DNA of 64,000 nucleotides, taken from the NCBI GenBank assembly GCA_963817535.1, contig CAWFOW010000011.1:160398-224397 (forward strand), given 5' to 3'. The DNA comes from an uncultured Alphaproteobacteria bacterium. Its GTDB lineage: Bacteria > Pseudomonadota > Alphaproteobacteria > MPNO01 > DASWLB01. A program made the position numbers and the translations under genes. Each line of letters opens with the position of its first letter. Position 1 is the stretch's first letter. Of the stretch, positions 1-64,000 are shown piece by piece. The notes under the pieces were generated by a model, which searched no databases, was not told where the DNA came from, and worked only from the letters and a program-made list of their open reading frames with translations.

Positions 1-126
1 GCGCTCGAGCGCCTCTCCGTTCCGGTCGACCAGCAGGACGCTTGCGCCCTCCGCCGCGAACAGCTCGCCCGTCGCCGCCCCGATTCCGCCGGCGCCGCCG
101 GTGACGATCGCCCTCTTGCCCGCCAT
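1..126 (-). CDS. Short-chain dehydrogenase/reductase (SDR), N-terminal fragment; the gene continues past the window edge
   Basis: Absent from the ORF track because it is truncated by the window edge. The reverse strand from ATG 126-124 reads MAGKRAIVTGGAGGIGAATGELFAAEGASVLLVDRNGEALER. This contains the TGxxxGxG dinucleotide-binding motif of classical SDRs. Confidence 0.75.
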   Translation of the reverse strand, partial: MAGKRAIVTGGAGGIGAATGELFAAEGASVLLVDRNGEALER

Positions 127-289
127 GCGCGATCCCGGCATGCGGCCCTCCCATTGTTGTGATGCGGGATGATCCTACAGCTCCGCGTCGGGTGAAAGCG
201 CGTTGCAACCCCTGTGCGATTGGACCAACATCGCGGCGAAGCGCAGGCCGGCGACAAGTCGCAGCCTGCGCGCAGAAAGGGAGGAACAG

Positions 290-1408
290 ATGAGATATCG
301 ATTGCCGGTCCTTGCCGTCATGGCTGTAGCGCTGCTCGCCGTGACGCCGGCCCTTGCCAAGGACCTGATCTATGGCAGCGGCATTCCCGAGAAGAATCCG
401 CTGATGTCGAAGGCCGCCGGCCCGACTTTTGCCGAGATCAGCAAGCAGTCGGGCGGGTCCATGAACTGGAAGATGCTCGCCGGCTCTCAGGTGATCTCCA
501 TGAACTCGTCGCTCGACGGGCTCAAGAACTCGCTGGTCGATGCGGCCTTCATCGTGCCCGTGTTCCAGCGCTCGGCGCTGATCAACAACAACGTCCTGTT
601 CGACGCGCAGTTCTACACCGACGATCCGGTACAGCGCACCGGCGCGGTCATTGAGACGATCCTGCTCGACTGCCCCGAATGCCTCGCCGAGTACCGCAAG
701 GCCAACGGGGTGTATCTCGGCGCCGGGTTCTCCGGCACGCCGTTCAATCTGATCTGCAAGAACCCGATCAAGACATTGAGCGACATCAAGGGGCTCAAGG
801 TGCGGGCCACCGGCGCCGAGACCCGGCTCATGGCGGCATTGGGAGCAACGGCGATCAGCATGGGCCCTGCCGACATGGTACAGGCGATCGAGCGCGGCGC
901 GGTCGATTGCGCCTGTGCGCCGGTCGCCTGGCTGCGCTCGTATGGTCTCGTCGACGTGGCGAAAAATGTGCTGACCGCTCCCATGGGCATTGCGAGCGGA
1001 CTGACGCTGTTCGTGATGAACCGGAAGACCTGGCAGGCCCTGTCAAAGAAGGACCGCGACATCATCTGGCGCAACGTGCCGATGGCGAGCGCCCGCGCCC
1101 AGCTCATCGCCTACACAGAGACCGACCGCGAGGTGCGCAAGGCGGCGGAAGGGAAGGGCGTGAAATTCCACGACGCAAGCCCCGAACTTCTGGCCGCGCT
1201 CGACAAGAACGCGGAGCATGAGGCGCAGATTCTGCCTGCACTGTTGAAGAAGCAGGGGGCGAAGGATCCCGAACGGTTGCTCAAGGTCTACGTCGAGAAG
1301 CTCAAAAAGTGGAAGCCGCTCTCGCGCGAGATTGGCGACGACATGAAGAAGTACGTCGAGATCTTCAACCGCGAGATCTACAGCAAGGTCGATCCCGACA
1401 AGCTGTAA
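290..1408 (+). CDS. TRAP transporter substrate-binding protein (DctP family)
   Basis: ORF 203-1408 trimmed to ATG 290, which follows AAGGGAGG. Sec signal MRYRLPVLAVMAVALLAVTPALA. DctP-type binding-protein pattern. The TRAP membrane genes are adjacent and convergent. Confidence 0.85.
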   Translation: MRYRLPVLAVMAVALLAVTPALAKDLIYGSGIPEKNPLMSKAAGPTFAEISKQSGGSMNWKMLAGSQVISMNSSLDGLKNSLVDAAFIVPVFQRSALINNNVLFDAQFYTDDPVQRTGAVIETILLDCPECLAEYRKANGVYLGAGFSGTPFNLICKNPIKTLSDIKGLKVRATGAETRLMAALGATAISMGPADMVQAIERGAVDCACAPVAWLRSYGLVDVAKNVLTAPMGIASGLTLFVMNRKTWQALSKKDRDIIWRNVPMASARAQLIAYTETDREVRKAAEGKGVKFHDASPELLAALDKNAEHEAQILPALLKKQGAKDPERLLKVYVEKLKKWKPLSREIGDDMKKYVEIFNREIYSKVDPDKL

Positions 1409-1419
1409 TGCGATGCGTC

Positions 1420-1442
1420 GGGGGCGGGCGGGTCCCGCCCCC
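1420..1442. terminator. GC-rich hairpin between convergent genes (possible bidirectional terminator)
   Basis: A 9-bp stem GGGGGCGGG (1420-1428) / CCCGCCCCC (1434-1442) with a 5-nt loop lies between the stops at 1408 and 1449. There is no U-tract, so intrinsic termination is not certain. Confidence 0.4.
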
Positions 1443-1448
1443 GAGCCC

Positions 1449-2756
1449 TCAGCCCATCATGTTCGGCAGGACGAGCGAGATCTCGGGAAACGCGATCAGC
1501 AGGGTCATGATGATGACCTCGCACCCGAGGAACCAGGCGACGCCCTTGAAGATCGTTTCAAGCTCGACCTCGTCGCCGACCACCGTCTTGATCACGTAGA
1601 CGTTGAACCCGACCGGCGGTGTGAGCAGGCCGATCTCGAGATATTTCACGATGATCACCCCGAGCCAGACGAGGTCGAGGTGCAGCGCCTCGAACATCGG
1701 CAGGATGACGGGCAGGGTGATGAGCAGCAGCCCCAGCGGGTCGAGGAACATCCCGAGCACGATGTAGATCAGCGAGGTCCCGATGACGAGCAGAAGGGGG
1801 TGGAGCGCCCAATCCCCCATCATCCGCCCGAGCGCGAAGGGCACGCCCGACAGGGCGAGAAACTTGGTCAGCATGATCGCGCCCAGCGCGATGAACAGCA
1901 GCCGAGCGGTGTTCGAAACCGCTTCGATCAGCGCGGCGCGCATCACCGCGATGCTGAGCCGGCGCTGGATCAGCGCGATGACCAGAGCGAGGAAGGCGCC
2001 GAACGCCCCCGCTTCGGCCGGGGTCACCACGCCGCCCATCAGCCCGCCGATGATTCCGGCGATCAGCACCATAAGCGGCCAGACCGAGCCGAGGACGCGC
2101 AACCGTGCGCCGAGCGGCGCCATCTCCCGGCGCGAAGGGCCGATCTCCGGGTTGAGTGCGCAGCGTCCGGCGATCATTGCGGCATAGACCGCGGCGGTCA
2201 GCAGGCCGGGCAGGATTCCCGCGATCAGCAGCTTGGTGATCGAGGTTTCGGCAAAGATTCCGTAAAGCACGAACAGGATGGAAGGCGGGATCATCGTCCC
2301 GAGCGTGCCGGCCGCGGCCACGACACCGGTCGCGAGCCCTTTGTCGTAACCCTCCCGCAGCATCTCGGGAATGGCGATGCGGCCCATTGCGGCGGCGGTC
2401 GCGGCGCTCGATCCGGAGGCGGCGGCGAAGGCCGCGCAGGCGAAGTTCGACGCGATGGCGAGACCGCCCGGCAAGCCCGATAGCCACATGCGTGCCGCGC
2501 GGAACAGCGTCGCGCTGAGGCCGGCATGATAGGCGATCGAGCCCATCAGCAGGAACATCGGGATCGCCGAAAGCTCCCAGCTCGCCGCGAAATCGTATGG
2601 TACATCGGCGACCAGCCCATAGGCCACGTCGAGCCCGCGGATCTGCCACACGCCAACGAATGAAACCAGGGCGAGCGCGATACCGATCGGAATCCGCAGC
2701 GCCAGCAGCACCACGACCGCGCCTATGCCGATATATCCAATCGCGATCGAGCTCAT
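1449..2756 (-). CDS. TRAP transporter large permease (DctM family)
   Basis: 435-aa multi-pass hydrophobic ORF with a DctM-like pattern. It shares a 4-nt overlap (2753-2756) with the small-permease gene upstream. Confidence 0.9.
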   Translation of the reverse strand: MSSIAIGYIGIGAVVVLLALRIPIGIALALVSFVGVWQIRGLDVAYGLVADVPYDFAASWELSAIPMFLLMGSIAYHAGLSATLFRAARMWLSGLPGGLAIASNFACAAFAAASGSSAATAAAMGRIAIPEMLREGYDKGLATGVVAAAGTLGTMIPPSILFVLYGIFAETSITKLLIAGILPGLLTAAVYAAMIAGRCALNPEIGPSRREMAPLGARLRVLGSVWPLMVLIAGIIGGLMGGVVTPAEAGAFGAFLALVIALIQRRLSIAVMRAALIEAVSNTARLLFIALGAIMLTKFLALSGVPFALGRMMGDWALHPLLLVIGTSLIYIVLGMFLDPLGLLLITLPVILPMFEALHLDLVWLGVIIVKYLEIGLLTPPVGFNVYVIKTVVGDEVELETIFKGVAWFLGCEVIIMTLLIAFPEISLVLPNMMG

Positions 2757-3268
2757 GCGCTGCCGTCCGTATCGTCGTTTGCCCCGACCGCCCGGCGCAG
2801 GTCGTCGATCAGCCGGACCAGCACGGCGAGCGCCATCGCGGCGCCGCCGACCGGGAGGATCCAGCGGCTTGGCCAGACGATGATGATGCCCTCCGCCGCG
2901 TCACGGAACTCACCGGACGTCGTCTTGTCGAGCGCGGAGAGGCCGGTTCGCCAGGTGAACACGACCATGGCCAGCAGCGTGACCAGCCCGACCGCGACCT
3001 CGAACCAGGCGAGCGCGCGCGGCTTCAGGCCGCGCGTGAACAGCTCGACCTGGATGTGGCCCTCGGTCCGCGCGACATAGGCGAAGGGCAGGAAAAGGAC
3101 GGCGACCATGTAGTAGTAGGACACGGTCTCCAGCGTCTGCGGAATCGGCTTGTCGAGCAGGTACTTCGCTCCCACGTCGAGAACGACGTGGAGCATCATC
3201 AGCAGCATCGCGGCGCCGGCGACGTAGAGCAGCCCCTCGTACAGCCGGTCGAGGCTACGCCGCCACAT
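2753..3268 (-). CDS. TRAP transporter small permease (DctQ family)
   Basis: 171-aa, roughly four-helix hydrophobic protein directly upstream of and overlapping the DctM-like gene. Size and position are typical of DctQ. Confidence 0.8.
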   Translation of the reverse strand: MWRRSLDRLYEGLLYVAGAAMLLMMLHVVLDVGAKYLLDKPIPQTLETVSYYYMVAVLFLPFAYVARTEGHIQVELFTRGLKPRALAWFEVAVGLVTLLAMVVFTWRTGLSALDKTTSGEFRDAAEGIIIVWPSRWILPVGGAAMALAVLVRLIDDLRRAVGANDDTDGSA

Positions 3269-3422
3269 GGGGTCGCCCGCCCGCGCGATCGGCTCCGCCC
3301 CCTCGAACTTTCACTGGCCCCCCTATAGCGTCTTGTCGGCGCTGGCCCGGAACCATAGCAAGATTTCGCCGTGGCTCAATCATCGCCGGCGGGCCGGCGG
3401 TGGAATCGGGCGGGACACGGGC

Positions 3423-3440
3423 TATAATCTCCCGGAGATT
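3423..3440 (+). promoter_or_regulatory. Putative -10 box overlapped by a perfect palindrome (candidate operator) upstream of the Rieske operon
   Basis: TATAAT at 3423-3428. Palindrome AATCTCC-c-GGAGATT at 3426-3440, 30 nt upstream of ATG 3470. The -35 region (TGGAAT-like) is weak. Confidence 0.35.
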
Positions 3441-3469
3441 CGCTGCGAACAGCGCGGAAAGGACTCGCC

Positions 3470-4645
3470 ATGGCGACCAACGCCGACGACCTCGATCTCC
3501 GCTGGCCCGACCGCTATGGCGATCTCCCGAAGGAGATATTCCACCGCCCGGACATTTACGGCCGCGAGCTCGAACGCATCTTCTATGGGCCGGAATGGCA
3601 TCCGCTCGCCCATGAAGCGGAAATCCCCGCGCCAGGCGACTACAAGACGCTATATATCGGCGAGGCACCGGTGCTGGTCCTGCGCGGCGACGACGGCCAG
3701 GTCCGCGTATTCTTCAACTCGTGCCCGCACCGCGGAACCCAGCTGGAGACGCGCAGTCGCGGTCACGTCAACGGGATCACCTGTCCCTACCATCGCTGGT
3801 CGTTCAACACGTGCGGGGCGCTGCTCGCCGCGCCGGGGATCGAACGGTTCCCGAAGGATTTTCGCACGGAGGATTACGGCTTGCGCGCTCTGCGCTCTGC
3901 GACGGCGTGCGGCATCGTGTTCGCGACCTGCGACGCCACGACGCCCGCGCTCGAGGACTGGCTCGGCGAGGGGATAGGCTACCTCGCCAAGCTCTTGGGC
4001 GACGGCGCGCTCACGTTGCTCGGCTACCAGAAAGTGCTGTTCTCGACGAACTGGAAGGAATACGGCGACAATGAGGGCTATCATGCGCCGCTCCTGCATC
4101 GCGCCTTCCGCATGCTGCAATGGCAGGGCGGCACCGGCGTGCAGTGCGTCACGGCGTCGGGCCACAAGCTGATCGAGGCCGAGCTCGGCCCGACGGCCAA
4201 GTCGGATTTCCTGGATGACAGCGCGCTGGTCGAATTCCACGATCCGGAGGCGCCGCGCCGATCCGTCGTGGTCAACCTGTTTCCGATGACGGTGCTCACC
4301 CGCCATCTCGACGTGATCAACCTGCGCTTTGCGTTCCCACGCGGGCTGGATGAGGTCGAGGTGCAGTACGTCTATTTCGCCCGCACCGACGACGATGCGG
4401 GCATGTGGCGCCACCGGCTGCACCAGGCCTCGAACCTGCTCGGGCCCAGTGGGCTGATCTCGCTGGAGGACGGCGCCGTGTTCAACCGGCTGCATCTCGG
4501 CTCCAATACGCTCGGCTCCGTGGGGTTCCAGAAGGGGGTGGCGGGCCGCCTCGAGGGGCCCTGCTACACCGAACAGAACGACGAGGCGAGCAATCTCGTC
4601 CGGTGGAAGCGCTACCGCGAGATCATGGGGTTCGGCATTGGTTGA
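3470..4645 (+). CDS. Rieske-type aromatic ring-hydroxylating oxygenase, alpha subunit
   Basis: Rieske motif C-P-H-x17-C-P-Y-H (CPHRGTQLETRSRGHVNGITCPYHRW) and mononuclear-iron motif DNEGYHAPLLH. Confidence 0.9.
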   Translation: MATNADDLDLRWPDRYGDLPKEIFHRPDIYGRELERIFYGPEWHPLAHEAEIPAPGDYKTLYIGEAPVLVLRGDDGQVRVFFNSCPHRGTQLETRSRGHVNGITCPYHRWSFNTCGALLAAPGIERFPKDFRTEDYGLRALRSATACGIVFATCDATTPALEDWLGEGIGYLAKLLGDGALTLLGYQKVLFSTNWKEYGDNEGYHAPLLHRAFRMLQWQGGTGVQCVTASGHKLIEAELGPTAKSDFLDDSALVEFHDPEAPRRSVVVNLFPMTVLTRHLDVINLRFAFPRGLDEVEVQYVYFARTDDDAGMWRHRLHQASNLLGPSGLISLEDGAVFNRLHLGSNTLGSVGFQKGVAGRLEGPCYTEQNDEASNLVRWKRYREIMGFGIG

Positions 4646-5120
4646 CATCGAGACGCTCGCCCGGATCGACGCGTTGCAGCTTCGCTACATCGCGGCGCTC
4701 GACCGGTTCGATCTCGAGGCCTGGCTTGGCTGCTTCGCCGTCGAGACCAACGGCTATGTTTGCACGACGCTCGAGAACGAGGAGCAGGATCTGCCGCTCG
4801 CGATCATGCTGGACGACAGTCGCGAGCGGCTTTCCGACCGCGTGAAGTTCATCGATCGCGTATGGGCCGGTACCTTCGAGCCCTACACGACGCGGCATTT
4901 CGTGCAGCGGCTCGACTGCCGTGAGACGGCGCCTGGCCGCTATGAGGTGACGAGCAACGTCCTGGTGGCCTACACCTCGGCCCGCCGCCATTCGGAGATC
5001 CTTGCGGCCGGCCGCTACGATGACGTCGTTGCGCTCTCGGGCGGCGAAGCGCTGTTCATGGCCAAGAAGGCGGTTCTCGATACCGTCACCACGCCGCGCT
5101 ACCTCGTCTATCCCATCTAG
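4638..5120 (+). CDS. Ring-hydroxylating oxygenase small (beta) subunit, NTF2/SnoaL fold
   Basis: 160-aa ORF with TTG start at 4638, overlapping the alpha-subunit stop by 8 nt. Size, position and NTF2-like sequence are typical of beta subunits. Confidence 0.8.
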   Translation: MVDIETLARIDALQLRYIAALDRFDLEAWLGCFAVETNGYVCTTLENEEQDLPLAIMLDDSRERLSDRVKFIDRVWAGTFEPYTTRHFVQRLDCRETAPGRYEVTSNVLVAYTSARRHSEILAAGRYDDVVALSGGEALFMAKKAVLDTVTTPRYLVYPI

Positions 5121-5201
5121 GGAGCCGTCGACCGGCACCGCATAATTTTGCAACTGAGGCATCGCGTCAATCGTGCGGCACGTCTGGAGCTCGACCGAGG
5201 C

Positions 5202-6230
5202 ATGATCAAATCCTGGATTTTTGAGCTTTTCGCCACGCCACACGATCTGGCAGAGCAATTCGATCCTGCCGCGTCGCAGCGCTATTTCGACGATTACCTC
5301 GATCTGTGGGTGAGCGCAGAGCCTGCCGGCTTCGACGGCATCTTCTTCAGCGAGCATCATTTCGGGCTCAGTTATTCGCCGGCGCCGAACCTGCTGATCG
5401 CCACCGTCGCGTTGCGGACGAAGTCGATCCGGCTGGGGGTCATGGGAATGGTCCCCCCCTACCACACGCCGTGGCAGCTGGTCGAAGAGATCGGCATGCT
5501 CGACCATCTGACACACGGTCGGCTGGAGATCGGCACGGCGGCCGGCATCCCGCAGGAGATGGCGCAGGTCGGGCTCACGGCGGACGAGGCGCGCGCCCGC
5601 AACGACGAAGCGGTCGAGATCATCGACAAGGCACTCGCCGCGCCCGTGATCTCGCATCACGGCCGGTTCTGGAACTTCGACAATCTGCGCCTCACGCCGC
5701 GCCCGATCCAACAGCCGGAACCACCGAAATGGGTGACCGTGATCAGCGTGTCGTCGGCACGCAAGGCAGCGCGGCGCGGCGCCAAGATCTCGACCGGCTT
5801 CCATCCTCTGGAAAAGGTAATCGAGATCTTCGACGCCTATCGCGACGAGGCCGAGAAGGCGGGACGCATCGTCGGTCCGGACGATCTCTGCATCCGCCGC
5901 CAGGTGAGCATGCTGGACGACGCCGACGCGCTTGTGCGCCGCCGTGCCACCTACCGGGAACGGATCAAGGTCGATCCGCGCGCCGATCTGCCGGACCGCC
6001 CGGCCATTCTCGACTCGCCCACGTCGCACGCCTTCGCGATCGGCGATGACGAGTTCATCGCCGGCTCGCCGTCCGCCATTGCGGAGCAGATCGTCGACCA
6101 GTGCCGCAGGGCCGGCGCGGGACATTTCTCGGTGATTTTCGACCGTTCCGTATCCATCGCCGAGCTCAGGAACAACTACCGGGTCTTCGGCGCGGAGGTC
6201 ATTCCGGTTCTGCGCCGCGCCGAGGTTTAA
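5202..6230 (+). CDS. LLM-class (luciferase-like) flavin-dependent oxidoreductase
   Basis: ORF 5148-6230 trimmed to ATG 5202 (MIKSWIFELF...). Luciferase-like monooxygenase pattern (…FFSEHHF…, …MGMVPPYH…). Confidence 0.8.
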   Translation: MIKSWIFELFATPHDLAEQFDPAASQRYFDDYLDLWVSAEPAGFDGIFFSEHHFGLSYSPAPNLLIATVALRTKSIRLGVMGMVPPYHTPWQLVEEIGMLDHLTHGRLEIGTAAGIPQEMAQVGLTADEARARNDEAVEIIDKALAAPVISHHGRFWNFDNLRLTPRPIQQPEPPKWVTVISVSSARKAARRGAKISTGFHPLEKVIEIFDAYRDEAEKAGRIVGPDDLCIRRQVSMLDDADALVRRRATYRERIKVDPRADLPDRPAILDSPTSHAFAIGDDEFIAGSPSAIAEQIVDQCRRAGAGHFSVIFDRSVSIAELRNNYRVFGAEVIPVLRRAEV

Positions 6231-6249
6231 AGCCGTCTGAAGCCGTGAA

Positions 6250-7302
6250 TCAGAACCGCCACGTAAAGCTCAGCGCGCCGAACCGGTCCGGCCCGGACTG
6301 GCCACGAAATTCCGGCGTGCGCACAACGTAACTGTAGGTCATGCGCGCGGACCCGATCAGCAGGACGAGCCCGGCCTGGAAATCGCCGACGAATGGCTTC
6401 TTCGGCACGCTCGGGCTGTCCTGAAACGTGTTGCCGTCGAGGAAGATGTCGCGCGCCACCGCCCGCCCGTCGAAGCCGGCGAACAGGTACCAGCCAAATC
6501 CGCCCTCGGTATCGCCCACGGCTGGCGAGCCGGGCAGGGATGGCCGGATGCGCGGCGGCCCGAAATCGGCCCGAAGCCCCTGCCCGAGCCGCAGCATCAG
6601 CCCGGCATTGGCATAGGTCATGACGTTGCCGACGCTGGCCCCAATGATGGGAATCGCGTCGGCCTCGATGCCCGCCTGCAGGATCGGCGGGGCACTGAGC
6701 CGCCAGCGGCGTTCGGCCGACAGGATCGCTCCCGGCTCGTTGTGGAGCTGGAATCCCCAGCCGTTCGCCTTCGGGACGTTGATCAGGTTGTGGAACTGGT
6801 TTTGTACGAACCGTCCACCGGCCGCCGGCCCGACGACGCCGAGATCGAGCTCGACCGTGTCGAGCCGGTCCGGCGTTTCGCTCGCCAGCATCACCCCGAG
6901 ATAGGCCCAGGCCGCATAGGGGCGATCCTTGGGGTCGGGCACACGGCTGTCCGTGTCGGCGGGCGTGTAGATGTTCTGGCCCAGCGCGAAACCGACCCGG
7001 CGCATGGCGGACAGTTCGAAGCCCGGCCAGGCGGCGTAGGGCTCGCGCGACCAGTCGGGCACCTCGCTGCCGCCGATCGGACGCGACAGGGCCTCGAGCC
7101 GCACGCCGTTCGTATAATGCCGGTCCGATCCGTGGGGCGTGAAGAAATCGTTCTCGATCTCGAGGCTGAGCATCGCATCGTCAAGCCAGGACGTCTCGGC
7201 ATAGGCCGGGCTCGTCATGACGGCGACAATCGCAGCCATGACAGCGAATCGGACCGCAAGGCATCCGGTCGTCACGAACAGGGCGGCGGGCGAAGGGCGC
7301 AA
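6250..7302 (-). CDS. Lipid A deacylase LpxR-family outer-membrane protein (DUF2219)
   Basis: Only the last ~350 codons of ORF 6250-8283 look coding. A signal peptide ending ...MTSPAYA is followed by ETSWLDDAMLSLEIENDFFTPHGSDRHYTNGVRLE, which resembles the LpxR signature. The start is TTG 7302 or ATG 7239. Confidence 0.7.
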   Translation of the reverse strand: MRPSPAALFVTTGCLAVRFAVMAAIVAVMTSPAYAETSWLDDAMLSLEIENDFFTPHGSDRHYTNGVRLEALSRPIGGSEVPDWSREPYAAWPGFELSAMRRVGFALGQNIYTPADTDSRVPDPKDRPYAAWAYLGVMLASETPDRLDTVELDLGVVGPAAGGRFVQNQFHNLINVPKANGWGFQLHNEPGAILSAERRWRLSAPPILQAGIEADAIPIIGASVGNVMTYANAGLMLRLGQGLRADFGPPRIRPSLPGSPAVGDTEGGFGWYLFAGFDGRAVARDIFLDGNTFQDSPSVPKKPFVGDFQAGLVLLIGSARMTYSYVVRTPEFRGQSGPDRFGALSFTWRF

Positions 7303-7467
7303 GGCACGTTCCTTGAAACGGCATCGGTTACCGCGGCAACTTAACGCCGCGGCCGAGTCGGGGGCGAGTGATGAATCCGGTGATCGGATGTTGGCGCCCA
7401 CGGGGTTTGACTCGGTGAAAAGCGGGTGCCAGCCTTCCCACGATGTCGCATCCGGGGAGGAACGGCG

Positions 7468-8565
7468 ATGGCTTCGAACGGGAAGGGCACGCGGGTTTTC
7501 GTCGGCGTCAACCGGTTCAAATATATCGGACCGCCGCCGGCCGGCGCGGCGAGCGGCCCACAGCTTCGTGGTCTGTTCCGCCGCAATACGGGCGAGGATG
7601 GCGGCTGGACGCATCTCGATCGCGGCCTGCCCGAGAATGGCGACATCAACGCCATCGCCGTCGATCCACGCGACCCTGACGTCGTCCTGACGGGGGCGGA
7701 GGACGGTATTTACCGCTCGGCCGACGGCGGTGCGCTGTGGGAGCGCACGGATTTTCCCGCGCGCGACCGGGCTATCTGGTCGATCCTGTATCACCCGACG
7801 GAGCCGAACACGGTGTATGCGGGCACCTCGCCCATCGGGATTTTCCGCAGCGACGACGGCGGAGTGCATTGGCGCCGCCTGCCCGACCCGCGTGTGCGCG
7901 AGCGGGTGGCGATCAACTTTCCGCATCGGGTCATGAAGCTCGCCGTCAACCCGGCGAAGCCGGACGAGGTTTTCGCGGTGATGGAAGTCAACGGGGTGAT
8001 GCGGAGCCGCGATCGCGGCGAGACCTGGGAGGACTGCAATGACGGTCTGGTGCGCCTCGCTGCCGAGCCGCATCTCAGGAACGCGCAGATCTCCAGCAAC
8101 GGGATCGAAGGCATGCTGGACGGTCACGCGATCGCGGCCAGCCGCGCCGCGCCGGGCAGCGTGATCGTCGCGCTGCGCATGGGGCTGTTCGAAAGCGACG
8201 ACGAGGGGAAGCGCTGGCAAGACTTGCAGCTCGGCCGCCAGGCCCACCTGCATTACAGCCGCGACATCTGCGTCTCGCCGCACGACCCCAAGGTGCTGTT
8301 CGCCGGCGTCGGCGTGTCGGTCAGGAACGACAACGGGGCGATCTATCGCAGCGGCGATCTCGGCCGGAGCTGGACCCGCTTCGACAAGTCCCTCGACGTG
8401 CGCAGCTCGATCATGTGCGTCGCCTGCGACCGGGCGAACCCCGACCGCGTCTACGGCGTCGCGCGGTTCGGCCAGGTCATCGGGACGGAGGATGGCGGGC
8501 GAAGCTGGACCGACCAGCCGCTGCCGGAAAACTGCGGCGGCGGGTTCGCCATCGCCTGCGCTTAA
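7468..8565 (+). CDS. BNR/Asp-box repeat beta-propeller protein (sialidase/Ycf48-like fold; function unknown)
   Basis: ATG 7468 follows GGGGAGGA. There are six Asp-box repeats: SADGGALW, SDDGGVHW, SRDRGETW, SDDEGKRW, SGDLGRSW and TEDGGRSW. Confidence 0.75.
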   Translation: MASNGKGTRVFVGVNRFKYIGPPPAGAASGPQLRGLFRRNTGEDGGWTHLDRGLPENGDINAIAVDPRDPDVVLTGAEDGIYRSADGGALWERTDFPARDRAIWSILYHPTEPNTVYAGTSPIGIFRSDDGGVHWRRLPDPRVRERVAINFPHRVMKLAVNPAKPDEVFAVMEVNGVMRSRDRGETWEDCNDGLVRLAAEPHLRNAQISSNGIEGMLDGHAIAASRAAPGSVIVALRMGLFESDDEGKRWQDLQLGRQAHLHYSRDICVSPHDPKVLFAGVGVSVRNDNGAIYRSGDLGRSWTRFDKSLDVRSSIMCVACDRANPDRVYGVARFGQVIGTEDGGRSWTDQPLPENCGGGFAIACA

Positions 8566-9761
8566 TCTCTGCCGGGACGGGGCAGGCGCAATCCTCGGAT
8601 CGCGATGGCGTTGCGCTGCATCTCGGCCGTGCCGCCGCCGACCACGCCCATGATCGAATGGCGCAGCACCTGCTCGATGTGGCCCAGCGGTGCCGAGGCT
8701 GCGTCCTCGGACAGCAATCCTCCCGAGCCGATGATGTCCATCGCCGCTTCGCCCAGCCGCTCCTGCAGCTCGCCGGCGAACACCTTGCTCATAGCCGCCT
8801 CGTAGGGCAGGGGCCGACCCTGCTCGACCAGCCGCGCGTTGCGCAGGGTGAACTGGCGCGCGATCTCGATCTCGGCGGCCAGCCCGCCGATCCGGTCGCG
8901 GATCACGGGATCGTTGCGCAGCCTCTTGCCGCCGACCTCGGCGGTCTTGACGTATTCGGTGAGCTCGTCGAACACGCGCTGCAACGCGGCGACCATCGTG
9001 CCGATCATGACGCGTTCGGCGGCCAGCGCGCTGGTGATCACCTTCCAGCCGTCATTGACCTGTCCGACCATGTTGCGCGCGCGGATGCGCACGTCGTCGT
9101 AGAACGTCGCCGAGAACGTCTTTCCGTACATGGCGAAGCTCGGCCGGATCGTGATGCCCGGCGTGTCCAGCTTCATCAGGAAAACGCTGATGCCGGCATG
9201 CTTGGGCTTTGCGTCCGGGTCGGTGCGCACGGCGAGCCAGGAATATTCCGCCTTGTCGCCGCCCGTCGACCAGAGCTTCTGGCCGTTGATGATCCAGTCG
9301 TCGCCGTCGCGCTTGGCGCTGGTGCGGAGCGACGCGAGGTCGGAGCCCGCCTCGGGCTCGCTGTAATGCAGGGCGAACGAGCGCTCGCCGGCCAGGAACG
9401 CCGGCAGGTACTCCGCCTTCTGCTCGGGCGTGCCGTGCTGGATCAGCCCGGGCCCGACGATCGTCTCGCCGACATTGTGGTAGGCTGTCGGCGCCTCGGC
9501 GTACTGCATCTCCTCGATGAAAGCGAGCTGCTCGGCCGGGCTGCGCGCGCCGCCGCCGGCCTCCTTCGGCCAGCCGAGGCCGATCCAGCCCTTCTTGCCC
9601 AGCATCCGCGAGAACTCAGGGTCGCGGCCGCGATCCTTGAACGGCAGGCGGTTGTGCGCGGCCAGCCGCTCGCCGGTCCAGTTGTCGGCCAACCACTGGC
9701 GGACCTCCTGGCGGAATGCTTTCACCGCCGGATCGGTATCGTGTGCGGGTAGAACGGACAT
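8562..9761 (-). CDS. Acyl-CoA dehydrogenase family protein
   Basis: ORF 8562-9905 trimmed to ATG 9761 (MSVLPAHDTD...). ACAD N/M/C-domain pattern. The C-terminal motif reads GGGTAEMQRNAIA, so the usual YEGT glutamate is Gly here. Confidence 0.85.
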   Translation of the reverse strand: MSVLPAHDTDPAVKAFRQEVRQWLADNWTGERLAAHNRLPFKDRGRDPEFSRMLGKKGWIGLGWPKEAGGGARSPAEQLAFIEEMQYAEAPTAYHNVGETIVGPGLIQHGTPEQKAEYLPAFLAGERSFALHYSEPEAGSDLASLRTSAKRDGDDWIINGQKLWSTGGDKAEYSWLAVRTDPDAKPKHAGISVFLMKLDTPGITIRPSFAMYGKTFSATFYDDVRIRARNMVGQVNDGWKVITSALAAERVMIGTMVAALQRVFDELTEYVKTAEVGGKRLRNDPVIRDRIGGLAAEIEIARQFTLRNARLVEQGRPLPYEAAMSKVFAGELQERLGEAAMDIIGSGGLLSEDAASAPLGHIEQVLRHSIMGVVGGGTAEMQRNAIAIRGLRLPRPGRD

Positions 9762-9777
9762 GTTCGCTCCTTTGGCC

Positions 9778-10851
9778 CTATGCCTGGTCGACAGGGCCGA
9801 GCAGATAGTCGGCGAGCTCGGCGCGCGCCCGCGGCGCGCCGCCGAAGCGGACCAGGTCGGCATGGACGCGGCGGAAATGGCGCGGCGCCTCGTGCTCCTC
9901 GGCATAGCCGATCGCGCCCAGCGCGTGGTGCGCCTCGAGCATCACCTGGCGCAGCGCCGTGCCACCGAACGCCAGCGCGGCCGCGGCGAACACGCGCCAT
10001 GAGTCGTCGCCGCGGTCGTAGGTGGCCGCGGCGTCGTCGAGGATCAAGCCTTCGCCGTCGAGATTGATGAGGCAATTGGCGAGCTTGTGCTGGATCGCCT
10101 GGAACGTGCCGATAAGCTGGCCGAACTGGCGGCGCAGCCGGGCATGCTCGACCGCCAGGTCGAAGGCGCGGTGTGCGGCGCCCATGGCGCGTGACGCGCC
10201 CGCAATTCGCAGGATCAGGGCGACGTCGGCGAGACGCTCCGCCGGAATCTCGACGAACGCCGCCGGGCGCGTGGCGAAGGTCACCTCGCTCAAGGACGGC
10301 ACGGCAAGGCCCGGCGTCGCAACGACTTCGAGGCCGGGCGCGCCGGCGGGCACGATCGCGACTCCCGGTGGATCATCGGTCAGCACGACGAAATGCGTGG
10401 CGCTCGCCGCGTCCTCGACAAAGCGCGCCGTCCCGTTCAGCGATCCGTTGGCGTAGGCAACCCCGCCGGCGGCAGCATCGCCGTCGAACGTGCCCAGCAC
10501 GACGGAAGCGGACGCCGTTCCCTTGCGCAGCCCATCGAGCAGCTCGCGACCGGCATCGGCGCCGGTGAGCAGGAGGTTTGCGGCGACCGCGCCCGGCAAT
10601 GGCGCCGGGCACGAGGCCCGGCCCATCTCGCCGAACACCAGCAATATTTCGCGGAGTCCGGCCTCGGCCGGGTCGGCGCCCAGAGTCGTCAACCCCTGGG
10701 CGGCGCAGTCGGCCCAGATCGCGCGGATGGCCGCTTCATCCTTCGATCGCTCGACCGCGCCATCCACGGGCCAGCGGGCCTCCAGGAATCGGCGCACCGA
10801 GTCGCGCAGGAGCTCGCGTTCCTCCTCGGAGATGCCGGCTTGTTGTTCCAT
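9778..10851 (-). CDS. Acyl-CoA dehydrogenase family protein (second, shorter paralogue)
   Basis: ORF 9778-12003 trimmed to ATG 10851 (MEQQAGISEEERELLRDSVRRFLE...). ACAD-like sequence (…HALGAIGYAEEHEAPRHFRR…). A 16-nt gap separates it from the downstream ACAD gene. Confidence 0.8.
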   Translation of the reverse strand: MEQQAGISEEERELLRDSVRRFLEARWPVDGAVERSKDEAAIRAIWADCAAQGLTTLGADPAEAGLREILLVFGEMGRASCPAPLPGAVAANLLLTGADAGRELLDGLRKGTASASVVLGTFDGDAAAGGVAYANGSLNGTARFVEDAASATHFVVLTDDPPGVAIVPAGAPGLEVVATPGLAVPSLSEVTFATRPAAFVEIPAERLADVALILRIAGASRAMGAAHRAFDLAVEHARLRRQFGQLIGTFQAIQHKLANCLINLDGEGLILDDAAATYDRGDDSWRVFAAAALAFGGTALRQVMLEAHHALGAIGYAEEHEAPRHFRRVHADLVRFGGAPRARAELADYLLGPVDQA

Positions 10852-10924
10852 CGGACTCGCCTCGCTCGGTACGTTTTCTCGGGTGTCGTTGGGAGGGATT
10901 ATCGCGCCCTCGGCCGCGCCTTCG

Positions 10925-10946
10925 CAACCCGCAGTTCCGCGGGTTG
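10925..10946. promoter_or_regulatory. 8-bp inverted repeat in the divergent ACAD / hydratase-lyase promoter region
   Basis: CAACCCGC (10925-10932) - 6 nt - GCGGGTTG (10939-10946), lying between start codons 10851 (-) and 11008 (+). Confidence 0.25.
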
Positions 10947-11007
10947 GGACGGCGCGTGCGAGTTGGTGTAGCTTGCGGCCGACCCAAAAGCCACGGAGAC
11001 CGCGTCG

Positions 11008-11847
11008 ATGTCCGAGACCTTCATCCCCGCCAACAAATGCGTCAGCGTCGAGATCGACGACGAGCAGATCGCCTGGGTGACGCTGAACCGCCCGGAGAAG
11101 CGCAACGCGATCAGCCCGTCGCTCTCCGACGACATGCAGGAGGCGCTGGACCATGTCGAACATGATGAGAATGTGAAGGTCGTGGTGCTGACCGGCGCGG
11201 GCGATGCGTATTCCGCAGGGATGGATCTGCGCGAATTCTTTCGCGCCTCGGACAACCTGACCCCCGAGAAGCGCGCCGCGTTCGGGCGCTCCAGCGCCTG
11301 GCAGTGGCGCCGGCTGCGCTTCTTCCTGAAGCCGACCATCTGCATGGTCAATGGCTGGTGCTTCGGCGCCGGCTTCAACTCGATGATCGCGTGCGACCTC
11401 GCCGTCGCCGCCGACGAGGCGCAGTTCGGCCTGAGCGAGATCAACTGGGGCATGATCCCCGCGGGCAACGTCCTGAAGAATGTCTGCTCGGTGATGAACG
11501 CGCGCGACGCTATGTATTACACGATCACCGGCGAGACATTCGACGGCAAGCAGGCGGCCGCGATGGGCGTGGTGAACGAATCCGTTCCGCGGGCGAAGCT
11601 CAAGGAGCGCGTGCGAGAGGTGGCGAAGGTCCTGGCGGACAAGAACGTGATGACCATGCGCGCCTGCAAGTTCGCGGTGAAGCGCGTCAACGAGATGTCG
11701 TGGGACGATGCCGACGACTACCTGATGGCCAAGCTCGACCAGATGCGCTTCCACGACACCGAGAAGGGCCGCGAGAAGGGTATGCGCCAGTTCCTCGACG
11801 AGAAGACCTACCGCCCCGGCCTCGGCAATTACGACAAGGCCAAATGA
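11008..11847 (+). CDS. ech: Hydroxycinnamoyl-CoA (feruloyl-CoA) hydratase-lyase, crotonase superfamily
   Basis: 279 aa. By eye it is near-colinear with Pseudomonas HCHL/Ech as I remember it. Shared blocks: LNRPEKRNA, VLTGAGxAxxAGMDL, WQW, KPTIxMVNGWCFGxGF, ACDLA, FGLSEINWG, and FLDxKxxxPGL at the C-terminus. Confidence 0.75.
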   Translation: MSETFIPANKCVSVEIDDEQIAWVTLNRPEKRNAISPSLSDDMQEALDHVEHDENVKVVVLTGAGDAYSAGMDLREFFRASDNLTPEKRAAFGRSSAWQWRRLRFFLKPTICMVNGWCFGAGFNSMIACDLAVAADEAQFGLSEINWGMIPAGNVLKNVCSVMNARDAMYYTITGETFDGKQAAAMGVVNESVPRAKLKERVREVAKVLADKNVMTMRACKFAVKRVNEMSWDDADDYLMAKLDQMRFHDTEKGREKGMRQFLDEKTYRPGLGNYDKAK

Positions 11848-11887
11848 GGGTGCGTCCCGTGAGGCTCGGCACCGCCGCCGCGCCGAG

Positions 11888-11933
11888 GGCAGCCATGGGA
11901 TTGCTGCCGGGGGCAGCCATGCGATTGCCGCCC
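11888..11933 (+). repeat. Tandem imperfect ~23-nt repeat with internal dyad symmetry
   Basis: GGCAGCCATGGGATTGCTGCCGG (11888-11910) is followed by GGCAGCCATGCGATTGCCGCCC (11912-11933). The first copy contains the dyad GGCAGC-N9-GCTGCC. It lies between ech and the hydroxylase gene. Confidence 0.3.
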
Positions 11934-12047
11934 TGTCATCGTGCGGCGTGATCCAGTAATCTCGCGCCCCGCAATCGCCGCACGGAAGCAGTTCATGTTG
12001 CACGAAGTCGAGTCGGAGACGGCTTGCCGCCCGGAAGGGTCGCGCCG

Positions 12048-13658
12048 ATGACCGGGCGCATCCCGGTTCTGATTGCCGGCGCCGGTCCGATCGGGCTGTC
12101 CCTGGCCGGGGACCTCGCCTGGCGGGGCGTCCGCAGCGTCGTCGTCGAGCGTGGCGACGGCGCGATCACCCAGCCCAAGATGGACCTGATCGGGCCCCGC
12201 ACGATGGAGTTCTGCCGGCGCTGGGGGCTAGAAGAGGCGGTGCGTAACTGCCCCTACAACCCTGACCATCCGCAGGACAATGTGTGGCTGGAGAGCTTCA
12301 CAGGCTACGAGTTCGGCCGCGAGCCCTTCCCCTCGCCGCGCGAGGAGGCGCCGCCGCCGCAAAGCCCGGTCAAGCGTGAGCGCTGCCCGCAGGACATGTT
12401 CGACCCGATCCTCAAATGCTGGGTCGAGTCCCTGCCGCAGGCCGCGCTGCGCTATCGCACCGAACTGATCGGATTCGAGCAGCGCGACGACGTAGTTGTC
12501 GCGCGCCTGCGGACCGCAACCGGCGCTGAGGAAACGGTCGAGGCCGATTATCTGATCGGGGCCGACGGCGGGGCCAGCACAGTGCGCCAGGCGCTCAGGA
12601 TCGAGATGCAGGGAAAGCCGACCCTGACCTACACGACGAATGCCATCTTCCGCTGCTCCAACTTCTGGGACCTGCACAAGACGCCCAAGGGGTACCGCTA
12701 TATCATCATCGGGCCGGAAGGCACCTGGAGCACGATCGTCGCGATCGACGGGCACGACCGGTATCGCTTCTCGGTGGTGGGTGACACCAACCCGCGCACG
12801 TTGACGGAACCCGAGGTTCGCAAGCTGGTCGTTCGGGCCATGGGCAAGGATTTTCCGTTCGAGGTGCTCTCGATCGTGCCGTGGGTCCGGCGCGAACTGG
12901 TCGCCGAGAGCTACGGCCAGGGGCGCGTGTACATCGCGGGCGACGCTGCACACCTCAACTCGCCGACCGGCGCGTTCGGCATGAACACGGGCATGCAGGA
13001 TTCGGTCGATCTCGGCTGGAAGCTTGCGGCCATGCTGCAAGGGTGGGGCGGCAAGGGGCTAATGGCCTCGTATGAGCCCGAACGGCGCCCGGTCGCGCTC
13101 CACAACGTCCGGGAGGCGACGAAGAACCTGGAGCGGATGATTTCGACGCGCGAGAAGCTGTCCCCGCTGGTCTTCGAGAAGGGTCCCGCCGGCGACGCGG
13201 CGCGCAAGGAGTTCGGTGACGCCTATACGGCGATGATGAAGCATGAGTGGTACACGCTGCCGGTCCATCTCGGCTATCGCTACGACGATTCTCCCGTCAT
13301 CTGCCCCGACGGCACCGCGCCGCCGAACGACCCGCCGATGGTCTATACCCAGACGGCACGGCCGGGCTCGCGCGCGCCGCACGTCTGGTTGCGCGAGGGC
13401 CAGTCGACGCTCGACCTGTTCGGACGCGGCTTCGTGCTGCTCCGATTCGACCGGGGTGCCAATTCCTCGACCATCGAGAATGCCGCGCGCGACTGTGGCA
13501 TGCCGCTTGAAACCGTTGACATCGACAACCACGCGGCGCGGACGCTCTACGTGAACCGACTGGCGCTGGTCCGCCCGGACGGGTTCGTGGCATGGCGCGG
13601 CGACACCTTGCCGGACGCTGTCGCGGGGTTGGTCGACCGCGTCCGCGGCGCCGGGTGA
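12048..13658 (+). CDS. FAD-dependent aromatic hydroxylase (PheA/TfdB/MhpA-type monooxygenase)
   Basis: ORF 12024-13658 trimmed to ATG 12048. Motifs: GAGPIGLSLA (GxGxxG), GADGGASTVRQ (DG) and YIAGDAAHLNSPTGAFGMNTGMQDSVDLGWKL (GD). It also has the C-terminal thioredoxin-like extension typical of this family. Confidence 0.85.
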   Translation: MTGRIPVLIAGAGPIGLSLAGDLAWRGVRSVVVERGDGAITQPKMDLIGPRTMEFCRRWGLEEAVRNCPYNPDHPQDNVWLESFTGYEFGREPFPSPREEAPPPQSPVKRERCPQDMFDPILKCWVESLPQAALRYRTELIGFEQRDDVVVARLRTATGAEETVEADYLIGADGGASTVRQALRIEMQGKPTLTYTTNAIFRCSNFWDLHKTPKGYRYIIIGPEGTWSTIVAIDGHDRYRFSVVGDTNPRTLTEPEVRKLVVRAMGKDFPFEVLSIVPWVRRELVAESYGQGRVYIAGDAAHLNSPTGAFGMNTGMQDSVDLGWKLAAMLQGWGGKGLMASYEPERRPVALHNVREATKNLERMISTREKLSPLVFEKGPAGDAARKEFGDAYTAMMKHEWYTLPVHLGYRYDDSPVICPDGTAPPNDPPMVYTQTARPGSRAPHVWLREGQSTLDLFGRGFVLLRFDRGANSSTIENAARDCGMPLETVDIDNHAARTLYVNRLALVRPDGFVAWRGDTLPDAVAGLVDRVRGAG

Positions 13659-13682
13659 CCGGCCTCTAAGTCCCTCAGTTTC

Positions 13683-13916
13683 TTACGGTTTCCAGAAGGG
13701 CTTGCCGGCCTCGTGCTCGACCTGCGCCCGAATAAGCCCGATGTCGGATAAGGTCCTGTCGTCGATATGAAGGGCGGCACGCCGGCGGGCGCTGCGCTCG
13801 CGCCACACGGCGACACTCGTCTGGAAATCGGCGATTTCGGCCTGCAAGAACCTCAGGGAGCCGCATCCACGGCCCCTCTGGCCGGTTTCGTGGGATGCGT
13901 TCGACAGGGTCGCCAT
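13683..13916 (-). CDS. DUF1127 domain-containing small protein
   Basis: 77 codons, the inner part of ORF 13683-14234, starting at ATG 13916. The C-terminus RRRAALHIDDRTLSDIGLIRAQVEHEAGKPFWKP fits the DUF1127 pattern of an Arg-rich segment plus LxDIGL. Confidence 0.65.
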   Translation of the reverse strand: MATLSNASHETGQRGRGCGSLRFLQAEIADFQTSVAVWRERSARRRAALHIDDRTLSDIGLIRAQVEHEAGKPFWKP

Positions 13917-13937
13917 CTCGCCATTCTCCACTGGATT

Positions 13938-13957
13938 TTCGAGACAATTTTCTCGAA
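13938..13957. promoter_or_regulatory. 7-bp inverted repeat with 6-nt spacer in the divergent DUF1127/Crp promoter region
   Basis: TTCGAGA (13938-13944) - caattt - TCTCGAA (13951-13957). The 5-N6-5 core geometry resembles CRP-family sites. A second dyad, GCGACA-aa-TGTCGC, lies at 14006-14019. Confidence 0.3.
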
Positions 13958-14073
13958 TGCGGTTCGTCCTGGACCATAGGTGATTACGAGACACCTTTCG
14001 CCGAAGCGACAAATGTCGCAACATGTGCGGAATTTCGGTACGTCCAACGCCACCTTTCGAGGAGGCAGGGGTG

Positions 14074-14862
14074 ATGGACAAGCAGGCCCGGCCGTCAAAC
14101 GGAAAGGTGGTACCGCCCGCGAAGGCTGCGGTTGCAAGCCCGGACACATCCGCAGCCGACCGTCGCGACGATGTGCGGTCGTTGTCGCGCTTCGCGCTGT
14201 TCGAAGGGCTCGACGCTGGCGCGCTGCGGCACATAGAACGGCAGTGCCGGTGGCGCCGCTATCGCGCCGGCGAAATGGTCGTCGAGCGCAATGAAGCAAG
14301 CCGCGAGATGTTCCTGATCGCGGAAGGCGCGGTCCGCGTGGTGAACGACAGCACGCAGGATCGTGACGTCACCTTCGCCGATATCGGCGCCGGCTCGTAT
14401 TTCGGTGAGCTTGCCGCGATCGATGGCATGCCGCGCACTGCGACGGTCCGCGCCGTCGAGGATACGCTGCTGCTGATGATGCCGCATGAGGCGGTCGTTG
14501 GGCTGTTGCAGAGCAACGGCGTGGTCGCGTTTCGCGTCCTCCAGCGGCTGACCCAGGTGATTCGCTATTGCGACGACCGGATCACGGCTTTCGCCACCCT
14601 TAACGCCATGCAGCGCGTTTACCTGGAGTTGCTGCGGCTCGCGGTCCCGGATGCGGCGGTGAGGGATTTGTGGATCGTGCGTCCGTGTCCGACCGAAAAG
14701 GAGATCGCCAGCCGCACCAGCGCGACGCGGGAAACCGTAGATCGGGCCATCCGCCAACTGCGGCGGACCGGGATCGTGCGGCGCAAGGGCCATAACCTTT
14801 ATATCCTCGATCGTGCCGGGCTCGAGGCGGCGGCTCGACTCCCCGGCAACCGCAACCGGTAG
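14074..14862 (+). CDS. Crp/Fnr-family transcriptional regulator
   Basis: ATG 14074 follows GGAGG. It has a cNMP-binding domain (…FGELAAIDGMPRTATVRAVEDTLLL…) and a C-terminal HTH (…EIASRTSATRETVDRAIRQLRRTGIV…). Confidence 0.85.
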   Translation: MDKQARPSNGKVVPPAKAAVASPDTSAADRRDDVRSLSRFALFEGLDAGALRHIERQCRWRRYRAGEMVVERNEASREMFLIAEGAVRVVNDSTQDRDVTFADIGAGSYFGELAAIDGMPRTATVRAVEDTLLLMMPHEAVVGLLQSNGVVAFRVLQRLTQVIRYCDDRITAFATLNAMQRVYLELLRLAVPDAAVRDLWIVRPCPTEKEIASRTSATRETVDRAIRQLRRTGIVRRKGHNLYILDRAGLEAAARLPGNRNR

Positions 14863-14963
14863 CGGTCGACAGCACGTCCGTCCCCGAAAGTCCCAAAAAA
14901 ATCATAGGGTTTGGAACAGTTTGGCTGTATGTTCCGGTGCGTTTCGTAAGGGCGAGGGGGGAA

Positions 14964-16274
14964 ATGCCCAGGTCGTTCCGCAGGATCGCGCATCCGAGTG
15001 TGCTGGCCATCGCGCTGGCAGTGGCGACGTTCTCCCAGGCGGCCTGGACACAGGAGCCATTTCAGCCCCTGCGCCCTGCACCCGAGACGTCGCAAGCCGA
15101 GGAGGTCACCCGCGGCGAGACGGTGACGAACCGCTCGCGGCCCGAGCTCGACGCGCTCGGTGTGCCGGTGGGCGGCTTTTACCTGTACCCCTTGCTCTCG
15201 GTCGGCGAGGCGTTTCGTGACAATATCTTCGACACCCAGAGCAATGCCCGGTCGGATGCGATCACGAACGTGCACCCCTCGCTGCGGCTGCAGTCGAATT
15301 TCGGCCGCCACGCGATCGGGCTCTACGGCGATGCGGATATCGGCCGCTATGCCGATCACACCCAGGAGAATTACGACGATTTCCGTCTCGGCGGGCAGGG
15401 GCGGCTTGACGTGGTGGGCCGCTCGCATATCGATCTCGGGTCGAGCTATCGGCGCCTCCACGAGGATCGCGCCTCGCCCAACGACGTGGGCGGGGTCACG
15501 CCGACGAAGTATTCCGACTCGAACGTCTCGCTCGGCGGTACGGCCGCGTTCGCGCGCCTCATCGCGCGGGTCGACGGCAGCCTCGACCGCTTCGAATATT
15601 CCAACGTGCGAGCCCTGAACGGCACGTTGATCGACAATGGCGGCCGCGACCGCGACGTCTACCGCTTCGCCACGCAACTTGGCTACGAGCTCGCCCCGCT
15701 GCGCGAGCTGTTCGTGCGCGGCAGTTATAACCAGCGCAATTATGACCGTACCTTCGATGCCAGCGGCTTCCAGCGCAGCTCGGACGGGTACGAGCTGGCG
15801 ATCGGGGCGAATTACGACCTGACGGGCGTGACCTTCGTCGAGCTGTTCGTCGGCTATCGCAGTCAGGGCTATGACGATCCACGGCTCGCCACGGCATCCG
15901 GCGTCGCCGCGGGCGCGCGGGTGATCTGGAATGTGACGCGCCTGACGACCGTCACCGCCACGCTGACGCGCGACGTGGAGGAGACGGTGATCGGCGGCGC
16001 CTCCAGCTATTTCTCGACCGACGCCGGCGTGCATGTCGATCACGAACTTTTGCGCAACCTGATTCTCAGGGCCAATGCGATGTACGGCAATGACGACTTC
16101 ACCGGCATCGCGCGCAACGATGACCGCTTCGAAGCCGGGTTCGGCGCGATCTACCAGATGAACCGCTACTTCTCGATCAGCGGGAACTACGCCTTCCGCG
16201 CCCGTGAATCGAATGCTGCCGGCCAGGACTTCACCGAGAACGTCCTCTCGCTCAACCTGACCGCGCGCTACTGA
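14964..16274 (+). CDS. Outer-membrane beta-barrel protein of the EPS locus (EpsL/BBP2-like; tentative family)
   Basis: ATG 14964 follows GAGGGGGG. The N-terminal region has a Sec-type signal peptide (…SVLAIALAVATFSQAAWTQ…). It shows an alternating beta-strand pattern and the aromatic C-terminus ...LSLNLTARY. It sits directly upstream of the OPX and BY-kinase genes. Confidence 0.65.
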   Translation: MPRSFRRIAHPSVLAIALAVATFSQAAWTQEPFQPLRPAPETSQAEEVTRGETVTNRSRPELDALGVPVGGFYLYPLLSVGEAFRDNIFDTQSNARSDAITNVHPSLRLQSNFGRHAIGLYGDADIGRYADHTQENYDDFRLGGQGRLDVVGRSHIDLGSSYRRLHEDRASPNDVGGVTPTKYSDSNVSLGGTAAFARLIARVDGSLDRFEYSNVRALNGTLIDNGGRDRDVYRFATQLGYELAPLRELFVRGSYNQRNYDRTFDASGFQRSSDGYELAIGANYDLTGVTFVELFVGYRSQGYDDPRLATASGVAAGARVIWNVTRLTTVTATLTRDVEETVIGGASSYFSTDAGVHVDHELLRNLILRANAMYGNDDFTGIARNDDRFEAGFGAIYQMNRYFSISGNYAFRARESNAAGQDFTENVLSLNLTARY

Positions 16275-16384
16275 CTCTGTAGCCCTGCGGCCCGTCGCCG
16301 CGATTCCCACCCGCAGATTCCATCTGTGCCCATGCCCCGCGGGCGCCGCGCCTCGGATTGGTCACACGTGCGCGCGCGACGCCA

Positions 16385-16470
16385 TGGCAGTTTCTTCGTT
16401 GTTGCGACAGACCGTGGCAGACAACTGCCAGGCGTAAGAGGGGCGCACAGACGCGGCATCGCAACAACGA
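16385..16470 (+). other. Predicted structured 5' leader upstream of the OPX export gene
   Basis: A perfect 12-bp long-range stem pairs TCGTTGTTGCGA (16396-16407) with TCGCAACAACGA (16459-16470). It encloses the hairpin TGGCAG-acaa-CTGCCA (16415-16430). A second TGGCAG copy at 16385-16390 could pair alternatively. The 3' arm abuts the GAGGGG Shine-Dalgarno sequence (SD) before ATG 16476. Confidence 0.35.
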
Positions 16471-16475
16471 GGGGT

Positions 16476-17093
16476 ATGATGCGGAATCCACACCCTTTTT
16501 GCTCGGCATTCGGCCGATCGATCATCGCGGTTGCCTTGGGCGCCGTCCTAGTCTCGGCGGCGGCATGCTCAGGCAGTAACTATCCCTCGGCGCCGATCGC
16601 AAGCGGTGCGGCGGGCGGCGAGAGCCCAGGGGCCGGACTTTCAGGTTACAGGCTCGGCGCGGGCGATCATGTCCGGATCATCGTCTTCGGTCAGAAGGAC
16701 CTGACCGGCGAATACACGGTCGACGGGCAGGGACGGCTCGCCTTCCCGTTGATCGGCGACGTGCAAGCCGGCGGCGAGACCGGCCAGAACCTGGCCCAGT
16801 CGATCGAGCAGCGCCTGTCGCCCGACTACCTGAGGGATCCGAAGGTCAGCGTCGAGATCATCACCTACCGCCCCTTCTACATCGTGGGCGAGGTGCACAA
16901 GCCTGGCAGCTATCCCTTCGTCAGCGGGATGTCGGTGATCAACGCGATCGCGCTTGCCGGCGGCTTCACCTATCGCGCCCGCGAGGACGATTTCTACGTC
17001 CGCCGCTCCTCAAACGGAAAGAAGTACGCGGCCGGCCCGGCGACGCCGATCTATCCGGGTGACGTCATTACGGTTCGGGAGCGCTATTTCTGA
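16476..17093 (+). CDS. Polysaccharide export outer-membrane lipoprotein (OPX / Wza-GumB family)
   Basis: ORF 16326-17093 trimmed to ATG 16476. Lipoprotein-like signal ...LGAVLVSAAAC. Poly_export plus SLBB pattern: YRLGAGDHVRIIVFG, PLIGDVQAGGET, YIVGEVHKPGSYPF, INAIALAGGFT. Confidence 0.85.
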   Translation: MMRNPHPFCSAFGRSIIAVALGAVLVSAAACSGSNYPSAPIASGAAGGESPGAGLSGYRLGAGDHVRIIVFGQKDLTGEYTVDGQGRLAFPLIGDVQAGGETGQNLAQSIEQRLSPDYLRDPKVSVEIITYRPFYIVGEVHKPGSYPFVSGMSVINAIALAGGFTYRAREDDFYVRRSSNGKKYAAGPATPIYPGDVITVRERYF

Positions 17094-19375
17094 TGCGCGC
17101 CCCCGAACGCAATCTCACCTCGTTCGAAGGGCGGCGCGGGGCACAGCGCCTGCCGCCGCCCGAATACGTGTATGTCGAGCCATCGGACCTGCCCGGCACG
17201 CTGCGAAAGTTGTGGCGGCGCAAGGCCACGGTGCTCACGGTCGCGCTGGCCGGCCTCGCCATCGCGGCCATTGCCGGTGTGGTGATGGAGGACCGCTACG
17301 GTGCCACTTCCGTGGTCCGGGTCGGCGTGCCGCAGCCGCAGATCGCCGACCTCCAGTCCGTGAACGCTCTGGCGCCCAATCCCGAGACCATGGAGACCGA
17401 AGCTGCGGCGGCGCAGTCGCGAACCATCGCGACCGAGGCGGTCAAACGGCTCGGGCTGGAAAAGGACCCCGAGTTCAATCCGGCGCTTCGCGCGCCGTCG
17501 CTGTGGGCCAAGATCGTGCACCAGACCTGGGGCCTGATCACGCTGCAGTTCCTGCGCCCGGCGCGGCCGGCACCCCAGCCCAAAGAGGCGGACGCGGGCG
17601 ATCGCTACGATCCGCAGCAAAACGTCGTTGCGGCGCTCTTGTCCCGGCTCGACGTGAGCCAGGAGGGCCGGTCGCACATGCTGCAGATCGAGGTCCAGTC
17701 GGAGAGCCCGTTCAAGGCGGCCCGTATCGCCAACGCCGTCGCCAACCTGTATGTGGAAAGCCGGCTCGAGAGCCGCGCTCATGAGAACAGCTCGACCGGA
17801 AAGTGGCTCGACCAGCAAATCGCCACGCTGCGTGCCCGCGTCGACACGGCCGAGCGCGCAGTCGAGGACTACCGCCGGAAGGAGGGGCTCTACCAGACCA
17901 AGCAGGCGGGGGTGACCGAGCAGCAGCTCGGCGAGCTCAACACCCAGCTCATCCTGGCCCAAACCGAAATGGCGAGCGCCAAGGCCAAGCTCTCTGACGC
18001 CTCGAGCCTGCTGCGTGGCAAGACCCGCTCGCTCGATTCGGTGCCGGCGGTCCTCAGCTCGCCTACCATCATCGCGCTGAAGCAGCAGGAGGCCGAGGTC
18101 GAGCGGCACGCCGCCGAGCTGTCATCGACCTACGGTAAGAAGCACCCCGAGGTTCAGAACGTGCTTGCGGAGAAGACGGATATCCAGCGCAAGATTCGCG
18201 TCGAAGTGCAGCGCATCGTCCAGGGACTGCGGAACGAGGCGAACACGGCCGAGGCCCGCTACAACGCGTTGCGTCAGAATCTCGCCCAGCTCAAGGGCCA
18301 GATGGGCCAGAGCAACACCAAATCGGTCAAGCTGCACGAGCTCGAGCGCGAGGCGGATGCCAGCCGCAACCTGTACCAGAACTTCCTTCTGCGTTACCAG
18401 GAAACCCAGGCGCAGCAGAACTTCATTGGCGCGGACAGCCGGGTCGTGTCGCTGGCGGTTCCGCCGCTTTCGCCGGCTTACCCGCCGCGCAAGCTCATGC
18501 TGGTACTCGGCGGATTGGCGGGGCTCGCCCTCGGCGCCTTCCTCGCCCTGCTGGGCGAGCAGATGGACCGTTCGTTCCGCACCGCCGACGAGGTCGAGGA
18601 GGAGACACAGCTTCCGATGCTCGCCATGGTGCCGCGCATGGGCAGCGGGCGCCGGGTTCGACATGCAGTGCTGAACGACCCAGACTCACCGTTCTGCCAG
18701 GCGCTGCGAAAGCTGCACAGCTCACTGGTGTTCAACGGGCCCAAAGGAGTGCCCCCGAAGGTCGTCCTGTTCACCTCGACCCTGCCGGGCGAAGGGAAGT
18801 CGAGCCTTTGCGTCTCGTTGGCCCGCTTGCTCGCACTCGACGGTACCCGCGTCATCGTGCTCGACTGCGACTGGCATCGCCCCAACGTCCACCGCCTGTT
18901 CAATTCATCCAACCGGGACGGGTTGTCCGACGCGTTGCGGCGCGAGTTCGGCGGCGTGGAAACCGATCCCGACCACGCATTGCAGGAGGTCACCTATGTC
19001 GACCCGCGTTCGGGCGCGCATGCCATCTTCGCGGGTAACGCGAAGCAGACCCAGCGCGGCGCCGTCCGGTTCGACCGTCTGCGTGACGTGGTCGAGCGCC
19101 TGTCGCAGCAATACGACCATGTGTTGATCGACGGCCCACCGGTTCTCGTCGGGACCGAGGGGCTGTACCTGTCGCGTGTCGCGAACGTTTCGGTGTTCGT
19201 CATCCGTTGGGGTCGCACCAGCCGCGAGGAGGTGATCAGCGCGCTGCGCCAGCTGCGTGAGGTGCGGGCGGCGATTGCCGGGGTTGTTCTGTCGCAGGTG
19301 AATCCGCGGCGCTACCGCCAGTATGGTCGTGGTCCGCTCAATTACCACTATGCCCGAACCGGGTTCGAGGCCTAG
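17093..19375 (+). CDS. Polysaccharide co-polymerase / BY-tyrosine autokinase (Wzc/GumC/ExoP-like)
   Basis: Wzz-type chain-length domain with a long coiled coil. C-terminal kinase motifs: Walker A TSTLPGEGKSS, Walker A' VIVLDCDWHRP, Walker B HVLIDGPPVL. Tyr-rich tail RRYRQYGRGPLNYHY. The start overlaps the upstream stop (TGATG). Confidence 0.9.
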   Translation: MRAPERNLTSFEGRRGAQRLPPPEYVYVEPSDLPGTLRKLWRRKATVLTVALAGLAIAAIAGVVMEDRYGATSVVRVGVPQPQIADLQSVNALAPNPETMETEAAAAQSRTIATEAVKRLGLEKDPEFNPALRAPSLWAKIVHQTWGLITLQFLRPARPAPQPKEADAGDRYDPQQNVVAALLSRLDVSQEGRSHMLQIEVQSESPFKAARIANAVANLYVESRLESRAHENSSTGKWLDQQIATLRARVDTAERAVEDYRRKEGLYQTKQAGVTEQQLGELNTQLILAQTEMASAKAKLSDASSLLRGKTRSLDSVPAVLSSPTIIALKQQEAEVERHAAELSSTYGKKHPEVQNVLAEKTDIQRKIRVEVQRIVQGLRNEANTAEARYNALRQNLAQLKGQMGQSNTKSVKLHELEREADASRNLYQNFLLRYQETQAQQNFIGADSRVVSLAVPPLSPAYPPRKLMLVLGGLAGLALGAFLALLGEQMDRSFRTADEVEEETQLPMLAMVPRMGSGRRVRHAVLNDPDSPFCQALRKLHSSLVFNGPKGVPPKVVLFTSTLPGEGKSSLCVSLARLLALDGTRVIVLDCDWHRPNVHRLFNSSNRDGLSDALRREFGGVETDPDHALQEVTYVDPRSGAHAIFAGNAKQTQRGAVRFDRLRDVVERLSQQYDHVLIDGPPVLVGTEGLYLSRVANVSVFVIRWGRTSREEVISALRQLREVRAAIAGVVLSQVNPRRYRQYGRGPLNYHYARTGFEA

Positions 19376-19379
19376 CGCG

Positions 19380-20591
19380 ATGGCCGGGGCAGACCGGGCC
19401 CTGGTCGTCACGCAGCATTACGCGCCGGAGCCGATCGGCTCGGCACCGATCTGCACCGACCTTGCGGCCTGCCTCGCCGCGCACGGAAGCGCGGTGACGG
19501 TACTGACCAACCGGCCTTTCTATCCCGAGAGCGCGGTGCCCGCCGCCTATCGCAGCGGCGCGCGGGACTCCGAAACCGACGGCGGGATTGCCATCGAACG
19601 GGTGGCGCCATGGGTCGGCGCCGGCCGTTCGGCCCTCGGACGCGTCGCGTCGGATGCCGCATTCCTGCTGCGCGGCGCATCGGCACTCCTCGCACGGCGC
19701 GTGCGGCGCACGGCGCTGGTGATCTCGGTCAGCCCCTCAGTCCTAAGCGTACTGCTCGGCCGCGCGTGCGCCACAAGGGGCGGGCGCCACGTGGCGATCG
19801 TGCACGACATAGAATCCGGCATCGCCGACGGGCTCGGCATGGTGCGGGTCGGGCTGGCGGTACGCGCCTTCAAGGCGATCGAGCGGTTCGCGCTCGACCG
19901 CGCGGATCTGGTCGTCGTGCCGTCTGTGCGCATGCGCGACCGGCTGGTCGGTCTCGGCGTCACGGCGCCGGTCGAAGTCGTGCCGTTGTGGGTCGACGCC
20001 GATGCCATCCGGCCGCTGCCGCCGGCGGCCGGTCATCCCAAGACAATCCTCTATAGCGGCAATGTCGGGCGGAAACAGGGGCTCGGTCAGCTTCTCGATC
20101 TCGCCGCGGCGCTGGGCCCCCATCGTGCGGAGATCCGCATCGTCATCCGAGGTCGCGGCAGCGCGTGCGGTGAGCTCGAGCAGGAGGTGGTGTCGCGTGG
20201 TCTCGACAACATCGCGTTCGCCCCGCTGTTGCCGCCGCAGCGCCTGGCCGAAGGGCTCGCCGAGGGTCACGTGCACCTGGTACCGCAGGATCCGCGCGCT
20301 GCCGATTTTGCGATCCCGTCGAAAATCTTCACCATCATGGCCGCGGGCCGACCGTTCGTCGCGACCGCCGGGCCGGGGAGCGCGCTATGGGAGCTGCAGC
20401 AGGAAAGCGGCGCCTTCCTGTGCGTCGCGCCGTACGACATCGAGGGGTTTGCCGAAACGGTGCTGCGCCTGGCGCGTGACGAGGCGCTCAGCGCGGCCCT
20501 GGGCGCACGCGGCCGGCACTATGTCGAAACGCACTATGCGCGGGATGTCGTGACACGCCGGCTGCTCGATTGCATCGAAGGCACCGCATAG
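19380..20591 (+). CDS. Glycosyltransferase family 4 (WcaI-like)
   Basis: ORF 19323-20591 trimmed to ATG 19380, 5 nt after the upstream stop. The N-terminus ALVVTQHYAPEPIGSA and the GT-B C-terminal domain are typical of GT4. Confidence 0.85.
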   Translation: MAGADRALVVTQHYAPEPIGSAPICTDLAACLAAHGSAVTVLTNRPFYPESAVPAAYRSGARDSETDGGIAIERVAPWVGAGRSALGRVASDAAFLLRGASALLARRVRRTALVISVSPSVLSVLLGRACATRGGRHVAIVHDIESGIADGLGMVRVGLAVRAFKAIERFALDRADLVVVPSVRMRDRLVGLGVTAPVEVVPLWVDADAIRPLPPAAGHPKTILYSGNVGRKQGLGQLLDLAAALGPHRAEIRIVIRGRGSACGELEQEVVSRGLDNIAFAPLLPPQRLAEGLAEGHVHLVPQDPRAADFAIPSKIFTIMAAGRPFVATAGPGSALWELQQESGAFLCVAPYDIEGFAETVLRLARDEALSAALGARGRHYVETHYARDVVTRRLLDCIEGTA

Positions 20592-20595
20592 GGCG

Positions 20596-21882
20596 ATGCC
20601 GCCTGAACGTCGTCATGTCCTGATTTTCGAGCCCGATGCGCGTGGCCATGCCGAGGAGTGGTTTGGCCACATCCTGAGCTTCGTGCGCGAGGCCAAGCCT
20701 CCCGTTCGCGTGACCTTCGCAGTTCCGCGTGACCTCGTCGATCTGCTGGCCCCCGCTGCCGCGGCTTTGGATGATCCGCCAGTCGCGTTTCTGCCGCTCG
20801 ACGAGACTCACTGTGCCCGGTGCCTGCGGCCGCCGCTGGTGCGCGCGGCACTGGCGCGCTGGCGCCTGATGCGCGACTGCCTCGACGCGACCGGCGCCGA
20901 TGAAGGCCATTTCCTGTGCATCGATACCTTGTCGCTGCCGTTGGCACTTGGACTCACGATGGGAGGACGACGCCTCAGCGGTATCCTGTTCCGCCCATCC
21001 GCCCATTACCGGACGCTGGAGCCGTCGCGCCCGACCTGGCTGGAACGGCTGCGCGATGCGCGGAAGCGCCTTCTCTATCCGCGGATGCTGCGCAATCCGG
21101 AACTTGCAACCGTATTGTCACTTGATCCCTATTTCGCCACGTTCGCGCAGCGGGCGTACCACGACGGCGGGAAGGTCGTCGCACTGGCCGACCCAGCCGC
21201 CCGGCTGCGCGAGCCTTCCCCTGGTCCTTCGCCGTTCCCCTGCGGGCGCACCGCGTTCCTGCTGTTCGGCGAACTGACAGCCCGCAAGGGTGTCCTCCAG
21301 TTCCTCGAAGCCTGCGCCCAGCTTGATAGCGACACCGCACGGCGGGCCGCGGTGTTGATCGCCGGTCGCGTCGCGCCCGAGCTACGCCGCCAAGTCGCCC
21401 AGCGACTCCACACGCTGCGGGCACGGCGGCCCGAGCTTTGGATTGCGCTGGAGAACCGGCGCCTCTCCTCGAACGAATTGGCGGTGGCGATCGCCGCAAG
21501 TGACGTGGTCGTCGCGCCATATCAGCGCTTCGTCGGATCCAGCGGCGTCCTTGTCTGGGCGGCCGGTGCCGTACGGCCGGTCATCACGCAGAATTACGGC
21601 TTGCTGGGTCGTCTCGTGCGCGATTGCGGCCTCGGCCGCGCGGTCGATACCACGGATCCGCGCGCCATAGCCGCCGCGCTGCGCGATGCGACCGAAGGTT
21701 CCGATGGGCTGGGCTTCGATGCGGTTCGGGCACGGAGCTTCGCATCGTGTCGCGATGGCGCGAAATTCGCTGCGCACGTTCTCGGCGTCATCCACGAATC
21801 GCCTCATCCGTGTCAGGTCCGATCACGGCATCGCCCTGCCGGAACCACTACGGGATCACCCCGGTTTCCCTTCGTCCCGTGA
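20596..21882 (+). CDS. Putative GT-B glycosyltransferase (N-terminal half unrecognised)
   Basis: The C-terminal half has a GT1/GT4-like pattern (…FLLFGELTARKGV…, …VVVAPYQRFVGSSGVLVWAAGAVRPVI…). It lies in the operon between GT genes. Confidence 0.6.
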   Translation: MPPERRHVLIFEPDARGHAEEWFGHILSFVREAKPPVRVTFAVPRDLVDLLAPAAAALDDPPVAFLPLDETHCARCLRPPLVRAALARWRLMRDCLDATGADEGHFLCIDTLSLPLALGLTMGGRRLSGILFRPSAHYRTLEPSRPTWLERLRDARKRLLYPRMLRNPELATVLSLDPYFATFAQRAYHDGGKVVALADPAARLREPSPGPSPFPCGRTAFLLFGELTARKGVLQFLEACAQLDSDTARRAAVLIAGRVAPELRRQVAQRLHTLRARRPELWIALENRRLSSNELAVAIAASDVVVAPYQRFVGSSGVLVWAAGAVRPVITQNYGLLGRLVRDCGLGRAVDTTDPRAIAAALRDATEGSDGLGFDAVRARSFASCRDGAKFAAHVLGVIHESPHPCQVRSRHRPAGTTTGSPRFPFVP

Positions 21883-21908
21883 GACATTCGGCATGTTCTG
21901 AAAGCGCG

Positions 21909-23426
21909 ATGGTCCCATGGGGCGGCGCGTGTTGGGGCCAGTGGCGTGGGAGTAGTCGCGTGCGATTGGCATTGCAGGGACAACAGACGGAGAGCGGCAT
22001 CGCACCTGGGCGGGTCTCGGCGCGGTGCGCATCGCTGCGTGTCGTCAGCGGGCTGGTTGCCGCCGGCGACGCCGTCGTCATTTTCGCGTCTGGCGCGTTC
22101 GCACACTGGCTTGCGCCGCTGGCCTGGCGGGCGGAGGCGGCGCAGCATCTCGGCACCTACGCGTTCGCGGCGCTGCTCACCCTTCATCTCGTCCGGTTGG
22201 TCGGTGGCTACCGCGCCGAGTCGGAATGGAGCCTCGGAGGCGCGCTCGGGCGCCTCATGGCTGGATGGTTCACGACGGTCGGCATCGCCGCGACGCTAAG
22301 CTGGAGCGTAACGGCCCAGGTGCCGTTTGCCGGTGTCTGGTTCCTCGGCTGGGTGGCGTCGGCCACAGCTGGCCTCGTCTTCGTGCGCACCGTGGCGTGT
22401 GTCCTGATCAACCATCTGCACGCGACCGGCGCGTTCGCGCGTCGTGTCGCCATCGTCGGCTGCGGAGCCGACGGGCAGGAGGTTCTGGCGCGGTATGCGA
22501 CCGAGCGGCCCGGTGACGTGCGTGTGGTCGGCGTGTTCGACGATCGCGTTCGTCGCACGCCGCATTTCTGCTGGGGCTACCCCAATTGCGGCGACGTGGA
22601 TGCGCTGGTCGCGTTCGCGCGCCACAACGCGGTCGACGATGTGATCGTCGCGCTGCCCTTGGCGGCGGAGAAGCGACTGCGTGAACTGCTGGCGCGCCTT
22701 CGGGTCATCGCCTCGGATCTGCACGTCGTGGCGAGTGGTCTCGATTTTGCGGGCGATGCGACCGGCCTGGCGCGGATGGGCGGAGTTGCGACGATCCGCA
22801 TCATCCAGCGCCCGCTCGCCGATTGGCGGCTGGTGGCCAAGGAACTCGAGGACCGCATCCTCGGCACCGCCATCCTCGCGCTCATCTCGCCGGTGCTTCT
22901 AGTGATCGCGGCTCTGATCAAGCTCGATAGCCCGGGGCCGGTCCTGTTCCGCCAGCAGCGCTACGGCTTCAACAACCGCATGATCGAGGTGTTCAAGTTC
23001 CGCACCATGCGGGCCGACCTGGCCGACAACAATGCAGAGCGACTGACGACGCGCGACGACCCGCGCGTGACCCGTCTCGGCCGTATCCTGCGCCGCACCA
23101 GTCTCGATGAACTACCGCAGTTCATCAACGTTGTCCGTGGCGAGATGTCGATCGTGGGACCCCGGCCGCACGCGCGCGCGGCAAAGGCGGCCGGCATCCT
23201 CTACGCCGATGCGGTCGAGGCGTACGCCGCTCGGCACAAGGTGAAACCCGGCATCACGGGGCTCGCGCAGATCAACGGCTGGCGTGGTGAGACCCGCACG
23301 CTGGAGCAGATCCACCAACGGGTGGCGCACGACATGGACTACATTCGGAACTGGTCACTGTGGCTCGACTTGAAGATCATCGTCATCACGGCCTTCACAG
23401 GGTTCTCCAGCCGCGACGCGTACTGA
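21909..23426 (+). CDS. Undecaprenyl-phosphate hexose-1-phosphate transferase (WcaJ/priming phosphoglycosyltransferase family)
   Basis: N-terminal TM helices, a central Rossmann-like block (VAIVGCGADG) and a C-terminal bacterial sugar-transferase domain (…LDSPGPVLFRQQRYGFNNRMIEVFKFRTM…DELPQFINVVRGEMSIVGPRP…). The start at ATG 21909 is approximate; the track ORF begins at 21624. Confidence 0.85.
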   Translation: MVPWGGACWGQWRGSSRVRLALQGQQTESGIAPGRVSARCASLRVVSGLVAAGDAVVIFASGAFAHWLAPLAWRAEAAQHLGTYAFAALLTLHLVRLVGGYRAESEWSLGGALGRLMAGWFTTVGIAATLSWSVTAQVPFAGVWFLGWVASATAGLVFVRTVACVLINHLHATGAFARRVAIVGCGADGQEVLARYATERPGDVRVVGVFDDRVRRTPHFCWGYPNCGDVDALVAFARHNAVDDVIVALPLAAEKRLRELLARLRVIASDLHVVASGLDFAGDATGLARMGGVATIRIIQRPLADWRLVAKELEDRILGTAILALISPVLLVIAALIKLDSPGPVLFRQQRYGFNNRMIEVFKFRTMRADLADNNAERLTTRDDPRVTRLGRILRRTSLDELPQFINVVRGEMSIVGPRPHARAAKAAGILYADAVEAYAARHKVKPGITGLAQINGWRGETRTLEQIHQRVAHDMDYIRNWSLWLDLKIIVITAFTGFSSRDAY

Positions 23427-23464
23427 CGCGGCCGTCGGGCGCAGCGACGCTGCGCCCGCACTGC

Positions 23465-24649
23465 TTGTGGATCACCTGGGTCGACCCGCGAGACGGACAG
23501 AGCGGCGAGTTGATCTATTCCGGCCGCCTGCTCGAATCCCTCGCACGCGCCGGCGCGACGGTCGAGGTGCTGTGCCAGTCGCGCCCAGGTGCGCCCGCGC
23601 GGCTGGTTGATGGCGAGCCGCCCATCCATTGGCACCGCCTTGCACCGAACGCACGGCCGGCTTGGGCGAGCCTCGTTTCCCCGCTGCCGAACGTCGCGTG
23701 GCGGGCGTCGCGTGGCGTCATCGCGTGCGAGCTGCGCGCGCAGCTGGCACGCGAATGCTGGGATTGGGTGATCATCGACGCCTTGCATGCGGGCTGGGCC
23801 TTCGCCGACGTGGCGGCGGCGCGCGCCCGGTCGGGTGGCGCGCGGCCGCGTATCGTCTATGTCGCGCACAACCATGAGGAAACGACGCGGCGGCGCCTGG
23901 CCGGTGGCGCCGGCGGAAGCATGTTGCGGAGGCTCGCCTTCGCGCGCGACGCCGACAAGGCTGGCATGCTCGAGCGCCGCATGGTGGACGAGGCCGACCT
24001 CGTGACAGCGATCACCGACGACGATCGGGACCTGTTCGCCCGGCGGCGCGGCGTCCGCCCCATCGTCGTGCTGCCGCCCGGATATGACGGGCCGCGCCGG
24101 GCGATGCGGCGCTTCGGGCCCGATACGCCGCGCCGCGCGGTGATGGTCGGCAGCTTTCATTGGGTCGCCAAGCAAATGAACCTCGAGCAATTCGTCGCTG
24201 TGGCCGATCCGGTCTTTGCTGCGGCGGGGGTCGAGCTGCGGGTCGTGGGCGGCGGGCCGGAGGCTTTGTTCCGCCGCCTGTCGCGCAAGGTGCGGGCGAC
24301 GCGCTTCACCGGTCCGGTCAAGCGGATCGAGCCCCATATCGAGGACGCGCGCATCGCAATCGTGCCCGAGGAGACGGGCGGCGGCTTCAAGCTCAAGGTA
24401 CTCGATTACGTGTTCAACCGCCTGCCGGTCGCCTGCCTCGATGGCAGCGTGGCCGGTACGCCTTTGGTCGCGCCGGACAGCATGCTGTCCTTCCCTACCT
24501 TCCAGGCACTCGCCGCCGGCGTCGTGGCGGCGATCGACGACGCGGCACAGCTCGAAAGGCTTCAGGCGCGTGCCTTCGATGCTTGCGCCAGCCGGTTCGA
24601 CTGGCAGACCAGGGGGGAGGCGCTGTGTCGGGCGATCTCGGACCTGTGA
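23465..24649 (+). CDS. Glycosyltransferase (GT-B, GT4-like)
   Basis: GT-B pattern (…IVYVAHNHEE…, …AVMVGSFHWVAKQ…, …IVPEETGGGFKLKVLDYV…). The start is uncertain. I chose TTG 23465 because it is the first canonical start after the upstream stop at 23426; the track ORF begins at 23360. Confidence 0.6.
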   Translation: MWITWVDPRDGQSGELIYSGRLLESLARAGATVEVLCQSRPGAPARLVDGEPPIHWHRLAPNARPAWASLVSPLPNVAWRASRGVIACELRAQLARECWDWVIIDALHAGWAFADVAAARARSGGARPRIVYVAHNHEETTRRRLAGGAGGSMLRRLAFARDADKAGMLERRMVDEADLVTAITDDDRDLFARRRGVRPIVVLPPGYDGPRRAMRRFGPDTPRRAVMVGSFHWVAKQMNLEQFVAVADPVFAAAGVELRVVGGGPEALFRRLSRKVRATRFTGPVKRIEPHIEDARIAIVPEETGGGFKLKVLDYVFNRLPVACLDGSVAGTPLVAPDSMLSFPTFQALAAGVVAAIDDAAQLERLQARAFDACASRFDWQTRGEALCRAISDL

Positions 24650-26010
24650 ACGTCGCCCGCAACGCGTCGGCAGACGGGCTCGATACGATCCTGGTCGCGC
24701 TGTTTCTGTTCGGGATCGCCACGGGCATCGCCGTCAACTTTGCGGCCGGCGTGCCGATCCCCGCTGTTCTCGCCGGCGCGGCCGGCGCCGTGCTCCTGAT
24801 CAAGAACCTCGACCGCATCGGCGAGGGCGAGCTGCAGGCGCTGGTCGCGGTGATCATGATCTACCTGCTCTCGATCCTGTGCGCCGGAGGCAGCCAGTAT
24901 TTGCATGAGCGGACGAAGGGCCTCGTACAGCTCGTCTATTCTCTGGTGATTGCCTACGCGCTGTTCCTGACCGCGCTGCGCTACGACCGGCGCAGCTTCG
25001 CGCGCATCTTTCTGGTGGCGTGCTTGTTGATCGTCGTTGGCGCGGCGCTGGAGAACTACACCGGGTTCCGCGCGATCAGCGATGCGTTCCGCCAGAAATT
25101 CTACGATTTCGGCGTGTACCGGGCCGATCTGCGCGACCAGATCCTGTACGGGCGCATCCGTCCCAAGCTGTTCACCTCCGAGCCGTCGGCGCTCACCTTC
25201 GCCTACACGCTGTTCGCGTTCCTGTGGTACGTGCTCTCGCCGGCGCGCGCGAAGATCCTGGGTTTCCTGGCGCTGCTCGCCGCAGGCTATTACCTGATGC
25301 GCGGCCCGACGCTGCTGCTCGGACTTCCGCTCGCCTCCGCCTACGAGCTTCTCCTCGCACCACGCCGGCCGGTCGGCACGTCCAGCCGGATCGACGGGAC
25401 GCGCGTGTTTGCCGGTCTCATGGTCTGCGCGGTCCTTGTCGCGGTCTTCGCGGTGCTGGGCAGCACACTTTACGCCGAGCGTCTCTCGCTGATCGCCCAG
25501 GGCGCCGATCCCAGCTTCTTCTCGCGCGAGCTTGGGCCGTTCCTGGTAGCGAAGGACGTGCTGACCCACCATCCGATCGCCGGGGCGGGGGTGACCGGAG
25601 AGGAGTACATCGCCGAACGCGTGCGGTCGGTCTATCTTGACGCCCGCAACTTCTCGGGCACGGTGACGCTCAGCGACACCGCGCACGTCGTGACGAACTA
25701 TTTCTGGAGCCACTGGATCTATCTCGGCTTCGTGTTCGGCACTGCCACACTTGTCGCGCTCAGCTACTGGCTGCGCGTCCTCGGTGCGCCGAGCCTGCTG
25801 TTTTGCTGGACGGTCTGGGTGCTGTTCGGCCAGGCCTCGGGCGCCTACGTCTCGCCGAAGACCTGGAGCGTCTTGCTGCTGGCCTGTGCCGTCGCCGTGC
25901 TGCACGAGCGTCAGCCGATATTGCGCGTGCCGGCGCACCGCCGGTCCCAGGCCCGCAACTGGCGGGTGCTGCGCCCTGTGTTGACGGCGCAAGGGGGCAC
26001 GCCGCCGTGA
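24646..26010 (+). CDS. Polysaccharide polymerase (Wzy / O-antigen ligase-like membrane protein)
   Basis: GTG 24646 overlaps the upstream stop (GTGA). About 454 aa with 10 or more hydrophobic helices and one larger loop, and no soluble domain. It sits among GT genes in a Wzx-containing locus. Confidence 0.7.
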   Translation: MNVARNASADGLDTILVALFLFGIATGIAVNFAAGVPIPAVLAGAAGAVLLIKNLDRIGEGELQALVAVIMIYLLSILCAGGSQYLHERTKGLVQLVYSLVIAYALFLTALRYDRRSFARIFLVACLLIVVGAALENYTGFRAISDAFRQKFYDFGVYRADLRDQILYGRIRPKLFTSEPSALTFAYTLFAFLWYVLSPARAKILGFLALLAAGYYLMRGPTLLLGLPLASAYELLLAPRRPVGTSSRIDGTRVFAGLMVCAVLVAVFAVLGSTLYAERLSLIAQGADPSFFSRELGPFLVAKDVLTHHPIAGAGVTGEEYIAERVRSVYLDARNFSGTVTLSDTAHVVTNYFWSHWIYLGFVFGTATLVALSYWLRVLGAPSLLFCWTVWVLFGQASGAYVSPKTWSVLLLACAVAVLHERQPILRVPAHRRSQARNWRVLRPVLTAQGGTPP

Positions 26011-27272
26011 GGATCGTCCATCTCTGCTCGACCGACACGCAGGGCGGCGCATCGCGCGGCGCGTACTGGCTGCATCGCGCGCTGTGCGATGCCGGGCTCG
26101 ACTCGCTGATGCTGGTGGATCGCAAATACAGCGACGACGACCGCGTCATCGATGCGAGCGCGGGACCACGGCGCGTGGGACGCGCGCTGCGTGCGCGGCT
26201 CGACGCGCTGCCGCTTGCGCGCTACCGCAAAACCGAAGAGTCGTACTGGTCGGTCGGCTGGGTACCCCACCGCATCGAGCGTGCCCTGGATGCGCTCGAT
26301 CCCGACCTGGTGCACCTGCACTGGATCACGGGTGGGTTCGTACCGGTCGATGCGTTGCGCCGCATCGGGCGGCCGATGGTCTGGACCTTGCGCGACATGT
26401 GGGCCTTCACCGGCGGCTGTCACTATTCCGGTGCCTGCGAACGCTACCAGAATGCATGCGGAACGTGCCCCCAGCTCCGTTCGATGCATGAGAACGACCT
26501 CAGCCGGCGGGTCGTTCGTGCCAAACGGCGCGCCTGGCAGGGGATAGATCTCACGCTGGTTCCGATCAGCCGCTGGCTGGCGACGGCGGCGCGGGCAAGC
26601 CCGCTGTTCGCCGCCAATGCCATGGAGGTCATCCCGAACGGGATCGACGTCAGGAGCTTTCGCCCGATGGACCGCGCGTTGGCGAAACGCGCCCTTGGCT
26701 TTCCCGCCGATCGCTCGCTGATCCTCTTCGGCGCGGTCAATCCGATCGGCGATGCCCGAAAGGGGTTCGGCCCGTTCTGCGAAGCGATGCGAATCCTGGC
26801 CCGAAGGGGCTGGAACGGGTGCGCCGATGCCGCCGTGTTCGGCGCGGCAGAGCCGGAGGAGGGGCTTCCGGCCGGCACGCCGCGGATGCGGTTCCTCGGC
26901 CATGTCGCCGACGACTCGGCGCTCGCTACGCTCTACGCAGCCGCCGACGTGATGGTCACCCCGTCGATGCAGGAGGCGTTCGGCAAGACTCTGATCGAAG
27001 CCTTCGCTTGTGCAACGCCGGTGGTCGCGTTCTCGAGCGGTGGGCCGGCCGACATCGTCAACCATCGGGAAAATGGCTATCTCGCGCCGCCGTTCGAAGC
27101 CGCCGGGCTGGCGGACGGCATTGCCTGGTGCCTCGGTGCACCGGGGCGCGCCGCCGCGCTCGGGCTGCGTGGGCGGGCCAAGGCCGAGGCCATTTACGAT
27201 ATCCGCGTCGTCGCCGCGCGCTATCGCGCGCTCTACCACAACGCGCTGGGCAGGCAGAATGCGGCGGCGTGA
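26007..27272 (+). CDS. Glycosyltransferase family 4
   Basis: GTG 26007 overlaps the upstream stop (GTGA). The N-terminus VRIVHLCSTDTQGGASRGAYWLHRAL and the C-terminal motif …VTPSMQEAFGKTLIEAFACATPVVAFSSGG… are typical of GT4. Confidence 0.85.
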   Translation: MRIVHLCSTDTQGGASRGAYWLHRALCDAGLDSLMLVDRKYSDDDRVIDASAGPRRVGRALRARLDALPLARYRKTEESYWSVGWVPHRIERALDALDPDLVHLHWITGGFVPVDALRRIGRPMVWTLRDMWAFTGGCHYSGACERYQNACGTCPQLRSMHENDLSRRVVRAKRRAWQGIDLTLVPISRWLATAARASPLFAANAMEVIPNGIDVRSFRPMDRALAKRALGFPADRSLILFGAVNPIGDARKGFGPFCEAMRILARRGWNGCADAAVFGAAEPEEGLPAGTPRMRFLGHVADDSALATLYAAADVMVTPSMQEAFGKTLIEAFACATPVVAFSSGGPADIVNHRENGYLAPPFEAAGLADGIAWCLGAPGRAAALGLRGRAKAEAIYDIRVVAARYRALYHNALGRQNAAA

Positions 27273-28497
27273 TTTCTTGCTTGCGGGATCGTCCCTCGCG
27301 CTGGCTGGCCCCGCTGCGGCGGAGCGCCCGCCCGACCCGGCGCGTTCCCTCTCCGCAAGGGGCTATGGCACGCGCGGCGATGGGCAGACCGATGACACGG
27401 CGGCGTTGCAGCGGGCGCTGGACGCGACCTTCGTCGGGCCGGAACCGGGGCTGCTGACCATCGAGCCCGGCACCTACCGGGTCACGAGGCCGCTTCGCAT
27501 CACGTTCGCCGACAAGGGCAGCCAGCATCGCTACACGCGCCGGCACGGCATCGCGGCGCGCGGCGTTCGCATTCTGTCCGAAATTTCCGGTGGCAACGTC
27601 ATCGACATCAAGTCGGAGGCGACCGACCGATTTCTGCTGATCGAGGGAATCGAGATTCAGGGACGCGGCAAGGAAGGTCACGGCCTGTCTCTGAGCTGCA
27701 GCGGGCGCGGGCACTATCTCTACAATTTCTGCCTGCGCGACGTGACGGTCCAGGGCTGCGGCGGCGACGGGCTACGTATGATCGGCAACATCTTCGAAGG
27801 GCAGCTTTACGATTCGTACTTCCGCGACAACAAGGGCAACGGCGCGACGTTCGGCCACGACAAGTCGGGTGGCGTGCTGTCGGCCGTACATGTGTTCGGC
27901 GCGGTGTTCGGCGGAAATGGCGGCGACGGCGCGGCGCTGATCGACGGGGCCGCCGATGTGGGGTTCCACGGCTGCTATTTCCTTCTTAATGACCGGTACG
28001 GGCTGAACGCGGGCAGCGGGTGCACGCTGCTCGCCAATTGCGGCTTCGAGAACAACCATCGCAAGGCACGCGGCTTCGCCGAAGGCGATGCCGGGATCCG
28101 GCTGATGGTGGAGGGCACCCTGATCGGCTGCACCGCCTATTCGATCCACAACCAGACGCATCTTGTGCGTGCCTTCATTTCCAACCGGCTGGTCATGGTG
28201 GGATGTCACGGTCGCGGCGGCGGTGGTGCCAGGCACGCCGGGCTCGCCAAGCTGCAGGGAAACGGCAAGGGCATGGCCACCCTGATCGGCTGCTACGGCG
28301 CGGTTGCCGACAGTGGCGGAATCGGCACGGTCGAGGTCGGCGGGCACGCGGGCGGCGTCCGGTTCGGCTCGCGCTGGGACAGTCCGGCGCTGCCGCGGCT
28401 GGGCGACTACACGCTCTGGGTGGACGGCTCGGGCCGGCTCCGCATCAAACGCGGATCGCCCCGATCCGATGCCGATGGGGGTCCTGTGGGCGCATGA
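27259..28497 (+). CDS. Tat-exported right-handed parallel beta-helix protein (pectate-lyase-3 / glycanase-like)
   Basis: ATG 27259 lies 14 nt inside the upstream GT gene. Twin-arginine signal MRRRDFLLAGSSLALAGPAAA. An opening GYGTRGDGQTDDTAALQRALDA is followed by Gly/Asn-rich beta-helix repeats. Confidence 0.75.
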   Translation: MRRRDFLLAGSSLALAGPAAAERPPDPARSLSARGYGTRGDGQTDDTAALQRALDATFVGPEPGLLTIEPGTYRVTRPLRITFADKGSQHRYTRRHGIAARGVRILSEISGGNVIDIKSEATDRFLLIEGIEIQGRGKEGHGLSLSCSGRGHYLYNFCLRDVTVQGCGGDGLRMIGNIFEGQLYDSYFRDNKGNGATFGHDKSGGVLSAVHVFGAVFGGNGGDGAALIDGAADVGFHGCYFLLNDRYGLNAGSGCTLLANCGFENNHRKARGFAEGDAGIRLMVEGTLIGCTAYSIHNQTHLVRAFISNRLVMVGCHGRGGGGARHAGLAKLQGNGKGMATLIGCYGAVADSGGIGTVEVGGHAGGVRFGSRWDSPALPRLGDYTLWVDGSGRLRIKRGSPRSDADGGPVGA

Positions 28498-29776
28498 GCG
28501 CCGCACGCCGGGCGCGCCGACGCGCGCGACGGGGGCCGTCGGCCAGCGTCTCGTACATCTGTATGAGGCGCGCGTTGAGCACGCGGTTGTCGAAATCGAC
28601 AGCCACCTTATTGCGTGCATTGAAGGCAAGCCAATCGGCGAAGCGCGGCGTCTCGGCAAGGCTGCGCAAGGTAGCGGCCAGCGAATCCGCGTCGCGTTCG
28701 GGAACCAGTAGGCCCGCGACCCCGTGCTGCACCAGCTCGGGGATGGCGCTGTGCCAGGTCGCGACGACCGGTAGTCCGCTCGCCATCGCCTCCATCAACG
28801 TGACCGGGATCCCTTCCTGGTCGCCGTTGGCGTCCGTTGCGCTCGGGGCCACCAGCACGTCGTGCTCGTAATACATGCGTCGCACGGTGTCGGCGTCGCA
28901 CCACCCGGCAAAGCGCACATTGCGCGCCAGAGTGCCGGACCCGACCGCGTTCTCGAGAGCTGCGCGCTGCTCGCCGTCGCCAACGATGGTCAACTCGGCA
29001 GCCACGCCGTGGCGCCGCAGCCGTCGAACGGCCTCCACCGCATAGCTGAAGCCCTTCTTTTCGACCAGCCGCCCGACGCACAGGATACGCAGCGGCGTAC
29101 GTCCACCGGACAGCGGCGTGCGCGCTTGGTAGGGGAATCGCGCAAGGTCGATTCCCATGTGATGGACGACCGTGCGGTCCGGGGGGCAGCCATGAGCGAC
29201 CAGCCGGTCGCGCCATCGCTCGCTGATCGGAAGGAACAAATCGCCATTGGCGAACAGATGGCGGTAGAGGTCGGGATCGGCGTCGAGGCACGCGCTCACG
29301 TCGACGCCGTGGAACGTGACCGCGAGCCGGCCGCGCAAGGCGCCGGCCTCGCGCAGGGCGGCAGCGGTCTGGCCGACCGTGCCGAAATGGCAGTGGACCA
29401 CGTCGAAGGGCCGAATGCCCTCCAGCCGCGCCGCCCAATAGAACAGCGATAGCGATGCAGCTTCGCGGCCATAGCGCCGCGCATCGAGCATGCGCCAAGC
29501 GAAAGCCTTGCGGTGTGCGATGATCTGGGCCGCCAGGACCGCACCGTGGGCGAGGCGCTTCGCATGCGGCTCGGGCATGTCGCGATAGATCGTCCGACCG
29601 GCGAGGCCCCAACGCGCCACGTCGGGATGGACCAGCGCGTCCGCGCGTGGCCGGTCGGCCAGGACGGTCACCTCGTGCCCGGCTTCGAGGAGACCGGTGA
29701 CATGGTTCAGGACGAACGTCTCGCTCAGCGCGGGAAACTCATGCGCCATAACCGCTATGCGCAGCCGGCGCGTCAT
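28445..29776 (-). CDS. Glycosyltransferase family 4 (WcaL/AmsK-like)
   Basis: The N-terminus LRIAVMAHEFPALSETFVLNHV and the C-terminal motif …APSATDANGDQEGIPVTLMEAMASGLPVVAT… fit GT4. Its 3' end overlaps the convergent beta-helix gene by 53 nt. Confidence 0.85.
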   Translation of the reverse strand: MTRRLRIAVMAHEFPALSETFVLNHVTGLLEAGHEVTVLADRPRADALVHPDVARWGLAGRTIYRDMPEPHAKRLAHGAVLAAQIIAHRKAFAWRMLDARRYGREAASLSLFYWAARLEGIRPFDVVHCHFGTVGQTAAALREAGALRGRLAVTFHGVDVSACLDADPDLYRHLFANGDLFLPISERWRDRLVAHGCPPDRTVVHHMGIDLARFPYQARTPLSGGRTPLRILCVGRLVEKKGFSYAVEAVRRLRRHGVAAELTIVGDGEQRAALENAVGSGTLARNVRFAGWCDADTVRRMYYEHDVLVAPSATDANGDQEGIPVTLMEAMASGLPVVATWHSAIPELVQHGVAGLLVPERDADSLAATLRSLAETPRFADWLAFNARNKVAVDFDNRVLNARLIQMYETLADGPRRARRRARRAALMRPQDPHRHRIGAIRV

Positions 29777-31050
29777 GTCGCGGCTCCCGCGCCCATCACC
29801 ACGTTGCGCACCAGCGTCCCGGCGGCGAGCGCCTTGTGGCGCTCGGCGGCAACGCGTCGCCCGAGCCCTGAGCCGATCTCGGTGCGGACGCGCAGCAGCC
29901 GGTCGAAGGAATTGATCAGCCGCTCGCCTGTCGCATCTTCGAAATCGACCACCAGCTCGCCGAACCCGACCCGCTGCAGCAGCTCGCGCGTCTTGAACTC
30001 ATAGGCGATGCCGAGAACCGGACGACCGGCCGAAAGCGCCAGGATGGCGGCGTGCATTCGCGTCGCGACGACCAGGTCGAACGCGCGGAACTGCGCGATC
30101 AGCGCCTCGGGCCGGCGATGGGCGCGATCGACCGCCACCGACAGCCGAAGCTGCGCGGGCAGGCGCGCGACAACCGCATCGGCGACGCGGGAATCGTCCG
30201 TCCAGTATTCCGCGATGCCCTGGCAGGTGGAGAGGAACGTCACCTGAGCGCCGTGGCGGCCGACCATGTCCGAAACCAGGGCCGCGACGCCATCGAGATA
30301 GCGCTCCATGCCGTCACCGGCGCGGCTCTTGTCGAAGTGCGGCCAGTCGCGAAGCGACACCGCGACCCGGAGCGGCGTATTGGCGGTGGGGACTGTCTCG
30401 CCCTCGATGCTCGCCGGGGCCAAGGCGAAGGCGGCGTCGGCGGTGACGACGATGCGCGCGTCGGGAACGCGCAACGCGCGCAGGTGTCGGCGTGACGGCT
30501 CGTCCCGGACCAGTATCAGGCGGCAGCGGCGCAGGATCGCGCCCAGAACGGCGCGACGCGGGCCGGGCGGGAAGGGACCGAGGCTCTGGGTGAACAGCAC
30601 CAGCTTGCGCCCGAGCGCCAGGCACAGCAGAAAATTGACGATTCGCGGCGTCAGGTCGTAGTGCGGCACGAGATAGGTTCCACCGGTCGCGATCACGACG
30701 TCGCACGCAGCGGTACGGCCCATCGCCTCCGCGAGTGCCGGGGGCAGGCGCCGGCGGAGCATCCGGCCTATGGCGTGCCGCCACGTCAGGGCGGCGAGGA
30801 ACGCCAGTGCGAAAGCCAGCTTGAGGCGCGGCCCCTTGCCCGCCCACCGCACCAGGCAGGCATGGAGGGTGGGTCGGAACGTGAGTTCGGGATAGTAGCG
30901 CCGGGCCGCGGCGGGCTGCAGATCGGCGATCTCGAACTTCGTGTCGGGACCGAACGACGCCTTGAGTGCACGCAGCGCACCCAGAAGGATCGCCGCGTCG
31001 CCGGTGTTCAGCGCGACGGTATCGGTGATCAGGAGCCGGACCGGTGCCAT
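29773..31050 (-). CDS. Polysaccharide pyruvyl transferase family protein
   Basis: ORF 29773-31599 trimmed to ATG 31050. PS_pyruv_trans pattern: LLITDTVALNTGDAAILLG, DVVIATGGTYL, VATRMHAAILALSAGRPVLGIAYEFK. Confidence 0.8.
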   Translation of the reverse strand: MAPVRLLITDTVALNTGDAAILLGALRALKASFGPDTKFEIADLQPAAARRYYPELTFRPTLHACLVRWAGKGPRLKLAFALAFLAALTWRHAIGRMLRRRLPPALAEAMGRTAACDVVIATGGTYLVPHYDLTPRIVNFLLCLALGRKLVLFTQSLGPFPPGPRRAVLGAILRRCRLILVRDEPSRRHLRALRVPDARIVVTADAAFALAPASIEGETVPTANTPLRVAVSLRDWPHFDKSRAGDGMERYLDGVAALVSDMVGRHGAQVTFLSTCQGIAEYWTDDSRVADAVVARLPAQLRLSVAVDRAHRRPEALIAQFRAFDLVVATRMHAAILALSAGRPVLGIAYEFKTRELLQRVGFGELVVDFEDATGERLINSFDRLLRVRTEIGSGLGRRVAAERHKALAAGTLVRNVVMGAGAAT

Positions 31051-31061
31051 CGCGCACACCG

Positions 31062-32021
31062 TCACGCGTGCTCGGTGGCGGGCTCGCGGGTGAAGGCCGC
31101 CCAGGTCCGGCGCAGCCCCTCCGCAAGCGAGGTCGAGGCGCGCCAGCCGAGCGCATCGAGGCGCGTAACATCGAGAAGCTTCTGCGGCGTGCCGTCGGGC
31201 ATGTCGGTGCGGAACCGGAGTGGGCCGGGCAGGCCCGCGATCTCGCGGATCATGTCGGACAGCTCGGCGATCGAGACGTCGGTGCCGGTGCCGACATTGA
31301 TGTGCATCTCGTCCGAATAGCACCTCATCAGGTGCACGCAGGCATCGGCCGCATCGTCGACATAGAGGAACTCGCGCCGCGGCCGGCCGGTGCCCCAGAC
31401 CTCCAGCTCGCGCTCGCCGGCTTCGCGGGCGGCGCGCGCCTTTGCCATCAGCCCGCCGATGACGTGGCCCGACGTGACGTCGAAATTGTCGGCCGGCCCA
31501 TACAGGTTCGTCGGCATCGCCGAAATGAAGTCGCAGCCATGCTGGCGGCGATAGGCCTGGCAAAGCTTGACGCCGGCGATCTTGGCGATGGCGTACCACG
31601 CGTTGGTCGGCTCGAGCTGGCCCTCCAGCAATTCTTCTTCGCGGATCGGCTGCGCGGCATATTTTGGATAGATGCAGGACGAGCCGAGGAACAGCAGTTT
31701 CCGGACGCCGGTACGGCGGGCCGCCTCGATCACATTGGTCGCGATCATCAGATTGTCATAGAGGAACTCGGCCGGCCGCGTGTCGTTGGCATGGATTCCG
31801 CCGACGGTGGCGGCGGCGAGGAACACGGCGTCGGGCCGGTTTCCGGCAAGCCAGGCCTCGACGCGGGCCTGGCGGCGCAGATCGAGCTCGCGACTCGTCG
31901 CGGTCAGGATCTCGCAGTCCTCGCGCTCGAGCCGGCGGACCAGCGCGCTGCCCACCATGCCGGTATGGCCCGCCACCCAGACCTTCTTGCCAGCGAGGTC
32001 GTAGCGGGCTGGACTAAGCAT
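31062..32021 (-). CDS. fcl: GDP-L-fucose synthase (GDP-4-keto-6-deoxy-D-mannose 3,5-epimerase/4-reductase)
   Basis: Motifs: [50 protein letters not shown] and [12 protein letters not shown]. It lies directly downstream of gmd with an 8-nt overlap. Confidence 0.9.
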
Positions 32022-33075
32022 TGTAGTAGCGGTTGCGCGTGAGCAGGACGCGGTCTGCGTCGATCATCTGCGCCACCATCTCACGGAAGCCGATCGTATG
32101 ACGCCAGCCGAGCTTCTCCCGTGCCTTCGATGGATCGCCCAGCAGATAGTCGACTTCGGTGCGGCGGAAGAAGGCCGGGTCGATCGCGACCAGCACCTCG
32201 CCCGAACGCGCGCAACGGCCGGTTTCCTGAACGCCGTGCCCGGTCCACTCGATCGGCCGGCCGATATAGTCGAACGCGTACGCCACGAACTCGCGGACCG
32301 AATGCACCTCGCCGGTCGCCAGCACGTAGTCGTCCGGCTTGTCCTGCTGCAGGATGCGCCACATCCCGTCGACATAGTCGCGCGCGTGGCCCCAGTCGCG
32401 TTTCGAGTCGAGATTCCCCAGATAGAGCCGGTCCTGCACGCCGCGCTCGATGGCGGCGACGGCGCGGGTGATCTTGCGGGTGACGAACGTCTCGCCGCGC
32501 GTCGGGCCCTCGTGGTTGAACAGGATGCCGTTCGAGGCATGGATGTCGTACGCCTCGCGGTAGTTCACCGTGATCCAGTAGGCGTACAGCTTCGCTGCGG
32601 CGTAGGGGCTCCGCGGATAGAACGGCGTCGTCTCGCGCTGCGGGATCTCCTGGGCCTTGCCGAACAGCTCCGACGTCGAGGCCTGGTAGAACCGCGTCTT
32701 GTCGCATAGCCCTAGCACGCGGATCGCCTCGAGCAGGCGCAGCGTGCCGAGCGCATCGGCGTTGCCGGTATATTCGGGCGTTTCGAAGCTCACCTGCACG
32801 TGGCTCTGCGCCGCAAGATTGTAGATCTCGTCGGGCTGGACCTCCTGGATCAACCGCACCAGGTTCATCGCGTCCGTCAAGTCGCCGTAATGCATGCGGA
32901 AGCGCACGTCCTCCTCGTGCGGGTCGACATACAGGTGGTCGACGCGGCCGGTATTGAACGACGACGACCGGCGCTTGACGCCGTGCACCTGGTAGCCCTT
33001 GCCCAGCAGGTGCTCGGCGAGGTAGGCGCCGTCCTGGCCGGTGACCCCGGTGATCAGTGCGACCTTGCTGCCCAT
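32014..33075 (-). CDS. gmd: GDP-mannose 4,6-dehydratase
   Basis: ORF 32014-33498 trimmed to ATG 33075. Classical Gmd sequence: [32 protein letters not shown]..., [30 protein letters not shown]. Confidence 0.95.
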
Positions 33076-34388
33076 GACGTACTCCTCTCGCGAATGGGCG
33101 GCGGTTGCGCGGCCGCCCTGCGGTCCTCGATTGAACTGCCGCGGCGGGACAAGGTTCCGCCCGGCTGACGCGTCATCTCCGCGGCGATGCGCGCGGCGAC
33201 GTGATCCCAGGAGTAGGATGCGGCGACATGCTGCTGGCCGGCGGCTCCCATCGCGGCGAGTCGTTCGGGCTCGCCAAGGGCGGCGAGGATCGCCTCCGCC
33301 AGCGCGTCCGGATCGGGCTCCGCCACCAGGAAGCCGTAGCGCCCGTTGCCGATGATCTCGGGCAGGCCGTTGCGGGCGAGGCCCACGACCGGGGTGCGCG
33401 ACGCCAGCGCCTCCAGATAGACCTGGCCCCAGGGATCGTTCAGCATCGGCTGCACCAGCAGCGCCGCCTCGCGGTAGAGCGCTTGCAGCCCCTCCCACGG
33501 CAGGAAGTCGTAGAACTCGATGCCCGGCTCTGCGGCAAGCGCGTCGGATGGGGATCTTGCGACGATGCGAAGCCGCGTTTCGGGCCGCGCCGCACGCACC
33601 CGGCGGAACGCCTCGACCAACAACGGGCCGCCCTTTTCGACGAATAGGTGCTTGGCGACGAAGAGCAGCGTGCCGGCCGAATAGTCCTTGGGGCCATGGT
33701 ACGGCGCGACGGGTCCCATGCCCGATCCCACGACCGTCACGCGTTCCGGGGCGACACCGTAATGGGTGGTCAGCTCGTCGCGTACATAGCCGCCGAACGT
33801 GAAGATATGGGCGAGCCCGTCATACAACTCCTGCTCCTGCGCCTCGACGCGGCGGAGATAGCCGGCGCCGAGCCGTTCCGCGCCGTGGAGATGGCGCAGC
33901 GCAAGCGACCAGCAATGGTCGCAATAGAGGTAGTGGGGCGGTCCATCTGCCTCGATGGCCGGCAGGTCGAACGTGCCGGTATGCAGCACCGCGTCGAGGC
34001 GGTGTGCTTGAGCCATCCGTGCGACCGTGCGCGCCCCGTGCCTGCGGGCCGCCGCATCGCGCCGCACATGCTGGCCTTCGAGCGGGGCCCCGCCGCGGCG
34101 CAGAACGTCGATCGCGAACAGATATTTCTGGTGCGGCCGGAAGCCAGAATCGATGCCGACCACCTCGGCACCGAGCCGACGCAACGCTGCGGCCAGGTTA
34201 CTAGGCGCGCCGGACCAGGTGCGCGGGTCGAGCGGGTCGCCGAAGACGCTGGAGATGCCGATCCGGAGCCCGTCAAGACGTGCTACCTCGGCTTCCGCTT
34301 CGACCTCCGCCATCGACCGTGCCATCCGCCCCTTCACCGCGCAAACCGCGGCGCGTGGCCCGGTGAAGGCCATCGCGCCGCCCTTCAA
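33054..34388 (-). CDS. Glycosyltransferase (GT-B, GT4-like)
   Basis: GT-B pattern (…[10 protein letters not shown]…, …[14 protein letters not shown]…, …[24 protein letters not shown]…). The start is ambiguous: TTG 34388, ATG 34373, 34325 or 34313. It overlaps the gmd start by 22 nt. Confidence 0.7.
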
Positions 34389-34468
34389 TAAGAGCGGCCG
34401 GGGACCGCTTTGTTCCAGTGACCAGAACGTGATTGCCCCGCGTCATGAATGGGACAGAAGGCCTGCCG

Positions 34469-36043
34469 TCAGCGGGGCGGGAAGAACTGGTAGAGCCAGG
34501 TTTCGGTGAGGGTCTTGGTCCCAAGCCGGAGGAACAGGCGCAAATTCACAGGGTCCGGACCCGCGATGCGTGCATCGAACAGCGCCCGCCACCGTTTGGT
34601 GCCGACCACCTTGATGACATAGGCGTTGTCGACGGACCCGCGCGACACGACGACCACCGGCGTCACGTCGAACCGGGCGGCCATGTCGGTGAGCACACCA
34701 CCTTCGAAATCGACCACGAATTTCCACTTCTCCCGATCGTCGTGCGTCGATGCGCCGGGAATGCCGCCGTGCCCGATGCGCGTGGCGACCACCCGCCCGA
34801 TGCTTGCCGGCGGAAACGGATTGTCGTTGCTCCAGTGCAACCTGTAGGCGAGCGGCATGGTTCCGCCTGCCTTGATCTCGCGCGCCGCGTGCCAGTAGGC
34901 GACGATGTTGTCGTGGATCTCGTCGTCGGTGGGGATTTCGACGAGCTGCACCGCGCCGGCGCCCCAATCGCCTTTCGGCTCGATCCAGATGCTTGGGCGG
35001 CGGTTGTAGAAAGCGCCGTCGTCCTGGTAGTCATCGAACGCGCGGTCACGCTGCATCAGGCCGAAACCGCGCGGGTTGACGTCGGCGAAGGAATTGGTCT
35101 GAACGACGGGCGGGTTCACCAGCGGGCGCCAGATCCGCTCGCCCATGCCGGTCCACAGCGCCAACCCGTCGCTGTCATGGATCTCCGGCCGCCAGTCGGT
35201 GGCCAGGCGCCGGTTGTTCTCGCCGTACCAGTACATGCTGGTCAAGGGCGCGATGCCCAGGCGGGCAATGTCCGATCGGAAGTACAGGTCCGCCGACACG
35301 TCGATGATCGCGCCCGTTTCCTTGGTGGCGTCGAACCGGTAGGCGCCGGTAAGGCTCGGCCCATCCAGAAGCGCGTATATCGTAATGGCGTTTCCCGACC
35401 GGTCGGGCTCGGCCAGCCAGAACGCGACGAAGCGGGGGAACTCCTCGGTGGTCGACAGTGCGGTGTTGACCGCGACGCCGCGTGCCGAAGCCCCGTACTG
35501 GTTTTCGGCCCCGGCGCTCCGGAAGTAGCTCGCCCCCTGGAAGGCCAGCCAGTCCGTTGCGGCCTCCGGGCCGTTCATAACGCGAAATCCCGAATAGCCG
35601 ACATCAGCGGGCAGCCTGGCCGCCAGATCGGTGTTGCCGAAATCGAAATCGTCGGGCGAATAGATGAGCTGGCGCGCGACGCCGTCTTCGATCCCGTATA
35701 TGCGCACCGGCAATGCATTGAACCTGTCGAGCGGGAACAGGCGGACTGGAAAGGGGCCCGCACCGTTCGGCCAAAGCTCGCGGTCGGAGCGGAACTTGAT
35801 CTTCTGTACGACGTCGAAATCGATCGACTCGATCAGCTTTGGCACGGGCGGTGGCGATGCAACGTAAGGCTTCGCCGCCAGCGCCTGGGCTTGACCTTTG
35901 AGCCGATCCAGGTTGAACGGGTGCGGCGGGCCGAACCGCCCCTTGCCCAGTGCGGCGCGCGCGGGCAGGGCGCCAAGGCCGGCGATGGCAAGCGCCCACG
36001 GCGCGCTGATGGCGAGGAAGCGTCGGCGGCTGAACGTCGGCAT
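34469..36043 (-). CDS. opgD: Periplasmic glucan biosynthesis protein, Tat-exported (OpgD/MdoD-type)
   Basis: ORF 34469-36301 trimmed to ATG 36043. Twin-arginine signal MPTFSRRRFLAISAPWALAIAGLGALPARA. MdoG/MdoD-family pattern along the whole length. Confidence 0.85.
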   Translation of the reverse strand: MPTFSRRRFLAISAPWALAIAGLGALPARAALGKGRFGPPHPFNLDRLKGQAQALAAKPYVASPPPVPKLIESIDFDVVQKIKFRSDRELWPNGAGPFPVRLFPLDRFNALPVRIYGIEDGVARQLIYSPDDFDFGNTDLAARLPADVGYSGFRVMNGPEAATDWLAFQGASYFRSAGAENQYGASARGVAVNTALSTTEEFPRFVAFWLAEPDRSGNAITIYALLDGPSLTGAYRFDATKETGAIIDVSADLYFRSDIARLGIAPLTSMYWYGENNRRLATDWRPEIHDSDGLALWTGMGERIWRPLVNPPVVQTNSFADVNPRGFGLMQRDRAFDDYQDDGAFYNRRPSIWIEPKGDWGAGAVQLVEIPTDDEIHDNIVAYWHAAREIKAGGTMPLAYRLHWSNDNPFPPASIGRVVATRIGHGGIPGASTHDDREKWKFVVDFEGGVLTDMAARFDVTPVVVVSRGSVDNAYVIKVVGTKRWRALFDARIAGPDPVNLRLFLRLGTKTLTETWLYQFFPPR

Positions 36044-36211
36044 GTCGATCCCTGGTTCGAACACGATCACTGCGCCGGCGCACGTGGGCACAGGACCCCG
36101 CCCGGCAAGCACGCCTCGCATTCCGGGATCGTCGCGAGCATCTGTCGCACGTCCGCGTACGGAACCGGTGCGGTCCTGCGCACGTTCGGGATGTCGAGTG
36201 CATTCGGCGCA

Positions 36212-36228
36212 GTGCAATGACGTTGCAC
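36212..36228. promoter_or_regulatory. Palindrome in the opgD/opgH divergent intergenic region
   Basis: GTGCAA-tgacg-TTGCAC (36212-36228) within the 486-nt gap between start codons 36043 (-) and 36530 (+). Confidence 0.2.
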
Positions 36229-36299
36229 CGCACGAAAAGTTCCGATCATCGATTGACCACATTGCGTGCGCGCGGGAACGGATTAGGAGAAGTCCCATC

Positions 36300-36533
36300 A
36301 TGGTGAGGGAGCATCAGCGAAATTCGATCGTCGACGCGGATCTGGACGACGGACCGCCGGACCGGATCGACAGCACGGCCGCCACGCCGCCGCGTTGCCC
36401 CGCCGGCATGCCGGTCCAGAGGATCGAGTTCTGGACGCCGGGCCGCATCGGGGTCGCCATGGTGCGGTTGGTGACGATGCGGCCACACGCCGCGATGCCG
36501 GTCGCTGTCGCGGCAATCCGCGTACGTCGATGA
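36300..36533 (+). CDS. Candidate 77-codon upstream ORF overlapping the opgH start (or a displaced opgH N-terminus)
   Basis: AGGAGA (36285-36290) lies 9 nt before ATG 36300. Third-position GC is high throughout the ORF. The stop TGA 36531-36533 overlaps the opgH ATG at 36530 (ATGA). I recognise no domain. Confidence 0.3.
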   Translation: MVREHQRNSIVDADLDDGPPDRIDSTAATPPRCPAGMPVQRIEFWTPGRIGVAMVRLVTMRPHAAMPVAVAAIRVRR

Positions 36534-38311
36534 ATGATCGCAGGATCGCGCTCCGGCGCTGGCTGTTCCTGGGTCTGGTCGTGGCCACCACAAGCGCTGC
36601 GACCGCCCGCCTCTGGGCCATCCTGAGGGTGGACGGGTTTACGGCGCTGGAAAGCCTTCTGCTTGTCCTGTTCTCGGTCTTGTTTGCCTGGATCACGGCA
36701 TCGTTTTGGATCGCGTGCCTCGGGACGTATGTGCGAAGGCGGTCGGGTCGAGTCGTGCCACTGTCGACAAACTGCGCGGCCGCCACGCGGTCGCGCACCG
36801 CGATCGTGATGCCGGTCTATAACGAAGACGTGAATTCGGTGTTCGCCGGCTTGCGCGCAATGCGCGAATCCCTGCGGCAGGAGGGCGCGCTCGACGCGTT
36901 CGATTTCTTCGTGCTCAGCGACTCGACCGACCCCGCATGCCGTGCTGCCGAAGAGGCGGCTTGGCGTCACCTTCGCGGCGGGGATGCCGATGCAGGGCAG
37001 GTCTATTACCGCCATCGCGCCCGCAACATCGGGCGGAAAAGCGGAAACATCGCCGATTTTTGCGAGAACTGGGGCGCACTCTACGACTACATGGTCGTGC
37101 TCGATGCCGACAGCCTGATGACCGGCGGCACGCTGACGAAGCTTGTCGCGATGATGGACGCGAACCCGCGGGCCGCGCTGATCCAGGTTCCGCCGTCGCT
37201 GGTCGGCGGCGAGTCGCTGTTCGCCCGCATCCAGCAATTCGCCTCGAGCGTCTACGGTCCGATCTACGCGGCGGGGCTGGCGGCGCTACAGGGGCCGGAT
37301 GGCAACTACTGGGGACACAACGCAATCATCCGCGTTGCGCCGTTCATGCGCCATTGCGGGCTGCCGCTGCTGCCAGGTCGGCCTCCGCTCGGCGGCGAGA
37401 TCATGAGCCACGACTTCGTCGAGGCCGCCCTGCTGCGGCGCGCCGGGTGGGAGGTCTGGCTCGCCCCAGCGCTCGGCGGCAGCTTCGAGGCATCGCCGCC
37501 CACTTTGCTCGACCATCTGAAGCGCGACCGGCGCTGGTGCCAGGGCAACTTGCAGCATATGAGACTGATCTTCGCCCAGGGCTTCCGCATGCCGAGCCGG
37601 CTGCATTTTGCGTTGGGCGTCATGAGCTACCTGTCGTCGCCGTTGTGGCTGCTGCTGCTCGTCGTCTCGACCGCGGAGGCGCTCAGCGTCGAGCATGTGG
37701 CGCGCGTCACCTATGTCGGCCGCTACCCCGTCCTTGCCTGGCCGATCTCGCACACGGTCGCGCTGGTCACGCTGGTCGGCGCGACCCTTGTGCTTCTGTT
37801 CGGCCCGAAGGTACTGTCGGTGCTGGCACTGTTCCGCGACCCCGTCGCCGTCCGAGCGCATGGCGGCGCCGCGCGTCTCGCGTTCAGCGTCGTGGTGGAA
37901 AGCGTGTTTTCCACATTGCTTGCCCCGATCGTGATGCTGTCGCATAGCTGGTTCGTGCTCAGCATTTTGACCGGCCGCGGGACGGGCTGGGGCGGACAGC
38001 AGCGCGGCAGCAGGGGCATTGCGGTCGGCACCGCGATGCGCGCCTTCGGTCCGCACACCCTGGCCGCGCTGGCGATGGGCGCGGTGATCTGGCGCTTTAC
38101 GCCGGAGACCCTTTGGTGGAACGCGCCGCTGCTGTCGGGCCTGGTTATGGCCATCGTCATCTGCTGCGTGACCAGTGTCCCCGCCTGGGGCGCGGCGGCA
38201 CGGCGCGCCGGGCTGCTGCTAATTCCGAGCGAATCGACAGGTCTGGGGGTTCTCGATCAGGTCAGGGCGATCCTCGCGCGGCGGGAGGGCGCGCCATTCT
38301 CGGCGGTCTGA
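36530..38311 (+). CDS. opgH: Glucans biosynthesis glucosyltransferase H (OPG synthase, GT2)
   Basis: ORF 36395-38311 trimmed to ATG 36530. The GT2 core is colinear with E. coli MdoH as remembered: TAIVMPVYNEDV, VLSDSTD, VVLDADSLM, YWGHNAIIR, SHDFVEAALLRRAGW, RDRRWCQGNLQH. It has multiple TM helices. Confidence 0.9.
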   Translation: MNDRRIALRRWLFLGLVVATTSAATARLWAILRVDGFTALESLLLVLFSVLFAWITASFWIACLGTYVRRRSGRVVPLSTNCAAATRSRTAIVMPVYNEDVNSVFAGLRAMRESLRQEGALDAFDFFVLSDSTDPACRAAEEAAWRHLRGGDADAGQVYYRHRARNIGRKSGNIADFCENWGALYDYMVVLDADSLMTGGTLTKLVAMMDANPRAALIQVPPSLVGGESLFARIQQFASSVYGPIYAAGLAALQGPDGNYWGHNAIIRVAPFMRHCGLPLLPGRPPLGGEIMSHDFVEAALLRRAGWEVWLAPALGGSFEASPPTLLDHLKRDRRWCQGNLQHMRLIFAQGFRMPSRLHFALGVMSYLSSPLWLLLLVVSTAEALSVEHVARVTYVGRYPVLAWPISHTVALVTLVGATLVLLFGPKVLSVLALFRDPVAVRAHGGAARLAFSVVVESVFSTLLAPIVMLSHSWFVLSILTGRGTGWGGQQRGSRGIAVGTAMRAFGPHTLAALAMGAVIWRFTPETLWWNAPLLSGLVMAIVICCVTSVPAWGAAARRAGLLLIPSESTGLGVLDQVRAILARREGAPFSAV

Positions 38312-38997
38312 CCCTTGCGATCGAGGCCGCGCGCCTCTCTCCGCTGGCGCGCCGGGTCCGCCGAGCCAACCTGACCTATCTGTCGCCGGCCAAGCTGCAT
38401 GCGCTCGAGAGTGCGCTGCGCGAGGTCCGGCGGGAGGGGGTGCCTGGCGATTTTCTCGAGTTCGGTGTGGCCCTTGGGGGCTCAGCGGTCCTGATCGCCT
38501 CTAACATGCCGGATCGCGCTGCGTTCCATGGCTATGACGTGTTCGGCACGATCCCGCCGCCCGGGCCTGAGGACGATGCCGACGCCCATACACGGTACGG
38601 GCAGATCAGTGGCGGCACTTCGCCGGGAATCGGCGGCGAGACCTATTACGGCTATCTCGGCGATCTTTACGAGCGTGTGTGCGCCACGTTCGCAGCACTC
38701 GACCGGCCCGTCGACGGGCGGCGCATCGTGCTGCATCGCGGGCTGTTCGAGGAGACGCTGGACGCCGCGGAGACGCGCCCGGTCGCCTTCGCCCATATCG
38801 ACTGCGACTGGTATGCGCCGGTGACCTACTGCCTCGCGTCGCTGCGCGATCGCCTGGCGCCGGGCGCGCGGATCGTGCTCGACGACTATAACGATTACGG
38901 GGGGTGCCGTAAGGCGGTCGATACGTTCGTGGGCGACGATCCCGGGATCGTGGTCGAGCGTATGACCCCCAGCGCTATTCTTCGACGTTGCGGCTAA
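38308..38997 (+). CDS. TylF/MycF-family SAM-dependent O-methyltransferase
   Basis: Motifs: GDFLEFGVALGGSAVLIA (SAM motif I), HIDCDWYAPV (metal site) and IVLDDYNDYGG. The start is unresolved. There is no ATG, GTG or TTG in frame between 38116 and 38440. The options are TTG 38113 or GTG 38116 (about 196-199 nt inside opgH) or a CTG at 38308 overlapping the opgH stop. Confidence 0.7.
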   Translation: MTLAIEAARLSPLARRVRRANLTYLSPAKLHALESALREVRREGVPGDFLEFGVALGGSAVLIASNMPDRAAFHGYDVFGTIPPPGPEDDADAHTRYGQISGGTSPGIGGETYYGYLGDLYERVCATFAALDRPVDGRRIVLHRGLFEETLDAAETRPVAFAHIDCDWYAPVTYCLASLRDRLAPGARIVLDDYNDYGGCRKAVDTFVGDDPGIVVERMTPSAILRRCG

Positions 38998-40210
38998 GCG
39001 ACGGAACTTTTGCAATCTCGGTCCCGGCCAGGTGGGTCAGGCGCGGTTTCATCGTGCGCCACCAGCCGCTTCCCGCAGCGCCCCGGACCACCGATACGGC
39101 ATGGCGGACCGAGAATGAGCGTCCGATTGCCACCTCTGCCGCTCGCCACAACGCGTGGTCGCCGGAGCGTCGTGCGGCTGCCACAATTTCCTCGTAGTAG
39201 CTCCAGGCTTGGCTGGGCACCCGGAGGCGGTGGACGCGGCCCAGGTCGAGCGGCGCGGCAAAGGTCCGGGCGCGGTCGAGGGCGCCGCAAGCACGAAGCG
39301 CCATCATTGTCCTGAGGCACTTTTCACACTTGCCACAATTATAGCTGGACGTGTCGGCGAAGCATACGCGGAGCGTTTCCAGGGCGAGCGGGTGCGCCGC
39401 CAGCTTGTGGGTCTTTTCCAGCCGGCCCGCCTCGCACCCGTCGTGCCGCACGGTGAGATGCCCGTTCGACCAGAGCGGGTCGAGCAGCGGCGACGAGCCC
39501 CATGGAAAGATGTGGGCGTAAGTGTGGCTCGCCGGTACGATCAGTTCGCGAAGGTCGTGGCGCATTGTGAGGGCGACCGAAGCGATCGCCGCGCCATGCA
39601 GGCAACGACCCCAGAAATCGATCTCGCATGTCCGGCCCCATCCCGAGCGCCGCTTGTCTGCGATCGGTCGCAAATTGGTCGTGCAGGTAATGAGACGCAT
39701 GCCGAGGCTTCGGGCCACGACCTGGGCACGGTACCGCGTGTCATCCCACAGCACGTCATTGTCGAGCCCGATATCGAATCCTCGAACGAGGAGCAGGTGG
39801 CTGATCCGGCTCTGATGTTTCAGCAGCGAGTACCAGCTGTCGACGCCACCGGTGAAGCAGGCCGCAATGCCCGTTGCGCACGCGTCGACGTTCGACGGTT
39901 CGACAAGATCGGCCGATACCTCGATCGGAGTGAGAAAGTCATACCAGGTCGAGAGCACCGCCTGTGCCTGTTGAAGATTGTCGAGAAGCGCATTTGAGAC
40001 GGCTCCCTCGATATGGAGCGCTTCGCCCTCGAACATTGCCGGCGCCAGCAGCGCAACGGCCAGCGCGTCGCCGAGCCCGTCGAGTGGACCGTCTACACCT
40101 TCAAAGGCGAAACGCAGCGTGAGCGGCAAATCGGTGCACGTCGGCAGGATTCGCGCCGTAGCGACCGCCGTATTGCCATCGCGCTGCTCGTCCAGGTCGA
40201 CTATTCGCAT
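38975..40210 (-). CDS. QueC-like PP-loop ATPase-fold protein with extra N- and C-terminal regions (function unknown)
   Basis: 411 aa. TGGVDS at residues 120-125 (nt 39836-39853) is a variant of the SGGxDS PP-loop. C283-x8-C292-x2-C295-x2-C298-LR (nt 39311-39364) has the same spacing as the QueC zinc site. Its 3' end overlaps the convergent methyltransferase gene by 23 nt. Confidence 0.6.
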   Translation of the reverse strand: MRIVDLDEQRDGNTAVATARILPTCTDLPLTLRFAFEGVDGPLDGLGDALAVALLAPAMFEGEALHIEGAVSNALLDNLQQAQAVLSTWYDFLTPIEVSADLVEPSNVDACATGIAACFTGGVDSWYSLLKHQSRISHLLLVRGFDIGLDNDVLWDDTRYRAQVVARSLGMRLITCTTNLRPIADKRRSGWGRTCEIDFWGRCLHGAAIASVALTMRHDLRELIVPASHTYAHIFPWGSSPLLDPLWSNGHLTVRHDGCEAGRLEKTHKLAAHPLALETLRVCFADTSSYNCGKCEKCLRTMMALRACGALDRARTFAAPLDLGRVHRLRVPSQAWSYYEEIVAAARRSGDHALWRAAEVAIGRSFSVRHAVSVVRGAAGSGWWRTMKPRLTHLAGTEIAKVPSLSRNVEE

Positions 40211-40309
40211 TGCCGTACCGGATATTTTGGACTCACGGCGAACCTCTCATTCGACACTGGATCGCCGCACCGCCGACGTGGTTTCTCCATGTCTTGTGGG
40301 TGACCGGAG

Positions 40310-41875
40310 TCATTGCGGCTGTGCGGGCGCGGTCGAGGTGCCCGGGTCGGCAGCGGGGTTGTGCCGCATCAGGCGGGGAAGCCGCAGGATTCCGCGCAGG
40401 GCTTGGCGTCCGCGCGGGATCACCATATAGACAGCCAGGGCGACTGCGACCGCGATAGCGGTCAAAATGGCGACTTCGACGCCCAGCGGCAGGCCGGGCA
40501 GGACCTGGCGGGTGGCATGCACCGCAAGCCCCGAAGCGAGGGCCGCCGCGGCCGGGGTCGCGAGGATGGTGTAGAAGTCGCGCGTGCGCACCGGGCCCCG
40601 CCGCCCGGCCAAGTGGAACAGGATCGGCGCCCGTACCGCGATGCCGCTGACGGCGAGGGTGGCGGCGACACCCGCCGCCCCGAACGGCAGCCCGCACAGG
40701 ATTGCGGCGACGGCAAGGGCGGCGCCGACCATGCCGGCGCGCAGCATTTCCGGCGTGCGGTCCTGGCTGAGATAGAGCCAACTCAACGCATAGGTGGCTG
40801 GCACGTACACCGTCGTCGCGCCCATCCAGGCGAGGATCGGCGCCGCGTTGCCCCATTGTGGGCCCAGCACCAGAACGATTACCGGGCCCGCGGCGGCGGC
40901 GAGCAGCGCGCCCAGCGGCGCGAACAGCATGGCGACCTGCTCGACCGCGGCGAGATACACCGCGCGATAGCGCTTCGGTTGCTTGTCCAGCCGGCTCAGC
41001 GCGGTGACCATCACCGTCCCGAGCGGCATGTTGAGGTTGCGCACCGGCAGCAGCAGCAGCTTCTGCGAGCGCTCATACAGCCCGAGCGACACCGCGCCGT
41101 AGCGCCATCCGATCAGCACGGCATCGAGATTGGCGGCGAGGTAGCTCACGATCATCGCGGCGGTGGCGTTGCCGCCAAATGCGACGAAGCTGCGCACCTC
41201 GGCGAACGGTCCCGGCCGGCCGGGCCGCCAACCGCAGGCGATCCAGGCTGCCGCGGCGATCGCCGCGGCCCAGGTCAGGCGCTGGATCACCAGCGCCCAG
41301 ATGCCCGCCCCGGCAAAGGCGGAGGCCACGGCGGCCGCGAGGCCGGCCACTTCGGCGCCCATCTGGATATAGGCGAGAAGGCTGAAGCGCATCTGGCGCC
41401 GCAGCAGGGCGAGATGCTGGGCCGCGATCCCGGTGAACAGGAAGCCGACGGCAAGGGCGGGCGTAATGGCGAGCAGGATGGGCTCGCCATAGATCCAGGC
41501 GAGGATCGGCGCGAGTCCCGCCATCACGGCCGTTGCGGCGAGCCCGAGCGCGCCGTTGAGCCAGAACAGCGTGTCGATCTGGCGTGCCCCGATCTCGCGG
41601 CGCTGCACGGTAGCCGTCGACAGGCCAAGGTCCTTGAACAGCTCGAGCGCGGCGAGGAACGCGGCGACCATGGCGAAGCGGCCGAAATCCTCGGGTGCGA
41701 GCAGCCGGGCCAGCACCACGATGGCGCCGGTCTGGACCACCACCTTCGCCGCCTGCATGGCGATGGTGACGATTCCGCCACGCACCGACCGTGCGATCAG
41801 GTCCTGTTCAAGATGCGCGACCTCCAGATAGGAGTCGGTCCGGGATCCCGCTGGCGCCTGCCGCCGACGGCTCAT
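40310..41875 (-). CDS. Polysaccharide flippase (Wzx; MOP/PST superfamily)
   Basis: 521 aa with about 12-14 TM helices. The Polysacc_synt-type N-terminus (…RSVRGGIVTIAMQAAKVVVQTGAIVVLARLLAPEDFG…) is typical of Wzx/PssL-like flippases. Confidence 0.85.
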   Translation of the reverse strand: MSRRRQAPAGSRTDSYLEVAHLEQDLIARSVRGGIVTIAMQAAKVVVQTGAIVVLARLLAPEDFGRFAMVAAFLAALELFKDLGLSTATVQRREIGARQIDTLFWLNGALGLAATAVMAGLAPILAWIYGEPILLAITPALAVGFLFTGIAAQHLALLRRQMRFSLLAYIQMGAEVAGLAAAVASAFAGAGIWALVIQRLTWAAAIAAAAWIACGWRPGRPGPFAEVRSFVAFGGNATAAMIVSYLAANLDAVLIGWRYGAVSLGLYERSQKLLLLPVRNLNMPLGTVMVTALSRLDKQPKRYRAVYLAAVEQVAMLFAPLGALLAAAAGPVIVLVLGPQWGNAAPILAWMGATTVYVPATYALSWLYLSQDRTPEMLRAGMVGAALAVAAILCGLPFGAAGVAATLAVSGIAVRAPILFHLAGRRGPVRTRDFYTILATPAAAALASGLAVHATRQVLPGLPLGVEVAILTAIAVAVALAVYMVIPRGRQALRGILRLPRLMRHNPAADPGTSTAPAQPQ

Positions 41876-42104
41876 ATCCCCACCCTCTGCCGTGGCCCGT
41901 CACCGGGGCAGTTTGTCCCGCACGTCACCGTGGAGAGATCGTTCGCGCCGATGGAATTTCATCGCCGGCGCCCTCCGGCCTTCGCTTTGTCACAGCATGG
42001 GGCAGAGGGGGAAAGGGGTTCACGACACGTTCACAATGCTGATCAAGCGCGATTGACCGATCGGGCGGCGATGGATAGCGTTGAGTCCAATCCTCTGGTT
42101 TGCG

Positions 42105-43106
42105 ATGCCCGATCCGTCCGCCCTCCCTCCGACATACTTTCTGTCCGACGAGGATGTCGGCCGCGCGTTCGACTGGGACGAGGCCATCGCCGCGCTGGCC
42201 GAAGCCTATGGTGCCTTCACCGATCCCGCGATGGCGCCGGAGCGGGTGCTGGCCCGCAGGGGGCCGATCTGGATGCGCTCGCTCGTCGCCATCTCGCCGA
42301 GGGGGCGGCTGATGGGCACCAAGCTGTTCGCCATGTCGTCCAGGCGCAACGTCCGCTATGTGATCCCGCTGCTCGACCAGGAGACGGCGGCGCTCGTCTG
42401 CCTGATCGACGGGCGGCGTATTACCGGCACGCGCACGGCGGCCACCACCTGCGTCGCGCTCGACCGGATGGCGCCGCAGGACATTCCGGTCATGGCGATG
42501 CTCGGTTCGGGCGAGGAGGCGCGCCACCACATCGTCGCGCTGTCACATATCCGCAAGGTCGGCGTCTGCCGCGTGTTCAGTCCGAACGCGGAACACCGCG
42601 AAGCCTTCTGCCGCTATGCGAAGGAGAACGCCGGCATCGAGGCGAAGCAAGTTGCGTCGTCGGCCGAGGCGGTGCGCGACGCGACGCTGGTGATCGCGGC
42701 GACGCGCACGCCGGACGGCTCGCCCGTCCTGTTCGGAAAGGACCTGGCGCCGGGCACAACCATCGCCTCGATCGGGGCCAGCCTGCCCGAGCATGTCGAG
42801 ATCGACCCCGAGGTTGTGCGCCGCGCGCGCGTCATCGTGGCCGACGGTATCGAAGAAGTGCTGGAAGGCACCGGCGACATGGTCGCCGCCCGCAACGCGG
42901 GGGTCGACGCCGCCGAAAAGACCGTCTCGCTCGCCGATTTCGTTCAAGGCAAGGCGGTGGTGCGGCGGTCGCCGCAAGATATCGTGATGTACAAATCGAC
43001 GGGCTCCGGCCTGCAGGACATCGCAGTTGCGGAGATGTGCTGGAACCGGGCCCGGCGCATGGGACTCGGCACCGAGCTGCCGATGCAGCTTTCGTCGCGC
43101 CGATAG
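42105..43106 (+). CDS. Ornithine cyclodeaminase / mu-crystallin family protein
   Basis: ORF 42081-43106 trimmed to ATG 42105. OCD/mu-crystallin pattern: …DGRRITGTRTAATTCVA…, Rossmann block MAMLGSGEEA, and …STGSGLQDIAVA…. Confidence 0.85.
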   Translation: MPDPSALPPTYFLSDEDVGRAFDWDEAIAALAEAYGAFTDPAMAPERVLARRGPIWMRSLVAISPRGRLMGTKLFAMSSRRNVRYVIPLLDQETAALVCLIDGRRITGTRTAATTCVALDRMAPQDIPVMAMLGSGEEARHHIVALSHIRKVGVCRVFSPNAEHREAFCRYAKENAGIEAKQVASSAEAVRDATLVIAATRTPDGSPVLFGKDLAPGTTIASIGASLPEHVEIDPEVVRRARVIVADGIEEVLEGTGDMVAARNAGVDAAEKTVSLADFVQGKAVVRRSPQDIVMYKSTGSGLQDIAVAEMCWNRARRMGLGTELPMQLSSRR

Positions 43107-43138
43107 AAATGGAAGCCGTCACCGATGGAGGTTCGTCC

Positions 43139-44152
43139 ATGAAGTTCGCCCGCGTTTTCGCCTGTGCGTTGCTCGTCGCGTCCGCGCCGTGGGTGGCCCG
43201 GGCCGCCGAGCCCGTCACGCTCAAGTTCGCGACGCTCAATCCGCCGATGGCCAATGTCAGCCGTGAGCTGGTCGATCCGTGGGTCGCGCGCGTCAATGCT
43301 GCCGCTCCGGCCGCGCTCCACGTGCAGAGCTTTCCGCTATATGCGCTCGCCAACAATTTGAACGTGCTCGACCGGGTGATGTCCGACGTGGCGCAGATCG
43401 CCTGGGCCATCCCGGTCTACTTCACCGGCAAGTTCGTCACGACCGACGTGAACGCCCTGCCGTTCGTCGCCGACAAGTCGGAATACGCGTCCACGGCGTA
43501 CTGGCGGCTGTACGAGAAGGGCGTGTTCGGCAAGGAGTACGCCGACCTGCATCCGCTGATCCTGATGAGCCTGCCGCAGTCCGGCATCCACCTGGCGTCC
43601 AAGGAGGTCAAGACCCTCGCCGACATGAAGGGACTGAAGTTCCGCGCGGGCTCCAAGGTATCGGCGGAGGTGGTCGCGGCGCTGGGCGCCACGCCGATCA
43701 CCCTGAACGTGGGCGAGATGTTCTCCGGCCTGCAGCGTCACGTGGTCGACGGGGTGCTGATGCCATGGACGGCCTTCTCGCCCTTCAAGCTGGATGAGGT
43801 GACGCACTACCACATCGACGTGCCGTTCGGCGGCGCTCCGGCGATGATCTTCATGACCAAAAAAAAGTACGAGTCGCTGTCCGATGCGGCGAAGAAGGCG
43901 CTCGATGCGAACTCCGGCGAGCAGGTCAGCCGCGACGCCGGCAAGTGGTGGGACAAGGCGCAGGCCGCGACCCGCGCTTTGATCGAGAAGAAGCCTGGCC
44001 ACAAGGTGGTCTCCCTGCCGCCAGCCGAATACGCCAAGTGGAAGGGCGAGGTCGAGAAGGTGCTCGACCGCTGGGGCAGCACGACGCCGGGTGGCGCCAA
44101 GGTGCTCACCGCCTTCCGCGCGGAGATCGCGAACGTCGCCGCCGGTCTCTGA
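43139..44152 (+). CDS. TRAP-type substrate-binding protein (DctP family), with no adjacent membrane components
   Basis: Only the last 338 codons of ORF 40313-44152 are credible. ATG 43139 follows GGAGG. Signal peptide MKFARVFACALLVASAPWVARA. DctP-like pattern (…LKGLKFRAGS…, …ALGATPITL…). Confidence 0.8.
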   Translation: MKFARVFACALLVASAPWVARAAEPVTLKFATLNPPMANVSRELVDPWVARVNAAAPAALHVQSFPLYALANNLNVLDRVMSDVAQIAWAIPVYFTGKFVTTDVNALPFVADKSEYASTAYWRLYEKGVFGKEYADLHPLILMSLPQSGIHLASKEVKTLADMKGLKFRAGSKVSAEVVAALGATPITLNVGEMFSGLQRHVVDGVLMPWTAFSPFKLDEVTHYHIDVPFGGAPAMIFMTKKKYESLSDAAKKALDANSGEQVSRDAGKWWDKAQAATRALIEKKPGHKVVSLPPAEYAKWKGEVEKVLDRWGSTTPGGAKVLTAFRAEIANVAAGL

Positions 44153-44165
44153 GGGGGAGGGCAGG

Positions 44166-44606
44166 ATGGACGCAGCAGAGCGACGGGCGATCATCGAGGA
44201 TTGCCGCGATCTCGTGATCGCCTTGGTGCATCTCGACGATCACCGCGAGTACGACCGGGCGGTCGACGAGCTGTGGATGCCGGATGCGACGTGGCTTCGC
44301 GGCGGCAAGCTCTATACGGGGCGCGAGCAAATTCGTGCCTCGTTCGATCGCGCCACTCCGACCACCGTGATGCGCCACCTCGTGGTCAACACGCACGTCA
44401 CCGTCATCGACGGCGACCATGCCGAGGGTGTTTCCTACTACATCACCTATCAGAATGATCCCGGCACCACCGCACCACGATTCCCTCTCCCGCTCGAGGC
44501 GCCGTTCAGCATGGGCGAATGGCACGACAAGTACGTGCGGACGCCGGCCGGCTGGCGCTTCGCCGCGCGCGAGGTGAAGCGCCTGTTCCAGAAGCCGGGA
44601 AGCTGA
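44166..44606 (+). CDS. SnoaL-like / NTF2-fold protein
   Basis: ORF 44091-44606 trimmed to ATG 44166. 146 aa with an NTF2-like pattern (…RHLVVNTHVTVIDGDHAEGVSYY…W…). Confidence 0.7.
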   Translation: MDAAERRAIIEDCRDLVIALVHLDDHREYDRAVDELWMPDATWLRGGKLYTGREQIRASFDRATPTTVMRHLVVNTHVTVIDGDHAEGVSYYITYQNDPGTTAPRFPLPLEAPFSMGEWHDKYVRTPAGWRFAAREVKRLFQKPGS

Positions 44607-44690
44607 GCGGAGAGGGGCCCGGTAGCTGGGCTGAGCTTGGCCCGGGCGCCGATCGGCGATACCATCTGGCCGATCTCGCGGGAGACGTCG

Positions 44691-45797
44691 ATGGTCGAGC
44701 TGATCAAGGATGGCGATGTCGGCGCGTTCGCCGATTTTGACAATCGCTATCTGCGCACGGATGACGGGCACGGGGTGCGCCGGACGGCGCTCGAGACCCT
44801 GCCGGTCATCGACGTCGCGCCGTTCGTGGCGGGCGGGACGGTTGCCGAGCGCCGGCGCGTGGCGGCTGAAATCCGCGCGGCCTGCGTGGATATCGGGTTT
44901 TTCTATATCACAGGCCACGGCATATCGCCGGCCGAGATGAATGCGTTCGAGGAGCAGGTCCGACGCTTCTTCGAGCAGCCGCTTGCCAAGAAAATGAAGA
45001 TCGAGTGCCGTCTCAGCCCGCACGAGCAGGGTTTCATGCGGGCCGGGGGGCGCGATCCCGAGAACAATCCCGACAAGGCCGGCGACGTCAAGGAGCGCCT
45101 GTTCATTTCGCGCGACGTGATTCCCGGCGAGCCAGAGGTCGGCCGCTACAACGCCGGCCACGCGCAATGGCCGGACGAGCGCGACCTTCCCGGTTTCCGT
45201 GCCTGCCTCGAGGACCAGATCGAAAAGCGCACCTCCCTGGCCCAGGCGCTGGCCCGTGCCCTCGCGCTCAGCCTCGGTCTCGAGGAGGACGAGCTCGACG
45301 CGCATTACCGCCATCCCGGCGCGACGCTGGCGCTCAACTACTACCCGCCGGTCCTGCCGGGTGAGCTCAAGGAGAACCAGTGGAGCTTCTCGCCCCACAC
45401 CGACTACGGCTCGTTCACCATTCTGCAGCAGGACGCGACCGGCGGGCTCGAGGTGCGCAACGCGGATGGCGAATGGATCGACGTACCGCCGATTCCCGGC
45501 ACGTTCGTGATCAATATCGGCGACCTGTTCGCCATGTCGACCAACGATCTCTACACCTCCAACCTGCATCGCGCGGTGAACTTCGCCGGCCGGGCGCGCG
45601 TGTCGGCCGCCTATTTCATCTCGCCGCAGGGCGCGGCCGAGATCGGCTGCCTGCGCACCTGCCACGGGCCGGACAACCCGCCGCGCCACACCCCGGTCAT
45701 CGCCGAGCCGTACCAGCGCGCGCTGGTGGCGCAATCGCACCGCACCGGGCGGCCGGGCATCGCGCTCCACACCGCCCAGCGGTTCGGCGCCCGGTGA
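44691..45797 (+). CDS. 2-oxoglutarate/Fe(II)-dependent oxygenase (isopenicillin-N-synthase-like family)
   Basis: ORF trimmed to ATG 44691. N-terminal DIOX_N-like region (LPVIDVAPF…IGFFYITGHGI). Facial triad HTD…H (FSPHTDYGSF … NLHRAVN) and an RxS motif (RVSAAYF). Confidence 0.85.
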   Translation: MVELIKDGDVGAFADFDNRYLRTDDGHGVRRTALETLPVIDVAPFVAGGTVAERRRVAAEIRAACVDIGFFYITGHGISPAEMNAFEEQVRRFFEQPLAKKMKIECRLSPHEQGFMRAGGRDPENNPDKAGDVKERLFISRDVIPGEPEVGRYNAGHAQWPDERDLPGFRACLEDQIEKRTSLAQALARALALSLGLEEDELDAHYRHPGATLALNYYPPVLPGELKENQWSFSPHTDYGSFTILQQDATGGLEVRNADGEWIDVPPIPGTFVINIGDLFAMSTNDLYTSNLHRAVNFAGRARVSAAYFISPQGAAEIGCLRTCHGPDNPPRHTPVIAEPYQRALVAQSHRTGRPGIALHTAQRFGAR

Positions 45798-45809
45798 CGG
45801 AGAACGGGC

Positions 45810-47078
45810 ATGGATGACGCGAAGGTCGCGGTCGCGCACGAGCCGCTCTCGGCGAAACTGTTCTGCTGGCACTTCATGGCGTATCCGTATCTGCCGGACG
45901 ATTTCGAGGAGCAATACGAAACCGGCTGGATCAAGGCGCCCAACGCGCTGTGGGACCGCGAGCGCGCGGCGGGCCTCTACCAGGAATATATCGACCAGCT
46001 CGCCTATGCCGACGAGCTCGGCTTCGACGGCGTCACGGTCAACGAGCATCACCAGACGATCTACGGGCTGATGCCGTCGCCCAACCTGATCGCCGCCGCG
46101 CTCGCCCAGCGCACCAAGAACGTCAAGATCGCGGTGATCGGGAATCTCCTGCCGCTTCGCTCCAACCCGATGCGGGTCGCGGAGGAGTACGCCATGCTCG
46201 ACAACATGACCGGCGGGCGGATGATCTGCGGCTTCGCGGTGGGGGCGGGGCAGGAGGCGTTCAACTACGACGTGCCGCAGCCCCAGGCGCGCACCCAGTT
46301 CTGGGAAGGCATTGACCTGATCGCCCGCGCCTGGACCGAGCCCGGCCCGTTCGCGCACGAGGGCCGCCACTACCCGCTGCGCTACGCCAATTGCTGGCCG
46401 CTGCCCGTGCAGCGCCCGCACCCGCCGATCTGGATTCCGGGCGGCAACAGCCGCGAGACCATCGTCGAGACCGCGCGGCGCGGCTACGCCTACTTCCTGT
46501 CGTCGCGCGCGCACGGCGCCGCGACCCGCGCCACGGTCGAACGCTTTTCGGAGGCCATCCGCTCGTTCGGCGGTACCTACCACCCATTCCGGTTCGGCGT
46601 GCTGATCTCGGTCCATGTCGGCGAGACGGACGAGAAGGCGCGCCAGGAATCGCGCGAGGGCATCTGGTACTTCCTCCAGAAGTGCCTGCATGGCCATCTG
46701 CGCCGCGCGGGGCGCTTCCTCACCGCCGGGCCGGGCGCCCCGTCGGTCTCGCCAGCCTCCTACGAGGCGGCGATCGGACGGTTCGGGTCGGGCGACGGCA
46801 AGATGCTCGGCGACGTCGCCGACTGGGACGAGCTCGAGAACTGGAACTCGATCATCGTCGGCAGCCCGAAGACGGTGCGCGATAAGCTCTGGGCGCTGAT
46901 CGAGCAGGCCGGCGTGGGAAACTTCCTGGTCCAGTTCCATTTCGGCAACATGCCGGACGCGGTGGTGCGCAACAGCATGCGCCTGTTCGCGACCGAGGTG
47001 GCACCCTACCTGCGCGCCGAGTCGGCCAAGCTGTTCGCCCGGCAATATCCCGAGCTCGCCGAGACGGAAGTGGCATGA
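45810..47078 (+). CDS. LLM-class flavin-dependent monooxygenase
   Basis: 422 aa with the luciferase-like pattern (…GFDGVTVNEHHQ…, …IAVIGNLLPL…). A flavin reductase gene lies two genes downstream. Confidence 0.85.
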   Translation: MDDAKVAVAHEPLSAKLFCWHFMAYPYLPDDFEEQYETGWIKAPNALWDRERAAGLYQEYIDQLAYADELGFDGVTVNEHHQTIYGLMPSPNLIAAALAQRTKNVKIAVIGNLLPLRSNPMRVAEEYAMLDNMTGGRMICGFAVGAGQEAFNYDVPQPQARTQFWEGIDLIARAWTEPGPFAHEGRHYPLRYANCWPLPVQRPHPPIWIPGGNSRETIVETARRGYAYFLSSRAHGAATRATVERFSEAIRSFGGTYHPFRFGVLISVHVGETDEKARQESREGIWYFLQKCLHGHLRRAGRFLTAGPGAPSVSPASYEAAIGRFGSGDGKMLGDVADWDELENWNSIIVGSPKTVRDKLWALIEQAGVGNFLVQFHFGNMPDAVVRNSMRLFATEVAPYLRAESAKLFARQYPELAETEVA

Positions 47079-47899
47079 CGGCCGCGCTGGTCACCCTGCC
47101 CGGCGGGCGCAAGATGGCCCTCGCTGAAATCGGCGAGGGTACGCCAATTCTCTACCTTCATGACTTCATCGACATCCACGGCGCGACGGACGAGTGGCAG
47201 GAGTTCCATCGCCGTCTTGCCACGCGCCACCGCGTCATCGCGCCCGCTCATGCGGGCTGCAACGGGTCCGACGAGGACGAGGATGCGATGGCGGTCGACG
47301 ATGCCGTCTTCCACGTCGTCGAGGCGATCGAGCAGCTCGGGCTCGACCGCGTCGCGGTGGTGGGGACCGGCATCGGCGGGTGGATCGCGGCGGAGCTCGC
47401 CGTGCGCACGCGCGGGCTGGTCGAGCGGCTGGTGCTGATCGGCGCCTGCGGGCTCTATATCCCCGGCGCGCCGATCGCCGACCTGTTCTACGAGGTGCAG
47501 CCGCTCAACGGCCGGCACACCGACGCGCTGCGCCGCATGCTGTTCGCCGCGTCCGACTCCGACGTCGCGCTCGAATGGGTGCCCCGCAAACGGCTGGCGC
47601 CCGAGCGCGACGTCATGCGCTATCGCATGTTCCGCTTCGCCCACCGTGTCGGATTCAACCCGCCCTACATGCACCATCGCCTGCTGCGCGGGCGGCTGCG
47701 CCATTATCGGGGCCCGGCCCTGGTGATGTGGGGCGAGGCCGACGGGCTGGTCCCGCCGTCTCATGGCAAGGCTTATGCCGAAGGGTTGCCCAATGCCCGG
47801 GCGCGCAGCTTCCCCGGCGCGGGACATAGCGTCCATATCGAGCGCGGCCGCGAGGTTGCGGACGAAATTCTCGCCTTCCTCGACGGCGCACCCGCGTAA
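47075..47899 (+). CDS. Alpha/beta-hydrolase-fold protein with Gly in place of the nucleophile Ser
   Basis: Overall alpha/beta-hydrolase pattern, with ATGA overlap to the LLM gene. The nucleophile elbow reads VVGTGIGGWIA (G-T-G-I-G; Gly codon GGC at 47369-47371). Asp (WGEADGLVP) and His (GAGHSVHIE) are retained. Confidence 0.8.
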   Translation: MTAALVTLPGGRKMALAEIGEGTPILYLHDFIDIHGATDEWQEFHRRLATRHRVIAPAHAGCNGSDEDEDAMAVDDAVFHVVEAIEQLGLDRVAVVGTGIGGWIAAELAVRTRGLVERLVLIGACGLYIPGAPIADLFYEVQPLNGRHTDALRRMLFAASDSDVALEWVPRKRLAPERDVMRYRMFRFAHRVGFNPPYMHHRLLRGRLRHYRGPALVMWGEADGLVPPSHGKAYAEGLPNARARSFPGAGHSVHIERGREVADEILAFLDGAPA

Positions 47900-47935
47900 A
47901 CGCGAACCCGAGCGGCCGAGGCCGAAGGAGAATCC

Positions 47936-48610
47936 ATGTTCTACGAGCCGGACAAGAACGACCACGGCCTGCCCTTCAACCCGTTCAAGTCGATCTGCGT
48001 GCCGCGCCCGATCGCGTGGGTGACGAGCCTCAGCCCCGACGGCGTGCTCAACCTCGCGCCGTTCAGCCAGTTCCAGAACCTGGCCTACGATCCGCCGCAC
48101 GTGATGTTCGCGCCGACCTCACGCAGCGACACGGCGCGCAACATCCACCGGACGGGCGAGTTCGTCATCAACATGGCGACCTATGATTTGCGTGAGCAGG
48201 TGAACATCACGGCGGGCGTCTACCCGCCGGAGGTCGACGAGGCGGCGCTCGCCGGGCTGGAGACGATCCCGTCGCGGCTGGTCCGCCCGCCGCGCGTGAA
48301 GCTGTCGCCGATTCAGCTCGAATGCCGGCTGCACAGCTTTCTAACCTTGCCGCAGCGCCTCGACGATAGCTGCCAGGACGTCATCATCGGGCGCGTCGTG
48401 GGCGTGCATATCGCCGATGACGCGCTGACGCCCGACGGACGCATCGACGTGGTGAAGATCCGCCCGCTCGCGCGGCTCGGCTATCTCGACTACACCAGCA
48501 TCGAGACGAGCTTCACCATGCCGCCGCCGGATGGGCCCAATGCCGCGCGCCAGCGCCGCGGGCTCGAAGGCCGGCCCGAGGAGAACGAAAAGGCCGACGC
48601 GGCGTCATGA
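47936..48610 (+). CDS. Flavin reductase family protein (FMN-binding split barrel)
   Basis: 224 aa. The flavin_reduct pattern (…PRPIAWVTSLSPDGVLNLAPFS…) is typical of partners for two-component monooxygenases. Confidence 0.8.
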   Translation: MFYEPDKNDHGLPFNPFKSICVPRPIAWVTSLSPDGVLNLAPFSQFQNLAYDPPHVMFAPTSRSDTARNIHRTGEFVINMATYDLREQVNITAGVYPPEVDEAALAGLETIPSRLVRPPRVKLSPIQLECRLHSFLTLPQRLDDSCQDVIIGRVVGVHIADDALTPDGRIDVVKIRPLARLGYLDYTSIETSFTMPPPDGPNAARQRRGLEGRPEENEKADAAS

Positions 48611-48623
48611 CGCCAAACTCGGT

Positions 48624-49097
48624 CTAACCGGCGGGCTCGGCGGGCTCGGGGGTAAGGCCGGCGGCGCGCACCCCCGCGATGGCGCAGGCTTCGTCCGCGT
48701 CGGGATCGTCGCCCGACGATCCGACCGCGCCGATGATGCGCCCCTCGCCGTCCTTGATCAGCACCCCGCCCGGGGTCGGCACCATGCGGCCCTGGGTCGC
48801 CACCATCAGCGACTGGATGAAGGCTGGCGCCTCTTCCGCGAGCTTCCCGATCACCCGGCTCGGCCGGTTCATCACCAGCGCCCCGAACGCCTTGCCGACT
48901 ACCACGTCGCAGCGGCGGATTCCGGTGCCGTCCTCGCGCTTGAATGCGACGAGATCACCGCCAGCATCGAGCACCGCAATGGTCATGGGGCGCAGGTTGC
49001 GCGCGCGGGCGTCGGCGAGCGCGGCGTCGACGATGGTCGCGCCGGTCGCGAGATCGATGCCGCGCGGTGTCGCCCGGGAAACCCGCTCCGGCGCCAT
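48624..49097 (-). CDS. GlcG/HbpS-like heme-binding protein (DUF336)
   Basis: 157 aa. Pattern …AVLDAGGDLVAFKREDG…, …GGVLIKDGEGRIIGAVGSSG…. Confidence 0.8.
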   Translation of the reverse strand: MAPERVSRATPRGIDLATGATIVDAALADARARNLRPMTIAVLDAGGDLVAFKREDGTGIRRCDVVVGKAFGALVMNRPSRVIGKLAEEAPAFIQSLMVATQGRMVPTPGGVLIKDGEGRIIGAVGSSGDDPDADEACAIAGVRAAGLTPEPAEPAG

Positions 49098-49098
49098 C

Positions 49099-49725
49099 TC
49101 AGTACAGCTCGTCGGGCAGGCGCTTGGCGTAGGCGGCGTCGAACCTGGCCGCCTCGATTTCGGGATCGCGTGCCGCCGCGAAATCCCCCAGGGTTGGCAC
49201 GTTCGCGGGACGCGGCGCCTTGCCCGCCTGCCACAGGTTGGAGCGGATCAGCGCCTTGGGGCAGTGCTGGAACGCCTGCTCGACCGAGACCACGATGACG
49301 GATGAGGGGGCCTTTCCCTTCACCGCGAAGCGCCGCCGCAGCGCCGGGTCGACGCTGATACGGGCCTTGCCGTTGACACGGTAGGTCTCGTTCGCGCCGG
49401 GCACGAAGAAGATCAGACCGACCTGCGGGTTCTCGATCAGGTTCTTGAGCCCGTCGGTGCGGTTGTTTCCGACGCGGTCGGGGACCATGAGAGTCTTGCC
49501 ATTCTCGTCCACCTGGACGAATCCCGGCGCGTCGCCCTTGGGCGAGCAGTCGAGCCCCTGCGCCCCGCCGGTGGCGAGCACCAGGAAGGGCGAAGCTGCG
49601 ATGAAGGCGCGGCCGTTCGCATCGACGTGATCGATCTCCTTTTCAATCACGCGCTGGGTCGGGCGCGCATAATGCGTCCCGAGCTCCGCCTTGCTCGTCA
49701 CGGTGAAGCTATCGGTTCCGTCCAT
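49099..49725 (-). CDS. Pyridoxamine 5'-phosphate oxidase-family FMN-binding protein
   Basis: 208 aa. PPOX-type pattern (…FIAASPFLVLAT…SPKGD…GFV…). One nucleotide separates it from the downstream GlcG-like gene. Confidence 0.75.
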   Translation of the reverse strand: MDGTDSFTVTSKAELGTHYARPTQRVIEKEIDHVDANGRAFIAASPFLVLATGGAQGLDCSPKGDAPGFVQVDENGKTLMVPDRVGNNRTDGLKNLIENPQVGLIFFVPGANETYRVNGKARISVDPALRRRFAVKGKAPSSVIVVSVEQAFQHCPKALIRSNLWQAGKAPRPANVPTLGDFAAARDPEIEAARFDAAYAKRLPDELY

Positions 49726-49872
49726 CGTTCCCGTCTCCCGCTAACGGCAAGCTTGCGCCTATGATAATGGGACTGGCGCCTGGACCGGTCAAATCGGGAT
49801 CGGGTCCGGCGACCGCCCGGTTGATCCGGCGCAGAAACCGGCGCAGCATCCTTACGCCAGCGGAGGGAGCCC

Positions 49873-51039
49873 ATGCAGCGCAACACCGACCGCATCCTTA
49901 CGACGCATACCGGCAGCCTGCCGCGTCCGGCGGAGATGGTCGATCTGCTGAGGCGGCGCGACCGCGGTGAGACGGTGGACGACGCGACCTTCGAAGCGGC
50001 GGCCGGGCGCGCGGTCGCCGAAACCGTGGCGCGCCAGGTCGCCATCGGCATCGACGTCGTCAATGACGGCGAGATGAGCAAGTCGTCCTACGCCACCTAC
50101 ATCCAGGAGCGGCTGTCGGGCTTCGGCCCGATCGACCCCGCCGAATGGCCGGTCGAGCGCAACCCCGAGCGCGCCGAGTTTCCCGAGTTCTACGGCCGAC
50201 CCGGGGCAGCGGCCGGCCCCGCGACGCGGCGCCTTCTCGCCTGCGTCGGGCCGGTGGCAATGCGCGACCGCGCGCCGCTGGAGCGCGACCTGGCGCGCCT
50301 GCGTAAGGCCGTCGACGCGTCGAAGCCGCACGCCGCCTTCGTCACCGCCGCATCGCCGGGCGTCGTCTCGCGCTTCCACCCGAATGTGCACTACGGGTCC
50401 AGCGCCGAGTTTCGTCGCGCGGTCGGCGCAGCCATGCGCGAGGAGTACGAGGCGATCGTCGCCGCGGGCTTTATCCTGCAGCTCGATTGCCCCGACCTGG
50501 CATCGGGCCGGCTGAGCGTGTTCGCCGATCTCACCGACGACGCGTTCGTCAAGGAATGCGCCGTAAGCATCGGGATTCTGAACGATGCGCTGGTCAACGT
50601 GCCGGCCGAGAAGGTGCGACTGCATCTGTGCTGGGGCAATTACGAAGGCCCCCACGTTCACGACGTCCCGCTCGAAAAGATCCTGCCCGAGGTGCTCAAG
50701 GCCAAGGCGCAGGTGATCTCGTTCGAGGGCGCCAACCCGCGTCACGCGCACGAGTGGGAGGTGTGGCGCCGGGTCGGCCTGCCCGAGGACCGCGTGCTGA
50801 TGCCCGGCGTCATCGATACGACCACGAACTTCGTCGAGCATCCCGAGCTGGTCGCCCAGCGCATCTGCACCTATGCCGACGTGGTGGGGCGCGAGCGTGT
50901 GATTGCCGCCACCGACTGCGGGTTCGAGACGTTCGCTGGTTATGGAGCGGTCGATTCCCGGATCGTCTACCGCAAGCTCGAGGCGATGGTCGAGGGCGCA
51001 CGCATCGCGACCCGTCGCCTCTGGCCAAAAGCGGCCTGA
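49873..51039 (+). CDS. Cobalamin-independent methionine synthase II family protein (MetE C-terminal-domain-like)
   Basis: 388 aa. Opens with …ILTTHTGSLPRP… and has a Meth_synt_2-like pattern including …HLCWGNYEGPH…. Confidence 0.8.
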   Translation: MQRNTDRILTTHTGSLPRPAEMVDLLRRRDRGETVDDATFEAAAGRAVAETVARQVAIGIDVVNDGEMSKSSYATYIQERLSGFGPIDPAEWPVERNPERAEFPEFYGRPGAAAGPATRRLLACVGPVAMRDRAPLERDLARLRKAVDASKPHAAFVTAASPGVVSRFHPNVHYGSSAEFRRAVGAAMREEYEAIVAAGFILQLDCPDLASGRLSVFADLTDDAFVKECAVSIGILNDALVNVPAEKVRLHLCWGNYEGPHVHDVPLEKILPEVLKAKAQVISFEGANPRHAHEWEVWRRVGLPEDRVLMPGVIDTTTNFVEHPELVAQRICTYADVVGRERVIAATDCGFETFAGYGAVDSRIVYRKLEAMVEGARIATRRLWPKAA

Positions 51040-51219
51040 TCGCCGGGTTCCGGGCGCGCCGCCGCCGGCAGGGCGATGTGGCGCGACCCGGCTCCGATCC
51101 GCTACTATCCGGCCGAATTCACGGGTTCCTAAGGGTTTCGGCCTGGGCGGCCCCGTCGTCTCCAAGTCCTGTAAGCGCGCCGCCCGGGCCGCGCCCCACC
51201 AAGGTGAGTTTTCCCGACG

Positions 51220-53409
51220 ATGCCCCACGATTCCCACGACCACCACCATCACGATCATGACCATCACCATCATCCGCGCGTTCGCTTCTCGGCCAGCGTC
51301 GATCACCTTGTGAACGAATACGGCGACAGCGCCCGCCTGACGGTCGCGCTGGGCGGCGAGGTGATGCACCGGGTGGGGCTGCACAGCGACGACGTGATCC
51401 GCATCGCCACCGAGCGCGGGCGCAGCCTGCTGGCGCGGGTCAACGGCGCGGTCGATGCCGAGACCGACCAGGGGCGCACGGTCGTCCGCATGGACCGGTT
51501 CATGCGCCAAGCGCTGAAGGCGCATCTGAACGAGGTGGTGGAGATCGAGCCGGCCGAGCTCGGCCCGGCGGCGAAGGTGGAGCTGATCCCGGCGATCGAC
51601 GTCTCGACCGCGCACGACCTGGTGCCGCATATCAAGTCCTACCTGGTCAAGAACCGCACGCCGCTCTCGATCGGCGCGGTGCTTTACGTCCCGTTCCCCG
51701 GCACCGAGGCGGGCACCACCTACGAGGTCGCGCATTTGCCCGACGGCGCGGGCTTCGCCGCCGAGGAGACCGAGGTCACGCTCGCCTATCACGACGCGCA
51801 CATTCCCGAGGGCGCGTTCGACGTGACGTTCGAGGATGTGGGCGGGCTGGGCCGCCAGGTGAAGCTGGTGCGCGAGCTGGTCCAGCTTCCGCTCAAGTTC
51901 CCGCACGTCTACCGCACGCTCGGCATCAACCCGCCGCGCGGCATCATCCTCTTCGGCCCGCCCGGCGCAGGAAAGACGCACCTCGCCCGCGCGGTCGCGA
52001 ACGAGGTGGAGGCGCGCTTCTACTACATCAACGGACCCGACATCATCGGCACCTATGCGGGCGAGACCGAAGGCAATCTGCGCCGCATCTTCGGCGAGGC
52101 ATCGCACCACGCGCCGTCGGTCGTGTTCATCGACGAGCTCGACGCGCTGGCGCCCAAGCGGGGCGAGACTGGTGCGCATGCCGACATCCGTGCCGTCACC
52201 CAGCTCCTCTCGCTGATGGACGGGCTGAAGCGCGTCGACTCGGTGATCGTCATCGCGACCTCGAACCGCGTCGACGCCGTCGATCCCGCCTTCCGGCGGC
52301 CCGGCCGGTTCGACCGCGAGATCTTCGTCGGCCCCCCGGACATCCCCGGGCGGCGCGAGATATTGGAGATCCATACGCGCGAGATGCCGCTGACCGATGC
52401 GGCGCAGGACTATCTCGACGAGGTGGCGCGGCGCACCCACGGCTTCGTCGGTGCCGACATGATGGAGCTCTGCCGCACGGCCGGCCTTAACGCGCTGCGC
52501 CGCTCGACCTTCGGGCTGCGCGACCATCTCGCGGCTTTCCGCGTCGACCTGCCGAGCCTGCGCGTCGACAAGGAGGATTTCGAGCTGGCGCTGGGCGAGG
52601 TTCACCCCTCGGCGATGCGCGAGACGCTGATCAGCGTGCCCGAGGTGAGCTGGCACGATGTCGGCGGGCTCGACGCGATCAAGGAGCGGCTGACCGACTT
52701 GGTGGAGCAGCCTTTGCGCCATGCGCAGGTCTTCGCCGAGGCTGGCCTCACGCCGCATACCGGCGTGCTGCTGCACGGCGCGCCGGGCAACGGCAAGACG
52801 CTGCTGGCGCAGGCGCTCGCCAATGAGTGCGGCATCAACTTCATCGCCGTCGAGGGGCCGGAGCTGTTCACCAAGTGGCTCGGCGAGTCGGAGGAGGCGG
52901 TCCGCCACGTCTTCCAGATCGCCCGCCAGGTGGCGCCGACGATCATCTTCTTCGACCAGCTCGACGCGATCGCACCGTTCCGCGGCGCACACGAGGGCTC
53001 CATGACCACTGAGCGCGTGGTGAACCAGCTCCTCGCCGAACTCGACGGGCTCGAGCAGCTCTCTCGCGTCATCGTGATCGGCGCGACCAACCGCAAGGAC
53101 CTGGTGGACCCGTCGATCCTGCGGCCCGGCCGGCTCGGCGTGCATGTCGAGGTGCCGCCGCCGGATGAGACGTCGCGGCGCGACATCCTGCGCCTCCATC
53201 TCGGCGGCGGCAGCGCGCCCCAGGGCAAGGATTTCGACGCGATCGTCGAGGCGCTCGCCGGCCAGACCGACGGCTATTCCGGCGCCGAGCTGCGCCAGCT
53301 CTGCGAGGAGACCAAGCGGCGGGCGCTCCGCGGCGTCGGCTTTGCCCGCGCGGCCGCGCCCACGCTCGCCGATGCTTTGGCGGCGCTCAAGACCGAGTCG
53401 CGTGAGTAG
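51220..53409 (+). CDS. Cdc48/p97/VAT-like double-AAA+ ATPase with His-rich N-terminal tail
   Basis: Tail MPHDSHDHHHHDHDHHHH followed by a Cdc48-N-like region. First ATPase domain (D1): Walker A GPPGAGKT, Walker B VVFIDELD, RRPGRFDRE. Second ATPase domain (D2): GAPGNGKT, IIFFDQLD, RPGRLGVH. Aromatic pore loops GTYAGETE and TKWLGESE. Confidence 0.9.
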   Translation: MPHDSHDHHHHDHDHHHHPRVRFSASVDHLVNEYGDSARLTVALGGEVMHRVGLHSDDVIRIATERGRSLLARVNGAVDAETDQGRTVVRMDRFMRQALKAHLNEVVEIEPAELGPAAKVELIPAIDVSTAHDLVPHIKSYLVKNRTPLSIGAVLYVPFPGTEAGTTYEVAHLPDGAGFAAEETEVTLAYHDAHIPEGAFDVTFEDVGGLGRQVKLVRELVQLPLKFPHVYRTLGINPPRGIILFGPPGAGKTHLARAVANEVEARFYYINGPDIIGTYAGETEGNLRRIFGEASHHAPSVVFIDELDALAPKRGETGAHADIRAVTQLLSLMDGLKRVDSVIVIATSNRVDAVDPAFRRPGRFDREIFVGPPDIPGRREILEIHTREMPLTDAAQDYLDEVARRTHGFVGADMMELCRTAGLNALRRSTFGLRDHLAAFRVDLPSLRVDKEDFELALGEVHPSAMRETLISVPEVSWHDVGGLDAIKERLTDLVEQPLRHAQVFAEAGLTPHTGVLLHGAPGNGKTLLAQALANECGINFIAVEGPELFTKWLGESEEAVRHVFQIARQVAPTIIFFDQLDAIAPFRGAHEGSMTTERVVNQLLAELDGLEQLSRVIVIGATNRKDLVDPSILRPGRLGVHVEVPPPDETSRRDILRLHLGGGSAPQGKDFDAIVEALAGQTDGYSGAELRQLCEETKRRALRGVGFARAAAPTLADALAALKTESRE

Positions 53410-53424
53410 CTGTCGCGGGCCCGG

Positions 53425-53847
53425 CTACCGCCGGTAGGGGAAGCAGCGCTCGCGGTCGAGGGTCAGGTGGAAGTGGCTGGCCAGCACCTCGATCGCCGGC
53501 CGGTATTCCCGATAGGGGTCGGCGTTGGCCTCGCCGACGATGATGATGCGGAAGCCGGGATCGTCGCGCCCACCCGGCGGCAGCATCGCGGTGACCAGCG
53601 CGGTGCCGTCCCGGTCGCGCAGCGTGAGGAACAGCGGCATGGTCTGCTGGACGTGGCGCTCGAGCCCGATATTCTGCTCGATGAAGACGGACGAGGCCGG
53701 CCGGTAGCCTGCGACCGCGGCCTCGCGCTCGCGGCGGAAATGCTTGCCGACCGCGTGGTTCATCAGGGCCGATTCCTGCTCGGCCTCCGGCAGGGACTCG
53801 ATGCGGAACCAGGTCCGCTTTTCGGGCGCGTCGCAGACGTACTTCAT
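53425..53847 (-). CDS. Hypothetical protein (140 aa; no motif recognised)
   Basis: A clean ORF with an ATG start and coding-like composition (MKYVCDAPEKRTWFRIESLPEAEQESALMNH...). It is convergent with the AAA+ gene (15-nt gap) and divergent from the acyl-CoA ligase gene. Confidence 0.55.
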   Translation of the reverse strand: MKYVCDAPEKRTWFRIESLPEAEQESALMNHAVGKHFRREREAAVAGYRPASSVFIEQNIGLERHVQQTMPLFLTLRDRDGTALVTAMLPPGGRDDPGFRIIIVGEANADPYREYRPAIEVLASHFHLTLDRERCFPYRR

Positions 53848-53996
53848 GGCGATTTCCCCACTCGTCCGGTCGCCCCACCATCATACACAAGCCGGGGAGT
53901 CGTTTGAACCGGCGAAGGGCGGAGCGCGCTGTCTCGTCGCGCTTTATGGTTTTCGTAAGGGGGATGGGCTATCGTCCCGCGTCGTGCCCATGGCGC

Positions 53997-54019
53997 CTGC
54001 CGACATGATCTGCCGACAT
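53997..54019 (+). repeat. Direct repeat CTGCCGACAT x2 (13-nt period) just upstream of the acyl-CoA ligase start
   Basis: CTGCCGACAT occurs at 53997-54006 and 54010-54019, ending 14 nt before GTG 54034. Confidence 0.3.
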
Positions 54020-54033
54020 TTTCGGGGCCTCGC

Positions 54034-55629
54034 GTGAGCCTGATCCTGCCCGATCTGATGGCGCGAAGCGCGGCGCGCTCGCCGGGCGCGGAAGCGCTGA
54101 AGCATCGTGACAGCGCGCTTTCCTATGGGGCGCTGTGGGCGGCGGTCGAGGGGGCAGCACGGCGCCTCGTCGCGCTCGGGCTCGCCCGCGGTGAGCGTGT
54201 CGCGGTCTATCTCGACAAGCGTCCCGAGGCGGTCGTCGCCATGTTCGGCGCAGCGGCGGCGGGCGGCGCCTTCGTGCCGGTGGCGCCTGTGCTGCGCCCC
54301 GCCCAGGTCGCGCACATCCTCAAGGACTGCAATGTCCGCGTGCTGGTCACCTCGACAACGCGGCTCGAGACGCTGGCCGGCGTGCTCCCCGACTGTGCCG
54401 ACCTGCGCCAGGTGATCGTCGTCGACGGCGACGGGGCGGGCCTTCTGCCGCCCGCGGTCACCGGGCTCGCGTGGGATGAAGCGCTCGGTAATGCGGCCGA
54501 ACCCGGCGCGTCGCCGCATCGCGTGATCGACCAGGACATGGCGGCGATCTTCTACACCTCGGGCTCGACCGGCCTTCCCAAGGGGGTCGTGCTGTCGCAC
54601 CGCAACTTGGTGGCCGGCGCGCAGTCGGTCAGCGCCTACCTCGAGAACGTGGCGGCGGACCGCATCCTGTCTGTCCTGCCGCTCAATTTCGACGCGGGGT
54701 TCAGCCAGCTCACCACCGCCTTCCATGTCGGCGCCGCGGTCGTGCTGCTCGATTACAGCTTCCCGCGCGACGTGGCCCGCCTCGCGGCGCGCGAGCGCAT
54801 CACAGGCATCGCCGGCGTGCCGCCCTTGTGGAGCCAGCTTGCTGATGTGGACTGGCCGGGCGCGGCGGTGGAGTCGCTCCGCTACTTCACCACGACGGGC
54901 GATCGCATGCCCCGGCCCACCCTCGACCGGCTGCGGGCCAAATTTCCCAACGCCAAGCCGTACCTCATGTACGGGCTCACCGAATCGTTCCGCTCCACCT
55001 ATCTGCCGCCGTCGGAGATCGACCGGCGGCCGGACTCGATCGGCAAGGCGGTGCCCAATGCCGAGATCCTCGTGGTCCGCCCGGACGGCACGCTCTGCGG
55101 CCCGGACGAGCCGGGCGAGCTGGTCCATCGCGGCGCGTTCGTGGCGCTCGGCTACTGGAACGATCCCGAACGCACCGCCGAGCGGTTCCGCCCAGCGCCG
55201 GCCCGCCCCGGCGAACTGCCCATCGCCGAGATGGCGGTGTGGTCGGGCGACACGGTGCGAATGGACGCGGACGGGTTCCTCTATTTCCTGGGCCGCGGCG
55301 ACGCGATGCTCAAGACCTCGGGCTACCGGGTCAGCCCGACCGAGATCGAGCAGGTCGTCCTGGCCTCGGCGGCGGCGGGCGAGGCGGTGGTCGTCGGCGT
55401 GCCGCACGCCACGCTCGGGCAGGCCGTCGTCGTGGTGGCGACGCCGCGCGAAGGCGCCACCGTCGACCAGGATGCGATCCTCGATCATTGCCGGCGCGAG
55501 CTTCCGGCCTACATGGTGCCGCGCGCCGTGGTCGTGCGCGACGTTATCCCGCGCAACGCCAACGGCAAGATCGACCGCAAGGCGCTGGCCGAGGAGCTGG
55601 CCGACCTGTTCGCGGGCGAGGCGGGCTGA
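54034..55629 (+). CDS. Acyl-CoA ligase (AMP-forming), resembling the exosortase-A-system-associated subfamily
   Basis: GTG start. Adenylate-forming motifs are present (…IFYTSGSTGLPKGV…, …TGD…, …NGKIDRKAL…). The N-terminal block ERVAVYLDKRPEAVVAMFGAAAAGGAFVPVAPVLRPAQVAHILKDCNVRVLVTS matches my recollection of the XrtA-associated ligase family. Confidence 0.8.
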   Translation: MSLILPDLMARSAARSPGAEALKHRDSALSYGALWAAVEGAARRLVALGLARGERVAVYLDKRPEAVVAMFGAAAAGGAFVPVAPVLRPAQVAHILKDCNVRVLVTSTTRLETLAGVLPDCADLRQVIVVDGDGAGLLPPAVTGLAWDEALGNAAEPGASPHRVIDQDMAAIFYTSGSTGLPKGVVLSHRNLVAGAQSVSAYLENVAADRILSVLPLNFDAGFSQLTTAFHVGAAVVLLDYSFPRDVARLAARERITGIAGVPPLWSQLADVDWPGAAVESLRYFTTTGDRMPRPTLDRLRAKFPNAKPYLMYGLTESFRSTYLPPSEIDRRPDSIGKAVPNAEILVVRPDGTLCGPDEPGELVHRGAFVALGYWNDPERTAERFRPAPARPGELPIAEMAVWSGDTVRMDADGFLYFLGRGDAMLKTSGYRVSPTEIEQVVLASAAAGEAVVVGVPHATLGQAVVVVATPREGATVDQDAILDHCRRELPAYMVPRAVVVRDVIPRNANGKIDRKALAEELADLFAGEAG

Positions 55630-55632
55630 CGG

Positions 55633-56724
55633 CTATGGCAATCTGTGCAATCGCGCGGTCACGGACGCGACGAGCTGGCGCGCCGCCAGCACGAGGCCGT
55701 TAAGGGTGAACAGGTTGAATGCCTCGATCCCGACGCGCTGGCGCAACTCGGCCATCCAGTCCCGCTTGTAGTCCTCGCTGCCGATCCCGTAATCGATCTC
55801 CGCCACGCGATCTTCGTCGAGCACTTGGCGCATCATCTCGCGGGTCAGGATCGAGCCGGGAGAGAACGCCTTGAACCGCTCGTCATAGGCCAGCTTGTAG
55901 ATGGCCGCCGTTTGCCCCGACACCAGCCAAAGCTGGGCCGCGGCCGGGGCCCCGTCGACATAAAGGAGACCGAGCTGCAGCGACCCGAGCCGACCTGCGA
56001 TCCGGCAAAGCTCGCGAATGAAGCCGGGCGCGGTTTCCGGGTCCTTCCAGCTTTGTCCGTAGACGGCCGCGTAGTCGTCGAGCTGCGTCTCGGTGACCTC
56101 GGTCGCGACCACGATCTCGACCGTATGGCCTTCGCGCAGCTTCCGCTCGCGCCGCCGGATGGTGTTCCGCACCTGCGAGGCGCGGGAAGCATAATAGGCC
56201 TCGAATCCGATACCGGCGGTCGCGATGAACTGGTTCTCGTACTGAAAGAAGCGATGGGCGCGGAACCCGCCTCGCGACAGGCCGCGCTCGATCCATCCCG
56301 TCGCCGCGTTGTCCGAATCGAGAAGCCGCAACTCCACCTTGCGCCAGCGCGGCCGTTCCGCCCGGATGAACGCCAGGATCGCCGCAAGGGGTGCCTCCCC
56401 CCCGGCCGAGTCCGGCGCGAAGACCGGCCCGTAGGCCACCGAGTAAACGCTGGTCAGGCTGTAAAGCCGACGCCTGCCCGAATCGGCCGCGCAGTAGAGG
56501 ACGCAGAACGATTCGGGAGCAGCCCCCTCGGCGACGTAGATTCGTGGCTCCAGGGCAGCTGGCAAGCCGTGTGTGGCCAGCCCCTCGAACCATTCGAGGG
56601 CGCGGAACAGGTCGTGCTGGGCACCATAGCGAAGGGATGCCCCATGGGCGTCCGCGAGGGCGGAAAGCGAGCCGTAGACCCGCACGGCGGCCGGCATTTG
56701 ACGGGATGGATCGGTGGCCCCCAT
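55633..56724 (-). CDS. GNAT-family N-acetyltransferase (CelD/BcsL-like, Acetyltransf_6)
   Basis: 363 aa. Pattern …YYASRASQVRNTIRRRERKL…, …LLYVDGAPAAAQLWLV…AIYKLAYDERFKAFSPGSIL…. Its stop lies 3 nt from the convergent ligase stop. Confidence 0.7.
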   Translation of the reverse strand: MGATDPSRQMPAAVRVYGSLSALADAHGASLRYGAQHDLFRALEWFEGLATHGLPAALEPRIYVAEGAAPESFCVLYCAADSGRRRLYSLTSVYSVAYGPVFAPDSAGGEAPLAAILAFIRAERPRWRKVELRLLDSDNAATGWIERGLSRGGFRAHRFFQYENQFIATAGIGFEAYYASRASQVRNTIRRRERKLREGHTVEIVVATEVTETQLDDYAAVYGQSWKDPETAPGFIRELCRIAGRLGSLQLGLLYVDGAPAAAQLWLVSGQTAAIYKLAYDERFKAFSPGSILTREMMRQVLDEDRVAEIDYGIGSEDYKRDWMAELRQRVGIEAFNLFTLNGLVLAARQLVASVTARLHRLP

Positions 56725-56939
56725 CGGCCCCCTCGGCGGCGTTCGCGCCCCGGGCGGGCGCGCCCGGCGAGTGTTAACACGGCCCGCGCGGGCGAGGCCA
56801 GCACAGGCGCCGAGCGTGATTTTCCCGCAATTGGCCGGGTACCGTGTCTTTTGACATTCGGGAAACCAGGCCGTAAGAATTCGGTGGTTTCATTCCGCCA
56901 CGTATCTTGCGCGAAACTTGCAAGCTGGGAGGACGACCC

Positions 56940-57572
56940 GTGGTTCGTATCCGGAGCCTCAACGCGATTGCCGCCGCGTTTCTCGCCGCCGGGCTCGCCC
57001 TCGCGGGCTGCAGCGGGGCGCCCGAACTGCCCTCGGCCTCGCTGCTGCAGCAGGCGAAGGCGCAGCAGACCGAGTACCACATCGGTCCGCTCGATTTCCT
57101 GCAGATCTTCGTGTGGCGCAATCCCGACCTCTCGACCAGCGTGCCGGTCCGCCCCGACGGGCGCATCTCGGTGCCGCTGATCGAGGACCTGCCTGCGGCC
57201 AACAAGACCCCCACCCAGCTTGCCCGCGACATCGAGAAGAAGCTCGGCGTGTTCGTCCAGGATCCGATCGTCACCGTGATCGTGACCAACTTCGTCGGCC
57301 CATTCAACGACCAGGTGCGGGTGGTGGGCGAGGCGGCACAGCCCCAGGCGCTCGCCTACCGGACGACGATGACGCTGCTGGACGTGATGATTTCGGTCGG
57401 AGGCATTACCGATTTCGCTGCCGGGAACCGCGCCAGCATCACCCGGGTGGTCGACGGCAAGGAAGCCCATTTCCGCGTGCGGCTGGACGACCTGCTGCGC
57501 GACGGCGACCTGACCGCGAACGTACGCGTCCTGCCGGGCGACATCATCACAATTCCGGAAGCGTGGTTCTAG
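56940..57572 (+). CDS. Polysaccharide export lipoprotein (PEP-CTERM/XrtA-type EpsE-like OPX)
   Basis: GTG 56940 follows GGGAGGA; the track ORF starts at TTG 56907. Lipobox LALAGC. Poly_export pattern: YHIGPLDFLQIFVWRNPDLSTSVPVRPDGRISVPLIEDLPAANKTPTQL, RVVGEAAQPQALAY, LLDVMISVGGITDFAAGNRA. Confidence 0.8.
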   Translation: MVRIRSLNAIAAAFLAAGLALAGCSGAPELPSASLLQQAKAQQTEYHIGPLDFLQIFVWRNPDLSTSVPVRPDGRISVPLIEDLPAANKTPTQLARDIEKKLGVFVQDPIVTVIVTNFVGPFNDQVRVVGEAAQPQALAYRTTMTLLDVMISVGGITDFAAGNRASITRVVDGKEAHFRVRLDDLLRDGDLTANVRVLPGDIITIPEAWF

Positions 57573-57578
57573 GAGAGG

Positions 57579-57593
57579 TTCGGCCGGGCCGAA
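57579..57593. terminator. Short hairpin between convergent genes
   Basis: TTCGGC-cgg-GCCGAA (57579-57593) lies between the stops at 57572 and 57609. The stem is short and there is no clear U-tract. Confidence 0.2.
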
Positions 57594-57608
57594 GATTTCG
57601 GCGCCGCC

Positions 57609-60218
57609 CTACCGCTTCTCCGGCGTATCGCAGCTGAGGCCGCTCGACGCGAGCCAGCGTCGGTCGGAGTCGGTGTCGATCCCGTATTTCATGCGCTGGC
57701 AGGCGGTCAGCCGGTCCATGTAGAGCGACGGGTCGTCGACCGAGAGACGCCCCGGGCGGACCGAGAAATGCGTGCGCGGCAGGTTCGTGCCGGTTTGGTA
57801 GTTCGCGACGACGATCCTGATCTTCCGCGACACCCCGGTGTCGAATGCGAGCTCGCCCTCGAACCGGCCGGTGATCGCCCCTGCCGCCGGCAGGATCCAC
57901 CGCTCATCCTCGCCCAGCACGCCGACCGCCACCGTTCCCGCACGCACCGCCACCGGAAGCGACAGGGTCGCGCGGCGGTGAGCCGGCACCTTGATCCAGG
58001 GGGAGATCAGCTGGTAGCCGTAGGTCGACGCGTCGCCCGTCAGGTTGAACGCGCCGTTCGACTTCGCGCTCACATCGGCCGGATTGGCCAGTACCGCCCA
58101 GCTTTCGAGCGGGGGTATGGCGACGGGCTGGCGCTGCGGTGGGGTGCCGCGCTCGGCCAGGCGGCGCACCGACGCGACCGCGAACAAAGCGCCCTCGGCC
58201 GCGTCGAACTGGGCCAGGTAGAGCGGCCCGCCCTCATGGCGGACCAAAAGATACGTCACCGCCTCGCCCGGCAGATAGTCGGCCTGGGCGAGATGCGTCG
58301 TGGTCGTCGCGCCGGACGACGTCATTAGCTGCAGCCCCATGTCCGAGAATCCGACGGCCACCTCCGGTGCGGGGAGGCCAAGAATCGAGCCCATATGCGT
58401 GCCGCTGGTGTGCGTGAGGCGCAACTCGATCAGGTAGGTGCCGGCCGCAACGTCGCCTTCGGACCGCACGGCGCGGTTGGCCCCTTCGCGCGGGCCGTTC
58501 GTGCCGAGGGTGATCGCGACGGGACCGGCCGGCGCAAAGCCGACTGCAAGCGGCGCGCCGAACGAGTGCCGCCATTGCGGCGTGGTGCCGTCATTGACCG
58601 AAACGGCCGGCGGCCCGGTGACTTCGCTCGCGAGATCGGTGCGCGCATAGGTCTCGAACAGCCCGTATGGCGGGGCGTCGGTCAGGGCCACCAGCCGGTA
58701 GTGCACCGGCGGGTCGAACTGCGGAAACAGCGTGTTCGTCCTGTCCGCATCGGCAGGCGGGGTGCGGATGATGGCCCTTTCCTGGTTGCCGAGGATTATG
58801 AAGGCCGGCGCCAGGGCGGCTGTTCTCGCGTGCTGGAAGCCCCTGAGGAACATCGGGCCCTCGCGGAACTGGACAAGGTCCACACGTGTCCCGCTGCCGA
58901 GACCGAGCACGACCGGGCCCCACACGCTGGCATGCGCCGGCAGCGGGCCAAGGATGCGGTCCTTCAGCGCCTCGAACGGCACGTTCCCGCCCGCCGCGGC
59001 CACGATCCAGGGCGGGTTGGCGTGCAGCCCCCAGGCCTGCCACAAAAGCAGCGCGCCCATCGCTGCCGTGCCCGCCGCGTCGAACCCGTCCGCGACGGCC
59101 GGGCGCAGACGGCTTGCCGCGTCCTGGAACACGCACCATGCCGCACCGAGCGTCCAGATCGCCGTCACCTGGCTCAGGATGACGTAGCCGGAATGGAAGT
59201 TCGGATAGAGGCCGAGGCCCAGCAGGTAGGCGCCGAACATGACGATCGGCGGCGCGGCCCAGGCGAGGCGCGCCGTTGCGCCGTCGGATGGACGCGCCAG
59301 CGCTGCAATCGTCGCGGCAAGGCACACCGCTCCCGCGAGCGGCAGCAGCACATGCAGCTCGGCCGGGATCGCGTTCCAGAACCGGACGGCATGGCGGTCG
59401 AAGATGGCGCCGAAAGGCTGCGGATTGATATCGTGCACGAACGCGCTGTAGCTGAACAGCAGGTCGATGAGCGCTGTCACGTGGAAGCGGATCATCGCAA
59501 GGAACACGACAACGACCGCCGCCGCGCCGCCGGCCAGCGCGACGAAACTCCGCAAGGCACTCTGGAGAGGTGGCGCGTCCGTGCCCCGGCGCGCGGCCCA
59601 GTTGAGGGCCCAGAGGACGATGAGCCCCGGCGCCAGAGCCCAGGCGATCTGGTGCTGGATCACTGCGGCCGCGATCGCCGCGCCCGACAGGCACCAGGCG
59701 GACCAGCGTCCCGTCCGGATGGCGTCGGTCGCAGCCGCCATGCCAAGCGCCGCCATCACCGACACCGCGATGTCGGGCCGGACCATGGGCCACTGGAAGC
59801 GCCAGAACGTGACCAGCAGCCCCGACGCGATGATGGCGCCGGCCGCGAGCGAGCGGCGGCGGAACGTCCAGACTGCGATCGCGGCAATGGCGATCAGCCC
59901 CAGCGGGTGCAGATAGCGCATCGCGACCAGGCTGGTGCCGAACAGCCATTCGAGGGCCGCGCCCGCCAGGAAGTACCAGGGCCCGTAATTGTAGAACACG
60001 TCCGAGCGGGGGATGGTGCCGCCGCCCTGCATCGGGCTCGCGAGGAACGCGTAGCGCCCGTGCTCGGCCAAGGTCACCGAGACGTTCATCAGCGAATCGT
60101 CGACCGCAACGTAGGGCGCCCGTCCGGCGACGGCGAAAAAGATGTGCGTGCTGACGAGAATGGCGACGACGCAGCCAAGCGCGAACAGAAGGCGCGCGGC
60201 GCCAGTCGGAAGCCGCAT
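57609..60218 (-). CDS. GT-C-like (ArnT/PMT-type) integral membrane glycosyltransferase with ~390-aa C-terminal extracytoplasmic domain
   Basis: ORF 57609-61061 trimmed to ATG 60218 (alternative ATG 60266). About 470 aa of TM helices. The first loop carries YVAVDDSLMNVSVTLAEHGRY (DD at nt 60096-60101), which resembles the GT-C D[DE]x..G.[YW] motif. The C-terminal domain is beta-rich and unrecognised. Confidence 0.6.
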   Translation of the reverse strand: MRLPTGAARLLFALGCVVAILVSTHIFFAVAGRAPYVAVDDSLMNVSVTLAEHGRYAFLASPMQGGGTIPRSDVFYNYGPWYFLAGAALEWLFGTSLVAMRYLHPLGLIAIAAIAVWTFRRRSLAAGAIIASGLLVTFWRFQWPMVRPDIAVSVMAALGMAAATDAIRTGRWSAWCLSGAAIAAAVIQHQIAWALAPGLIVLWALNWAARRGTDAPPLQSALRSFVALAGGAAAVVVVFLAMIRFHVTALIDLLFSYSAFVHDINPQPFGAIFDRHAVRFWNAIPAELHVLLPLAGAVCLAATIAALARPSDGATARLAWAAPPIVMFGAYLLGLGLYPNFHSGYVILSQVTAIWTLGAAWCVFQDAASRLRPAVADGFDAAGTAAMGALLLWQAWGLHANPPWIVAAAGGNVPFEALKDRILGPLPAHASVWGPVVLGLGSGTRVDLVQFREGPMFLRGFQHARTAALAPAFIILGNQERAIIRTPPADADRTNTLFPQFDPPVHYRLVALTDAPPYGLFETYARTDLASEVTGPPAVSVNDGTTPQWRHSFGAPLAVGFAPAGPVAITLGTNGPREGANRAVRSEGDVAAGTYLIELRLTHTSGTHMGSILGLPAPEVAVGFSDMGLQLMTSSGATTTTHLAQADYLPGEAVTYLLVRHEGGPLYLAQFDAAEGALFAVASVRRLAERGTPPQRQPVAIPPLESWAVLANPADVSAKSNGAFNLTGDASTYGYQLISPWIKVPAHRRATLSLPVAVRAGTVAVGVLGEDERWILPAAGAITGRFEGELAFDTGVSRKIRIVVANYQTGTNLPRTHFSVRPGRLSVDDPSLYMDRLTACQRMKYGIDTDSDRRWLASSGLSCDTPEKR

Positions 60219-60362
60219 CGAGACAGATTGTGGCAAGTGCGTTCGCTCACCCCAGGTTCGCGTCATTCTCACGCTCGGCACGCAGCGCGCAAGGCCCTGA
60301 TCGGCCGGCGATTCTTGCCCGTCCGGTGGGGCTGGTATAGCTTGCCCGCGGCCGCAGAAGGC

Positions 60363-60391
60363 GCGAATTCCCGGGTGTTCTGGGAATTCGC
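60363..60391. promoter_or_regulatory. Perfect 10-bp inverted repeat upstream of the methyltransferase gene
   Basis: GCGAATTCCC (60363-60372) - gggtgttct - GGGAATTCGC (60382-60391), ending 26 nt before ATG 60417 in the divergent GT-C / methyltransferase intergenic region. Confidence 0.3.
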
Positions 60392-60416
60392 CTCCGCGGC
60401 GAGGGCGTGGCCCCGG

Positions 60417-61245
60417 ATGGTGACGAAAGACGCGATTCGCGAATTCTGGGACCGGCACCCGCTGATGTCGGGCGAGACCGACCTGCCGCCCGAGTCGCGC
60501 GCCTTCTTCGAATATCACGAGACGATATACCGCCGCGACGTGTTCGCCGGATCCGATATCCCGGCCGCGTTTTTCCCGTTCACCGCCGGCGCCAGAATTC
60601 TCGACGTGGGGTGCGGCCCCGGCTTCTGGACGCGCGAGCTGGCGCGACGGGGCTACGACGTCGCCGCGGTCGATTTGACCGAAACCGCGGTCCGGATTGC
60701 CCAGCGCAGCCTTGCACTGTTCGGGCTTCGCGCCGATGTGCGCCAGGGCGATGCCGAAAATCTGCCTTTCGCCGACTCGAGCTTCGACGGTGTCGTGTCG
60801 CACGGGGTGATCCACCACACGCCCGACACCGCGCGATGCGTCGCCGAGATGGCGCGCGTGCTGCGTCCCGGTGGCCTCGCCGTCGTCAGCGTTTATTACC
60901 GCAACGCCATACTGCGGAGCCCGTGCCTGACGCGAACTCGTGGCGCTCGTGCTCGGGCGTATGGTCGCGCTGCCCGGTCGCGGCCGCGAACGCCTGCTCG
61001 CTTCGGGCGACCCGGACGAGATCGTGCGCATGTATGACGGGTCGGGAAACCCGCTCGGCAAGGCCTTTACCCGCCCGCAGTTTCACGCGATGTTCGCCGC
61101 GGCGGGGTTGCAGCTGGTCGATCAGGCGCGATTTTATTTTCCGCTGCGCGGGTTCGGCCGTCTCGGCGACATGCTGGCGCCGGTGCACGGCATGCTGTCG
61201 CGTCGATTTGGACTAATGCAGGTCGTCGCGGCGCGAAAAGGCTGA
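60417..61245 (+). pseudogene. Class I SAM-dependent methyltransferase interrupted by a +1 frame change near 60930-60934
   Basis: Frame A from ATG 60417 carries the SAM motif ILDVGCGPGFW and reads credibly up to ...VVSVYYRNAILRSPCLT, after which it becomes Arg-rich junk ending at 61037. Frame B, open from 60931, continues credibly (RELVALVLGRMVALPGRGRERLLASGDPDEIVRMYDGSGNPLGKAF...) to the stop at 61245. Confidence 0.7.
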
Positions 61246-61250
61246 AGACC

Positions 61251-62996
61251 GTGAAGATTCTCGGTATCACCGGCTATTTCCACGATTCCTCGGCCTGCCT
61301 GCTGGTCGATGGCGATGTCGCTGGCTATGCGGAGGAGGAGCGCTTCAACCGCGAGAAGCACACCAGCGCCTATCCCGCCGAATCGATCGACTGGCTGCTC
61401 GCCGAAAACGGGATCGGGCTCGACGACGTCGACGAGGTCGTCTACTACCTCCGCCCCGTCAACTATCTGCGGACCGGCGTCGGCGCGGTGCTCGCGAACT
61501 TCCCGCGCTCGCTCGCCCTCGCCCGGCGCGGCGCGGCGACCCGCTCGCCGTTCGAGCGGCTGGCGCGCATGCGCACGATGAAGCGCGACCTCGTGCGCGT
61601 CCATGGCGGGCGCGGCCGGTTCGACATGGTCTTCGTCGACCATTACCGCACGCACCAGGCGAGCGCGTTCTTTGCGACCCCGTTCGACGAGGCGGCCGTC
61701 GTCACCATGGATTTCGCGGTCGACGGCACGACCGAGGTGATCGCACATGGGCGCGGCACGCGCATCGACGACAAGGTCAAGCATCGCGTGCCCAACGGCT
61801 TCGCCATGATCTACGCCACGCTGACCCACCTGCTCGGTTTCAAGTGGTACGACGAGTACAAGGTCATGGGCATGGCTGCCTACGGCAAGCCCCGCTACCT
61901 CGACCGGGTGGAGAAGCTCTACCGGCTCGATCCCGAGACCGGGACCCTCGCGCTCGACTTCAGCTATTTCGAGTTCCAGACCCACGGCATGTCGCGCCTG
62001 TTCACGCAGAAGATGGAGGCGCTGTTCTGGCCGCCGCGCCGGCCGGACGAACCCATCGGCGAGCGCGAATACGATCTCGCCGCCTCGCTGCAGGAGGCGA
62101 CGAACCGTTACGGCCTCGCCATGGCGCGGCTTGCGAAACGCCTCACCGGCGCGCGCAAGCTGTGCCTTGCCGGCGGCGTCGCGCAGAACTGCCTGATGAA
62201 TCAGGCCATCTGCGAATCCGACGTGTTCGACGAGGTGTTTCTTCAGCCGCTGGCGGGCGATGTCGGCGGCTCGATCGGCGGCGCGCTGTGGCGCTACCAC
62301 GCGGTGCACGGCCGCCCGCGCCATTACGTGATGAAGCACCTCTATCTCGGCCCCTCCTACGCGGGCGCGTCCGCGCGTGCGGCCGAGGCGGCGGGGCTGA
62401 AGGCACGCCCCAGCGCGGACTGGCACGCCGACGTGGCGCGCGCCATCGCCGACGGGCTGGTGGTCGGGCTGTTCGACGGGCGCATGGAGGCCGGGCCGCG
62501 CGCGCTGGGCGCGCGCTCGATCCTCGCCGACGCGAGGCGTGCCGACATGAAGGAGATATTGAATTCGCGGGTGAAGCACCGCGAGCATTTCCGCCCCTTC
62601 GCGCCATCGGTGCTGGCCGAGCAGGTGGACATGGTCTTCGAGAAGCTGCCGCGCTGCCGCTCGCTCGACTACATGATCGTGACGATGACCGTCCGTCCGG
62701 AGTGGCGCGACAGGGTGCCGACCATCAGCCACGCCGACGCGACGGCGCGCGTGCAGACCGTCCGTCGGGAGGTCGCGCCCGACTACCATCGCATCATCGA
62801 GAAGTTCTTCGAGCTGACGGGCGTGCCGCTGGTGGTGAACACGTCGTTCAACGATAACGAGCCGATTGTCTGCCGGCCCGAGCACGCCGTCGCCTGCTTC
62901 CAGCGCACCAAGATCGACCTGCTGGTGCTCGACGGACACCTGTTTTACCGCACCGACAATGTGGGCGCGGTGCGCGAGGAAGTGGAGGCGGTATGA
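61251..62996 (+). CDS. Carbamoyltransferase (NodU/CmcH/NovN family)
   Basis: GTG start. N-terminus KILGITGYFHDSSACLLVDGDVAGYAEEERFNREKH. 581 aa, with the C-terminal block …PLVVNTSFNDNEPIV… typical of the family. Confidence 0.9.
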   Translation: MKILGITGYFHDSSACLLVDGDVAGYAEEERFNREKHTSAYPAESIDWLLAENGIGLDDVDEVVYYLRPVNYLRTGVGAVLANFPRSLALARRGAATRSPFERLARMRTMKRDLVRVHGGRGRFDMVFVDHYRTHQASAFFATPFDEAAVVTMDFAVDGTTEVIAHGRGTRIDDKVKHRVPNGFAMIYATLTHLLGFKWYDEYKVMGMAAYGKPRYLDRVEKLYRLDPETGTLALDFSYFEFQTHGMSRLFTQKMEALFWPPRRPDEPIGEREYDLAASLQEATNRYGLAMARLAKRLTGARKLCLAGGVAQNCLMNQAICESDVFDEVFLQPLAGDVGGSIGGALWRYHAVHGRPRHYVMKHLYLGPSYAGASARAAEAAGLKARPSADWHADVARAIADGLVVGLFDGRMEAGPRALGARSILADARRADMKEILNSRVKHREHFRPFAPSVLAEQVDMVFEKLPRCRSLDYMIVTMTVRPEWRDRVPTISHADATARVQTVRREVAPDYHRIIEKFFELTGVPLVVNTSFNDNEPIVCRPEHAVACFQRTKIDLLVLDGHLFYRTDNVGAVREEVEAV

Positions 62997-63030
62997 CCCG
63001 AAAAGCCCCCCATGCTTCCCTGGCTGTTCG

Positions 63031-63789
63031 ATGCCCGTGAATTTATCGTTCACCGATGCTAAATCGACGGGTTCGTTCTACAGTTCGATTCATCGCAACA
63101 TCGCCGCCCAGGGGGCGACCACGAGGCTGCCGCCCACGGCGGCCGAGTTCGCGGCGTGGCTCGGCCGGGAATTTTCGGATGTGTCGCAGCTTTCGGCCTT
63201 GGACGGTGGGTGCGGCGTTCACGCCTTGAATGCCCGCGCCTGCAGGTCGCGGGGTTTTGCTGAAGTGTGGGCAATTGACGTCAATCCCGACGCCGTGGCC
63301 GCGGGGCGGGACATTGGTGTCATGGCGGGGTCGGTTCTTGATCTCCCGTTTCCCTCGGACCGCTTCGATCTCGTGATTTGCTCGGGGGTCGCGCACCACA
63401 CGCCGGACCCGGGGCGCGCGCTGAGCGAGCTTGCACGCGTCCTGAAGCCCGGCGGGTGTGCCTATTTCGCCGTCTACACGTTCCGGCGCAGCGCATTCGA
63501 ATATCTGGTGCGAGGCCTGCGCTTTTTTGGGCAAGCGTTTCCGTATCGCTGGGCGCAGGCGCTTTTCGGTCGGGTCCCGATCCTCAACAATTTCGTGCTG
63601 GATCATATGTACGTCCCGATCCTGTGGGTGTTCCGGGCGCCCGAGGTGCGTGCGCTTGTGGAAGCGTCGGGACTGGCGGTCGAGACGGATTTCCCCACCC
63701 GATTCGATATTTTCGCGCCGCACCGACTCGGGAGGTGGCTCGTTGCCGACGGGCTGCTTCGGGTGTTCGTCTGCCGAAAGCCCCGATGA
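63031..63789 (+). CDS. Class I SAM-dependent methyltransferase
   Basis: ORF 62866-63789 trimmed to ATG 63031. SAM-binding motif ALDGGCGVHA, with …FDLVICSGVAHHTPDP… and …LKPGGCAYFAVY…. G+C is visibly lower than in the rest of the window. Confidence 0.8.
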   Translation: MPVNLSFTDAKSTGSFYSSIHRNIAAQGATTRLPPTAAEFAAWLGREFSDVSQLSALDGGCGVHALNARACRSRGFAEVWAIDVNPDAVAAGRDIGVMAGSVLDLPFPSDRFDLVICSGVAHHTPDPGRALSELARVLKPGGCAYFAVYTFRRSAFEYLVRGLRFFGQAFPYRWAQALFGRVPILNNFVLDHMYVPILWVFRAPEVRALVEASGLAVETDFPTRFDIFAPHRLGRWLVADGLLRVFVCRKPR

Positions 63790-64000
63790 CTGTGACCTCT
63801 CTCGGCCTCGGATGCCTCACCGGAATTCTCCTTTCTCTTGGGCAGTTCTTCATGCGCCGGACTGCGATCACAATCATCTGGGATGGCGGTCTCGCCCCCT
63901 TGTTTCTTTCCCTGGCTCGAAACCCGAACTTGTATATCTTTATTGGCGTCAATTTGTGCGCTACCGCGACCTATTTGGTTCTCCTGCGAAGCACGCCGAC
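63786..64000 (+). CDS. Small EamA/ArnE-like membrane protein, N-terminal fragment (runs off the window)
   Basis: Absent from the ORF track because there is no stop in the window. ATG 63786 overlaps the upstream stop (ATGA). It reads MTVTSLGLGCLTGILLSLGQFFMRRTAITIIWDGGLAPLFLSLARNPNLYIFIGVNLCATATYLVLLRSTP, which contains two or more TM helices. G+C is low. Confidence 0.55.
   Translation, partial: MTVTSLGLGCLTGILLSLGQFFMRRTAITIIWDGGLAPLFLSLARNPNLYIFIGVNLCATATYLVLLRSTP

Follow-up and report, generated by a model that had tools for sequence, protein, structure and literature searches.

The 411 amino acid protein encoded on the minus strand of a 64,000 nucleotide stretch of alphaproteobacterial DNA (the window) is a member of a new family inside the known PP-loop superfamily, and is quite likely to be an enzyme of glycan modification. 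Its core has, with high confidence, a QueC-like PP-loop fold, and a functional partnership of its family with polysaccharide pyruvyl transferases is rather probable. The explanation as a whole, which we consider plausible at somewhat less than even chances, is that of a cytoplasmic enzyme of three parts which was recruited from nucleobase to glycan chemistry, has a pyruvyl transferase as its recurrent partner, and would adenylate and amidate the repeat unit. Amidation of the carboxylate of a pyruvate ketal is tentatively put forward as the specific chemistry, by analogy to QueC. The gene and the parts of its product are as follows.

38975-40210, minus strand: coding sequence of the QueC-like PP-loop protein, 411 amino acids, ATG start, stop codon included (open reading frame and translation)
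39887-40210, minus strand: N-terminal domain, residues ~1-108, modelled with the element order beta-beta-beta-alpha-alpha-beta-alpha-beta
39221-39886, minus strand: PP-loop ATP-pyrophosphatase core, very probably QueC-like, residues ~109-330 (core-only model with pLDDT 91.4, and Foldseek)
39836-39853, minus strand: PP-loop motif TGGVDS, residues 120-125 (family consensus SGGVDS)
39317-39364, minus strand: Cys4 cluster C283-x8-C292-x2-C295-x2-C298 (CFADTSSYNCGKCEKC), presumed zinc site
39035-39220, minus strand: C-terminal region of helices, residues ~331-392, with a tail of low confidence behind it, residues 393-411 (helices of the model)

Translation reproduced the reading frame and the positions of both motifs as they had been given in a first-pass annotation of this DNA. 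The start codon agrees with the N-terminus MRI..D of the homologues in the family alignment, and the GC content at the three codon positions (0.67/0.51/0.75) fits a real gene in a window with a GC content of 67.5%. The threonine at the first position of the PP-loop is a minority variant (14%) of the canonical SGGVDS. The cysteine cluster together with the LR behind it occupies residues 283-300 (nt 39311-39364) and is separated from the PP-loop by 157 residues, where about 160 had been estimated. The cysteine spacing had been likened to that of QueC, and E. coli K-12 QueC as read from the genome (SGGQDS at 9-14; C188-x8-C197-x2-C200-x2-C203-N-L-R) proved to have the identical spacing at its cysteines 188, 197, 200, and 203, with one additional residue before the LR as compared to the target. 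The cluster in the target is presumably a zinc site.

An AlphaFold model of the full-length protein reached a pLDDT of 92.5 and placed the TGGVDS directly after the strand E113-117. Foldseek with this full-length model found no PDB match at E <= 0.001. With the core-only model QueC (2pg3) came first (E 5e-4, probability 1.00, TM 0.60/0.63), with an alignment of 224 columns over the 221 amino acid chain, and it was the only PDB match spanning its whole chain. TrmU/MnmA, YcfA, GMP synthetase, carbapenam synthetase, and TtuA followed, and the top ~20 matches of the core model consisted of these PP-loop enzymes including QueC, with probabilities of 0.9-1.0. The hallmarks of the PP-loop superfamily, an SGGxDS/T loop after the first beta-strand and a Rossmann-like alpha/beta/alpha fold, are both found in the model. 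The additional N- and C-terminal residues which had been noticed at first reading turned out to be a domain of ~108 amino acids and a set of helices, each present throughout the family. Most family matches start at profile positions ~1-50, and within the N-terminal domain tryptophan 88 is invariant and glutamine 82 nearly so (numbering without the initial methionine); no convincing PDB match to this domain was obtained by Foldseek with the full-length model. The C-terminal helices of the model comprise H332-348, H351-360, H367-379, and others, and the pLDDT falls below 50 from residue 391.

In agreement with the initial statement that the protein fits no described family, the target sequence, searched singly against Pfam, NCBIfam, PADLOC, and PDB sequences, yielded nothing at threshold. 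The NCBIfam scan returned no family at E <= 10 and hence no match to the N-acetyl sugar amidotransferase model, and no GATase domain was matched in Pfam. The only match of the family profile to PDB sequences was a spurious, coiled-coil-like one to a designed protein. Pfam QueC (PF06508) did not match the target, and its gathering score was reached by none of the 37 family members tested; in 11 of these 37 it gave sub-threshold matches (E 0.009-1, 15.9 bits at best, with the cutoff at 22) which put the cysteine cluster on profile positions 164-206 of 210, that is, in the correct register. Alignment of the family with E. coli QueC alone or with 17 enterobacterial QueC sequences by hhalign covered only the PP-loop with a probability of 4-8%, for a template which was almost without diversity (Neff 1.4) as all QueC relatives retrieved were at least 81% identical. 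The similarity is remote, with 11% identity between the target and QueC and no HMM at threshold. The substrate pocket of the target is not inferable from QueC. Asn_synthase was found over the PP-loop region in one of the 37 relatives (E 0.001, 19.2 bits against a cutoff of 21), and PADLOC gave a QatC trace limited to the PP-loop in another (P0095, E 0.022). DUF6395 (PF19932) scored 12.9 bits with the target and 22.4 bits with the best relative (P0122), the gathering score being 25; its sub-threshold matches in 11 of the 37 members (E 0.024-0.11) lie in the region of the cysteine cluster, at profile positions ~25-61 of 174. DUF6395, which is itself uncharacterised and of which no mention was found in the literature, may be a sister family with a common CxxCxKC ribbon.

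The family comprises 9,636 clusters at 50% identity from many bacterial phyla and from archaea. More than 750 homologues of the target were found, all of them unnamed; the annotation throughout the family is "hypothetical protein", no Pfam or NCBIfam model exists, and a literature search found no description of the family. One member (P0257) still carries the name ExsB, the earlier name of the QueC family. Conservation was counted in 236 family members of 300-520 amino acids. The four cysteines are present in all 236, and in the PP-loop the columns read serine in 204 and threonine in 32, glycine in 182 and alanine in 36, glycine in 235, valine in 220, aspartate in 231, and serine in 231 members. 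Conservation of both motifs in this number of proteins shows that they are not due to chance. In the same 236 members threonine 178, asparagine 179, arginine 181, aspartate 244, histidine 256, aspartate 257, glutamate 260, and lysine 266 are near-invariant too; conservation of these residues and of the PP-loop across phyla is what selection on an active site would produce. The cysteine of the HDGCE segment is replaced by threonine, glycine, or serine in several members, so that no cysteine is invariant beyond the four of the QueC type. Fusions with PS_pyruv_trans occur in two members (P0125, P0160), fusions to GT2 exist in the family, and a SAM methyltransferase is fused in P0187. The family often shows tandem duplications and pairs of paralogues; among the former are P0028 and several proteins of 700-870 amino acids, in which no further Pfam domain was found.

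In the window the gene belongs to a glycan locus of ~14.9-41.9 kb with Wza, Wzc, WcaJ, several GT4 genes, WcaL, WcaK, Fcl, Gmd, and Wzx, which is colanic-acid-like. Pfam upheld the two neighbours named at first reading, and three genes of the locus are needed for the argument.

40310-41875, minus strand: Wzx-type repeat-unit flippase (Pfam Polysacc_synt_3, E 7e-77; 22% identity to E. coli WzxC)
38113-38997, plus strand: TylF-family O-methyltransferase (Pfam TylF, E 1.6e-23), convergent with the target and overlapping its 3' end by 23 nt
29773-31050, minus strand: WcaK-like polysaccharide pyruvyl transferase (Pfam PS_pyruv_trans, E 1.8e-30; start at ATG 31050 or GTG 31065)

Wzx lies 99 nt upstream of the target on the same strand, no minus-strand terminator-like site was found between the two, and they are probably co-transcribed. 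The WcaK-like protein shares 22% identity with E. coli WcaK over 382 amino acids, and it is matched with an E value of 1.3e-57 by an HMM made from those transferases that accompany relatives of the target. It is the sole pyruvyl transferase in the window and the proposed functional partner of the target, and is located 7.4 kb from the target, not adjacent to it.

The neighbourhoods of the relatives are likewise those of glycan biosynthesis. Of nine homologue contexts annotated with Pfam, seven are glycan loci, and the neighbours that recur in the genomes of 80 species from many phyla are GT4, GT2, ABC/ABC-2 transporters, epimerases, Wzx, Wzz, and PS_pyruv_trans. A PS_pyruv_trans gene is found within 10 kb of the family gene in 48 of these 80 loci, within 3 kb in 43, and adjacent to it (<= 200 nt) in 29, as compared to six loci with an adjacent GT4 and nine with an adjacent GT2, and to a rough expectation of ~5 chance adjacencies calculated from ORF counts in the same loci. 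In 32 of the 80 loci no pyruvyl transferase occurs within the DNA examined, 11 of these 32 loci being short. Gene order is not fixed: 20 of 24 adjacent pairs are on the same strand, and the transferase is upstream in 10. In the independent annotation by RefSeq, the gene just upstream of the homologue in Gloeothece PCC 7822 and in Azospirillum brasilense is named "polysaccharide pyruvyl transferase family protein"; in A. brasilense the two genes form an isolated module. As the family sits in clusters for sugar polymers, most often beside a pyruvyl transferase, it probably adds a decoration to surface polysaccharides.

Other candidates for a partner fared less well. Of the TylF and Wzx neighbours, whose conservation among orthologues the first-pass annotation had named as a check, Wzx alone is conserved, and only in close alphaproteobacterial relatives: the order Wzx then target recurs in P0002 and P0005, and the two are divergent neighbours in P0011. 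TylF as a conserved partner was rejected, with no TylF-family gene beside the homologues examined; other SAM methyltransferases are seen near some relatives (L007). ATPgrasp_ST, reportedly defined by Iyer et al. in 2009, lies directly 3' of the family gene in an alphaproteobacterial subset (P0005, P0011, P0027, P0050, L010-L012); in P0005 and P0011 the module is Wzx-target-ATP-grasp, with no pyruvyl transferase. It was rejected as a general partner, since neither the window nor any of the other 77 loci has it.

The family is suggested, as one possibility, to turn the carboxylate of a glycan pyruvate ketal into an amide, possibly a nitrile, or to conjugate it with an amine. To judge from the family of the partner, a WcaK-like transferase would first add a pyruvate ketal with a free carboxylate to the lipid-linked repeat unit. 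The PP-loop protein with ATP-Mg would then adenylate this carboxylate with release of pyrophosphate, as its fold and the SGGxDS motif suggest, and by analogy AMP would be displaced by ammonia or an amine to leave a neutral amide, which a second ATP could carry on to the nitrile as in QueC. The adjacent dedicated Wzx would finally flip the modified unit. The analogy is to QueC and ToyM, which use ATP and free ammonia to turn a carboxylate into an amide and this into a nitrile (PMC13060819). A literature search found no glycan reported to carry a pyruvate ketal that is amidated or bears a nitrile, so that the proposed product is without known precedent.

An unlikely alternative is the adenylation and amidation of the carboxylate of a uronic acid to a uronamide, independent of pyruvylation. 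The PP-loop chemistry would be the same, uronamides are known as decorations of glycans, and AsnB-type amidotransferases adjoin some relatives (L007, L048), by which amidation chemistry appears to be common in these loci. Against it, tblastn with E. coli Ugd located ugd nowhere in the window and within 10 kb of only four of the 80 relatives, three of which also have a pyruvyl transferase, although the gene could lie elsewhere in the genome; the adjacency to and the fusions with PS_pyruv_trans would moreover be left unexplained. Of the polysaccharide decoration suggested in the first-pass annotation, the general idea is favoured by the glycan context, and its example of a uronic acid is less favoured (ugd in four of 80 loci versus pyruvyl transferase in 48 of 80, and no ugd in the window).

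We also hold it unlikely that the PP-loop protein acts before or jointly with the pyruvyl-transferase-like protein, making the acyl-adenylate of a small carboxylic acid as an alternative donor from which this GT-B-like partner transfers the group to the sugar, or that an intramolecular lactone or lactam is formed. The tight pairing and the fusions with PS_pyruv_trans, with no fixed gene order, would fit this, as would the occurrence of carbapenam synthetase among the structural neighbours, beta-lactam and carbapenam synthetases being enzymes of intramolecular ring closure. PP-loop enzymes, however, normally hold the adenylate and finish the reaction themselves, and the canonical WcaL-WcaK-Fcl-Gmd arrangement suggests that the transferase in the window is an ordinary PEP-dependent pyruvyl transferase.

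Thiolation or amidine formation on a substituent of the sugar is improbable, be it from acetamido to acetamidino in the manner of WbpG/PseA or from carbonyl to thiocarbonyl in that of MnmA/YcfA. In structure MnmA/TrmU, YcfA, and TtuA come next behind QueC, and WbpG-type enzymes are PP-loop proteins of glycan loci, but the empty NCBIfam scan, the variable HDGCE cysteine with none invariant past the QueC-type four, and the lack of HisH/HisF-like partners, sulfur-carrier, or cysteine desulfurase clusters among the recurrent neighbours speak against such a reaction. That the protein kept the fold, lost the activity, and serves the pyruvyl transferase or the flippase as a mere scaffold or regulator is quite improbable: duplications and paralogue pairs, frequent here, sometimes include an inactive partner, but the third, fifth, and sixth PP-loop positions and many polar residues are near-invariant across phyla.

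A true 7-deazaguanine enzyme of the QueC, ToyM, DpdC, or QatC type which lies in an exopolysaccharide locus by chance has hardly any probability left. QueC is the best structural match with identical cysteine spacing, rhizobial ExsB would be a parallel for a 7-deazaguanine enzyme in such a locus, and one member still bears ExsB, the former name of the QueC family; this reading is nevertheless effectively refuted by the missing que/tgt context, by the profile scores (the QueC gathering score unmet in 37 members, and only a PP-loop trace of DpdC/QatC in PADLOC), and by the architecture of three domains, to which the glycan context and the fusions with PS_pyruv_trans and GT2 add. As had been noted at the outset for queD, queE, queF, tgt, and folE, tblastn with E. 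coli queries at E <= 1e-3 found none of QueC, QueD, QueE, QueF, QueA, Tgt, and FolE in the window; in 87 related loci (1.65 Mb) it found none of the first six and a single FolE match (L034), with a sensitivity limited by the use of single E. coli proteins as queries. Architecture, missing que context, and glycan neighbours together make it almost certain that the substrate is not 7-carboxy-7-deazaguanine. All three computational tests proposed in the first-pass annotation came out favourably: the fold matched QueC best and over the whole chain, followed by other PP-loop enzymes, both motifs were conserved in the 236 members, and the orthologues lie in glycan loci and not in 7-deazaguanine loci. 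None of the opposite outcomes which it had named was encountered.

Bacterial exopolysaccharides, capsules, secondary cell-wall polymers, and some glycans of archaea owe much of their negative charge to pyruvate ketals, which govern cation binding, viscosity, S-layer anchoring, recognition by phages and lectins, and the industrial properties of xanthan and colanic-acid-like gums. Genetic coupling to a pyruvyl transferase, seen for more than half of the occurrences of this ATP-dependent family, implies that the pyruvylation pathway has a second step which has gone unrecognised. If amidation of the ketal is correct, it would constitute an undescribed class of polysaccharide decoration, which would cancel the negative charge introduced by pyruvylation, and with this protein a QueC-type enzyme would for the first time be known to act on a carbohydrate, extending the short list of these enzymes past nucleobase substrates. 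As the family is large and without a Pfam or NCBIfam model, one characterised member would annotate thousands of genes, and the culturable carriers Azospirillum brasilense, Gloeothece PCC 7822/7424, Priestia, and haloarchaea make the hypothesis directly testable.

Among known systems, MnmA/TrmU, YcfA (6-thioguanine), GMP synthetase, carbapenam synthetase, TtuA, and the ArtA nitrile synthetase share the Rossmann-like ATP-pyrophosphatase core with the target (Foldseek probability 0.9-1.0). They differ from it by partial alignments, with TM values of 0.2-0.5 on their chains, and by other metal or cysteine sites, and they act on nucleic acid, nucleotide, or small-molecule substrates. WbpG/PseA/LfnA and the AsnB-like uronic acid amidotransferases (e.g., WbpS), which use ATP to convert a sugar carbonyl or carboxylate to an amidine or amide, are the closest functional analogy, being PP-loop enzymes of glycan loci. 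In contrast to these the target has no NCBIfam or Pfam match, no glutaminase domain, and no HisH/HisF-like partner; they are not known to have the QueC-type Cys4 site, and their hallmark partner is not a pyruvyl transferase. A DpdC-like enzyme unrelated to the exopolysaccharide, which had also been considered at first, was rejected, as the target has no PADLOC match and no defence genes neighbour it or were found in the related loci. DpdC and QatC, from DNA modification and anti-phage systems, nevertheless resemble the family as QueC-derived PP-loop proteins in a new context. QueC and ToyM themselves (PF06508, formerly ExsB) are single-domain proteins of ~220-240 amino acids, unlike the 411 amino acids of the target with its extra N-terminal domain of ~108 and its C-terminal helices of ~80 amino acids, and the target has glycan neighbours in place of a queD, queE, queF, and tgt context. 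Common to both are the SGGxDS near the start of the catalytic domain, the C-x8-C-x2-C-x2-C ~160-175 residues downstream of the PP-loop with the LR behind it, and likely also the ATP-dependent adenylation of a carboxylate followed by the attack of a nitrogen nucleophile.

Translation of the window confirmed the open reading frame at 38975-40210 (-), which starts with ATG and encodes 411 residues. Both motifs described by the first-pass annotation agree exactly with this translation: TGGVDS at residues 120-125 (nt 39836-39853) and C283-FADTSSYN-C292-GK-C295-EK-C298-LR at residues 283-300 (nt 39311-39364). The codon composition (GC1/GC2/GC3 0.67/0.51/0.75, window G+C 67.5%) follows the pattern of a real gene. 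The cysteine spacing and the motif-to-motif distance given for QueC in that annotation are correct, since the genome record of queC shows SGGQDS at 9-14 and C188-x8-C197-x2-C200-x2-C203-NLR in the E. coli K-12 protein. The motif finding in the 411-residue protein is real.

Sequence models of Pfam, NCBIfam and PDB yielded no match to the protein at threshold, the sole trace being DUF6395 (E 0.11). A full-length model calculated by AlphaFold2 with a family alignment was confident (pLDDT 92.5, pTM 0.88); a PDB search with it gave no match at E <= 0.001, the highest probability being that of QueC 2pg3 (0.95). When the core (residues 105-335) was modelled alone (pLDDT 91.4), QueC 2pg3 became the top PDB match (E 5e-4, probability 1.00), with TM 0.60 (query) and 0.63 (target) over 224 aligned columns for a chain of 221 residues and 11% identity. 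The matches ranking next, TrmU/MnmA, YcfA, GMP synthetase, carbapenam synthetase, TtuA, argininosuccinate synthetase and NMN synthetase, are all PP-loop ATP pyrophosphatases. Pfam scans of 37 single family members yielded sub-threshold QueC matches in 11 (best E 0.009), which place the cysteine cluster region on positions 164-206 of the 210 in the QueC profile, and traces of Asn_synthase and Diphthami_syn_2 fell on the PP-loop region. Alignment by hhalign of the family with E. coli QueC or a set of closely related enterobacterial QueC proteins, a template almost without diversity, covered the PP-loop alone. By the core-model match and the register of the Pfam matches, the core is a remote QueC relative in the PP-loop superfamily. 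The modelled QueC-type fold, with its conserved ATP-binding loop and four-cysteine site, is the one the first-pass annotation had proposed.

A word index retrieved more than 750 homologues, all labelled 'hypothetical protein' and none with precomputed Pfam domains. At E <= 1e-3, an exhaustive search with a profile built from a 37-sequence alignment yielded 9,636 representatives of clusters at 50% identity, of which 4,577 reach E <= 1e-30. With one genome scanned per species, at least 578 carrier species were counted, the best 80 of which span Alphaproteobacteria, Gammaproteobacteria, Desulfobacterota, Planctomycetota, Verrucomicrobiota, Acidobacteriota, Actinomycetota, Chloroflexota, Cyanobacteria, Patescibacteria and Bathyarchaeia. 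Further copies are carried on haloarchaeal, Azospirillum, Gloeothece, Nostoc and Priestia plasmids. Most matches also cover the N-terminal ~108 residues and the C-terminal helices, so that these 'extra domains' define the family and are not peculiar to this gene. The protein is a member of a large unnamed family.

Among 236 members of 300-520 amino acids all four cysteines are invariant, and the PP-loop reads S(204)/T(32)-G/A-G(235)-V-D(231)-S(231); the family consensus is therefore the canonical SGGVDS, of which the threonine found here is a minority variant. Nearly invariant in the same set are T178, N179, R181, D244, W247, H256, D257, E260, K266 and K297, a pattern which would be expected of an active enzyme. 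Whole-protein tandem duplications in one polypeptide (700-870 aa with two matched stretches; P0028, P0121, P0122, P0128, P0141, P0143 and others) and adjacent paralogue pairs are frequent. They occur in 10 of 80 species loci (L021, L025, L040, L042, L043, L048, L051, L065, L071, L078), and P0039 and P0053 are neighbour genes on the same contig. Such doubling hints that the working unit is a dimer or heterodimer. One member (P0238, 662 aa) also carries a fused Beta-lactamase2 domain (E 3e-36).

A single polysaccharide locus, at ~14.9-41.9 kb of the window, was delimited by Pfam scans and by tblastn searches with the colanic-acid proteins of E. coli.

Genes of the polysaccharide locus (strand in brackets where assigned)
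14937-16274: beta-barrel porin
16326-17093: Wza-like export protein
17093-19375: Wzc-like kinase
19323-20591: WcaI-like GT4, 30% vs E. coli WcaI
20596-21882: GT4
21624-23426: priming transferase, 38% identity to WcaJ
23360-24649: GT4
24160-26010 (+): 616-aa reading frame between glycosyltransferase genes, without any Pfam match
25803-27272: GT4
27010-28497: WcaM-like beta-helix protein
28445-29776 (-): WcaL-like GT4, 40% identity
29773-31050 (-): WcaK-like pyruvyl transferase, 22% vs E. coli WcaK
31062-32021 (-): Fcl, 51% identity
32014-33498 (-): Gmd, 64% identity
33054-34388 (-): GT4
34469-36301 (-): MdoG-like protein, Pfam MdoG E 1e-188
36395-38311 (+): MdoH-like GT2
38113-38997 (+): TylF methyltransferase
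38975-40210 (-): QueC-like protein
40310-41875 (-): Wzx, 22% vs E. coli WzxC

The genes of Wzx and the QueC-like protein lie on the same strand with 99 nt and no terminator-like site on that strand between them; unrelated genes lie past Wzx (ornithine cyclodeaminase, 2OG oxygenase, luciferase-like monooxygenase). The locus at 14937-41875 is colanic-acid-like, with homologues of WcaJ, WcaI, WcaL, WcaK, Fcl, Gmd, WzxC and Wzc, and contains no ugd or WcaA-type match, which suggests a fucose-containing, pyruvylated exopolysaccharide without glucuronic acid. Searches by tblastn with E. coli proteins found no homologue of ugd, que, tgt or folE in the window, in line with the absence of the latter three already noticed on first reading.

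Some further features of the window deserve mention. The MdoG-like and MdoH-like genes are divergent, and such osmoregulated-glucan-type genes are unusual inside a locus of this kind. The TylF frame offers no start candidates other than TTG/GTG (38113 and 38116); its beginning therefore shares ~199 nt with the end of the GT2 frame (stop 38311), which is read in another frame. The overlap may be genuine, or it may stem from a frameshift or from a wrongly placed start or stop. The 616-aa frame holds a position equivalent to that of a 467-aa unannotated gene in two related loci (L003, L004), and its position suggests a Wzy-type polymerase. A second Wza-like export gene (56877-57572 (+), 27% identity to E. 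coli Wza) is found ~15 kb past the locus.

The genetic context of the family is glycan synthesis. Nine homologues with precomputed Pfam annotation were examined, and seven of them have glycan genes as neighbours. In P0002, the closest of them (68% identity), the order is again Wzx-then-homologue, P0005 has Wzx, homologue and an ATP-grasp ligase (ATPgrasp_ST) consecutively, and in P0011 a divergent Wzx is followed by homologue and ATPgrasp_ST. In P0050 and P0027 a window-like colanic block (GT4, beta-helix, GT4, pyruvyl transferase, Wzx, Fcl, Gmd) faces homologue, ATPgrasp_ST and MdoH-like GT2. Nostoc P0072 shows ABC transporter, homologue, FrhB-like protein and pyruvyl transferase, and P0095 two AsnB-like genes, pyruvyl transferase, homologue, GT2 and methyltransferase. 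The two without glycan neighbours are P0021 and the duplicated P0028. All six-frame reading frames within 10 kb per side were then clustered for the 80 species loci and recurrent clusters annotated: GT4 was present in 33 loci, GT2 in 28, ABC ATPase in 22, epimerase/dehydratase in 14, ABC-2 permease in 10, nucleotidyl transferase in 8, Wzz/kinase in 7, and Wzx in two clusters of 7 and 6 loci, while polysaccharide pyruvyl transferase (PS_pyruv_trans) was split over several separate clusters.

In a subset of alphaproteobacterial relatives the ATPgrasp_ST gene, absent from the window, lies directly 3' of the family gene (L090 11224-12387; L091 11359-12375; L003 11238-12434; L006 11196-12401; L010-L012), overlapping it in four loci and following 125 nt downstream in L091. 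The Wzx-homologue-ATP-grasp module of P0005 and P0011 stands away from any large glycan locus. In a relative from Nostoc sp. ATCC 53789 (L002 11339-14064) an FrhB/FdhB-like (F420 dehydrogenase beta-like) gene sits between homologue and pyruvyl transferase. In the Rhodovibrionaceae locus (L006 7521-9823) two genes are divergent from the homologue, one of them NTP_transf_5 and the other with weak matches to PqqD and ScmC; both are more typical of peptide-modification clusters.

With an iterated HMM, 48 of the 80 loci had a PS_pyruv_trans gene at a distance of at most 10 kb; in 43 it was no farther than 3 kb and in 29 no farther than 200 nt. Eleven of the other 32 loci span less than 15 kb of DNA. 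Chance adjacency in these loci would be ~5 by rough arithmetic from reading frame counts, and GT4 and GT2 are adjacent in 6 and 9 loci, though both are more numerous there. Twenty of 24 adjacent pairs from a first pass were on the same strand, with no fixed gene order. Natural fusions join the family to PS_pyruv_trans (P0125, P0160), GT2 (P0127) and a SAM methyltransferase (P0187). RefSeq annotation, independent of our gene calling, shows a 'polysaccharide pyruvyl transferase family protein' as the next gene upstream of the Azospirillum brasilense homologue, the pair standing alone among unrelated genes, and a pyruvyl transferase directly upstream at the end of a GT1-GT4-GT operon in Gloeothece PCC 7822. 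The single pyruvyl transferase of the window matches an HMM from the partner proteins (E 1.3e-57) and lies 7.4 kb away in the same locus. The family is thus specifically linked to pyruvyl transferases, and a functional partnership with the transferase is rather likely.

Fold, motif conservation and context together support the earlier interpretation of a QueC-like enzyme of glycan modification, and a role of the family in glycan modification in general is highly probable. The protein would work in the cytoplasm as an ATP-dependent adenylating enzyme whose substrate is the repeat unit prior to flipping. As flippases are substrate-selective, the pairing with a dedicated Wzx in close relatives fits such an action. 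PP-loop enzymes work by adenylating the oxygen of a carbonyl or carboxylate, the group then being handed to a nucleophile. QueC and ToyM use free ammonia and convert carboxylate to amide to nitrile (PMC13060819). Because ugd is lacking, the pyruvate ketal is the only locus-encoded carboxylate source in the window, and ugd is found near 4 of 80 relatives versus 48 for the transferase; adenylation of the ketal carboxylate, followed by amidation, would therefore be the most economical chemistry, put forward tentatively by analogy. Amine conjugation may also occur in the alphaproteobacterial subclade with the translationally coupled ATPgrasp_ST ligase. A literature search found no report of an amidated pyruvate ketal, which lowers the prior and raises the interest should the chemistry be real.

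Amidation of a uronic acid, the example originally offered, is possible but leaves the linkage to pyruvyl transferases unexplained. It could also be that the protein provides the transferase with an activated donor, or that it makes a lactone or lactam. For amidine or thio chemistry the expected partners are lacking, and the family has no extra invariant cysteine. A non-catalytic role is unlikely in view of the residue conservation, and a true 7-deazaguanine role is effectively refuted, as neither the que/tgt homologue search of the window and 87 related loci nor PADLOC models support it. What is added to the earlier reading is a large, phylogenetically broad family coupled genetically to polysaccharide pyruvylation, from which a concrete testable hypothesis follows.

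Compared with known systems, the family has the PP-loop, the spacing of the four cysteines and the fold in common with QueC, but it falls below the threshold of the QueC family HMM and differs in architecture and genomic context. In its working it may be likened to the PP-loop amidotransferases, but on a QueC-type core. Membership of the WbpG/PseA, AsnB, DpdC or QatC families was rejected with NCBIfam, Pfam and PADLOC models. DUF6395 may be a sister group with the cysteine ribbon in common. The protein is best described as belonging to a new family within the PP-loop superfamily, one which is at present invisible to annotation pipelines.

What the first reader, a model, noticed from the sequence alone, without database searches (positions are those of the whole stretch)
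51220..53847. Cdc48/p97-like double-ring AAA+ unfoldase with an 11-His N-terminal tail, paired with an unrecognisable 140-aa protein
Seen in the sequence:
- A 729-aa protein with a Cdc48-N-like region and two complete AAA+ modules.
- Both modules have aromatic pore loops (GTYAGETE and TKWLGESE), as in translocating unfoldases.
- The protein ends ...KTESRE, so it has no HbYX-type tail.
- Its first 18 residues are MPHDSHDHHHHDHDHHHH (nt 51220-51273): 11 His and 4 Asp.
- A 140-aa ORF with no motif I can name lies convergent, 15 nt from its stop.

Established knowledge: Cdc48/VAT/p97 is an archaeal and eukaryotic segregase. The bacterial homologues that have been studied are mainly actinobacterial, and proteobacterial ones are essentially uncharacterised. 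His/Asp-rich tails of this type bind Ni, Zn or Co in HypB, UreE and CobW-like proteins.

Inference: this is a metal-binding or metal-regulated unfoldase with an unknown partner or substrate.
Basis: partly seen in the sequence, partly recalled or inferred. Interest (0 to 1): 0.65.

Follow-up and report, generated by a model that had tools for sequence, protein, structure and literature searches.

The report
His-tailed Cdc48-like ATPase, cupin-linked clade
This is a real bacterial relative of the Cdc48/p97 protein-unfolding machine with a conserved histidine-rich head; in other genomes it sits beside a pair of small cupin (dioxygenase-like) genes rather than the 140-aa gene next to it here, so it may be an ATP-driven helper for a metal enzyme.

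Summary
Every sequence observation holds. There is a 729-aa N-D1-D2 Cdc48-like ATPase with Tyr and Trp pore loops, no HbYX tail and 11 His in its first 18 residues. A convergent 140-aa ORF lies 15 nt beyond its stop.

The His-rich tail and the start codon are conserved: 114 of 120 homologues have at least 4 His.

The pairing with the 140-aa gene is coincidental:
- None of 80 loci that hold a 140-aa homologue has such an ATPase within 10 kb.
- Same-genus genomes separate the two genes or lack the ATPase.
- The 93%-identical relative has another gene between them.

The conserved neighbours of this ATPase clade are two small monocupins. Together they look like a split gentisate-1,2-dioxygenase: cupA keeps the metal site and cupB is degenerate. 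They flank the ATPase, often with overlapping codons, in 20 of 25 informative loci, inside aromatic-acid catabolic clusters. In this genome the cupins lie more than 120 kb away.

The clade also carries a conserved Walker-B Glu-to-Gln in D2 (120 of 120).

Best reading: a D1-driven remodeller, possibly a metal-loading helper, for the cupin enzyme. The cupin link is inferred from comparative genomics; the mechanism is speculative. It is an uncharacterised variant of a known family.

The parts
51201..51208 (+). Shine-Dalgarno-like AAGGTGAG, 11 nt before the ATG
   Evidence: Read from the sequence. DNA homology with the 93% orthologue locus L102 begins at 51197, so only the ribosome-binding site and the gene are shared.
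51220..53409 (+). Gene for the 729-aa Cdc48-like N-D1-D2 AAA+ ATPase
   Evidence: Ka/Ks is 0.095 against L102.
51220..51273 (+). His/Asp-rich N-terminal tail MPHDSHDHHHHDHDHHHH (11 His); predicted disordered
   Evidence: pLDDT is below 50 for residues 1-18. The tail is conserved in the subclade: median 7 His, range 0-12, n=120. It is absent from the ~55%-identity subclade.
51286..51789 (+). Cdc48-type N-domain (residues ~23-190). It starts with the conserved strand [FH]-x-A-[ST]-V-[DE]-H-L.
   Evidence: CDC48_N hit at residues 36-113. Beta-rich fold in the model. Full-length Foldseek alignment to p97. Conserved motif seen.
51829..52599 (+). D1 AAA+ module (residues ~204-460), canonical: Walker A GPPGAGKT (51955-51978), pore loop GTYAGETE (52048-52071), Walker B VVFIDELD (52120-52143), sensor Asn, RRPGRFDRE
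   Evidence: motifs conserved in 120 of 120 homologues.
52651..53334 (+). D2 AAA+ module (residues ~478-705): Walker A GAPGNGKT (52777-52800), pore loop TKWLGESE (52870-52893), Walker B IIFFDQLD with Gln in place of the catalytic Glu (52942-52965)
   Evidence: D-Q in 120 of 120 homologues. D-Q also in the ~55% subclade, but D-E in the unrelated CDC48 clade at L082.
53425..53847 (-). 140-aa conserved orphan gene. It is a neighbour only and not part of the ATPase system.
   Evidence: A sigma-70-like promoter of its own lies at 53908-53880.

Best explanation
The gene encodes a member of a distinct, sporadically distributed proteobacterial clade of Cdc48/VAT-like AAA+ ATPases.

What the sequence shows:
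- The architecture is N-domain, D1, D2.
- D1 has every catalytic motif and a Tyr pore loop.
- D2 keeps nucleotide binding, arginine fingers and a Trp-Leu pore loop, but has Gln in place of the Walker-B catalytic Glu throughout the clade.
- There is no HbYX tail, and the genome has no 20S proteasome.

Inferred architecture: a hexamer in which an ATP-locked D2 ring serves as scaffold and D1 is the only motor. This is the reverse of p97 and of actinobacterial Cpa.

Inferred client: across the clade the conserved, often translationally coupled neighbours are two small monocupins. Together they resemble a split gentisate/salicylate 1,2-dioxygenase. cupA keeps the HxH...H metal site; cupB has lost it. 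They sit within hydroxybenzoate/aromatic-acid catabolic clusters with Amidohydro_2 decarboxylase-like, LigB, Rieske and UbiD genes. I therefore infer that the ATPase is a dedicated remodeller of this cupin enzyme.

Most likely action (speculative): it grips a cupin subunit through the N-domain and D1 pore and partly unfolds it or exchanges subunits, so that the buried metal site can be loaded or reset.

Role of the tail (speculative): the disordered His/Asp tail would put six copies, about 66 His, on a hexamer above the pore. It is a later add-on of one subclade and plausibly acts as a local reservoir or relay for divalent metal.

In this genome the ATPase gene has been separated from its cupins. 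They lie 122-130 kb upstream and about 506-513 kb downstream on the same contig, so the ATPase would act in trans. The 140-aa neighbour is unrelated.
For: Family and architecture.

D1 canonical and D2 D-Q: 120 of 120 homologues. D-Q is also in the ~55% subclade and absent from another CDC48 clade.

Tail conservation.

Cupin linkage:
- cupB-ATPase-cupA in L085, L086, L088, L104, L105 and L109.
- ATPase-cupB-cupA in L110.
- cupA-cupB-ATPase in L090, L092, L094, L095, L096 and L098.
- cupA(-cupA)-ATPase in L083, L102 and L103.
- Partial views in L087, L091 and L100; degraded cupins in L084.
- That makes 20 of 25 informative loci (L090 and L092 look like near-duplicate contigs).
- L111 has a full bicupin 72 nt upstream instead.
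- Gene overlaps of 8 nt occur in L085, L104 and L109.

Cupins resemble a split gentisate dioxygenase (GDO): cupA matches the GDO/salicylate dioxygenase catalytic cupin and cupB matches the second GDO cupin. The cupA metal motif H-x-H-Q-G-G...E-H-x-H is conserved and is lost in cupB.

Phyletic profile:
- The ATPase and close cupB are both present in G000 and G002.
- Neither the ATPase nor a close cupB is present in G003, G006 or G010. G001 has only a diverged cupB (51%) and no ATPase.
- Both are absent from the other 400 sampled class genomes.

No proteasome partner: a single PF00227 hit of HslV size and no HbYX.

His-rich stretches elsewhere in this genome are all on metal-handling proteins.

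The gene is under purifying selection.
Against: - In this window the ATPase has no cupin within 64 kb. Three other loci (L089, L093, L112) also lack adjacent small cupins.
- The link rests on gene neighbourhood in metagenome contigs and MAGs. No member of the clade has been studied, and three literature searches found nothing.
- The ~55% subclade keeps the cupins without any His tail, and a few tailed-clade members have 0-1 His. The tail therefore cannot be essential for the cupin function.
- The genome has several cupA/cupB copies for one ATPase, and a diverged cupin pair exists in a same-genus genome without the ATPase.
- Neither metal binding nor the ATPase behaviour of the D-Q ring was measured.
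Confidence: 0.45

Rival explanations
1. One reading: a metal-binding unfoldase whose partner or substrate is the adjacent 140-aa protein.
For: The two genes are convergent and 15 nt apart. The closest relative, L102, also has both genes within 1.3 kb.
Against: - None of 80 genome loci with a 140-aa homologue has the ATPase within 10 kb.
- In same-genus G002 the two genes are on different contigs. G001 and G003 have the 140-aa gene but no ATPase.
- In L102 a binding-protein gene lies between them. DNA homology shows that the 15-nt spacing comes from a local deletion or rearrangement.
- Convergent genes cannot be co-transcribed, and the 140-aa gene has its own promoter-like site.
- The commonest neighbour of the 140-aa gene is a ~385-aa membrane protein.
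Confidence: 0.03
2. A general-purpose protein segregase or quality-control unfoldase acquired by horizontal transfer. It would have no dedicated client. The cupin adjacency would reflect hitch-hiking within mobile catabolic islands, and the His tail would be an incidental or metal-stress-sensing low-complexity segment.
For: - Distribution is patchy: 1 of 3 other same-genus genomes searched (G001-G003), none of a further 12 genomes of the same family and order searched for it, and none of 400 in the class.
- Non-actinobacterial bacterial Cdc48 homologues are described as sporadic and archaeal-like (PMC6017811).
- In this genome the gene functions away from any cupin yet remains under purifying selection.
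Against: - Cupin adjacency persists from 93% down to ~54% ATPase identity, across three different gene orders and with overlapping start and stop codons. That is unlikely for hitch-hiking.
- The surrounding catabolic genes vary while the cupins stay.
Confidence: 0.22
3. The cupins are cofactors or adaptors of the ATPase rather than clients. For example, they could be small-molecule- or metal-sensing subunits that dock on the N-domain, like UBX or Npl4-type cofactors, and direct the unfoldase to other substrates.
For: - Cdc48-family N-domains typically bind adaptor proteins (established knowledge).
- cupB has lost the metal site and could be purely structural.
- cupA has a strikingly conserved extreme N-terminus, MAE-x-ERTR-x-RERE.
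Against: - cupA keeps the full GDO-type metal and substrate motif.
- In L111 a normal-length bicupin dioxygenase-like gene replaces the split pair.
- The neighbours are pathway enzymes for hydroxybenzoates.
Confidence: 0.12
4. An unfoldase that feeds a compartmental protease, either proteasome-like or HslV/ClpP-like, as archaeal Cdc48/VAT and Cpa do.
For: The closest solved relatives, VAT and p97, thread substrates. Cpa binds the 20S proteasome without HbYX (PMC6017811).
Against: - None of 120 homologues has HbYX.
- The genome has a single proteasome-family hit of HslV size and no 20S.
- No protease gene recurs in the neighbourhoods.
Confidence: 0.05

Closest known systems
Archaeal Cdc48/VAT and eukaryotic p97/Cdc48 (TIGR01243 CDC48 family)
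   Same: - The N-D1-D2 architecture is the same.
- Identity is about 40% over more than 700 aligned positions.
- There is an aromatic D1 pore loop as in VAT, and a Trp pore loop in D2.
- It presumably works as a hexameric threading motor.
   Different: - It scores below the curated CDC48 cut-off: 695.9 against 802.65 bits.
- The D2 Walker-B Glu is replaced by Gln throughout the clade, so D1 is the presumed motor. In p97, D2 is the main motor.
- It has no HbYX tail.
- It has an extra His/Asp tail.
- Its conserved partners are cupins, not ubiquitin-type adaptors or a proteasome.
Cpa, the Cdc48-like protein of actinobacteria (PMC6017811)
   Same: It is a bacterial Cdc48 relative without a classical HbYX motif. 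It forms hexameric rings; this was shown for Cpa and is assumed here.
   Different: - Cpa has a strictly conserved D2 and a degenerate D1. Here D1 is canonical and D2 carries D-Q.
- Cpa is actinobacterial, vertically inherited and binds the 20S proteasome.
- This clade is proteobacterial, sporadic, and sits in a genome without a 20S proteasome.
NSF (D1 active, D2 a nucleotide-binding oligomerisation ring)
   Same: The division of labour inferred here is the same: an N-domain for client or adaptor binding, D1 as motor, and D2 as a non-hydrolysing scaffold. This comparison is from my own knowledge.
   Different: NSF remodels SNARE complexes through SNAP adaptors. No such partners are present here, and D2 in this clade keeps a canonical pore loop.
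AAA+ enzyme activases and metal-centre maturases: Rubisco activase CbbX/Rca, and the MoxR-type CoxD, NorQ and CbbQ
   Same: The concept is the same: an AAA+ motor encoded next to a specific (metallo)enzyme remodels it so that an active site can be freed or loaded. This comparison is from my own knowledge.
   Different: - CbbX and Rca are single-ring, and the MoxR-type members belong to a different AAA+ clade.
- None of them has a Cdc48 N-domain or a His tail.
- The functional analogy here is inferred, not shown.
His-rich metallochaperone tails (HypB, UreE, CooJ, SlyD, COG0523 GTPases)
   Same: The composition is similar: alternating His/Asp runs at a terminus. The same kind of stretch occurs on this genome's CobW GTPase, its CDF transporter and a nitrile hydratase alpha chain.
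   Different: There is no homology to any of these chaperone domains. The tail is fused to an unfoldase, and metal binding was not tested.

Membership tests
Cdc48/p97/VAT family (TIGR01243) | Cdc48-type N-domain (double-psi barrel plus beta-clam) preceding the ATPase rings | tested here: met
   The Pfam CDC48_N hit at residues 36-113 is sub-threshold (30.6 against 35.1 bits). However, phmmer aligns from residue 42 to p97 residue 39, and the AF2 model aligns to full-length p97 over 716-740 columns.
Cdc48/p97/VAT family (TIGR01243) | Two tandem classic-clade AAA modules, each with an AAA_lid_3 | tested here: met
   PF00004 twice (272 bits) and PF17862 twice.
Cdc48/p97/VAT family (TIGR01243) | Score above the curated family cut-off | tested here: not met
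   695.9 bits against a cut-off of 802.65. Public records of homologues are named only 'AAA family ATPase'.
Cdc48/p97/VAT family (TIGR01243) | Catalytic Walker-B Glu in both rings | tested here: not met
   D1 reads DELD. D2 reads DQLD in the window and in 120 of 120 homologues.
Cdc48/p97/VAT family (TIGR01243) | Aromatic pore-1 loops compatible with threading | tested here: met
   GTY[AT]GETE in D1 and KWLGE[ST]E in D2, both conserved.
Archaeal Cdc48/VAT as proteasome activator | C-terminal HbYX motif and a 20S proteasome in the genome | tested here: not met
   None of 120 homologues has an HbYX-like end. The genome has one PF00227 hit of HslV size and no 20S pair.
Cpa (actinobacterial Cdc48-like protein) | Strictly conserved D2 with a degenerate D1 that lacks the sensor Asn and Arg finger; actinobacterial lineage | tested here: not met
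   Here D1 has the sensor Asn (TSNR) and RRPGRFDRE, while D2 is the altered ring. Relatives are alpha- and betaproteobacterial MAGs. Cpa features are taken from PMC6017811.
Any hexameric AAA+ unfoldase | Hexamer formation, ATP hydrolysis and substrate threading | not testable with these tools
   Only a monomer model could be made.
His-rich metallochaperones (works-like claim only) | Binds Ni, Co, Zn or Fe through the His-rich segment | not testable with these tools
   Only composition and conservation were shown. The analogy is with other His-rich proteins of the genome.
Dedicated AAA+ enzyme activase/maturase (works-like claim only) | Conserved genetic linkage to the client enzyme | tested here: inconclusive
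   The feature is met across the clade: 20 of 25 informative loci have adjacent small cupins and one more has a bicupin. It is not met in this window, where the nearest cupins are more than 120 kb away.
IetAS anti-phage system | Single-AAA IetA (~370 aa) paired with the IetS protease | tested here: not met
   PADLOC and NCBIfam IetA hits cover only one AAA module and fall well below cut-off (217.6 against 510 bits). The architecture differs and no IetS-like neighbour is present.

The most novel reading that the evidence does not exclude
This clade could be the first Cdc48-type (classic-clade, double-ring) AAA+ machine dedicated to a small-molecule enzyme rather than to proteolysis or segregation. 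It would be an ATP-driven activase or metallochaperone that opens a split gentisate-dioxygenase-like cupin heteromer to insert, exchange or re-reduce its active-site metal. The His/Asp tail would serve as the metal relay, and a permanently ATP-locked D2 ring (natural Walker-B Gln) would serve as scaffold.
Probability: 0.3. Interest if true: 0.8.

Novelty: new variant of a known kind. Interest (0 to 1): 0.55.

Why it matters
Bacterial Cdc48 homologues outside the Actinobacteria are treated as sporadic archaeal imports of unknown role (PMC6017811). This work defines one such clade by three conserved traits:
- a natural D2 Walker-B Gln;
- a His/Asp N-tail in one subclade;
- tight linkage to a split-cupin, dioxygenase-like pair in aromatic-acid catabolic clusters.

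That gives the clade a concrete, testable client. If the client is confirmed, the known tasks of Cdc48-type unfoldases would extend to enzyme maturation or repair. It would also point to an ATP-dependent step in the assembly or metal loading of non-heme cupin dioxygenases, which matters for lignin-derived aromatic degradation in soil bacteria.

The work also removes a false lead: the 140-aa 'partner'.

Tried and rejected
- **The 140-aa protein as partner.** Rejected on linkage.
- **Identity of the 140-aa protein.** Pfam, NCBIfam, PADLOC and PDB sequence searches gave nothing. A confident AF2 model (pLDDT 82.8) has no PDB fold match: best E 0.017, TM below 0.4. Its function remains unknown.
- **Proteasome coupling.** Rejected: no HbYX and no 20S proteasome.
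- **Anti-phage IetA or TRIP13.** These are domain-level AAA similarities only.
- **The MetE-like (Meth_synt_2) gene upstream as conserved partner.** Meth_synt_2 genes recur near some homologues (L084, L103). They are distant paralogues: 26% identity or no hit. The link is not supported.
- **Named or cultured carriers.** The plasmid collection holds no orthologue; the best hits, at 42-45% identity, belong to other CDC48 clades. Cluster members are all MAGs from Stellaceae, Xanthobacteraceae and a Betaproteobacteria bin.
- **Literature.** Three searches on Cdc48 with cupin, with Proteobacteria, and on AAA with cupin dioxygenase clusters found nothing relevant. One search failed on syntax.
- **Metagenome scan with the ATPase.** It returned only 16 loci, because one search pattern was the His run itself.
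- **Sigma-70 promoter scan.** It found no promoter for the ATPase gene. This is not informative for this organism.
Full report
**1. The observation**

ORF 51220-53409 (+) encodes a 729-aa protein.
- Pfam finds two AAA domains with two AAA_lid_3 domains. It also finds a CDC48_N hit just under the gathering score, 30.6 against 35.1 bits.
- NCBIfam's CDC48 model aligns residues 35-706 at 695.9 bits, below its 802.65 cut-off.
- phmmer against the PDB puts archaeal VAT (E 1.7e-171) and p97 (residues 42-704 to 39-700, E ~1e-166) on top.
- An AlphaFold model (mean pLDDT 76.8) has a disordered segment at residues 1-18, a beta-rich N-domain at about 23-190, and two AAA modules.
- The model aligns to p97/Cdc48 chains over 716-740 columns at about 40% identity, E 6e-70.

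The remaining details all check out.
- The pore loops GTYAGETE and TKWLGESE are present.
- The C-terminus reads KTESRE.
- The first 18 residues read MPHDSHDHHHHDHDHHHH.
- The convergent 140-aa ORF at 53425-53847 lies 15 nt from the stop.
- The tail is the most His-rich 18-residue window of any ORF of at least 100 aa in the 4.5-Mb genome.
- It is written in mixed CAC/CAT and GAC/GAT codons, so it is not a slippage-prone repeat.

**2. Is the tail real and conserved?**

It is. Among the 120 best database clusters (66-93% identity) the proteins start M/V-P-H-[DE] or M-[DN]-[DE]. They then carry a His-rich run that ends in a conserved strand, H-[VF]-H-A-[ST]-V-[DE]-H-L.
- Before that strand the median length is 22.5 residues and the median His count is 7, with a range of 0-12.
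- 114 of 120 have at least 4 His. The window's protein, with 11, is near the top.
- The closest relatives vary the pattern but keep the length: MPHDSPDHHHHHHHDHHHP and MPHDSHDHDHDHHHHDHHHP.
- The next in-frame Met (residue 49) would remove conserved N-domain sequence.
- DNA homology with the 93% orthologue starts 23 nt upstream of the ATG, at the Shine-Dalgarno-like AAGGTGAG.
- Ka/Ks against that orthologue is 0.095.

A caveat is that a more distant subclade (~54-56% identity: L090, L092, L094, L096, L098) has no His tail at all. The tail is a subclade add-on.

**3. The 140-aa 'partner'**

The 140-aa protein belongs to a very conserved alphaproteobacterial orphan family.
- About 2000 database proteins score E <= 0.001; the best 120 are 64-83% identical to it.
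- A 36-sequence alignment has 42 invariant columns, including Cys5, His31, His65 and Cys135.

It is not linked to the ATPase.
- In 80 loci from species-representative genomes that hold a homologue, tblastn finds no Cdc48-like gene within 10 kb on either side.
- Within the genus, G002 has the two genes on different contigs. G001 and G003 have the 140-aa gene but no ATPase.
- In the closest relative (L102; ATPase 93% identical) a solute-binding-protein gene lies between them.
- A DNA comparison shows three separate homology blocks: ATPase, 140-aa gene and polysaccharide-export gene. The 15-nt spacing in the window is therefore the product of local rearrangement.
- The commonest neighbour of the 140-aa gene is a ~385-aa membrane protein upstream on the same strand, in 31 loci.
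- The gene has its own promoter-like site.

A confident AF2 model (pLDDT 82.8) has no PDB fold match. The protein remains unidentified, and it is a separate matter from the ATPase.

**4. What does travel with the ATPase?**

Neighbourhoods of homologues were gathered from long contigs and from a metagenome scan. They were then searched by tblastn. Two small cupins recur.
- **cupA** is about 170-177 aa and has an N-terminus MAE-x-ERTR-x-RERE. It has Pfam Cupin_2. It matches the catalytic cupin of gentisate/salicylate 1,2-dioxygenases (PDB 3bu7, 3nst, 2phd; TIGR02272 positions 97-167). It keeps H-x-H-Q-G-G...E-H-x-H.
- **cupB** is about 160-172 aa. It matches the second cupin of the same enzymes (TIGR02272 positions 230-303) and has lost the H-x-H.

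Together they look like a gentisate-dioxygenase-type bicupin split into two genes. The gene orders seen are:
- cupB-ATPase-cupA in L085, L086, L088, L104, L105 and L109, with 8-nt gene overlaps in L085, L104 and L109;
- ATPase-cupB-cupA in L110;
- cupA-cupB-ATPase in L090, L092, L094, L095, L096 and L098;
- cupA(-cupA)-ATPase in L083, L102 and L103;
- partial views in L087, L091 and L100;
- frameshifted remnants in L084.

That is 20 of 25 informative loci (L090 and L092 look like near-duplicate contigs). L111 instead has an ordinary 351-aa bicupin 72 nt upstream.

The exceptions are L089, L093, L112 (a bicupin 2.4 kb away) and the window itself.

The surrounding genes vary but share a theme. 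They include Amidohydro_2 (JGI names some '6-methylsalicylate decarboxylase'), LigB, Rieske/LigXa, UbiD, FAD hydroxylases, GFO/IDH/MocA and transporters. This points to hydroxybenzoate or lignin-derived aromatic catabolism.

The phyletic profiles agree.
- The ATPase and a close cupB are both present in G000 and G002.
- Neither the ATPase nor a close cupB is present in G003, G006 or G010. G001 has only a diverged cupB (51%) and no ATPase.
- Both are absent from the other 400 sampled genomes of the class.

In the window's genome, cupA and cupB copies sit on the same contig: 122-130 kb upstream of the ATPase (C11:81054 and 88658) and about 506-513 kb downstream of it (C11:719731, 720313 and 725975). 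They lie beside the same kinds of genes as in other genomes. A diverged pair lies on C1.

Compare G002/L083 (cupA-ATPase-GFO-cupA-SBP) with G000 at C11:719731-721945 (cupA-cupA-SBP). The comparison suggests that the ATPase was excised from its cupin cluster in this lineage.

**5. Motor anatomy**

In all 120 homologues D1 is canonical: GPPGxGK[TS], [FM]IDE[LF]D, T[TS]NR and RR[PA]GRFDRE. D2 reads F[FI]DQL[DE], with Gln in place of the catalytic Glu. It retains Walker A, the sensor Asn, both arginines and a K-W-L-G pore loop.
- The tail-less ~55% subclade also has D-Q.
- An unrelated alphaproteobacterial CDC48 clade (L082) has D-E in both rings.

D-Q therefore marks the cupin-linked clade. An earlier first-reader note had spotted D-Q in this gene. 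Here it is verified and shown to be clade-wide.

By analogy with engineered E-to-Q variants (established knowledge), D2 should bind ATP but hardly hydrolyse it. It would act as a stable scaffold, leaving D1 with its Tyr loop as the motor. This is the reverse of Cpa, where D2 is conserved and D1 degenerate (PMC6017811). It is also the reverse of p97.

None of the 120 homologues has HbYX. The genome has a single proteasome-family hit of HslV size.

**6. Mechanism**

Shown by the evidence:
- membership of the family, and the motifs;
- tail conservation;
- lack of linkage to the 140-aa gene;
- linkage to cupins across the clade.

Inferred:
- a hexamer with an ATP-locked D2 ring and a D1 motor;
- the cupin pair as client.

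Speculative:
- The ATPase partly unfolds cupin subunits or exchanges them, to allow loading or resetting of the buried metal.
- The tail concentrates metal above the pore, with six copies carrying about 66 His.

In this genome the other most His-rich stretches sit on three metal-handling proteins:
- a CDF transporter;
- a CobW GTPase;
- a nitrile hydratase alpha chain, whose N-tail MPHDGHDHDHGHDHDHGHNHPHDP closely resembles the ATPase tail.

This is support by analogy only.

The tail cannot be essential, because the tail-less subclade keeps the cupins.

An earlier AI note describes a His-tailed EutA-like ATPase partnered with cupins in another genome. It is a parallel and not independent evidence.

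**7. Comparison and novelty**

The protein works like a Cdc48/VAT-type threading ATPase, but it fails two membership criteria: the curated score and a catalytic D2. It lacks the proteasome-docking features, and it is not Cpa.
- No orthologue is present in the plasmid collection; the best hits, at 42-45% identity, are other CDC48 clades.
- All carriers seen are uncultured MAGs.
- Literature searches found nothing on the clade.

I class it as a new variant of a known kind.

Confidence in each claim:
- Cdc48-like ATPase with a conserved His tail: about 0.95.
- The 140-aa gene is unrelated: about 0.95.
- The cupin pair is the functional partner: about 0.6.
- Metal loading or reactivation is the mechanism: about 0.3.

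Noticed in passing
window 53425-53847 (-): The 140-aa protein is a highly conserved orphan. About 2000 database proteins score E <= 0.001, the best 120 at 64-83% identity, and 42 alignment columns are invariant, including Cys5, Trp13, His31, His65 and Cys135-x-Pro-Tyr. A confident AF2 model (pLDDT 82.8) has no PDB fold match. Its commonest neighbour is a ~385-aa membrane protein upstream on the same strand (31 loci). The conserved Cys and His residues hint at a metal or redox site.
   Followed up: partly
own genome, contig C3 ~140990-141646 (outside the window): A nitrile hydratase alpha chain (PF02979, 273 bits, VCTLCSC motif) carries the N-terminal tail MPHDGHDHDHGHDHDHGHNHPHDP. This is nearly the same style as the ATPase tail, so the same kind of His/Asp head sits on a known metalloenzyme subunit in this organism.
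   Followed up: partly
own genome C11:81054-81557, 88658-89176, 719731-720783, 725963-726484; C1:50553-51565: Multiple cupA and cupB copies are dispersed in the genome next to SBP/ABC transporter, LigB-like and Amidohydro_2 genes. The cupA-cupA-SBP arrangement at about 719.7-721.9 kb looks like the G002/L083 cluster with the ATPase-GFO segment removed.
   Followed up: partly
L111:3874-4929: In one homologue locus a normal 351-aa bicupin (Cupin_2) sits 72 nt upstream of the ATPase in place of the split cupA/cupB pair. This fits the idea that the small cupins are a split bicupin dioxygenase.
   Followed up: no
L084:6703-7916: The cupA and cupB genes beside a 74%-identical ATPase are frameshifted or truncated while the ATPase is intact. 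This is a second case, besides the window, of the ATPase outliving its adjacent cupins.
   Followed up: no
cupA N-termini in L083-L110 and the own genome: The extreme N-terminus of cupA, M-A-[ED]-x-x-R-T-[RK]-x-R-E-[RQK]-E, is conserved across both ATPase subclades. That is unusual for an enzyme terminus and could be a recognition handle for the ATPase.
   Followed up: no
window 53913-56846 against L102:7656-7688: Relative to the closest relative, the window has an acyl-CoA ligase and a FemAB/CelD-like GNAT gene inserted between the 140-aa gene and the polysaccharide-export gene. It lacks the SBP gene between the ATPase and the 140-aa gene. The region is a rearrangement hotspot.
   Followed up: partly
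protein cluster of P0024: A 90%-identity cluster mixes 728-aa ATPases with 315-aa Amidohydro_2 proteins named '6-methylsalicylate decarboxylase'. This is probably bridged by a fused or read-through gene call, implying direct adjacency of these genes in some contigs.
   Followed up: no
L112:7214-8692: A SelO (protein adenylyltransferase) gene directly follows the ATPase in one locus that lacks adjacent small cupins.
   Followed up: no
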